From a virus (taxonomy: Duplodnaviria > Caudoviricetes), in IMG/VR virus record IMGVR_UViG_3300023105_000105, positions 1-33,196 of that record: 33,196 bases of DNA; one strand, written 5' to 3'. Shown one piece after another: positions 1 through 33,196 of the stretch. The stretch's first letter is position 1; every line of letters begins with the position of its first letter. The position numbers and the translations under genes were made by a program. Below the pieces are notes generated by a model. That model was given only the letters and a program-made list of their open reading frames with translations, made no database searches and was not told the origin of the DNA.

Positions 1-1
1 A

Positions 2-3000
2 AGAGCAACTACTATTAAGGGCGGTAATACATCAACCGACTCTTCTATCACTATTGCTTCTAACACAACCATCTCACCTACTACATTAACAGTTAGTGCT
101 AACACTACAATTAGTGGTAATGTTATCATTAATACTTCTGGTGCTGAAGTATTTGATATGGGTAATATTTCTCGTATGAGAATGACTGGTGGTTCGGCAG
201 GTCAATTCTTAAGAAAGTCTGGAACAAGTGGTTTAGACTTTGAACCATTAACACTAAGACAAATTTCAGATTTATCATCTAACTCTGCTCACATCATTCT
301 TTCTGGTTCTAATACAACCTTTAGTGATAATGGTGACTCACCTCATTTAAAGTTCGCAGATGTTAATGGTGATACTGTAGAATTGTTTGTTGCTAGTGAT
401 GGAACTGCTGGTGATTCAGATTTACACATTATACTTGCTGACGCAAATGGAGACTCAGCAGTAAACATAACAGATTCTTCTAACACAGTTGTTGCTTCTG
501 TCGATTCAGATGGTAATGCTGATTTTTCAGGAACACTAACTGCTGATGGAACAACTACTCTAAATGGTTCTGTAGTTTTAGGTGATGCTGATTCAGATAC
601 AATAACAGTTAAAGGTAAGTTCGCCAACCAAGCAACTACTGGTGTTGCTTCATTTAACGGAACTACTCATTTCAACGGCACAACCAATATGAATGGAACA
701 CTGAACCTAAACGGAACAGTGAATGTTGGTGATGCTGCTACAGATACAATTACAATCAATTCAACTGCTTCACTAGCAGGTAATACAACAATTGGTGATA
801 GCACTGCTGATACTCTAACAGTAAATTCAAGAGTAGTAAGTCACTTAGTTGCTAATGGTGCTTATGACTTAGGAACTTCATCGTTAGAGTGGAGAAATCT
901 ATATCTTGACGGAACTGCGAAAGTCGACACTTTAACTGTTGATGAAAATGCTACTGTCACTGGTAATCTAACTGTAAACGGTGATACTACACTCGGTGAC
1001 GCAACTGGTGATACAATTACAATTAAGGGTAACTTTGCTAACCAACACACAGAAGGTCTTGCTACTTTTGGTGGTAATGTTGGTGTAGGAACTGCTTCAA
1101 TCACAACTGGTGTTGACCTTGATGTAGCAAACTCTGCTAAAGTAGGTGAAAACTTAACGGTTTCTGGTAATACAAGTATTACTGGTAATCTAACTGTAAC
1201 TGGTTCATTTACTGTTCCAGCAGATGCCGCTTTCGAAGCTGCTGATGCTACATTCATTAATCTCCATGTTTCTGGAAACTCTACTATTGGTGATAGTGGT
1301 TCAGATATTCATACAATTACTGGTGCTACTACAATAGCAGGTGCTATGACACTAACTGGTAATATTGACCACGCAGGTAATCTCGATACAAGTGGTTCTA
1401 TATCAAATGACGGAACGGTCGTAATTGGTGCTAATGGTAAACTACACGCAAACAATACAATTACAAACGGGACAATTAGAGATGTTCATTTAGAAAACTC
1501 TGGTGTGACTGCTGCTTCTTATGGTAGTGCGACTGCTATTCCAGTGATTACAGTAGACGCAAAAGGTTTGATTACTTCAGCAACTACTACAACAGTAGCA
1601 GGTGTAACTGGTATTACATACACATCCTCAAATAATAATATAAGAATTTCAACTGCTGATGGTTCAACATTCGACGATGTTATCGACCCTGCGACAACTT
1701 CAGTTAAAGGTGTTGCTTCATTCGATTCTGGTGATTTTGATGTATCGTCTGGTGCGGTATCATTAAAGAACGCAACTACTGGTGCTGTTCTTGCGGTTAG
1801 TGGAACATCAAACGAAGTCAATGTATCTCGTTCAAATGGAACAGTTACGGTCGGTCTTCCAGATGATGTTACGGTAACTGGTCAACTTAATGTTGGTGAG
1901 AATGTTGTTGTAACTGGTAACCTTACAGTATCAGGAACTACAACTACAGTCAACACAGAAACAGTAAACATTGCTGATAACATTCTTGTTCTTAATAGTA
2001 ATGAAAGTGGAACTCCTTCACAAAACGGTGGTTTTGAAATTGAAAGAGGAACATCAACAAACAAAACTCTATTATGGAATGAAACTTCTGACAAATGGAC
2101 AGTCGGTTCAGAAACTTTCGTTGCTGGAACCTTTGAAGGTAATGTAACTGGTGATGTAACTGGTAATGCTGACACAGCAACTGCTTTAGAAACTGCTCGT
2201 TCAATTGGTATTTCATTAAGTGGTGATATAACTGGTTCTGCTTCAGCAAGTTTTGATGGTACTGGTGATATTACTATTACTGCTACTAATATGGCAGTTC
2301 AAAACAACTCTGTTGATTTAGGAACACACACAACTGGTAACTATGTAAATAATCTTACTGCTGGTGCGTTAATTGATATCAGTGGTTCAGCAGGTGAAGG
2401 TTGGTCACCAACAGTTGCGGTAGACTTATCTGAATTAACAGATATGACAGATGCTGCTGTTAGCACAGACGAATTAGTAATTCTTGACGCAGGTTCTCAA
2501 AAGAGAAAAGCAATCAGTGAAATTACTTTAGGTTTATTTAACACAACTAATCAGATTGCTCTAGGAACAGACACAACTGGTAACTATATGGCAGATGTTG
2601 GTGTCGGAACTGGTTTAGATGTATCACATACTCCAGGAGAGGGTTCTACTGCTACTATCTCACTAGACTTAAGTGAATTAACAACTTCAACAACAAATGG
2701 TGATGGTGATTATTTTGTAGTAGTTGATGCTTCTAATGTATCCAGAAAACTTACTAAAGCAAACATTGCTATTTCAGAATTTAATACTACAAATGGTATT
2801 GCTCTTGGAACAGACACTACTGGTAACTATATGACAAATGTTTCAGCAGGTGCTGGTATTGATGTATCACATACTCCAGGAGAGGGTTCTACTGCTACAG
2901 TTAGTATTGAATCAGACCTTAGAGGTGATGTTGACCAAATTGGTTTAGATACAAACGATTATTATAATATTGATGCTACAATGCATAGATGGTATTTGGA

Positions 3001-3364
3001 TGGTGCTGAAGATATGCGTTTAACCAATAACGGTAATCTTGATGTTGAAGGTAATGTTGTAGCACATTCAACTACAGTTTCTGATAGAAATCTAAAACAC
3101 GATATAGAAAGAATTGATAACGCATTAGAGAAGATTTGTCAATTAGGTGGTTACACATTTACATATAACAAAGACGACCGTAAAGGTGCTGGATTGATAG
3201 CACAAGAGGTTGAAGAAGTCTTACCAAGTGCGGTAACAGAAACAGAAATTCTAAATGTAGAAGGTGTTCATAAAGTATTAGAATACGACCAAGTTCACGG
3301 TTTAATTATCGAAGCAATCAAAGAATTGAAAGCAGAGATTGATGAGTTAAAAGGAAATAAATAG
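2..3364 (+). CDS. Long tail fibre protein with C-terminal intramolecular chaperone (peptidase S74-like); 5' truncated
   Basis: Frame is open from position 2 (RATTIKGGNT...) through the track ATG at 158, so the true start is upstream of the window. G/T/N/D-rich beta repeats (GNLTV.G). C-terminal SDRNLK..I...GLIAQEV...coiled coil is typical of S74 chaperones. Confidence 0.85.
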   Translation, partial: RATTIKGGNTSTDSSITIASNTTISPTTLTVSANTTISGNVIINTSGAEVFDMGNISRMRMTGGSAGQFLRKSGTSGLDFEPLTLRQISDLSSNSAHIILSGSNTTFSDNGDSPHLKFADVNGDTVELFVASDGTAGDSDLHIILADANGDSAVNITDSSNTVVASVDSDGNADFSGTLTADGTTTLNGSVVLGDADSDTITVKGKFANQATTGVASFNGTTHFNGTTNMNGTLNLNGTVNVGDAATDTITINSTASLAGNTTIGDSTADTLTVNSRVVSHLVANGAYDLGTSSLEWRNLYLDGTAKVDTLTVDENATVTGNLTVNGDTTLGDATGDTITIKGNFANQHTEGLATFGGNVGVGTASITTGVDLDVANSAKVGENLTVSGNTSITGNLTVTGSFTVPADAAFEAADATFINLHVSGNSTIGDSGSDIHTITGATTIAGAMTLTGNIDHAGNLDTSGSISNDGTVVIGANGKLHANNTITNGTIRDVHLENSGVTAASYGSATAIPVITVDAKGLITSATTTTVAGVTGITYTSSNNNIRISTADGSTFDDVIDPATTSVKGVASFDSGDFDVSSGAVSLKNATTGAVLAVSGTSNEVNVSRSNGTVTVGLPDDVTVTGQLNVGENVVVTGNLTVSGTTTTVNTETVNIADNILVLNSNESGTPSQNGGFEIERGTSTNKTLLWNETSDKWTVGSETFVAGTFEGNVTGDVTGNADTATALETARSIGISLSGDITGSASASFDGTGDITITATNMAVQNNSVDLGTHTTGNYVNNLTAGALIDISGSAGEGWSPTVAVDLSELTDMTDAAVSTDELVILDAGSQKRKAISEITLGLFNTTNQIALGTDTTGNYMADVGVGTGLDVSHTPGEGSTATISLDLSELTTSTTNGDGDYFVVVDASNVSRKLTKANIAISEFNTTNGIALGTDTTGNYMTNVSAGAGIDVSHTPGEGSTATVSIESDLRGDVDQIGLDTNDYYNIDATMHRWYLDGAEDMRLTNNGNLDVEGNVVAHSTTVSDRNLKHDIERIDNALEKICQLGGYTFTYNKDDRKGAGLIAQEVEEVLPSAVTETEILNVEGVHKVLEYDQVHGLIIEAIKELKAEIDELKGNK
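2540..2910 (+). repeat. Internal 81-aa tandem repeat in the fibre (IALGTDTTGNYM..V..G.G.DVSHTPGEGSTAT)
   Basis: Exact 38-nt match between 2618-2655 and 2861-2898 (243 nt apart). A more diverged third copy starts near 2310. Confidence 0.85.
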
Positions 3365-3367
3365 TAT

Positions 3368-3703
3368 ATGGGTGCTAAAGCAAATATTATAATCGACCAA
3401 GGAACAGATTTTTCTACGACGATTACGGTAACTGATGATGACGGTAATGTAACTGACTTAACTGGTTATACTGGTGAAGGTCAGATAAGAAAACATTACG
3501 AGTCTTCGGATTCTACTGACTTTACACTTTCGTTTGGTTCTCCGAGAAGTGATGGTGAAGTATCATTGTCTTTAACAAGAATTCAAACTGCGAATTTAGA
3601 ATATGGTAGATATGTATATGATGTTGAATTAACAAGTGCTGCGAATACAACATCAAGATTAGTAGAAGGAATAGTCACAGTAACACCACAAGTAACGAGG
3701 TAA
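3368..3703 (+). CDS. Small virion structural protein (beta-sandwich, baseplate/fibre-anchor-like)
   Basis: ANIIIDQGTDF...GRYVYDVEL...RLVEGIVTVTPQVTR pattern, which I recognise from fibre regions of marine T4-like phages. Confidence 0.6.
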   Translation: MGAKANIIIDQGTDFSTTITVTDDDGNVTDLTGYTGEGQIRKHYESSDSTDFTLSFGSPRSDGEVSLSLTRIQTANLEYGRYVYDVELTSAANTTSRLVEGIVTVTPQVTR

Positions 3704-3707
3704 CAAA

Positions 3708-3965
3708 ATGGCAATATCTGGTAAAATAAGTTCTACATCATCAGGAATCAATGCTAAGTTTGGTTCTTCAGCACCGACATTAACAATTAAGTCATCATCG
3801 GCTGCTACCAGTTTAGGAACTTTAAATGATATTGATTTAACAACACCAGAGGCAGGTACTGCTGGTGCTACACTTGTTTATGACGCTACAGCAGGAACTT
3901 ATAAAGCAGAAAAAGTATTTGAATACGACGGAAACGAGGTGACCTTACAAGGTGGGAGTTTCTAA
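3708..3965 (+). CDS. Short fibre-associated protein ending LQGGSF
   Basis: L.DID......GATLVYD....Y fibre motif; packed tightly against its neighbours. Confidence 0.6.
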   Translation: MAISGKISSTSSGINAKFGSSAPTLTIKSSSAATSLGTLNDIDLTTPEAGTAGATLVYDATAGTYKAEKVFEYDGNEVTLQGGSF

Positions 3966-4355
3966 ATGGCAATTATTTCAATCAAGACCTCGCAGAGTAA
4001 TAATGCGCCTACGAGTCTTGCGAATGGTGAATTAGCATATTCATATTCATCAAATAAATTGTTTATTGGTCAGACAGATACTTCTACAGATGCTGTAAGT
4101 GTTGAATATATTGGTGGTAAATTATTAGTAGATAAAGTAGCAAATCTTGAATCTACAATATTAACTCAAACTTCTACACATTCGAATGTAACAATTACGA
4201 ATGTGATGACGATTAGTAGTGCTACTAATAATAGTATTTTGTTTGCTAAGGCAGATGGTGTTATAGATTATCTAACTGGTAGTAGTGGTCAGATATTACA
4301 GATTGCTTCTAACTCTACACCAACTTTTGATGATTTAGACGGAGGCAATTATTAG
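3966..4355 (+). CDS. Short fibre adaptor with Mtd_N-like N-terminus (IKTS...P..L.NGELAY), ending LDGGNY
   Basis: N-terminus is homologous to those of ORFs 4709 and 6139; contains a GSSGQIL fibre motif. Confidence 0.65.
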   Translation: MAIISIKTSQSNNAPTSLANGELAYSYSSNKLFIGQTDTSTDAVSVEYIGGKLLVDKVANLESTILTQTSTHSNVTITNVMTISSATNNSILFAKADGVIDYLTGSSGQILQIASNSTPTFDDLDGGNY

Positions 4356-4364
4356 GAGATAGAT

Positions 4365-4670
4365 GTGGGTGATTATGTAGATGATGCTGTTGGTTATGCT
4401 AAACTTGTTGTTGATTTAAAAACAAGACTTGAACAACAAGAAAAAGAAATAAAAGATTTAAGAGGTGCTCTTCAAATACAAGAAAAAATGAAGATACCTT
4501 TAAGTGTGATAAAGCAAGTAACACAACAAACACAAAAGATAGAAAAATTAGAGAACGATTTATTATATTACAAAAGGTTTGTTCCTAAACAAGTTATTAA
4601 AGATAGGGAAGGAAAGACTGAAGTTGTTAGAAGAGGTGGTTTAAGTTCAAGTTTGAAAAAGAATAAATAA
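4365..4670 (+). CDS. Charged coiled-coil protein, possible fibre assembly chaperone
   Basis: GTG start with AGGAG SD; heptad-rich K/E/Q/L sequence, unlike the surrounding structural ORFs. Function is inferred from position only. Confidence 0.5.
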   Translation: MGDYVDDAVGYAKLVVDLKTRLEQQEKEIKDLRGALQIQEKMKIPLSVIKQVTQQTQKIEKLENDLLYYKRFVPKQVIKDREGKTEVVRRGGLSSSLKKNK

Positions 4671-4708
4671 AGTAAAAGATTAAAAACATTTAACAAAGGA
4701 GTCCTTCA

Positions 4709-5989
4709 ATGGCGTCAGTAATTAAACTAAAAAGAAGTAGCACTCAAGGTTCGGTGCCTACTACTTCTGACCTTGCCACTGGTGAAATCGCAGTAAACTT
4801 ATTTGACCGTAAACTATATGTGTCAAATGGTACTGGCGTCACGGCAATGGGTGGTGAAGACTTTAGACTAACCTCTCAAGACCCAACCTCTGGTGCAGGT
4901 GCTTATCTAAAACTATTAGGTGATACAAGTTCAACTTCAAATACAGTTCTACTAAGAGGTGGCACTGGTATTACAGTTGCTCGTGATGGTAATGGTTCAA
5001 TCTCATTCACCTCAACACAAGGTAGTTCCATTTCAGACTTACAAACTGAAGACGGTAACTTATGGTCAGCAATCACTGCTACTAATACAGCCATTCGTGC
5101 TTTAGTTTCTAGTAATGACACTGATATTAGTAACCTACAAACTGAAGACGGTAACTTATGGAGTGCTATTACAGCAACTAACACCGCTATCCGTTCTATC
5201 ACTACCGCTAATGCTAATGAGATTGGTGATGTATGGTCAGGATTAATAGCAACCAATACTGCTATTCGTTCACTAACAACTGCTAACGCTAATGAGATTG
5301 GTGATTTATGGTCAGGATTAATTGCTACTAATACTGCTATTAGAGCATTAACATCTCAGAATGCTACTAACATTGACCAAAAACTTGGTGCTACTGCTAC
5401 AGTTCAAATTTCTGGTGATGTTGCAGGTTCTGCTTCATTCTCTGGTAACTCAGTAAATGTTGCGGTTACTCAACAAAATAACTCTGTTGATTTAGGAACA
5501 CACACAACTGGTAACTATGTTGCTACAATTGGTGGAACTGCTAACGAGATTACTGTTTCTGGTTCTGGTTCTGAAACTGCTGCTGTTACAATCGGTCTTC
5601 CTGATGATGTATCTATCACTGCTCAATTAAATGTTGGTGAAAACGCAGTAATTTCTGGTAACACATCAGTTGGTGGTAATATGACAGTTTCTGGAGACTT
5701 AACTGTTTCTGGTGCTACAACTTACTTATCAACTTCAACTGTTTATACTGATGATGGTATGTTCAAACTTGCTGCTAATAACGCAGGTGATGCTACTGAT
5801 ACTGGTATCTACGGTATGTATGATGATGGTGGCACAGATGAATTTGCTGGATACTTCAGAGATGCTTCTGATGGTATATTCAAGTTCTACACTGGTCTAC
5901 AAGTTGAACCAACTTCTACAGTAAATGTCGCTGGTGCGGGTTATGCCCTAGCACAAGTTGATGCTGTTATTGACGGTGGTTCATACTAA
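4709..5989 (+). CDS. Tail fibre protein: KRS-type N-terminal domain, coiled-coil repeats, ending IDGGSY
   Basis: MASVIKLKRSS...PTTSDLATGEIAVN; four W..(I/L).ATNTAIR repeats; AAGGAG SD. Confidence 0.8.
   Translation: MASVIKLKRSSTQGSVPTTSDLATGEIAVNLFDRKLYVSNGTGVTAMGGEDFRLTSQDPTSGAGAYLKLLGDTSSTSNTVLLRGGTGITVARDGNGSISFTSTQGSSISDLQTEDGNLWSAITATNTAIRALVSSNDTDISNLQTEDGNLWSAITATNTAIRSITTANANEIGDVWSGLIATNTAIRSLTTANANEIGDLWSGLIATNTAIRALTSQNATNIDQKLGATATVQISGDVAGSASFSGNSVNVAVTQQNNSVDLGTHTTGNYVATIGGTANEITVSGSGSETAAVTIGLPDDVSITAQLNVGENAVISGNTSVGGNMTVSGDLTVSGATTYLSTSTVYTDDGMFKLAANNAGDATDTGIYGMYDDGGTDEFAGYFRDASDGIFKFYTGLQVEPTSTVNVAGAGYALAQVDAVIDGGSY
5030..5350 (+). repeat. Coding tandem repeats of 32 aa and 25 aa (WSAITATNTAIR / WSGLIATNTAIR)
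   Basis: W-to-W spacings are 32, 25 and 25 aa. The same units recur at about 8290-8730 and 9760-10145. Confidence 0.9.
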
Positions 5990-6010
5990 AAATTAATCAA
6001 AAATAAAGAG

Positions 6011-6034
6011 AGGAGACTTCGGTCTCCTTTTTTT
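6011..6034 (+). terminator. Rho-independent terminator with cUUCGg tetraloop
   Basis: AGGAGAC-TTCG-GTCTCCT followed by a T run. Confidence 0.92.
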
Positions 6035-6053
6035 ATGTCTAATGTTTTTTGAT

Positions 6054-6061
6054 TATAAATA
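6054..6061 (+). promoter_or_regulatory. T4-type late promoter (gp55)
   Basis: TATAAATA, intergenic, just after a terminator. Confidence 0.85.
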
Positions 6062-6138
6062 TAGTAAACTGATTACATAATCAGTCAAAAAATTTTAACT
6101 GGTCTATATAGACTTTGAACAATTAGGAAACCATACAT

Positions 6139-6633
6139 ATGGCATCAATCGTAAAGATTAAACGCTCTGCTGTTCAAGGCAAGGCGCCTACTACTTCTGA
6201 TTTGGAGGCAGGGGAAATAGCACTAAACACCAGAGATGGTAAGTTATTCTCTTCTGATGGAACTGCTGTATTTGAAATTGGTGGTAATGTTCACTCTATC
6301 TCTGTAGGAACTGGTGGTTTAGTTATAGCAAATGGTTCTATCACTTTCCCAACTACAGACGGTTCAAGTGGTCAAGTATTATCAACTGATGGTTCAGGAA
6401 ATATAACATTTCAAGATGTAGATGCTGCTGCTGACGCAGGTGGTTTTGAGAATTCATTACTAACATCAGTCCCAAGTGGTGATTTGATGGAAGGTGGTAG
6501 TGGAACAGAAACCTATGTCGGTCAACTAGGTGGTTCTGGACAAGACCCTTATGGTGTGTCTTTAGCAGACCCTAATTATAGTAATATGGATCCAGTAAGA
6601 AGATTTGTAACCGAAGATTTAGGAGCAATTTAA
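6139..6633 (+). CDS. Short fibre adaptor: KRS-type N-terminal domain, C-terminal ETY.GQ...DLG motif
   Basis: MASIVKIKRSAVQGKAPTTSDLEAGEIALN; FPTTDGSSGQVL motif; C-terminus homologous to that of ORF 6635. Confidence 0.75.
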   Translation: MASIVKIKRSAVQGKAPTTSDLEAGEIALNTRDGKLFSSDGTAVFEIGGNVHSISVGTGGLVIANGSITFPTTDGSSGQVLSTDGSGNITFQDVDAAADAGGFENSLLTSVPSGDLMEGGSGTETYVGQLGGSGQDPYGVSLADPNYSNMDPVRRFVTEDLGAI

Positions 6634-6634
6634 G

Positions 6635-9559
6635 ATGCCTACGATTTTACAATTTAGGAGAGGAACGACCTCACAAGCAGACGGTCATACTGGTTCCGAA
6701 GGCGAATTAACGATAGACACTACCCTTGACCAATTAAGAATCCACGATGGTGCTACAGCAGGTGGTTTCAAGGTTGCTCGCCATGTTGATGTTATGGATA
6801 GAATGCAAGTTGCTAACGCACAAGCATTATTCGACACATTACAAGCAAACTTAGTTTCAACAACTAATGTTCAAAACTATCTTCAAATGTCTAATGCTCA
6901 GGCATACTTTGCTAATACAAATACTTGGATATTAAGAACAGATAGTAATTTAGGTTCAACAAATACTGCTCTTAGAACATTAATTGACGACCGTATGCAG
7001 GTTGCTAACGCTCAGGCATTGTTTGATACACTACAAGCAAATCTTGTATCAACAACTAATGTTCAAAACTATATGGCGGTTGCGAATACTCAAGCCCTTG
7101 TTAATGCTCGTTTGGGTGCTACTGCTACAGTTACTCTAACTGGTGATGTAAGTGGTTCTGCTTCATTCAGTTCAAATAGTGTTTCAATCACAACAACAAT
7201 CGCAGACGACAGTCATAATCATACTATTTCAAATGTAGATGGTTTACAAGCAGCATTGAACACTAAGATGGATACATCTAATACTCAGTCGTTATATAAT
7301 ACATTGAAAGCAAATACTGTTCCTTGGACTTCACTAATTTCTACAAATACTGCGATTAGATTATTAGTTTCTGATAGAATGCAGGTTTCTAATACACAGA
7401 ACCTTATAGCAGCCTATTCAGCAAACAATATGTCTGTTGCGAATACACAAGCATTATATAATAATGTTACTGCTAATCTAAATTCATATAAAGCAAATAC
7501 TAATCCAAGAATTACTAACATTCTAACAAGTATTGGTAACACTAACACAGCAATTCGTGCTGTCGCAGCCACTAAGATGTCTGTTGCTAATGTTCAAAGT
7601 TTAATCGCAAACGAAACTGCTAATTCAGATTCTAAGTTTGCTACTTGGACAGCATTAACATCAACTAACACGGCAATTCGTTCTTATGTAGATTCAGAAG
7701 TCGCAGGTTTAGTCGATTCAGCACCAGAGACATTAAACACATTAAATGAATTGGCTGCTGCTTTAGGTGATGACGCAAACTTTGCTACAACACTTACAAC
7801 TAATTTAGGTCAGAAACTAGGTGCTACTGCTAGTGTAACTTTAACTGGTGATGCCACTGGTTCTGGTTCATTTAGTTCTAACTCAGTTTCAATCTCAACA
7901 ACTCTTGCTGATACTGGAACACCAACTGGTATATTTGGTAGTTCAACTAAGATACCAGTAATATCTGTAAATAGTAAAGGTCAGATTACAAATATTAGTA
8001 ATACAACTGTTGCTGGTGTTTCTTCTGTAACATTTACAAGTGGTAATAACAATTTAAGAATTGCTGTTGCTGATGGAACAACACACGATGTTACTATCAG
8101 TGTCGGTGATAAGATGACAGTTGCTAATACTCAAGCACTTCATAGTAATATTACTGCCAACTTAAATTCTTACATAGCAAATACTAATCCAAGAATTACT
8201 AATATATTATCAAGTATTTCTTCAACAAATACTGCTATTAGAAATCTAGTTTCAACTGAAACTACTGATAGACAAAATGCTGATGACTGGATATGGTCAG
8301 GAATTACTGCTACTAATACTGCGATTAGAGGTCTTGTATCAGATGTTGATAGTAGAGCAGATTTACTGAATACCAACTTAACTGCTACTAATACAGCAAT
8401 TAGGTCTTTAATTACTTCTAACGATACTGATATATCAAATCTTCAAACAGAAGATGGTAATCTATGGTCAGCAATCACTGCCACGAATACAGCAATTAGG
8501 TCTTTAGTTACAAGTAACGACACTGATATTAGTAACTTACAAACACTTGTTAATAATAACTTAGCAAATACAAATGCCGAAGTAGATTTACTTAATACAA
8601 ATCTGACTAATACAAACACAGCAATTCGTGCTTTAATTAGTTCTAATGACACAGATATTTCGAATTTACAGACTGAAGATGGTAATCTATGGTCTGCTAT
8701 TACAGCAACCAATACTGCTATTAGAAGTATTACAACAACTAATGCGAATAAGATTGCTCAAGTTGAATCTAATTTACTTTCTACTAATACTTCAATCAGA
8801 AATGCTATCTCAACTGAGGTTTCTAATTTAGTAGATTCTGCTCCTGGAGCATTAGATACATTAAATGAATTAGCAGCAGCACTTGGTGACGATGCTAATT
8901 TCTCAACTACAGTTACTAATAGTATCGCAACTAAGATGTCAGTTGCTAATACAAACACTTTAGTTAATGATAGAATGCAGGTTGCTAATACTAATACTTT
9001 GGTTAACGACCGTATGCAGGTTGCTAATACACAAGCACTACATACAAGTATTACCGCTAACCTTAATAGTTATATTGCTAATACTAACCCAAGAATTGCC
9101 TCATTTAATTCAAGTGGTAGAGTTGCTGCTCATTTAATACCTGCAGCAAATGTTACCTATGACTTAGGAACAACAGAATTAGCATTTAGAGATTTATATC
9201 TGTCTGGTTCAACAATTAACATTGATGGAACATCGATTTCTGCTAACTCAAGTGGTTTTTATTTTACAGACCAAGATAGTAATCAAACAGTTAACATTTC
9301 TTCAGAAAATGGTATTATTGTTAATGGAACGACAATTGCTGATGGTACTGGTGCGTTAGACTCAGATGCTATTGGTCAGGGTTATGTTCAATCAACAGTT
9401 TACTCTATCCCAACAGACTGGGGTGATGGAGAAACTTATCCAGGACAAGCAGGTGCTGGAACAGATGCTTTTGGTATTAATATTGGTGGATTTATTTATG
9501 ACGCCATGGAACCATCAGGAAGATATGCAACCGCTTATGATTTTGGGTCAGTAGCATAA
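6635..9559 (+). CDS. Long coiled-coil tail fibre with Mtd_N-like (QFRRGT) N-terminus
   Basis: MPTILQFRRGT...GELTIDTT; repeats DRMQVANT and ATNTAIR, LVDSAP..L.TLNELAAALGDDANF twice, and DDSHNH. Confidence 0.85.
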   Translation: MPTILQFRRGTTSQADGHTGSEGELTIDTTLDQLRIHDGATAGGFKVARHVDVMDRMQVANAQALFDTLQANLVSTTNVQNYLQMSNAQAYFANTNTWILRTDSNLGSTNTALRTLIDDRMQVANAQALFDTLQANLVSTTNVQNYMAVANTQALVNARLGATATVTLTGDVSGSASFSSNSVSITTTIADDSHNHTISNVDGLQAALNTKMDTSNTQSLYNTLKANTVPWTSLISTNTAIRLLVSDRMQVSNTQNLIAAYSANNMSVANTQALYNNVTANLNSYKANTNPRITNILTSIGNTNTAIRAVAATKMSVANVQSLIANETANSDSKFATWTALTSTNTAIRSYVDSEVAGLVDSAPETLNTLNELAAALGDDANFATTLTTNLGQKLGATASVTLTGDATGSGSFSSNSVSISTTLADTGTPTGIFGSSTKIPVISVNSKGQITNISNTTVAGVSSVTFTSGNNNLRIAVADGTTHDVTISVGDKMTVANTQALHSNITANLNSYIANTNPRITNILSSISSTNTAIRNLVSTETTDRQNADDWIWSGITATNTAIRGLVSDVDSRADLLNTNLTATNTAIRSLITSNDTDISNLQTEDGNLWSAITATNTAIRSLVTSNDTDISNLQTLVNNNLANTNAEVDLLNTNLTNTNTAIRALISSNDTDISNLQTEDGNLWSAITATNTAIRSITTTNANKIAQVESNLLSTNTSIRNAISTEVSNLVDSAPGALDTLNELAAALGDDANFSTTVTNSIATKMSVANTNTLVNDRMQVANTNTLVNDRMQVANTQALHTSITANLNSYIANTNPRIASFNSSGRVAAHLIPAANVTYDLGTTELAFRDLYLSGSTINIDGTSISANSSGFYFTDQDSNQTVNISSENGIIVNGTTIADGTGALDSDAIGQGYVQSTVYSIPTDWGDGETYPGQAGAGTDAFGINIGGFIYDAMEPSGRYATAYDFGSVA

Positions 9560-9562
9560 TAG

Positions 9563-9570
9563 TATAAATA
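9563..9570 (+). promoter_or_regulatory. T4-type late promoter
   Basis: TATAAATA upstream of an AGGAG SD and ATG 9599. Confidence 0.85.
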
Positions 9571-9598
9571 GAATTAGAAAAATTAGGAGTTTTGAAAA

Positions 9599-12052
9599 AT
9601 GCCAACTACAGTTCAATTTAGAAGAGGGACAACCGCCGAGAACGACAACTTTACTGGTGCCGTCGGTGAATTGTCCGTAGATACTACACTAAAACAAGTT
9701 CGTCTCCATGACGGTGTAACCGCAGGTGGACATGTTGTTGGTGATAGTGACCACGCAACATGGACAGAATTACTTGCTACCAATACAGCAATCCGTGCTT
9801 TGACGACAGCAAATGCTACAGAAATAGGTGATGTATGGTCAGGATTAATAGCAACCAATACTGCGATTAGAAGTTTAGTTAGTTCTAACGACACAGATAT
9901 ATCCAATCTACAATCAGAAGATTCTAGTTTATGGTCGGCAATCACTGCCACTAACACAGCCATTCGTTCTATCACAACTGCTAACGCAACTGAGATTGGT
10001 GATGTATGGACTGGTCTTAAATCAACTAACACCGCTATCCGTTCGTTAGTAACTTCTAACGATTCAGACATTTCAAGTCTACAGACTGAGGATTCTAATT
10101 TATGGTCTGCTATTACAGCAACTAACACCGCTATCCGTTCGTTGGTATCTTCAAATGATAATGATATCGATGCTATCAATACTAATTTAGACCAAAAACT
10201 AGGTGCTACTTCTAGTGTGACTTTAACTGGTGCGGTCACTGGTTCTGCTTCATTCAGTGCTAATGCTGTATCAATCACAACAACTGCTACTTCAGACCCT
10301 ACATTAACACTATCTGGTGATGTAAGTGGTTCTGCTACATTTACCAACTTGGGTAATGCTACATTAACAGCAACTGTTGCTGACGATTCGCATAATCACT
10401 CTAGTTCTTCTGGTGCGTTTACGGTCGGTGGTGACCTAACTGTATCTGGTGGTGATATTACTTTATCGGGAACTGGTCGTATTCAAGGTATCGATACTGT
10501 ATCAGCAGGAACTGATGCTGCTAGCAAAACTTATGTAGATACTGCTGTTGCTGGAGTTGTAGATTCAGCACCTGCTGCTCTTGATACTCTAAACGAGTTG
10601 GCTGCAGCTCTTAATGATGATGCTAATGCATTTACAACCCTTAACACAAACATCAGTCAAAAGTTGGGTGCTACTGCTAGTGTAACTTTAACTGGTGATG
10701 TATCAGGTTCTGGTTCATTCAGTTCTAACGCAGTATCCATTTCAGTAACTGTTGCTGATGACTCACATAACCATGTCCTATCAAATATTGATGGTATTAC
10801 TGCTACTGTTGCTGAATTAAACATTATGGATGGTGTAACAGCATCTACTGCTGAGATTAATAAACTAGACGGTGTAACAGCAACTACTACTGAGTTAAAT
10901 TATGTTGATGGTGTTACCTCTGCTATTCAAACTCAAATAGATGAAAAACAAGACACACTCACTGGTGGTGCTACTACAATTGCTTCAAGTGACCTAACAA
11001 CCAACCGTGCATTAATTTCAAATGGTTCAGGAAAAGTTGGGGTATCTGCGGTTACTTCAACTGAATTAGGATACTTAGATGGTGTAACATCAGCAATTCA
11101 AACACAAATTGATAGTAAACAAGCAACTGTCAATGGTGGTGCTTCTACAATTACTTCAAGTAACTTGGGTGCATCAAGAGCATTAATTTCAAATGGTTCT
11201 GGTAAAGTCGCAGTATCTGCCGTAACTTCAACTGAATTAGGATACTTAGATGGTGTTACCTCTGCTATTCAAACTCAGTTAAATGCTAAACAAGCAAGTG
11301 GTTCTTACGCAGTAACTACTAATAACCTTTCCGATTTGAGTTCAGCATCTACTGCTAGAACAAATCTTGGTTTGGGTTCACTTGCTACACTATCGGCAGT
11401 TGGTGCTTCTCAGATTACTGATAACACTGTTGGTGCTGCTGAGTTGAATGTTTCTGGTAACGGTTCAACTTCTCAGTTCTTAAGGTCTGATGGTGATGGT
11501 TCGTTCTCTTGGGCAACTCCAACTGATACTAATACTACTTACACTGGTGGTTCTGGTATAACTTTATCATCTACTACATTTAATCTTGATAGTGATGTCA
11601 GAGGTGATATGTGGACAATGGGTAGAGATACAAACGATTACTTTACTGTTGGCACAACAACTCAGAGTTGGTATCTAGATGGTGCTGAAGATATGAGATT
11701 GACTAACAATGGTAACTTAGATGTTGAAGGTAATGTTGTTGCTCACTCATCAACTGTATCAGATAGAAATCTTAAAGATAACATCGAAAAGATTGAGGGT
11801 GCTTTAGATATGGTTAAAGCATTAAACGGTTATACATTCACATATAAGAAAGATGGTCGTTTAGGTGCTGGACTTATTGCTCAAGAAGTACAAGAAGTCT
11901 TACCAAGAGCAGTTACTGAACATGAAATTCTTAATACAGAAGGTTCACATTTAATTCTTGAATATGACCAAATTCACGGTATACTTGTTGAAGCAATTAA
12001 AGAGCAACAAGCACAGATAGAAGAATTAAAAAATATTATAAATAGTAAATAA
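9599..12052 (+). CDS. Distal tail fibre: QFRRGT N-terminus, C-terminal S74-like chaperone
   Basis: MPTTVQFRRGT; ATNTAIR repeats; DDSHNH twice; TEL.Y.DGVTSAIQTQ repeats; SDRNLKDNI...GLIAQEV. Confidence 0.88.
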   Translation: MPTTVQFRRGTTAENDNFTGAVGELSVDTTLKQVRLHDGVTAGGHVVGDSDHATWTELLATNTAIRALTTANATEIGDVWSGLIATNTAIRSLVSSNDTDISNLQSEDSSLWSAITATNTAIRSITTANATEIGDVWTGLKSTNTAIRSLVTSNDSDISSLQTEDSNLWSAITATNTAIRSLVSSNDNDIDAINTNLDQKLGATSSVTLTGAVTGSASFSANAVSITTTATSDPTLTLSGDVSGSATFTNLGNATLTATVADDSHNHSSSSGAFTVGGDLTVSGGDITLSGTGRIQGIDTVSAGTDAASKTYVDTAVAGVVDSAPAALDTLNELAAALNDDANAFTTLNTNISQKLGATASVTLTGDVSGSGSFSSNAVSISVTVADDSHNHVLSNIDGITATVAELNIMDGVTASTAEINKLDGVTATTTELNYVDGVTSAIQTQIDEKQDTLTGGATTIASSDLTTNRALISNGSGKVGVSAVTSTELGYLDGVTSAIQTQIDSKQATVNGGASTITSSNLGASRALISNGSGKVAVSAVTSTELGYLDGVTSAIQTQLNAKQASGSYAVTTNNLSDLSSASTARTNLGLGSLATLSAVGASQITDNTVGAAELNVSGNGSTSQFLRSDGDGSFSWATPTDTNTTYTGGSGITLSSTTFNLDSDVRGDMWTMGRDTNDYFTVGTTTQSWYLDGAEDMRLTNNGNLDVEGNVVAHSSTVSDRNLKDNIEKIEGALDMVKALNGYTFTYKKDGRLGAGLIAQEVQEVLPRAVTEHEILNTEGSHLILEYDQIHGILVEAIKEQQAQIEELKNIINSK
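12037..12044 (+). promoter_or_regulatory. T4-type late promoter in the last codons of the fibre gene
   Basis: TATAAATA about 30 nt upstream of ATG 12075, which has an AAGGAG SD. Confidence 0.75.
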
Positions 12053-12074
12053 AAGAAATTAAGGAGATTACATT

Positions 12075-12806
12075 ATGCCTACTACACTTACATCAACTGG
12101 TATTCAGTTTCCAGATGCTACAGTTCAGACTACTCTAGCAGAAGGTGGTGGTGGAATTTATCGAACAAGGAGTCTCGATTTTAACTCAACTGGCACTTAC
12201 AGTAAAAACCCAGCAACTACTATGATATCAGCACATGTTAAAGGTGGTGGTGGAAGAATTACTGGTGCTCAAGGACACGGCACACAAGAGTATGGTGGCG
12301 GTGGTGCTGGTGGTGCTTATGCTCTAATATCTGCAGATGATATATCTGCGACTCAACCAGTTACCGTTGGTGGGGCTGGAGGAACTTCAACCTTTTATAA
12401 TTTAGTAGGTGGCGGAACAAATAATAGAGTTGCTGGCACTGCTTCTATAAACGGCACATATATATTTGGAAGTTCAAGTTCTGGAGGATTTGGCGGTCAA
12501 ATGGGTTGGCAAGGTGGTGGTCAAGGAGGTGGAAACTCCCACGCCGGAGGTGGAGGCGGTGGCGGTGGTCAAGCCCCAACTGGCGGCGGTGCGCCAGGTG
12601 GTGAAGGAAGTTATTGGAATCAGGGGTCAATGCCAGAATACTTTATGAGTGGCGGTAATGGTGGTGCGGGTGGACATCAGTTCCATGGAGGCACTGGTGG
12701 TGGTGGAAATCCAGGAAAACCAGGAAACAGTTATCCATATCAAGGTGCACCAGGACAAAATGGCGGAACTGGTAAGGTAAGAATCTGCGAATGGGACGCA
12801 ATGTAA
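12075..12806 (+). CDS. Glycine-rich virion protein, candidate fibre-tip adhesin
   Basis: TGIQFPDATVQTT N-terminus; many GGxGG runs; ends GGTGKVRICEW. Confidence 0.7.
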   Translation: MPTTLTSTGIQFPDATVQTTLAEGGGGIYRTRSLDFNSTGTYSKNPATTMISAHVKGGGGRITGAQGHGTQEYGGGGAGGAYALISADDISATQPVTVGGAGGTSTFYNLVGGGTNNRVAGTASINGTYIFGSSSSGGFGGQMGWQGGGQGGGNSHAGGGGGGGGQAPTGGGAPGGEGSYWNQGSMPEYFMSGGNGGAGGHQFHGGTGGGGNPGKPGNSYPYQGAPGQNGGTGKVRICEWDAM

Positions 12807-12826
12807 TTAAATAAAGGTGTATTAAA

Positions 12827-13288
12827 ATGGCAAAACAAATATCAACAATAGACACTGATGGAGTAATTACCGATATTATAATGGTTGACGATGATTATAG
12901 TTTATCATCAAGTGAAAAAATTAATTATTGCCAAAGTGTAGGTGAAACTTGGTCACAAGATACTCAAGATGAGTTTTTGGAACTTCAAAATGCTATAGCA
13001 AATAGAGAAGCAAGAAACAAATTATTAGCAGAATGTGATTGGACGCAAATGAGTGATTCTAATCTTAGTGCTAATACTCAAGCAGAATGGGCAACATATA
13101 GACAAGAATTAAGAGATATGCCTTCTTCAAACTCATTCGTCACAACATCACCCGAATGGCCTATAAGACCAGATTCAGATTATTCTCGTATTCAGTTTGA
13201 TGCTGATGGACAACCAGTTTTTCATTCGGATGGTATTAGAATTTTAGATGTCGATGGTAATCCATTAGAATATCCTTTAAATATCTAA
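12827..13288 (+). CDS. Phage tail fibre assembly chaperone
   Basis: R..RNKLLAECDWTQMSD...WATYRQELRDMP...WP.RP signature of tail assembly chaperones. Confidence 0.8.
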   Translation: MAKQISTIDTDGVITDIIMVDDDYSLSSSEKINYCQSVGETWSQDTQDEFLELQNAIANREARNKLLAECDWTQMSDSNLSANTQAEWATYRQELRDMPSSNSFVTTSPEWPIRPDSDYSRIQFDADGQPVFHSDGIRILDVDGNPLEYPLNI

Positions 13289-13306
13289 AAATTTCATATA
13301 AAAAAG

Positions 13307-13332
13307 AAAGCACCCTTCTGGGTGTTTTTTTT
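13307..13332 (+). terminator. Rho-independent terminator
   Basis: GCACCC-TTCT-GGGTGT plus a T run; the A run upstream suggests it may be bidirectional. Confidence 0.85.
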
Positions 13333-13349
13333 GGCGAATAATTTTTCAT

Positions 13350-13357
13350 TATAAATA
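13350..13357 (+). promoter_or_regulatory. T4-type late promoter for gp13
   Basis: TATAAATA, intergenic. Confidence 0.85.
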
Positions 13358-13388
13358 GTATAATAACGAATTTCAATGGAATTATACT

Positions 13389-14129
13389 ATGGCAACCCCC
13401 ACTACAAGAACAGAGTTTAAAAAGTATTGCCTGAGAGAATTAGGACACCCAGTAGTAGAAATAAATGTAGACGAAGACCAAGTTCAAGACCGTATTGACG
13501 ATGCTCTTGATTACTATCGTGATTTTCACTACGATGGGTCTTTCGAAGATTACTACAAGCATGTAATAACATCTTCAGACATCTCTAACGGTTATATTAC
13601 ACTAGATGAAGACATTCATAGTGTTGTAGATATATTTCCAGTAGGACAAGGTCTTAACTCAAGTAATCTATTCAATCTTAAATATCATATTACTCTTAAT
13701 GAGATATATGACTGGGCTCACGGTCAGTTTGCTAACTATACAATGACCAAAGAAAGAATCGCATTACTTAATGAAATATTTGTAGGTAAACAACTATTCA
13801 GATTTAATCGTCATACAGACAAACTATACATTGATATGGATTGGGATGTAATGACTGCTGGTGAGTATATCGTTATTAAATGTTATAGAACAGCAGACGC
13901 AGATACTTATTCTGATGTATGGTCAGACAGATGGTTAAGAAAATATGCTACTCAATTAATTAAAAGACAATGGGGTACAAACCTTAAGAAGTTCTCTGGT
14001 ATGCAACTTCCTGGAGGTTTAACCTTTAATGGTGAACAAATCTATCAGGAGGCAGAAGAAGAAATTAAAAGGTTAGAGGAAGAAGTCATTAACACATACT
14101 CAATGCCGTCTTATGATATGATAGGATAA
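13389..14129 (+). CDS. gp13: Neck protein gp13
   Basis: YCLRELGHPVVEINVDEDQVQDRIDDAL...KRQWGTNLKKFSGMQLPGG; synteny. Confidence 0.93.
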   Translation: MATPTTRTEFKKYCLRELGHPVVEINVDEDQVQDRIDDALDYYRDFHYDGSFEDYYKHVITSSDISNGYITLDEDIHSVVDIFPVGQGLNSSNLFNLKYHITLNEIYDWAHGQFANYTMTKERIALLNEIFVGKQLFRFNRHTDKLYIDMDWDVMTAGEYIVIKCYRTADADTYSDVWSDRWLRKYATQLIKRQWGTNLKKFSGMQLPGGLTFNGEQIYQEAEEEIKRLEEEVINTYSMPSYDMIG

Positions 14130-14131
14130 TT

Positions 14132-14887
14132 ATGGCAACTAATCTTTATTTCAACAATTACGGTCACCAACAATCTCAATGGTTAATTGAAGACCTTATC
14201 ATAGAATCAATTAAGATTTATGGTATGGAAGTTTATTATATTCCAAGAACCATCGTATCAGAAGACACTATCTTTGGTGAAGATACTATATCATCTTTCG
14301 ACGAGGCATTACCTTTAGAAATGTATATTAAGAATGTTGATGGTTTCGAAGGAGAGGGCGATTTCTTATCTAAGTTTGGTTTAGAGATTAGAGACGAAAT
14401 GACTTTCACTGTTGCTAAAAGAAGATATGAAGAAGAGATAACTTCTCATAGTCATGCTGGAACGGATACAGTATCACATACTCAATCATTAAGACCAGTT
14501 GAAGGTGATTTAATTTACTTCCCACTTAATGGTAAACTGTTTGAAATTAAGTTTGTTGAACACGAAGCAATCTTCTATCAAATGGGTAATTTACAAACTT
14601 ATGATTTGCGTTGTGAATTATTTGAATACAGTCATCAAGCTATTGATACTGGTATTACAGAGATTGATGCTGTTGAAACTGCTTACTCTGGTGATATGGG
14701 ATTCTATGAGTTACTTGATGAAGCAGGTAATACTCTTGTTACAGAAGCAGGTGAAAGTATTATTAATGATGGTTACCGTATTGAAGATACTGACAATTCA
14801 GCAAACAATGAATTGTTCCAAACATCTTCGGTTTCATTTATTGATTTCTCAGAATCTAATCCATTCTCTGAAGGGAGTAGTTGGTAA
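14132..14887 (+). CDS. gp14: Neck protein gp14
   Basis: EDLIIESIKIYG...YYIPR...SKFGLEIRDE...RPVEGDLIYFP; synteny. Confidence 0.93.
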   Translation: MATNLYFNNYGHQQSQWLIEDLIIESIKIYGMEVYYIPRTIVSEDTIFGEDTISSFDEALPLEMYIKNVDGFEGEGDFLSKFGLEIRDEMTFTVAKRRYEEEITSHSHAGTDTVSHTQSLRPVEGDLIYFPLNGKLFEIKFVEHEAIFYQMGNLQTYDLRCELFEYSHQAIDTGITEIDAVETAYSGDMGFYELLDEAGNTLVTEAGESIINDGYRIEDTDNSANNELFQTSSVSFIDFSESNPFSEGSSW

Positions 14888-15732
14888 TGTTTGGTCACGA
14901 TTATTATCACGGAGTTATTCGTAAATATATTGTTATGTTTGGCAATATGTTTAATGATATTAACATAGAAAGATTTAATAACTCAGGAACTTCTGTTCAA
15001 ACAATTCGTGTTCCTATCGCATATGGTCCGAGAGAAAAGTTTCTTGCTCGTCTAAATCAAGATGCTAATTTAAGTAGAGAAGTTGCTATTCAGTTACCTC
15101 GTTTATCTTTTGAGATAACTGATATGACATATGCCCCAGATAGAAGTTTAAACAAACTACAAAGAAATACTGCTTTGGGTGATAATGGTGATAGTTTAAG
15201 AAGTCAATTTACACCAGTCCCATATGATATTAATATATCTTTATATGGTATGTTTGATAACAATGAAGATGCTGTTCAAGTGGTAGAACAAATATTACCA
15301 TTCTTTAGACCAGAGTGGACAAACACAGTTAAACTTATTCCAGAGATGAGTGATTATATTGATGTTCCTACTGTATTAAATGGTATGTCTATTGAAGATA
15401 CATATGAGGCAGACTTTCAATCTCGTAGAGCAATTATATATACTTTTAACTTTACTGTTAAAGGTTTGATATACGGTCCAGTTTCTAAGAAGGGTGTTAT
15501 TAAGAGAACATATATTGATATCACTGCTCAAGATTCTAATACAGCAATTGGCACAGAAGCAGGTCCACATAGAAGAACAAGAATTCAGCCAGGAATGTAT
15601 GCTAATGGTACACCAACTGCGAATAGTAGTGCTTCTATATCGATTTCTAGTATCAATGCGAATAACAATTGGACATACGCTTTTGACGACTATGATTATT
15701 TTGATGGGGTAAATAGACATAACCACGATTGA
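14887..15732 (+). CDS. gp15: Tail sheath stabiliser/terminator gp15
   Basis: FGNMFNDI...VPIAYGPREKFLARL...LPRLSFE...EQILPFFRP. Start placed at ATG 14887 (TAATG overlap with gp14). Confidence 0.93.
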   Translation: MFGHDYYHGVIRKYIVMFGNMFNDINIERFNNSGTSVQTIRVPIAYGPREKFLARLNQDANLSREVAIQLPRLSFEITDMTYAPDRSLNKLQRNTALGDNGDSLRSQFTPVPYDINISLYGMFDNNEDAVQVVEQILPFFRPEWTNTVKLIPEMSDYIDVPTVLNGMSIEDTYEADFQSRRAIIYTFNFTVKGLIYGPVSKKGVIKRTYIDITAQDSNTAIGTEAGPHRRTRIQPGMYANGTPTANSSASISISSINANNNWTYAFDDYDYFDGVNRHNHD

Positions 15733-15757
15733 CTTTAATACCCCTTTATGGTATAAT
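15729..15757 (+). promoter_or_regulatory. Sigma70-type promoter upstream of gp16
   Basis: TTGACT-17 bp-TATAAT with TGG extended -10; ATG follows after 5 nt. Confidence 0.75.
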
Positions 15758-15762
15758 ATAAT

Positions 15763-16188
15763 ATGGCAACACAATTTGAAAAAAATCTAAATGAAATATT
15801 CGATATTGATGGTGAGATAGTTTCAGAAGAAACAAAAGACTTACCTGCGGTTCAGAAAGAAACCAAAGAAGAAGATATCGAAAACGATTACGACTTTGCT
15901 CGTAAGAATCTCTATGATGTAATTGGTAAGGGAACAGATGCCCTTGACCATCTCATCGAATTAGCAAAAGTATCAGAACACCCAAGAGCATTTGAGGTGG
16001 TTGCTACTTTATCAAAAACATTAATGGATGCTAACAAAGACCTATTGAATATTCAAAAGAAAGTTAAAGACTTACAAAAAGAAGAAGAGGCAAAGGGTGG
16101 TGATGTTAAGAATGTAACTAATGCTTTGTTTGTCGGTTCGACAGCAGAGATGTTGAAAATGTTAAAAGATGAAAAAACTGAAGAATAG
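15763..16188 (+). CDS. gp16: Terminase small subunit gp16
   Basis: DYDFARKNL...SEHPRAFEV...NALFVGSTAEMLKML. Confidence 0.92.
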   Translation: MATQFEKNLNEIFDIDGEIVSEETKDLPAVQKETKEEDIENDYDFARKNLYDVIGKGTDALDHLIELAKVSEHPRAFEVVATLSKTLMDANKDLLNIQKKVKDLQKEEEAKGGDVKNVTNALFVGSTAEMLKMLKDEKTEE

Positions 16189-16348
16189 TGAAATTTATAC
16201 AATAAGACTACAAGGTGGTAGGATAGAAAGATTAATAGAATTAATTCAAAAGTCTGATTTAACAGATGAGTGGAAAGAAACTTATATCAATGATATAGAA
16301 CAACAAGTTGATGAAGAAGTTGTTCCTATTATTAGAAGTATATGGTAA
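16169..16348 (+). CDS. 59-aa hypothetical protein missing from the ORF track
   Basis: Manual translation MKKLKNSEIYTIRLQGGRIERLIELIQKSDLTDEWKETYINDIEQQVDEEVVPIIRSIW*; fills the gap exactly and overlaps both neighbours. Confidence 0.7.
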   Translation: MKKLKNSEIYTIRLQGGRIERLIELIQKSDLTDEWKETYINDIEQQVDEEVVPIIRSIW

Positions 16349-16722
16349 GAATATTATTAGTTTTATTTTTGAGTGGTTGTCAAGGTATGCCAGTTATGGA
16401 TGCCTTTTCTGTAGTAAACATATTTCAAGAGGCAACTAAAAAACAACCAGAAAAACCTGCTAAGGTTGTAGCAGAAAATGCTTATGACGAAGAGAGGTTT
16501 TATGACTCATCTCATAACTGGAATAACACTAAATCTACAAAGGTCGAAAAAATAAAAATATCACCAGAACCGACCCGTAAAGAGGTCAAAAAGACCGAAC
16601 AAGAGACGGAAGTAGAAAAAGAATGGTCTATACCTTTACCCCTCATTTTAATCGTTTTACTCTCTGGGACAATGTATTTTATAAATACAGTTAGATATTA
16701 TAGACAGAGGAATGAAAAATGA
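16342..16722 (+). CDS. Lipoprotein with C-terminal transmembrane helix (u-spanin-like architecture)
   Basis: MVRILLVLFLSG|C lipobox; hydrophilic middle; WSIPLPLILIVLLSGTMYFI TM segment followed by basic RYYRQRNEK. Confidence 0.6.
   Translation: MVRILLVLFLSGCQGMPVMDAFSVVNIFQEATKKQPEKPAKVVAENAYDEERFYDSSHNWNNTKSTKVEKIKISPEPTRKEVKKTEQETEVEKEWSIPLPLILIVLLSGTMYFINTVRYYRQRNEK
16680..16687 (+). promoter_or_regulatory. Intragenic T4-type late promoter
   Basis: TATAAATA 31 nt upstream of ATG 16719 (GAGG SD). Confidence 0.65.
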
Positions 16723-17177
16723 TACCAGTTGAATTGATAACAATGGCAGGTGGTGCTGCTATGGGTGGTTTGTTCAAGTTTATGGACGCCGCTCAAAAGA
16801 ATAAAGCAGAGCAACAAAAACTTCTAATTCAGAAGAACGAATCAGACCAAAAACTAAAAGCTGCTGACAGAGAGTCCGCAACTGCTTCGGCTGATGCTGC
16901 TGCTAAAAGAGTCGGTAATGACCCATTCGCAAAAATGACAAGAAGAATATTTGTTCTTTCTATGTTAGGTATGGGTGCTTGGGCAATGATGGGTGCTTTG
17001 TGGGGACTAGACATTGTTGTTCCAGTTGAGGTTCAAAAAGGTGTAAACATTTTAGGTCTTTTTGATAATACACATACAACTACTGAATTCTTTAGATTTG
17101 AGAATGCTATTGTTCATTTCGAATGGTTAAAGATTTCTATACTTGCTGCGGGTTCATTCTATCTCGGTAAGTCATAA
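16719..17177 (+). CDS. Membrane protein, putative holin
   Basis: Hydrophobic Gly-rich N-terminus, coiled segment, TRR followed by a TM helix, C-terminal hydrophobic helix ending FYLG; resembles 3-TM holin-like proteins. Confidence 0.5.
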   Translation: MIPVELITMAGGAAMGGLFKFMDAAQKNKAEQQKLLIQKNESDQKLKAADRESATASADAAAKRVGNDPFAKMTRRIFVLSMLGMGAWAMMGALWGLDIVVPVEVQKGVNILGLFDNTHTTTEFFRFENAIVHFEWLKISILAAGSFYLGKS

Positions 17178-17602
17178 TGTATGAATATAAATGTGAATTG
17201 ATTAAGGTTGTCGATGGTGATACTATCGACGCCTATATTGATTTAGGGTTCAAGGTGATACTCAAAGAACGAATTCGTTTGATGGGTATCGATACTCCAG
17301 AGTCAAGAACAAAAAACTTGATGGAAAAATCTTGGGGTAAGGCTGCTAAAGCATTTCTTAAAGAAGAGTTAGCAAAGTGTGAAGGTAAATTTACACTCAC
17401 TACTAAACTACAAAAGAAAGGTAAGTTTGGTAGAGTCCTTGGAACAATAATGATTGATGGTAATGATGTAAATCAAATGTTAATGGATAACAAACTTGCG
17501 ATACCTTACACTGGTGGTAACAAAGAAGAAGGTAGACTACAATATAATGTTAAACATCTTTGGGAAGAAACTTATCATCAGGATCCTAACGCAGGTGTCT
17601 AA
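17177..17602 (+). CDS. Thermonuclease (staphylococcal nuclease-like)
   Basis: KVVDGDTID...RIRLMGIDTPE...GKFGRVLG...N..L SNase motifs. Confidence 0.9.
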   Translation: MYEYKCELIKVVDGDTIDAYIDLGFKVILKERIRLMGIDTPESRTKNLMEKSWGKAAKAFLKEELAKCEGKFTLTTKLQKKGKFGRVLGTIMIDGNDVNQMLMDNKLAIPYTGGNKEEGRLQYNVKHLWEETYHQDPNAGV

Positions 17603-19231
17603 ATGTCTGAAGATAAGGGTTATCTAGGAAACCCACTTTTAAAACGAAAGGGAACAAAATTTAATTGGACAAAGAAACGAATACAAGAGTTTCTTAAATG
17701 TTCAAAAGACCCAATATATTTCGCAGAGAATTACATTAAGATTGTTCATGTAGACAAAGGTCTCATACCAATCACAATGTATGATTATCAAAAAGAAATC
17801 ACTAAACTCATTACAGAGAATCGAAGAGTTGCGGTTGTAACATCTCGTCAGGCAGGTAAGACAACTACTGCGGTCGCAGTTATTCTACATTACATATTAT
17901 TCAACGAACATAAACTTGTTGGTCTGTTAGCAAACAAAGGTGATAGTGCTAGAGAAATCTTAGATAGAATTAAGATTGCTTATGAAGCATTACCTAAATG
18001 GTTACAGCAAGGTGTCATTGAATGGAACAAAGGTTCTGTTGAATTTGAGAATGGTTCTAAGATTATTGCTGCTGCCACATCATCAAGTTCTATTCGTGGT
18101 AAGTCAGTATCGTTTCTTTATATTGATGAGACCGCATTCGTTGATGGTTGGGATGAGTTCTTTGCTGCCGTTCTACCTACAATCTCATCAGGAACAACAA
18201 CTAAGATGTTGTTTACCTCTACACCGAACGGTTTAAATCATTTCTATAAAACTTGTATGGGTGCTAAAGAAGGCACGAATGGTTACAAGTATGTTGAAGT
18301 TCCTTGGACTGATGTTCCTGGAAGAGATGAAGAATGGAAGAAAGAAACATTATCATCGATGGACTTTGACCAACAGAAGTTTGCTCAAGAGTATGAATGT
18401 GCATGGTTAGGGTCGTCCAACACATTAATTGATGGTTCTAAACTCAAAGCATTATTGCCAAGAACACCATTGAAAGATGACGGTAGACTATTGATGTATG
18501 AGAAACCAAAAGAGAATGGAACATATACAATGACTGTCGATGTGAGTAGAGGTAAGGGTTTAGACTATTCAGCATTTCAGATTATTGATGTAACACAGAT
18601 GCCATACAAACAAGTTTGTGTGTTTAGAGATAATTTCCTATCACCAGTAGAATATGTTGAAGTTATACATCAAGTAGCAAAGTTATATAACAATGCTTCT
18701 GTTCTAATTGAAATTAATGATATTGGTGGGCAAGTATCAGACTTACTACATTATGACTATGAATATGATAATATATTATATACAGAGAATCAAGGAAGGA
18801 GTGGCAAAAGAATAAGTGGTGGTTTCGGTAAAGGTTCTGATAGAGGTATTAGAACAACTAAAACAGTTAAGTCGGTTGGTTGTTCTATTTTAAAATTATT
18901 AGTTGAACAAGACCAGTTAATATTAAATGACCACCAAACTATATTTGAATTATCTCGTTTCAGTAAGAAAGGTAATTCTTATGAAGCAGAGAGTGGTGTT
19001 CACGATGACTTAGTAATGGGTTTAGTATTGTTTGCTTGGTTATCTGACCAAACATACTTCAAAGATATCACAGACATAAATACATTATCAAGACTTAGAG
19101 AAAAGTCTGAAGAAGAATTAATGGACGACTTACTACCTTTTGGTATACAAGATGATGGAGTCGAACAAATGGAAGTGATTGAAGAAAGAAGATATGATTG
19201 GTTAATGGGTGGTGAAGAAGAAAGATGGTAA
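17603..19231 (+). CDS. gp17: Terminase large subunit gp17
   Basis: YLGNPLLK; Walker A SRQAGKTT; Walker B LYIDE; STPNG; DVSRGKGLDYS; HDDLVM. Confidence 0.97.
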   Translation: MSEDKGYLGNPLLKRKGTKFNWTKKRIQEFLKCSKDPIYFAENYIKIVHVDKGLIPITMYDYQKEITKLITENRRVAVVTSRQAGKTTTAVAVILHYILFNEHKLVGLLANKGDSAREILDRIKIAYEALPKWLQQGVIEWNKGSVEFENGSKIIAAATSSSSIRGKSVSFLYIDETAFVDGWDEFFAAVLPTISSGTTTKMLFTSTPNGLNHFYKTCMGAKEGTNGYKYVEVPWTDVPGRDEEWKKETLSSMDFDQQKFAQEYECAWLGSSNTLIDGSKLKALLPRTPLKDDGRLLMYEKPKENGTYTMTVDVSRGKGLDYSAFQIIDVTQMPYKQVCVFRDNFLSPVEYVEVIHQVAKLYNNASVLIEINDIGGQVSDLLHYDYEYDNILYTENQGRSGKRISGGFGKGSDRGIRTTKTVKSVGCSILKLLVEQDQLILNDHQTIFELSRFSKKGNSYEAESGVHDDLVMGLVLFAWLSDQTYFKDITDINTLSRLREKSEEELMDDLLPFGIQDDGVEQMEVIEERRYDWLMGGEEERW

Positions 19232-19776
19232 ATACAAAAGATTATATTGAAAATGGTGGGTTTTTTGTATTTAACAATTGGTTGAATGTAGACGACTATT
19301 TAGAAATAGAAAAGATTTTTGAATACAAAGATATGTTCAAACCAAAACACCAACCACATGGAATACCTTTTGGTAATAGATTACAGGCTTTTCCGACCTA
19401 TGAGTCTAATTTAAATCCAGAAATAGAATTTTTTATTTTTAATAAAATTAAAGAACAACTTAATATAGATATTAAAGACTTTTTTTCTATTTTAAGGTTT
19501 GTTGATAATGATGAAGTTAAAAAGAGTAAACGGAATGGAAAATATCCTAGTATTCATAGAGATGAATTTGATATTGCTGGGGTTTTATATTTCGACCAAA
19601 CAGTAGATGGAGGAACTGCTTTTTTTGGAGTTGATGGTGATAGTGTTCCAGAATTTGTTGTAGGAGCATATCCTAATAGACTCATTGTTTATAATGGTCA
19701 AGTTTTACATACACCTATGAATGATTTTACATATGATATGAGAAAGTGCTTAGTATTTTTTGCTAACTTCGTATAG
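19225..19776 (+). CDS. 2OG-Fe(II) oxygenase
   Basis: IHRD...AGVLYF...GGTAF...NRLIVY...LH...R: HxD...H triad plus the 2OG-binding Arg. Confidence 0.8.
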   Translation: MVNTKDYIENGGFFVFNNWLNVDDYLEIEKIFEYKDMFKPKHQPHGIPFGNRLQAFPTYESNLNPEIEFFIFNKIKEQLNIDIKDFFSILRFVDNDEVKKSKRNGKYPSIHRDEFDIAGVLYFDQTVDGGTAFFGVDGDSVPEFVVGAYPNRLIVYNGQVLHTPMNDFTYDMRKCLVFFANFV

Positions 19777-19797
19777 AATGTTCTAATTATGTTTTTT

Positions 19798-19805
19798 TAT
19801 AAATA
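19798..19805 (+). promoter_or_regulatory. T4-type late promoter for gp18
   Basis: TATAAATA, intergenic. Confidence 0.85.
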
Positions 19806-19855
19806 ATTTCAAATAATAAAGAATTTTAGTTAACTACAATTATCAGGAGATAAAC

Positions 19856-21790
19856 ATGCCTTTCCAAGTAAGTCCTGGAGTGAATGTATCAGAAATCGAC
19901 CTAACCACAGTCGTACCTGCCGTCAGCACAACTGAAGGTGCTATCGCAGGTAACTTCAAATGGGGTCCAGTTAATCAAAGAGTTTTGGTTGATTCGGAAG
20001 ACAGATTAGTAAGTATATTCAACAAACCAAATTCAAATACGGCAACAGACTTTTTTACTGCTGCTAACTTTTTATCTTACGGTAATGCTCTATATGTAGT
20101 CCGTGGTGTAAGTAGTGGTAATAACGCTACTTCAACTGGAACTGCTGGTGCTTATATCGAGGGTGAAGATTATTATAACGAAACATACACTAATTCAAGT
20201 GGACACGGTGACTGGGTTGCGAAATATCCAGGAGACTTAGGTAACTCACTAAAAGTATCAGCATGTCATAATGCTAATGCTTGGGAATCTACAGTTTCTT
20301 CTTGTTACTATAATGCTACTCGTAACAGTAAAACAATTACACTAGGTGGTGATTCAGATACAACTAATGGTTTCGCAGGTTCTAATGCTGAAGCACAATT
20401 TGTTGTTGGTGATATCTTACTACTTGGTCCAGATAAAGAACAAAGAAAGATTGCTTCTTTAAGTGGTAACACAGTTACATTAACATCTGCTTATCAAGGT
20501 AATACTGTAACTAACTATTCAGGAAGTATGACTCGTCGTTGGGAGTATTTTGGTGAGTTTGATACTGCACCTACTACTACTGCTTACGCAAACACTAACA
20601 ATTCACAAGGTGATGCGTTACATATCGCAGTTGTCGACGAAGACGGTTTAATTACTGGTCAAGACGGTGCTATATTAGAAACATACGAAAATGTATCTCA
20701 AGCACAAGATGCTAAGACTGATACTGGTGCTGGAAACTACTATAAAGAGTTAGTTAACCAACAATCACAATGGTTGTGGTTTGGTGGTCATAACACTAAT
20801 CTAGGAAAAGGTGGTGTTAAAGCAAGTCTAGGAACTAACTATCCAGGAAATGATTTACCAGTTACAAATAGTTTGACTAAAGGTAAAGATGGTGCTCAGT
20901 TGAGTTCTGCTCAGAAGATTGGTTACTATAACAAGTTTAGGTCTGCTGAAGATGTAGATGTTTCTCTTGTATTAGGTTCTGATGCTGATGGAACACTTGC
21001 TACACATCTAATTAATAACATCGCAGAATCTCGTAAAGACTGTATCGTTTGTATCTCTCCAGAAAGAGCAGATGTTGTAAATAACAACGGTTATGACGGT
21101 AAAGAGGTTGATGATGTAATTTCATTTAGAGATACTTTACCAAGTTCATCATATGCTGTGATGGATTCTGGTTGGAAATATATGTATGACAAGTATAACG
21201 ATGTTTACAGATATGTTCCTCTAAACGCAGATACTGCTGGTTTAATGGTTCAAACAGATTCTACAAGGGATCCGTGGTTCTCACCTGCAGGTTTCAATAG
21301 AGGTAATGTTAAATCAGTTGTAAGATTAGCATACAATCCAAGTAAATCACAAAGAGACGCATTATATAAGAAAGGAATTAACCCAGTTGTTACTTTCCCA
21401 GGACAAGGAACTGTTCTATTCGGTGATAAGACTCTACTTGCTAAACCAAGTGCGTTTGACCGAATCAATGTTCGTAGATTGTTTATTGTTCTTGAGAAAG
21501 CAATCTCAACTGCCTCTAAGTTTACTCTATTTGAGTTTAATGATGACTTTACAAGAAGTCAATTCAGAAACTTAGTTGACCCATTCTTAAGAGATGTTCA
21601 AGGTCGAAGAGGTATTACCGACTTTAGAGTAGTGTGTGATAACACTAATAACACTGGTGAAGTTATAGATAGAAACGAGTTTGTTGGTGATATCTATATC
21701 AAACCTGCTAGAAGTATTAACTTTATTCAGTTAAACTTTGTGGCGGTTAGGACTGGTGTTGAGTTCAACGAAATCGTCGGTGCGGTATAA
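19856..21790 (+). CDS. gp18: Tail sheath protein gp18
   Basis: SPGVNVSEIDLT...WGP...PWFSPAGFNRG...FDRINVRRLF...IKPARSINFIQLNF. Confidence 0.97.
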   Translation: MPFQVSPGVNVSEIDLTTVVPAVSTTEGAIAGNFKWGPVNQRVLVDSEDRLVSIFNKPNSNTATDFFTAANFLSYGNALYVVRGVSSGNNATSTGTAGAYIEGEDYYNETYTNSSGHGDWVAKYPGDLGNSLKVSACHNANAWESTVSSCYYNATRNSKTITLGGDSDTTNGFAGSNAEAQFVVGDILLLGPDKEQRKIASLSGNTVTLTSAYQGNTVTNYSGSMTRRWEYFGEFDTAPTTTAYANTNNSQGDALHIAVVDEDGLITGQDGAILETYENVSQAQDAKTDTGAGNYYKELVNQQSQWLWFGGHNTNLGKGGVKASLGTNYPGNDLPVTNSLTKGKDGAQLSSAQKIGYYNKFRSAEDVDVSLVLGSDADGTLATHLINNIAESRKDCIVCISPERADVVNNNGYDGKEVDDVISFRDTLPSSSYAVMDSGWKYMYDKYNDVYRYVPLNADTAGLMVQTDSTRDPWFSPAGFNRGNVKSVVRLAYNPSKSQRDALYKKGINPVVTFPGQGTVLFGDKTLLAKPSAFDRINVRRLFIVLEKAISTASKFTLFEFNDDFTRSQFRNLVDPFLRDVQGRRGITDFRVVCDNTNNTGEVIDRNEFVGDIYIKPARSINFIQLNFVAVRTGVEFNEIVGAV

Positions 21791-21793
21791 ATA
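21786..21793 (+). promoter_or_regulatory. T4-type late promoter for gp19
   Basis: TATAAATA overlapping the gp18 stop codon. Confidence 0.8.
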
Positions 21794-21812
21794 GAGTAAA
21801 GGAGAAAATAAA

Positions 21813-22358
21813 ATGGCATTTAATGTAAATCAATTCTCAGGTGCTCTTAAAGACGGTGGTGCTAGAAACTCACTGTTCGAAGTAAATATTACAAACCCAG
21901 TAAATGGTGTTGCTGATATCAATATTCCTTTTATGGTTAAAGGTGCTCAGATTCCAGCAGCTTCATTGGGTACTATTGAAGTTCCTTACTTCGGTCGTCA
22001 AATTAAAGTAGCAGGTAACAGAACATATGCTGAATGGTCACCTACGATTATCAATGATGAAGGTTTTGATATTCGTAACGCCATGGAGCAATGGTCTCAT
22101 GCTATTAATTCACCACAGAATAATTTGAGGACTGGTGGTTCAGCCCCTAGTCTATATAAGAGTAACGCACAAGTAACACAGTTTAGTAAGACTGGTGAAA
22201 TTTTAAGAGTATATAACTTTGTCGGTATATTCCCTACTGAAGTATCTACAATCGACCTAGCATGGGAGACTGAAGGTATTCAAGAATACACTGTAACATT
22301 CCAATACGATTATTGGGAAGTTGCTGGTGGTTCTACTGGTAACGCCGGCGGTATTTAA
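21813..22358 (+). CDS. gp19: Tail tube protein gp19
   Basis: GGARNSLFEV...GRQIKVAGNRT...W...FPTEVSTIDLAW...VTFQYDYW. Confidence 0.95.
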   Translation: MAFNVNQFSGALKDGGARNSLFEVNITNPVNGVADINIPFMVKGAQIPAASLGTIEVPYFGRQIKVAGNRTYAEWSPTIINDEGFDIRNAMEQWSHAINSPQNNLRTGGSAPSLYKSNAQVTQFSKTGEILRVYNFVGIFPTEVSTIDLAWETEGIQEYTVTFQYDYWEVAGGSTGNAGGI

Positions 22359-22387
22359 TACTCAATTGAAGTGATTCTAAAGGGTCT

Positions 22388-22395
22388 TATAAATA
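22388..22395 (+). promoter_or_regulatory. T4-type late promoter for gp20, inside an inverted repeat
   Basis: TATAAATA within AAAGGGTC(T)TATAAA...TTTATAGACCCTTT (22379-22412). Confidence 0.8.
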
Positions 22396-22432
22396 TAGTT
22401 TATAGACCCTTTATACAATATGTGAGAAAACT

Positions 22433-23935
22433 ATGGCAATAGAATTATTCGGTTACTCTATCGGTAAAAAGACAGAGACACCACCTACAATTCAATCATT
22501 TACACCACCAGAAAATCTGGATGCTGCGGTTCCAGTTAACGAAGGTGGAGTCTTCGGCACTTCTGTCGAATTAGAAACAACTGCTAAAAACGAAGCACAA
22601 CTCATCACTCGTTATAGAGATATGGCAGGTCAACCAGAATGTCAGAAAGCAATCGATGATGTTGTAAACGAAGCAATTGCTAATCACGAAGATGGTCATC
22701 CAATAGAATTAGTATTGGATAATGTCGACCAACCAGATAATATCAAAGAAAGAATTAGAGAAGAGTATGAAGAAATACTAGGTCTTCTACACTTCAACCA
22801 AAAGAGTTTTGATATTTTTAATCGTTGGTATGTTGATGGTAGACTATTCTATCACTTAATGATTGATACTAAGAAACCAAGAGAAGGTATACAAGAGATT
22901 CGTTACATAGACCCTCGTAAAATTAAGAAGGTTAGAACAGAGAAGAAAGGTAAAAATGGTGAAGTAAACCGTAAGAATCCTTTTGATAAGAAGTATGACG
23001 AATACTATATCTACTCTCCTAAAGGAGTTAAAGCAGGTAATGACGGAATTAAAATTGCTACTGATTCTGTTGCTTATTGTCACTCTGGAATACTTAATCA
23101 CGACAACACTGCTGTTCTAAGTCATTTACACAAGGCAATCAAACCTTTAAACCAACTTAGAATGCTTGAAGACGCAACGGTTATTTACCGTCTTGCTCGT
23201 GCTCCAGAAAGAAGAATTTTTTATATCGATGTTGGTAATCTGCCTAAAGGTAAAGCAGAACAATATCTCAGAGATATGATGGCAAAGCATAAGAACAAAT
23301 TAGTTTACGATGCGAACACTGGTGAAGTAAAAGACGACCGTAAGTTTATGACTATGTTAGAAGATTACTGGTTACCTCGTAGAGAGGGTGGTCGTGGAAC
23401 TGAAATATCTACACTACCAAGTGGTCAAAACTTAGGTGAGTTAGATGATGTATTATATTTCAGAAAGAAATTATATGAATCATTAAATGTTCCTATCACT
23501 AGATTAGAGACAGAGAACGCATTTCAAATGGGTCGTGCTAACGAGATTACTCGTGACGAATTGAAGTTCTCTCGTTTCATTGCTAGACTTAGAAATAAAT
23601 TCACAGAATTATTCACTACAATCTTAGAGAAACAATTACTACTTAAAGGTGTAATTACTAAGGCAGAGTGGATAGATATGAAAGATAAAATCAACTTCGA
23701 CTTTATCGAAGACAACTATTTTGCCGAAATGAAAGAGGCAGAAATACTAAGAGAAAGACTTGGTCTACTTAGAGATGTTGAAGAGTATGCTGGAAAATAC
23801 TACTCAATTGATTACATTCGTAGGGTTGTTCTTAGACAGACTGAAGATGATATGAAAGAACAAGACAAACAAATTGAACAAGAAAAGAAAGAAGGACAGT
23901 TCGGCGGTGACGACGAAGAAGACCTCGATTTCTAA
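22433..23935 (+). CDS. gp20: Portal protein gp20
   Basis: WYVDGR; YRLARAPERRIFYIDVGNLPKGKAEQYL; EDYWLPRREGGRGTEISTLP; ITRDELKF. Confidence 0.98.
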   Translation: MAIELFGYSIGKKTETPPTIQSFTPPENLDAAVPVNEGGVFGTSVELETTAKNEAQLITRYRDMAGQPECQKAIDDVVNEAIANHEDGHPIELVLDNVDQPDNIKERIREEYEEILGLLHFNQKSFDIFNRWYVDGRLFYHLMIDTKKPREGIQEIRYIDPRKIKKVRTEKKGKNGEVNRKNPFDKKYDEYYIYSPKGVKAGNDGIKIATDSVAYCHSGILNHDNTAVLSHLHKAIKPLNQLRMLEDATVIYRLARAPERRIFYIDVGNLPKGKAEQYLRDMMAKHKNKLVYDANTGEVKDDRKFMTMLEDYWLPRREGGRGTEISTLPSGQNLGELDDVLYFRKKLYESLNVPITRLETENAFQMGRANEITRDELKFSRFIARLRNKFTELFTTILEKQLLLKGVITKAEWIDMKDKINFDFIEDNYFAEMKEAEILRERLGLLRDVEEYAGKYYSIDYIRRVVLRQTEDDMKEQDKQIEQEKKEGQFGGDDEEDLDF

Positions 23936-23940
23936 AATAT

Positions 23941-23948
23941 TATAAATA
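23941..23948 (+). promoter_or_regulatory. T4-type late promoter
   Basis: TATAAATA, intergenic, followed by an AAGGAG SD. Confidence 0.85.
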
Positions 23949-23966
23949 ATTCAAAAGGAGAATCTT

Positions 23967-24152
23967 ATGTCAGATGTTACAATGAGAGATGCGGTAAAAA
24001 GTGCTATGGAAGGTAATCCATCAGACTTTAAAAACAGTGTAAATTCTCTACTAATGGACAAAATTAAACAAACAGTAGAAATTGAAAAACACAAGATTGC
24101 TGCTGACTTTATGAACGACACACAAGAGGTGGAGACAGATGAAGAAATTTAA
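23967..24152 (+). CDS. Small prohead core protein (gp67-like)
   Basis: Position immediately after gp20, small helical acidic protein, strong SD. Confidence 0.6.
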   Translation: MSDVTMRDAVKSAMEGNPSDFKNSVNSLLMDKIKQTVEIEKHKIAADFMNDTQEVETDEEI

Positions 24153-24552
24153 ACAATTTTTAGAAGAGTTAGAATTAGAAGAAGGCACTGGTCTTTCCGC
24201 CGATGATATGGTCGGTCAAAAAGATTCTGACGACGAAGGAACAACTTTAAAACCTCGTGCTAAGGGTGAAGAAGATTTCAAGAACATGCATAATGTTACT
24301 AAGCATGACTACTATGCTGCTCCAGGACAAGACCATGTATTCAACGGTTCTATTAAAGAAGAAGTTGAAGACGAAGAACTTTCTGAAGAAGAGAAACTTG
24401 CTTTTGATTTAGAAGAGAAAGCAAAGAAAGAAGATGTCAACATTGAAATCGAAGATGAAGATGAAGATGATGACGAGGAAGAGAAAGAAGATGATGATGA
24501 CGAAGAAGCAAAAGAGACTATGTCGTTGTTAATGAGAAAGAGAAGAAGATAA
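24139..24552 (+). CDS. Highly acidic prohead core/internal head protein
   Basis: MKKFKQFLEE N-terminus, long D/E tract, located between gp20 and gp21. Confidence 0.6.
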   Translation: MKKFKQFLEELELEEGTGLSADDMVGQKDSDDEGTTLKPRAKGEEDFKNMHNVTKHDYYAAPGQDHVFNGSIKEEVEDEELSEEEKLAFDLEEKAKKEDVNIEIEDEDEDDDEEEKEDDDDEEAKETMSLLMRKRRR

Positions 24553-24803
24553 TGAAAGTTAAAGGAACCGCTACACAATTTTCAACAACAGTAACTAAGT
24601 TTACAGATGCTACTGCTGTTTGGGTTTTTAATACACACACTGCTGCTGCTGTAGTAACAGTTCGTAATACCGCAGATGATGCTGATATAGGAACTATCTA
24701 TGTTGGTGCTGGAACTGGTATCAAGATTGATTTGAATATCGGTGAAGGTCTAAGAGGTGCTACAACTTTCTATGGAACTCAAGTAGCAAGTTCGGGAGCT
24801 TAA
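24552..24803 (+). CDS. Small beta-rich hypothetical protein upstream of gp21
   Basis: TAATG coupling to the upstream gene; codon usage like the structural genes. Confidence 0.7.
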   Translation: MKVKGTATQFSTTVTKFTDATAVWVFNTHTAAAVVTVRNTADDADIGTIYVGAGTGIKIDLNIGEGLRGATTFYGTQVASSGA

Positions 24804-24804
24804 T

Positions 24805-25464
24805 ATGAAACTACTAGCAGAAGTAAACGAAGATATTCAATACATTGCTGAGGCAAAAGAAGATGGTAGTAAAAACTATTTCATCGAAGGTGTTTTCATG
24901 CAAGGAAACATTAAGAACCGTAATGGTCGTGTATACCCAGCAGAAGTATTAGAAAAAGAAGTTGCTCGTTATAATAAAGAGTATGTAGAAAAGAATCGTG
25001 CTTACGGTGAGTTAGGTCACCCACAAGGTCCGACTATTAATCTTGAGAGAGTATCTCACTTGATTACTAAGTTAGAAAGAGATGGTGATAACTTCGTAGG
25101 TAAAGCAAAGATTATGACTGAGACACCATATGGTGGTATCGTTAAGTCATTAATAAATGAGGGAGCCCAACTTGGTGTATCATCAAGAGGTATGGGAACT
25201 CTTCAAGCAGACAAGAATGGTGTTCAAAAAGTTGGTAAAGATTTCTACCTTGCTACAGCAGGTGATATCGTTGCTGACCCAAGTGCTCCATCTGCGTTTG
25301 TTAATGGTATCATGGAAGGAACCGAATGGGTTTTCGAAAATGGTATTTGGACGGCAAGAGAGGCAGAGATGGTTCGTGAACAAGTCTCTAAGATGTCTGT
25401 TAAAGAAGTAGAGGCGAAAAAGTTTCAAATATTTGAAAATTTCTTAAACTCTCTTAAAAAGTAA
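24805..25464 (+). CDS. gp21: Prohead protease gp21
   Basis: IEGVFMQ..IKNRNGRVYP; GELGHP; GVSSRGMG; DIVADPSAP.AFV. Confidence 0.97.
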   Translation: MKLLAEVNEDIQYIAEAKEDGSKNYFIEGVFMQGNIKNRNGRVYPAEVLEKEVARYNKEYVEKNRAYGELGHPQGPTINLERVSHLITKLERDGDNFVGKAKIMTETPYGGIVKSLINEGAQLGVSSRGMGTLQADKNGVQKVGKDFYLATAGDIVADPSAPSAFVNGIMEGTEWVFENGIWTAREAEMVREQVSKMSVKEVEAKKFQIFENFLNSLKK

Positions 25465-25480
25465 GTAAAAGTATTATTTT

Positions 25481-25488
25481 TATAAATA
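25481..25488 (+). promoter_or_regulatory. T4-type late promoter for gp22/gp23
   Basis: TATAAATA, intergenic. Confidence 0.85.
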
Positions 25489-25533
25489 ATTACTAAACAA
25501 AGATATTGTAAAATTTTAATAGGAGCATTCCAA

Positions 25534-26625
25534 ATGTCTGACAAAGATTTAGAACAAGAAGTTATCGAAACTGTTGATAACGATATGGAGTTGGAGGAAG
25601 CAAAGGCATCATTTGGTGACCCTTCTGAAGTGCCTGAGCCAAAGACCAAAGAAAACACACCGCCTGGTGCTAAACCAAACGATGCGGATTTAAAAGACAA
25701 CCCTAAACAAGGTTCGTCTGTACCAAAGACAAAAGTAGCATTGATGTCTTCTTTAGTAGGTAAACTACAAGCAATGAAGAAAGACGACCTAATGGCAATG
25801 TATACTAAGATGTCTGAAGGTGCTGATATCGAAGACCTAGTTTCTGATGAGGCAGTGTCTATCAAAGAGGTTCAAAAAATCTCTGCGTCAGATGTAGATG
25901 TTTCTGAAGATGTTGCTGCTATGTTCAAGGGTGAAGAATTATCTGAAGAGTTCGTTTCTAAAGCAACTACAGTTTTCGAAGCTGCTGTTGTTTCTAAAGT
26001 AAACGAAATCGTTGAAGGTGTTCAACTTGATATCGAAGCAGAATTAGAGGCTGAGAAAGAAGAAATTATTGAAAATCTAACTAACAAACTAGACGAGTAT
26101 CTAGAGTATGTTGCTGAAGAGTGGATGACTGAGAATAAGTTAGCAGTTGAGAAAGGTGTTAAATCTGAAATCACTGAAAACTTTATGGAAGGTCTAAGAC
26201 AACTTTTCACTGAAAACTACATTGACATTCCTGAAGAGAAAGTTGACCTAGTTGACGAGATGGCAGAAAAGATGTCTGAGTTAGAAGAGAATCTAAATGC
26301 TGAGATGGAAAAAAACATCGAACTTAAAAAAGAAATTGCTGAATCTAAGAAAGATAAAGTCTTAGAAGATGCGTGCGACGATTTGACTGAGTCTCAAGCA
26401 GTTAAGTTAAAGTCTCTTGCCGAAGGTGTAGAGTTTGACGATGCTGAGTCTTATCAAGATAAAATTGATACACTTAAGGAAAACTACTTCCCTAAAGAAG
26501 AGAAAGTAGAGATTACTGAAGACCTAGATGATGAACCTCTGGAAATTGATGATGAAACTGAAGTGAAAGTTGCTCCAGAAATGTCCGGATACATGGATGC
26601 TATCACAAGAAGCATTCGTAAATAA
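25534..26625 (+). CDS. gp22: Prohead scaffold protein gp22
   Basis: LSEEF..KA.TVFEAAV...YL.YVAEEW..EN.LAVE.G...KENYF; acidic coiled coil; synteny. Confidence 0.93.
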   Translation: MSDKDLEQEVIETVDNDMELEEAKASFGDPSEVPEPKTKENTPPGAKPNDADLKDNPKQGSSVPKTKVALMSSLVGKLQAMKKDDLMAMYTKMSEGADIEDLVSDEAVSIKEVQKISASDVDVSEDVAAMFKGEELSEEFVSKATTVFEAAVVSKVNEIVEGVQLDIEAELEAEKEEIIENLTNKLDEYLEYVAEEWMTENKLAVEKGVKSEITENFMEGLRQLFTENYIDIPEEKVDLVDEMAEKMSELEENLNAEMEKNIELKKEIAESKKDKVLEDACDDLTESQAVKLKSLAEGVEFDDAESYQDKIDTLKENYFPKEEKVEITEDLDDEPLEIDDETEVKVAPEMSGYMDAITRSIRK

Positions 26626-26649
26626 TATATTTTAACAAGGAGAAACAAA

Positions 26650-28023
26650 ATGTCACAAGACAATCTTCAAAAGAAGTGGCAACCAGTCCTTGAGCATCCT
26701 GAGTTGGATCCAATTCAAGATTCTCACAAAAAGGCAACTATTGCACAACTTCTAGAAAACCAAGAAGTGGCTGCCAGAGAACAATCATCTCACGGTGGTA
26801 ACTTTGCTCCGACACTATTAGGTGAGGCTGCTCCTGCTAACGCAATGGGTGCATCTTCTTCAACTGCTAGTGACGGTTCTGTAGATATCTTCGACCCAGT
26901 TCTTATTTCACTGGTTCGTCGTTCTATGCCTAACCTTATCGCTTACGATATCGCAGGTGTTCAACCTATGACTGGTCCTACTGGTCTTATCTTTGCTATG
27001 AAGTCAAGATACGATTCACAGACTGGTACTGAAGCACTATTCAACGAGTCTAATACTTCGTTCTCTGCTTCTGCTTCTGGTAACACTGCTTCAATCCAAG
27101 CAGCTAACGCTTCTGCTGGAACTGGTCATACTGGTACTGACCCTAACGACCGTGCTTCTGGTTCTGGATATACTGTAGAAACTGGTATGTCTACTGCTGA
27201 TGCTGAGAAACTTGGTGATACTGCGAACAACGGTTTCAACCAAATGGCATTCTCAATTGAGAAAATCGCTGTAACTGCTGTTACTCGTGCTCTTAAAGCA
27301 GAATACACAATGGAACTTGCTCAAGACCTTAAGGCTGTTCACGGTCTAGATGCTGAGACTGAGTTATCTAACATTCTATCTGCTGAGATTCTTTCTGAAA
27401 TCAATAGAGAAGTTGTTAGAACTATTAACTACTCTGCGGTTGCTGGTGCTACTAAGAACACTACAACTTCAGGTACTTTCGACTTAGATACTGATTCTAA
27501 TGGTCGTTGGTCAGTTGAGAAGTTCAAAGGTTTGATGTTCCAAATCGAAAGAGATGCTAACGAAATCGCTAAAGCTACTCGTAGAGGAAAGGGTAATGTT
27601 ATGATTACTTCTTCTGATGTTGCTTCTGCTCTTCAAATGGCAGGTGTGTTAGACTATGCTCCAGCACTAAACAACAACCTACAAGTAGATGATACTGGTA
27701 ATACTTTCGCTGGTGTTCTAAATGGTCGTATCAGAGTTTACATTGACCCGTATTTCTCAGATGCTACTAACCAATACTACACAATCGGTTATAAGGGTTC
27801 TTCAGCATTCGACGCTGGTTTATTCTATTGCCCATATGTTCCATTACAAATGGTTCGTGCTGTAGGTGAGAACACTTTCCAACCTAAGATTGGTTTCAAG
27901 ACTCGTTACGGTATGGTTGCAAATCCTTTTGCTACTAATGACGCTAACGGTGTTGCTGCTAGACTAGGTTCTGGTGATGGTAACATTTACTACAGAATTG
28001 CTAAGGTTACTAACCTAATGTAA
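26650..28023 (+). CDS. gp23: Major capsid protein gp23
   Basis: KWQPVLEH; LVRRSMPNLIAYDIAGVQPMTGPTGLIFAM; RALKAEYT.ELAQDLKAVHGLDAE; FQPKIGFKTRYG. Confidence 0.98.
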   Translation: MSQDNLQKKWQPVLEHPELDPIQDSHKKATIAQLLENQEVAAREQSSHGGNFAPTLLGEAAPANAMGASSSTASDGSVDIFDPVLISLVRRSMPNLIAYDIAGVQPMTGPTGLIFAMKSRYDSQTGTEALFNESNTSFSASASGNTASIQAANASAGTGHTGTDPNDRASGSGYTVETGMSTADAEKLGDTANNGFNQMAFSIEKIAVTAVTRALKAEYTMELAQDLKAVHGLDAETELSNILSAEILSEINREVVRTINYSAVAGATKNTTTSGTFDLDTDSNGRWSVEKFKGLMFQIERDANEIAKATRRGKGNVMITSSDVASALQMAGVLDYAPALNNNLQVDDTGNTFAGVLNGRIRVYIDPYFSDATNQYYTIGYKGSSAFDAGLFYCPYVPLQMVRAVGENTFQPKIGFKTRYGMVANPFATNDANGVAARLGSGDGNIYYRIAKVTNLM

Positions 28024-28049
28024 TTCGAGGTAAAACTCACATATAAAAG

Positions 28050-28073
28050 ACCACCCTTCGGGGTGGTTTTTTT
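28050..28073 (+). terminator. Rho-independent terminator after gp23 (cUUCGg), probably bidirectional
   Basis: ACCACCC-TTCG-GGGTGGT plus a T run; AAAAG precedes the stem. Confidence 0.92.
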
Positions 28074-28087
28074 ATTCTTAAAACTAT

Positions 28088-28095
28088 TATAAATA
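28088..28095 (+). promoter_or_regulatory. T4-type late promoter, 5 nt before the gp3 ATG
   Basis: TATAAATA-GAGTT-ATG. Confidence 0.8.
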
Positions 28096-28100
28096 GAGTT

Positions 28101-28601
28101 ATGGCAGAAAGACCTTCAGAACCAAATAACAAATCACTACTCTCACCAGTCGGTTTTAAGTTTAATATACAAAGACTACCGCATGTGAATTACTTCTGTA
28201 CATCTGCTAATATTCCTGATGTTACTTTGGGTCAAGCAGAGGTTCAGAATCCATTTGCTAAATTAAAGAGAGCAGGTGAGAAGATAGAGTTTTCAGATTT
28301 AACACTTGAGTTTCAAGTAGATGAAGATATGAAAAACTATCAAGAGATATTTGATTGGATACAAGGGTTAGGGTTTCCAGATAACTTTCCTCAAAGAAAA
28401 TCTATTACAGAACCGTATAGTGATGCTTCGTTAGTTATTACTACTGCTGCTTATCAACCAAACATAGAGATTCGTTTTAAAGAATTATATCCAACAAGTC
28501 TTCAGTCTCTACAATTCGATTTAAAACAAGGTGACATAACATACCTTACTGGGTCGGTATCGTTCGCATACCGTAGTTACGATATCCTTACTATTACTTA
28601 G
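28101..28601 (+). CDS. gp3: Tail tube terminator/completion protein gp3
   Basis: LSPVGFKF...YFC.SANIP...F.VDEDMKNY.EI.DW...SDASL...F..LYPTSL; position after gp23 as in marine T4-like phages. Confidence 0.85.
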   Translation: MAERPSEPNNKSLLSPVGFKFNIQRLPHVNYFCTSANIPDVTLGQAEVQNPFAKLKRAGEKIEFSDLTLEFQVDEDMKNYQEIFDWIQGLGFPDNFPQRKSITEPYSDASLVITTAAYQPNIEIRFKELYPTSLQSLQFDLKQGDITYLTGSVSFAYRSYDILTIT

Positions 28602-28632
28602 CGCCTATTAGTTCTTGAAGGGGAACACCCCT

Positions 28633-28661
28633 ATTATACTGAGAATTTACAACCTTGTCAA
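28633..28661 (-). promoter_or_regulatory. Perfect-consensus sigma70 promoter on the minus strand
   Basis: Reverse complement reads TTGACA-aggttgtaaattctcag (17 bp)-TATAAT, with an A-tract UP-like region upstream. Confidence 0.8.
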
Positions 28662-28686
28662 CTTTTTTAAATACTTTTTTTATTTT

Positions 28687-28715
28687 TTGACTTTTAATAT
28701 AATTTAAGGTATAAT
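28687..28715 (+). promoter_or_regulatory. Sigma70-type promoter for the oxygenase-uvsY-uvsW-gp55 operon
   Basis: TTGACT-17 bp-TATAAT, upstream T-tracts, ATG 6 nt downstream. Confidence 0.82.
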
Positions 28716-28721
28716 ACCACT

Positions 28722-29273
28722 ATGAGAATTTTTGATAATATATTTGACCCAACTTGGATTCACGATACTACCAACCTTTTAAAACATAAAGTTGCGTGGA
28801 ATCCGAATAATATTGCTAATAGGTCATCTTACCCAAATGGTGAAATTGGTTCACATTTAATGTTGGGGTGTGTTCTTTTTAATAGACTTGATGATGATAT
28901 GATTGAATATACTTTACCTTTAGAAGATACTAGAAGATTTATAGGTGCGTGGTATGCTATTATGAGAAGAGCAGAAAGAAATGGTCTCTTAGTTAATATA
29001 GGTGGTAATCTTCAATTCAAAGGTATGGATGGAACTAAACATATAGATGGGTGGCCTTGGAATTATGTTTTAATGTTGGGAATGGATAATAAAGATTTAA
29101 AAGGTGGTGAATTTATAAACGAGACAACTGGTGAGGTTGTTGAATATAAAAGTGGAAGAGTGATTGAAATTGATAAAGGGGAAGAACATAGGGCAAATGC
29201 TTTTGATAACCCTAATGTTCCCAGATATACTTTGAGATTGAGTGGCAATGAATATAGAACAAATAGTAACTGA
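28722..29273 (+). CDS. 2OG-Fe(II) oxygenase
   Basis: MRIFDNIFD N-terminus; GTKHID...GGEF...GRVI...EHRA...PRYTL. Confidence 0.75.
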   Translation: MRIFDNIFDPTWIHDTTNLLKHKVAWNPNNIANRSSYPNGEIGSHLMLGCVLFNRLDDDMIEYTLPLEDTRRFIGAWYAIMRRAERNGLLVNIGGNLQFKGMDGTKHIDGWPWNYVLMLGMDNKDLKGGEFINETTGEVVEYKSGRVIEIDKGEEHRANAFDNPNVPRYTLRLSGNEYRTNSN

Positions 29274-29682
29274 GTGGAATAAAGATTCTAAGATAGATGA
29301 AACTGAATTGGGTATGGAGTCTGCTAAGATACCTTCTATTCACAATAAATATCTGAAAATTTTTATGGGTGAACGAGTTGCCCTTAAGAAAATCTACGCA
29401 AAGAAAAAGAAAACAGAACGAACCCTATTAGAATATTATTTGGGTGAATTAGATAAAGATGAATTACAAGAATTAGGAAGAGACCAATTCTTTAAGAAGT
29501 TATTGAAGAATGAGGTTCAGTTGTATATTGAGTCTGATGATATGTTTATAGATATTACTTTAGAACTTGCTATGCAACAAGAGAAGGTAGACTACTTAGA
29601 GTCTATCATTAAGAGTTTAAACAATCGAGGGTTTCAGATTAAGTCTGCCATTGATTGGAATAAGTTTGTGACTGGTGGATAA
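29248..29682 (+). CDS. uvsY: Recombination mediator UvsY
   Basis: W.KDSKID..EL..ES.KIP.IH.KY...NRGFQIKSAIDW.KF. Start at 29248 preferred over the track's 29242 (GTG). Confidence 0.9.
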   Translation: MNIEQIVTEWNKDSKIDETELGMESAKIPSIHNKYLKIFMGERVALKKIYAKKKKTERTLLEYYLGELDKDELQELGRDQFFKKLLKNEVQLYIESDDMFIDITLELAMQQEKVDYLESIIKSLNNRGFQIKSAIDWNKFVTGG

Positions 29683-31153
29683 GATAGAAGTATACAAGAA
29701 AGATGAAGTATTTCTTAAGATAGATTGTGAACGAGGAACTGCTAGGGAATTATCGGATTATTTTACATTCGAAGTTCCTGGTGCTAAGTTTATGCCTTCT
29801 GTTCGTAATCGATATTGGGATGGAAAGATTCGTCTGTTCAATGTCAACACAAGACAAATCTATGTTGGTCTACTTAAACACATAAAACACTTCGCAAAAG
29901 AAAGAGACTATGAAGTTATTGTTCACGATGATTTAGAAGATACAATCGATGTTCCTCTAAATGAATTACAGAAGTTTCTTACAGAAGAGAAATACGAACC
30001 AAGAGAATATCAGTTAAGAGCAGTTGCTCATGCTATTCGTAATAATAGAGCATTGATTCTTTCACCAACTGCGAGTGGTAAATCTTTTATTATCTACAGT
30101 CTACTTAAATTCTATTTGAAACAGATAAAAGGTAAGGCGTTGGTCATCGTTCCTACCACATCTTTGGTATCTCAGATGGGTTCAGACTTCGAAGACTATA
30201 GTAATGGAACCTTTGAAAAAACCCACAAAATCATGTCTGGCGTCGACAAGAATGACCCAAATTCAAGAGTTTATATTTCTACTTGGCAGAGTATATACAA
30301 ACAAAAAAAGGAGTATTTTGACCAATTCTCGTTGATTATAGGAGACGAGGCTCACCTTTTTAAAGCAAACTCTCTTACATCGATTATGGAGAAGTTACCC
30401 AATTGTAAGTATCGATTTGGGTTTACTGGAACACTAGATGACACACAGACAAACAAGTTAGTATTAGAAGGTTTGTTTGGGTCGGTAATGAAAGTAATTA
30501 CTACCAAAGAGTTGATTGATGATAAGACACTTGCTGACTTTCGTATTAAGTGTTTGGTGTTGAAATATCCAGACGCAGAATGTAAAAGAATGAAGGGTTC
30601 TTCTTATGTTGAAGAGATGGACTTTATTGTTGGTAACGACACACGAAATAACTTTATTAAGAACTTGACAATTACACGAAAAGGTAATACACTATTACTA
30701 TTCCAATATGTAGAGAAACACGGTAAGATTCTCTACGATAAGATAAATAGTGAAGTAGGTGATAAGAGAAAAGTATTTTTTGTATATGGTGGTGTAGACG
30801 CAAATGAAAGAGAAGAAATCAGAAGGATTACAGAACAAGAGAATGATGCCATCATCATTGCTTCGTTTGGTACTTTTTCTACTGGTATCAACATACGCAA
30901 TCTTCATAACATCATATTTGGTTCTCCTTCAAAATCTAGGATTCGTAACTTGCAATCCATTGGTCGAGGACTGCGTAAGGGTGATAACAAAGAGAGAGCA
31001 ACACTCTATGACATCGCAGATAAACTTTCTTGGAAGAGTTATAACAATCACACGCTCAAACACTTTGCCGTTAGAGTAAAACTATATAATGATGAAGAGT
31101 TTGATTATTCAATTTACAACATAAGGTTAAATTATGAACCATTACAAATATAG
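29675..31153 (+). CDS. uvsW: SF2 DNA helicase UvsW
   Basis: FTFEVPGAKFMP...WDGKIRLF; SPTASGKS; GDEAH; GFTGT; LQSIGRGLR. Confidence 0.96.
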   Translation: MDKIEVYKKDEVFLKIDCERGTARELSDYFTFEVPGAKFMPSVRNRYWDGKIRLFNVNTRQIYVGLLKHIKHFAKERDYEVIVHDDLEDTIDVPLNELQKFLTEEKYEPREYQLRAVAHAIRNNRALILSPTASGKSFIIYSLLKFYLKQIKGKALVIVPTTSLVSQMGSDFEDYSNGTFEKTHKIMSGVDKNDPNSRVYISTWQSIYKQKKEYFDQFSLIIGDEAHLFKANSLTSIMEKLPNCKYRFGFTGTLDDTQTNKLVLEGLFGSVMKVITTKELIDDKTLADFRIKCLVLKYPDAECKRMKGSSYVEEMDFIVGNDTRNNFIKNLTITRKGNTLLLFQYVEKHGKILYDKINSEVGDKRKVFFVYGGVDANEREEIRRITEQENDAIIIASFGTFSTGINIRNLHNIIFGSPSKSRIRNLQSIGRGLRKGDNKERATLYDIADKLSWKSYNNHTLKHFAVRVKLYNDEEFDYSIYNIRLNYEPLQI

Positions 31154-31532
31154 TATTATGAATCTATCGAGTGGAGAAATAATCATCACTGAAGTAAGTG
31201 ACTTTGATGAAGAAGATTATGTATTCACATTAAAGAATCCAGTTAAGATTGTAACTGACACAAATAAGACAACTAAGACTATGCAGTTATATTCATATCC
31301 TTATGTTCCTTTACTACAAGAAGATGAACCAGTAGAGTTAAGTGGTTACCACATTGTTTCTGTTACTCCAGCAAACGAAGAAGTTTTAGAATATTACTTA
31401 GATTCGGTAGACCACATTTATATGATAGATGAAGATGGAAATATAGGTTTATCTAATAAAGACATACAAAATAAAGTTAAAGCAGAATTATCAAAACAAA
31501 TTATACAATTAGCAAACACAAGTATTCACTAG
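31134..31532 (+). CDS. Conserved hypothetical protein between uvsW and gp55
   Basis: LSSGEIII...LKNPV pattern; overlaps the uvsW end; synteny. Confidence 0.7.
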   Translation: MNHYKYSIMNLSSGEIIITEVSDFDEEDYVFTLKNPVKIVTDTNKTTKTMQLYSYPYVPLLQEDEPVELSGYHIVSVTPANEEVLEYYLDSVDHIYMIDEDGNIGLSNKDIQNKVKAELSKQIIQLANTSIH

Positions 31533-31541
31533 GAAATTATT

Positions 31542-32075
31542 ATGGCGAAGAAACAAAAAAATTATGTAAACAATAAAGACTTCTTTGAAGCAATGGTTGA
31601 GTTTAAGAAGTCGGTTGAAGAAGCAGAAGCAAAGGGTGAGCAACGACCTCAAGTTCCAAAGTATGTTGCTGAATGTATCACACTGATTGCTCAACGACTA
31701 TCTCATAAACCAAACTTTATCAACTACACATTTAGAGAAGATATGATTGGTGATGGTATTGAAAACTCTTTGAGATATATTGACAACTTCAATCCAGAGA
31801 AGACTCAGAACCCATTCGCATACTTTACTCAAATTATATACTATGCTTTTCTCCGTCGTATTCAAAAAGAGAAGAAGTATCTTTACACTAAATTCAAAGC
31901 AACAGAGAATGCTAATCTGATGGGTGAGGTTGTAGATTTACAAGGACACGATATCAGTGGTCAGTTTGATGTTGACATTAAAGCGTCTGATGGGGCTGCT
32001 GAGTATATGGCAGAGTTTGTAGAAGCATTTGAAGATAAACAAAACAAGAAAAAACTAAAAGATGATAATAATTGA
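31542..32075 (+). CDS. gp55: Late-transcription sigma factor gp55
   Basis: YVNNKDF...IA.RLSHKPNFINYT.REDMI.DGIEN...NPFAYFTQI.YYAFLRRI.KEK. Confidence 0.96.
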   Translation: MAKKQKNYVNNKDFFEAMVEFKKSVEEAEAKGEQRPQVPKYVAECITLIAQRLSHKPNFINYTFREDMIGDGIENSLRYIDNFNPEKTQNPFAYFTQIIYYAFLRRIQKEKKYLYTKFKATENANLMGEVVDLQGHDISGQFDVDIKASDGAAEYMAEFVEAFEDKQNKKKLKDDNN

Positions 32076-32553
32076 TGATTTTTTAGATAATGATTATCTA
32101 ACACATATTCAAAATATTATACCTAATTTACATTGGAAACTTCATGGAAGTGTTGATGGTAAGTTGAATTTCTTAAACAGTGTTGGTGACTTTCCTCACA
32201 CAGATGCTTTTAATACTCTTGCTGAAAAGATTCTAAATTTGACATATTTACGAAACCCTAGTATAATCAGATGTTATGTAAATCTTAATCCTCAAGGTGA
32301 ATATCATAGTGGTAGATGGCATGAAGATGATGGTGATATAACTGCTTTGTTTTATCCATATGAGTGGAAAAAAGAGTGGGGTGGGGAAACAGAATTTAGG
32401 GATGGTAGTAAAATTGAAAATAAAATGAATAGATTAGCATTGTTTAACGCAAATAATCCACATAAAGCATGCGAACACACATCACCAAATTTTAGATATA
32501 GTATAGCATTTAAACTAGAGGCAGATTGGAATGAAGATAGCATTAATAACTGA
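32062..32553 (+). CDS. 2OG-Fe(II) oxygenase (prolyl-hydroxylase-like)
   Basis: IIDDFL; WHED...TALFY...WGGETEF...NRLALF...PH...RYSIAF. Confidence 0.85.
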   Translation: MIIIDDFLDNDYLTHIQNIIPNLHWKLHGSVDGKLNFLNSVGDFPHTDAFNTLAEKILNLTYLRNPSIIRCYVNLNPQGEYHSGRWHEDDGDITALFYPYEWKKEWGGETEFRDGSKIENKMNRLALFNANNPHKACEHTSPNFRYSIAFKLEADWNEDSINN

Positions 32554-33196
32554 TACACACTGGGGAGTTAGAAACGACTCCAAAGTGTTTTATGAATACT
32601 TTGAGAAATTTTATAATAACACCTTCTTTCCAGAATTAGAAAAACGAGACATTAAGACAGTCATTCACTTAGGTGATATTGTCGACCGTCGTAAGTTTAT
32701 TAACTATGTGACTCTGCGTAAGATGAAAGACATCTTTATTGACAGATGTGTTAAAGACAAACTTGACCTCCATGTAATCGTCGGTAATCACGATGTTCCT
32801 TTCAAAGATACAAATGAGTATAACTCGATGAATGAGTTATTCGATAAAGAAGATATCACATACTATTCAGAACCAAAGACTGTCCAGTTTGATGGCACAG
32901 ATATTCTGATGATGCCTTGGATTAATAAAGAAAACTATGACCATGCTTTAAAGACGATGGATGACACTCCTGCTCAGATTATGTTTGGTCATTTAGAAAT
33001 CGCAGGTATGTTAATGATGGTGGGTCAAGCAAACCCACACGGTATGAAGAAGAGTCAGTTTAAGAAGTTTGACCAAGTATTAAGTGGTCACTTCCATCAC
33101 AAGAATTCGAGTGATAACATCACTTACTTAGGTTGTCCATATGAAATGACTTGGGCAGACTACAACGACCCTAAAGGTTTCCATATCTATGATACA
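32531..33196 (+). CDS. gp47: Recombination endonuclease subunit gp47 (Mre11/SbcD-like); 3' truncated, not in the ORF track
   Basis: Manual translation MKIALITDTHWGVRNDS...HLGDIVDRRK...VGNHD...FGHLE...SGHFHH shows metallophosphoesterase motifs; the frame is open to the window end. Confidence 0.95.
   Translation, partial: MKIALITDTHWGVRNDSKVFYEYFEKFYNNTFFPELEKRDIKTVIHLGDIVDRRKFINYVTLRKMKDIFIDRCVKDKLDLHVIVGNHDVPFKDTNEYNSMNELFDKEDITYYSEPKTVQFDGTDILMMPWINKENYDHALKTMDDTPAQIMFGHLEIAGMLMMVGQANPHGMKKSQFKKFDQVLSGHFHHKNSSDNITYLGCPYEMTWADYNDPKGFHIYDT

Follow-up and report, generated by a model that had tools for sequence, protein, structure and literature searches.

In the long tail fibre of T4, the C-terminus of gp36 binds the N-terminus of gp37 (as described in PMC9603124 and PMC3004832). 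In Bordetella phage BPP-1, Mtd is located at the fibre ends, each fibre having a pair of Mtd trimers (PMC2408619). The neck fibre of the Anabaena myophage A-1(L) (gp82-gp81-gp80) is described as one globular trimer bead repeated ~14 times (PMC10966104). Anchor-branch RBP systems use a T4gp10-like domain and a conserved peptide for docking one trimeric RBP on another (PMC6872550), and the p132 collar of T5 anchors the pb1 side fibres, whose N-terminal residues have been proposed to intertwine with the collar (10.1101/2022.09.20.507954).

The fibre locus considered here belongs to a T4-like phage and is part of the window (the whole 33,196-nucleotide stretch of viral DNA that was analysed). Our overall explanation of it, a plug-socket joint with class preference and a fibre path inferred from it, is on balance the probable one.

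Layout of the fibre locus

The ORFs, coordinates and motifs of a first-pass annotation all match the sequence (Table 1). A C-terminal plug (D/Q-x-G-x-hydrophobic) closes five fibre ORFs, and an N-terminal socket of ~48 residues opens five. The loose plug pattern is found in 6 of 37 plus-strand ORFs (the five fibre ORFs and one false positive, the tail tube gene at 21813); among ORFs of the window, the socket profiles, which include those same heads, match only the five heads of Table 1. ORF3966 starts IKTSQS..P..LANGE, ORF4709 IKLKRS and ORF6139 IKRS; ORF6635 and ORF9599 both start QFRRGT. The extended tails of ORF6139 (ETYVGQ..DPYGV..MDP..DLGAI) and ORF6635 (ETYPGQ..DAFGI..MEP..DFGSVA) are of one type. 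ORF9599 lacks a plug; its end is formed by a Peptidase_S74 domain (residues 721-772, E 3e-16), in keeping with its earlier designation as the terminal piece.

Table 1. Features of the fibre locus and its immediate surroundings
Feature	Position	Strand	Remarks
LtfC/p132-like Ig-fold protein	3368..3703	+	phrog_3304 E 1.4e-25; outside the coordinates of the first-pass annotation
ORF3708, 85-aa anchor piece	3708..3965	+	without socket; type-I plug LQGGSF at 3945-3962
ORF3966, 129-aa piece	3966..4355	+	type-I socket (KRS, GELAY subtype) ~3966-4115; type-I plug LDGGNY 4335-4352
ORF4365, 101-aa charged coiled-coil protein	4365..4670	+	neither plug nor socket; position conserved in relatives
ORF4709, 426-aa stalk piece	4709..5989	+	type-I socket ~4709-4852; type-I plug IDGGSY 5969-5986
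C(UUCG)G hairpin terminator	6011-6034	+	between ORF4709 and ORF6139; consensus match only
T4 late promoter TATAAATA	6054-6061	+	between ORF4709 and ORF6139; consensus match only
ORF6139, 164-aa class-switch adaptor	6139..6633	+	type-I socket ~6139-6282; extended type-II tail 6508-6630
Predicted docking strand FVTEDLGAI of ORF6139	6604-6630	+	
ORF6635, 974-aa optional extender	6635..9559	+	Mtd_N (type-II) socket ~6635-6778; extended type-II tail 9431-9556
T4 late promoter TATAAATA	9563..9570	+	before ORF9599
ORF9599, 817-aa terminal piece	9599..12052	+	Mtd_N socket ~9599-9742; without plug; Peptidase_S74 chaperone 11759-11914
Glycine-rich protein	12075-12806	+	downstream of ORF9599
Phage_tail_APC protein	12827-13288	+	PF16778 E 2.8e-17

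In 21 of 22 relatives the LtfC-like gene stands before the anchor gene, and its product is likely to serve the fibre as an anchoring collar or adaptor (ORF3368 scores 16.5 bits against PF23926, cut-off 27; a sequence search returns no relevant PDB chain). The order LtfC-like gene, anchor, socket, coiled coil, socket, socket is kept in 20 of 22 distinct relatives, and two independent metagenome contigs contain relatives 100% identical to ORF6139 and ORF3966. Pelagiphage HTVC008M, a cultured relative, shares the layout in its gp61-gp64. ORF6635 is missing in two relatives (L034 and L045), in which a terminal QFRRG fibre directly follows the adaptor. The coiled-coil protein ORF4365, for which Pfam, PHROG and NCBIfam hold no family above cut-off and the Atlas no usable one, is possibly a folding chaperone. 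The two proteins downstream of ORF9599 are a possible tip adhesin and its chaperone. A σ70 promoter scan finds fewer sites than in shuffles. The locus lies before gp13 and is flanked by fibre and neck genes.

Socket classes and the pairing of tails with heads

Mtd_N (PF18454) is N-terminal in ORF6635 and ORF9599 (36.5 and 43.6 bits; gathering cut-off 26.3), and ORF9599 matches the Mtd structure 1YU0 (E 2.5e-9). Whole ORF3966, ORF4709 and ORF6139 have no Pfam Mtd_N match; aligned KRS heads match it in 16 of 50 cases at E up to 0.1. The Mtd_N and KRS socket profiles align with an hhalign probability of 84.6% (E 7e-6), and intermediate heads, combining RRG with a proline loop, exist downstream of DGGTF tails. 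Judged by sequence comparison, the KRS socket (the T4 gp37 N-terminus) and the QFRRG socket (Mtd_N) appear to be distant homologues and the two plug types versions of a single motif, which makes this a homologous joint in several variants instead of the two classes first proposed. The KRS head model (pLDDT 88) retrieves weak rows only in fold searches (collagen XVIII and XV trimerisation domains, Z 4.8 and 4.0, and a streptococcal phage hyaluronidase); Mtd is absent from these rows, which excludes nothing. Sequence searches with ORF6139, gp37-N, gp36 and the KRS and type-II tail profiles find no relevant PDB chain.

Both elements lie mostly at protein ends. Of 748 socket profile matches, 746 are N-terminal, and plugs fall within the last 12 residues in 133 of the top 150. 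A search for natural plug-socket fusions yields a single internal socket (Caulobacter phage C2 gp127); a second internal match proved to be a start-calling artefact.

The class of a tail predicts, with leaks, the head of the next gene. In tail-first scans (the tail pattern is found first and the next gene then scored by profile), IDGGT[YF]-stop (n=119) is followed by a KRS head in 70 cases, QFRRG in 4 and neither in 45, and DAFG..DLG-stop (n=68) by QFRRG in 52, KRS in 0 and neither in 16, the counts being non-independent (QFRRG heads reduce to 4 clusters at 60% identity). A replicate in prokaryote genome contigs (n=88) yields 54 KRS-like heads, 4 QFRRG and 30 of neither kind. In a minimal pair, each arm of which is dominated by one or two lineages, IDFGT[YF] (n=20) precedes KRS 12 times, QFRRG once and neither 7 times, the corresponding figures for IDFGTL being 0, 36 and 6. 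The proposal that ORF6139 is a class-switch adaptor gains from a natural tail swap: among 21 orthologues, an RRG socket comes next in 6 of the 7 that have a type-II tail and in 0 of the 14 that lack one. The KRS head downstream of T4-like gp36 comes after a DFGYY or DFGSY end, which implies that the last residue of the motif also matters. This disposes of the earlier wording that D(L/F)G goes to QFRRGT; a stricter rule, that DFG always pairs with QFRRGT, was rejected on the same gp36 ends and on IDFGT[YF]. Type-I plugs (D-G/A-G-x-Y/F or D-F-G-x-Y/F) appear to prefer proline-loop sockets, and type-II plugs (D-L-G-x-x or D-F-G-x-aliphatic) Mtd-type sockets with a QN..FTG segment. A refined rule, fitted only after the data were seen, separates the pairs 191:16 against 1:127, with a type-II plug before a proline-loop socket once and before a helix-type socket 127 times.

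DGGxY tails precede QFRRG heads 16 times (14 of them in one recurring layout), and at contact positions these heads show no socket change relative to those following DLG tails. W[ST]EAQA tails also precede QFRRG heads (6 of 7), a QFRKGT head lies downstream of a plug-less gene in S-SSM7, and one relative (L052) has two consecutive KRS heads with no intervening plug. The two-letter code first suggested stands as class-matched pairing across unrelated phages, but it leaks and has more than two letters. One could read the pairing as co-inheritance: the joint would be promiscuous, a gene's end would move together with its neighbour's start as one recombination cassette, and the classes would be lineage marks. 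Homology of the two sockets, intermediate heads after DGGTF, the 16 leaks (ordinary QFRRG heads after DGGTY) and the low diversity of class II heads are all compatible with this. Against it, the same division is seen in T4-like myophages, T7-like podophages, BPP-1 and prophages of genome contigs; the type-II plug has a single proline-loop partner against its 127 helix-type ones; and neither the inserted ORF4365 nor a terminator interrupts the pairing. We consider co-inheritance improbable, and selectivity of binding by class likely.

Predicted docking and proposed path of the fibre

Docking of a tail on the following head, as originally envisaged, is supported by a 3+3 complex model of one pair: the ORF6139 tail with the ORF6635 head scores 0.82, and the best control 0.01 (the mark for such models is reached by 116 of 157 solved pairs and by 2 of 215 mismatched ones). 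Model runs share at least 78% of contacts, with partner pLDDT of at least 41. The last nine residues of ORF6139 are predicted to run along residues 1-10 (the first strand) of ORF6635, whose conserved Arg8/Arg9 would adjoin the end of the plug. The DAFG..MDP part of the type-II tail falls outside the confident interface; only the last motif of the tail is used. (A single-sequence AlphaFold model of ORF6139 was unusable, pLDDT 40.) That the plug docks on the socket we hold to be highly probable. Were each fibre protein instead anchored independently on collar or baseplate by its N-terminal domain, with C-terminal motifs as trimerisation caps, the docking model, the prediction of the next head by tail class and the existence of plug-less, chaperone-ended terminal fibres would all go unexplained, and the serial position of gp37 and Mtd is already established. 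The collagen-like rows for the KRS head would suit a pure trimerisation role, but independent anchoring strikes us as very improbable.

In the mechanism that we propose, the next piece would receive the C-terminal D-x-G-x-hydrophobic peptide as an added parallel β-strand on its N-terminal Mtd_N-type trimer. Through such joints, trimers encoded by separate genes would be linked head to tail as a single jointed fibre. The path would lead from the LtfC-like collar through ORF3708, ORF3966, ORF4709, ORF6139 (the switch) and ORF6635 (an optional extender) to ORF9599, the tip, matured by S74 cleavage. By analogy with T4, its length might be roughly 150-250 nm. The single very long fibre of six gene products first imagined is long (~2,500 residues summed over the chain) but not exceptional, being like T4 gp34+36+37, and skipping, repeats and branching are possible. 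Nor can two letters fix a six-step order, because the plugs of ORF3966, ORF4709 and ORF6635 match their own socket class. Order within one class would require finer sub-specificity, for example through the GELAY subtype at the first joint.

Joints may be real and class-selective and the product nevertheless mixed or branched, with pieces skipped, with self-matching pieces (3966, 4709, 6635) repeated like beads, and with tandem D-hydrophobic-G motifs by which a tip may capture two or more socket trimers. Proteins with a type-I socket that carry a plug of their own class are common (128); among 363 type-II tails, 158 have two or more D[LFMYW]G motifs within their final 60 residues; in one relative (L055) a single tail is followed by two alternative terminal QxRRG fibres; and the late promoters that stand separately before ORF6139, ORF9599 and 12075 (consensus matches) would permit unequal amounts. 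The paired Mtd trimers of BPP-1 (PMC2408619) and the bead repeats of A-1(L) (PMC10966104) are described precedents. Weighing the other way are the gene order retained in 20 of 22 relatives, the socket subtype peculiar to the first joint (46 of 53 GE-x-A-Y sockets come after a small socket-less protein like ORF3708), the rarity of class-II self-matching proteins (3 of 132) and the engagement of the last motif only in the docking model. A mixed or branched product is in our estimation rather unlikely, while the chances that the fibre is mainly one linear chain in gene order are even or slightly better.

Reach of the proposed joint and comparison with described fibres

Recurrence of the tail/head pairing in many unrelated phages, together with the predicted clipping, points to a likely joint linking fibre pieces, T4 and BPP-1 included. 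The chances seem to us about equal that this is one ancient, reusable connector of tailed phages, a C-terminal D-x-G-x-hydrophobic strand on an Mtd_N/gp37-N trimer, which has diverged into classes that are selective against each other and can be told apart by two residues, and which comes with adaptors in both directions (forward and reverse), extenders that may be left out, loops and branch points. If so, genome sequence would reveal how multi-gene fibres are built, and T4 gp36-gp37 and BPP-1 Bbp9-Mtd would both be accounted for by this joint. The exact IDGGT[YF]-stop pattern is estimated to occur in ~4,800 stored IMG/VR stretches, and so common a motif would let many 'hypothetical' genes be ordered along a fibre. 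The joint would also explain insertion, loss and swapping of fibre segments as whole genes, and orthogonal trimeric peptide-domain pairs are potentially useful protein connectors. The interface proposed (last nine residues against first ten) is specific and testable. As to novelty, serial fibres in gene order are known from T4; the literature search found no description of the plug motif or its selectivity, nor a solved structure or named motif for the T4 gp36-gp37 and BPP-1 fibre-Mtd joints, which have been known for years as virion positions.

In T5, as described, the Ig-fold LtfC-like p132 gene adjoins a fibre gene, an arrangement resembling the one here; pb1 is a single polypeptide, unlike the multi-gene fibre (10.1101/2022.09.20.507954). 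Anchor-branch RBPs resemble the proposed joint in docking by a short conserved peptide and in modular exchange. There, the N-terminal peptide of the distal protein sits on a proximal domain (PMC6872550); the polarity predicted here is opposite, a proximal C-terminal peptide docking onto the first domain of the distal protein, and the fibre proteins have no gp10-like Pfam match. In A-1(L), separately encoded trimers self-assemble head to tail and end in a terminal piece, as proposed here; compared by description, its beads are joined by N-terminal β-hairpins, unlike the C-terminal plugs (PMC10966104).

BPP-1 Bbp9 directly precedes mtd and ends DLGGIA, just as ORF6139 ends DLGAI before an Mtd_N gene. 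BPP-1 is described with one joint and a diversified lectin tip (PMC2408619); Mtd_N heads here open long stalks, of which ORF6635 carries a plug and ORF9599 terminates in S74. Pfam finds no C-type lectin domain in ORF6635 or ORF9599, and no DGR cassette is seen in flanking genes within the window.

The bodies of ORF3708-6635 match no T4 gp34, gp35 or gp36 family (PHROG, Pfam), and the T4 gene order gp34-gp35-gp36-gp37 is not reproduced. The likeness is in the joint: the start of T4-type gp37 is homologous to the KRS socket (phrog_19966, phrog_1699; tblastn to annotated gp37, E ~5e-3 to 2e-4), the ORF4709 head resembling the start of gp37-type PHROGs (phrog_19966 E 2.7e-6), and in phages IME281 and KP15 gp36 closes with a DFGYY or DFGSY motif of the plug class. 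Gp36-gp37 also form serial trimers in gene order (PMC3004832, PMC9603124), as is proposed here; T4 uses this joint once, whereas the present fibre would use five.

Plugs, sockets and the fibre cluster

The fibre joint formed by a plug (a C-terminal D-x-G-x-hydrophobic peptide) and a socket (the ~48-residue N-terminal domain of a fibre protein) is real and widespread: class-matched gene order is strong and there is one good docking model. Type I comprises DGGxY/F or DFGxY/F plugs and KRS sockets (gp37-like, with a proline loop); type II comprises DLG or DFGx-aliphatic plugs and QFRRG sockets (Mtd_N, helix-type).

The window is a portion of a T4-like phage. Family profile searches place gp13, gp14, gp15 and the small terminase downstream of the fibre cluster, which sits immediately ahead of gp13, and gene content, judged by inspection, puts the usual tail and head module past the small terminase. 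All the fibre-end motifs listed in the first-pass annotation are present in the window ORFs (named by start position). A loose terminal plug pattern matches six of 37 plus-strand ORFs, the five named and the tail tube, which is counted as a false positive; the five named heads are the only window matches to socket profiles. ORF6635 and ORF9599 score above Pfam's threshold for Mtd_N, and the C-terminal end of ORF9599 is Peptidase_S74 (Pfam). ORF3368, directly upstream of the cluster, is LtfC-like, and 20 of 22 distinct relatives share one gene order: LtfC, anchor, socket, coiled coil, socket, socket. Within the cluster a terminator and late promoters separate groups of genes.

The three long pieces share a stalk repeat, [ST]N[TS][AS][IL]R. 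A conserved coiled-coil spacer separates a type-I plug gene from the next socket gene, and short ORFs resembling it come after DGGT[YF] genes in other phages; a gp57A-like chaperone function is a guess. Downstream of the terminal fibre lie a glycine-rich protein and a Phage_tail_APC protein, with a late-promoter site at 12037; in HTVC008M a glycine-rich gene is likewise downstream of the terminal fibre. ORF158 is the truncated remainder of a 1,182-aa fibre whose start lies upstream of the window; it ends in S74, lacks both plug and socket, and probably represents a separate fibre.

Locations of features in the window and in the comparison loci (L numbers; other phages and metagenome contigs)
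Feature	Number	Location	Basis
T4 late-promoter consensus sites	11	window 6054-6061, 9563, 12037, 13350, 16680, 19798, 21786, 22388, 23941, 25481, 28088	consensus match
C(UUCG)G hairpin terminators	2	near 6017 and 28056 in window	consensus match
gp13, gp14, gp15, small terminase		window 13389-16188	family profiles
ORF158		window 1-3364; L021 5851-9399	
Coiled-coil spacer		window 4365-4670	
Stalk repeat	4	window 4709-5989	
Stalk repeat	11	window 6635-9559	
Stalk repeat	5	window 9599-12052	
Glycine-rich and Phage_tail_APC proteins		window 12075-13288	
BPP-1 bbp9		L393 3459-4985	
Minorna fibre genes	3	L395 2749-4301	
Caulobacter phage C2 gp127		L005 402-8675	
Trio: KRS (about 105 aa, type-II tail), QFRRG (73-85 aa, DGGTY end), long QFRRG		L072, L076, L077, L079, L089, L093, L094, L098, L101, L120, L135	
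W[ST]EAQA tails before QFRRG	6 of 7	L105, L118, L123, L138, L139, L142	
PF[YF]..D.I tails before NTxVIP[LV]KAIY heads	5 of 5	L028, L044, L050, L059, L060	
Beta-sandwich tails before KSKxRxLA heads	3 of 4	L011, L013, L053	
MSNY/MADY start, IDGGTY end		L271, L296, L304, L313, L315, L324, L338, L345, L348	
Tandem D-hydrophobic-G motifs at C-terminus		L037, L063, L113, L127, L399	

Probable homology of the KRS and QFRRG joints

Judged by sequence comparison, the KRS and QFRRG joints are probably one joint, not two. An hhalign comparison matches the two kinds of head (84.6%, E 7e-6), and weak Mtd_N matches occur in 16 of 50 KRS heads. The KRS head corresponds to the start of T4-type gp37, gp36 ends in DFGYY and DFGSY in IME281 and KP15, and Bbp9 of BPP-1, encoded directly upstream of mtd, ends in DLGGIA. 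Thus DGGSY, DFGYY, DLGAI and DFGSVA are variants of one D-x-G-x-hydrophobic motif. (The DLGGIA end predicts an attachment peptide for Mtd.)

Junctions of both types occur in cultured phages: type I in Vibrio podophage 1.293.O and Limnohabitans phage DC31, type II in HTVC008M, Minorna (three consecutive genes), AH02, S-TIP37 and Vibrio 1.021.A. S-SSM7 is an exception, its QFRKGT gene having no plug upstream. These seven records were a manual choice out of 67 matches. Minorna is a T7-like podophage whose three successive small fibre genes are joined by DLG tails and QL[KR]RG heads; the trio is a compact test system for the joint.

Of 748 matches to the socket profiles, 746 lie at the N-terminus. 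(The sole genuine internal copy among them is of KRS type and sits near residue 2530 of gp127 of Caulobacter phage C2.) At E up to 0.001 the type-II tail profile matches 514 representative proteins; in 133 of the best 150, which range from 52 to 1,401 residues, the motif falls within the last 12 residues.

Tail class, next head and the two-letter code

The first-pass annotation had asked whether the tail class of one gene foretells the head class of the next, and across many phages the pairing is class-matched. Tail motifs were scanned for first and the next gene's head was then scored; all tail/head counts are inflated by relatedness. The scan for IDGGT[YF]-stop gave at least 126 loci and 125 distinct tails, of which 119 are followed by another gene; among the listed matches, the next head is KRS in 70, QFRRG in 4 and neither in 45. 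(Of the last, among listed matches, 7 have a KRS head in the second gene, 12 do not, and in 26 the DNA is too short.) The scan for DAFG..DLG-stop gave at least 124 loci, reduced to 70 in-frame terminal tails by dropping out-of-frame and non-terminal matches; among the listed matches, the 68 with a next gene give QFRRG 52, KRS 0 and neither 16. When heads are clustered at 60% identity, the listed matches give 35 KRS, 3 QFRRG and 41 neither after IDGGT[YF], versus 0, 4 and 9 after DAFG..DLG. Prokaryote genome contigs (88 of 117 rows scorable) give 54 KRS-like heads, 4 QFRRG and 30 neither; many of the heads in this set are intermediate (RRG with a proline loop).

A minimal pair, for which 62 of 76 rows could be scored, separates similarly: IDFGT[YF] is followed by KRS 12, QFRRG 1 and neither 7, IDFGTL by KRS 0, QFRRG 36 and neither 6. 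The best control is the tail swap within the ORF6139 family. Among 21 orthologues, with tails classed by eye, an RRG socket comes next in 6 of the 7 that carry a type-II tail versus 0 of the 14 that carry another tail; in the seventh it follows one further type-II gene. Across 3,393 adjacent gene pairs a socket is next in 523. Under a class rule fitted after the data had been seen, with profiles partly trained on the same loci, type-I plugs precede 191 proline-loop and 16 helix-type sockets, and type-II plugs 1 and 127; in this set 102 sockets have no plug directly upstream, often with a spacer like ORF4365 in between. Tails of no class have a socket next in 49 of 1,268 pairs.

The two-letter code of the first-pass annotation leaks. 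Sixteen DGGxY tails lie ahead of QFRRG heads that show no difference at any contact position from 97 heads after DLG tails. Fourteen of the 16 share a layout in which a short QFRRG protein (73-85 residues) with a DGGTY end is followed by a long QFRRG protein, mostly with a type-II-tailed KRS protein upstream. Either the QFRRG socket takes both plugs, or the small DGGTY protein acts as a reverse adaptor and introduces loops or branches; in that role it could give an alternating copolymer or a branch. Additional pairings also exist (table). ORF3966, ORF4709 and ORF6635 each have a plug that matches the class of their own socket, so two letters are too few to set gene order. A hint of finer matching comes from GE-x-A-Y sockets, which have a small socket-less anchor upstream in 46 of 53 cases versus 37 of 150 for other sockets.

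Proteins of 67-101 aa that start MSNY/MADY, end IDGGTY and precede a non-socket gene may be stub anchors with a partner encoded elsewhere. Two or more D-hydrophobic-G motifs occupy the last 60 residues of 158 of 363 type-II tails; such tandem motifs may be extra docking sites.

Docking, assembly and known fibres

Complex modelling, proposed earlier for cognate and non-cognate pairs, bears on a single cognate pair, which is predicted to dock: a 3+3 complex of ORF6635 heads and ORF6139 tails scores 0.82, versus 0.01 for the best control. The mark is one that 116 of 157 solved complexes pass, as do 2 of 215 mismatched pairs, a calibration only rough for this type of job. Contacts shared between runs are at least 78% and partner pLDDT is at least 41. 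Tail residues 52-60 (FVTEDLGAI) confidently contact head residues 1-10, 14-15, 18, 21 and 26; the DAFG..MDP stretch falls outside this interface. The contact indices rise together, implying a parallel strand that would keep the fibre's N-to-C direction. Arg8 and Arg9 of the modelled head adjoin the last plug residues and may hold the terminal carboxylate. Mtd has been solved alone and with pertactin, and a PDB sequence search found no solved chain resembling a type-II tail, so recall of a like complex by the model is unlikely.

In the favoured assembly, ORF3708 would hook onto the LtfC-like collar, each piece would trimerise, and its three plugs would grip the socket trimer of the next, docking as an added strand (predicted for the ORF6139-ORF6635 joint). 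ORF6139 would change joint class, and ORF9599 would mature by S74 cleavage. ORF6635 is optional: it is absent from L034 and L045, where the adaptor is directly followed by the terminal fibre, which fits an extender whose two ends match. Of the earlier claim of one chain from six gene products, class-matched order and one modelled joint stand; a strictly linear fibre of all six pieces is the likeliest, though still putative, arrangement.

The joint is absent from the passages seen of two fibre atlases (PMC12143355, 10.64898/2026.05.12.724579), and no description of the plug motif or its selectivity was found in the mostly open-access literature searched. Earlier work describes serial T4 fibres in gene order (PMC3004832, PMC9603124), Mtd at fibre ends as two trimers per fibre (PMC2408619) and, in A-1(L), a bead chain assembled head-to-tail (PMC10966104). 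In Klebsiella receptor-binding proteins, peptide docking (PMC6872550) is opposite in polarity to a C-terminal plug on the next socket. The T5 pb1 fibre, proposed in 10.1101/2022.09.20.507954 to hook on the p132 collar, is an analogue for anchoring of ORF3708. The six chains sum to about 2,500 residues, close to the 2,536 residues (about 145 nm) that PMC9603124 gives for T4 gp34, gp36 and gp37 together.
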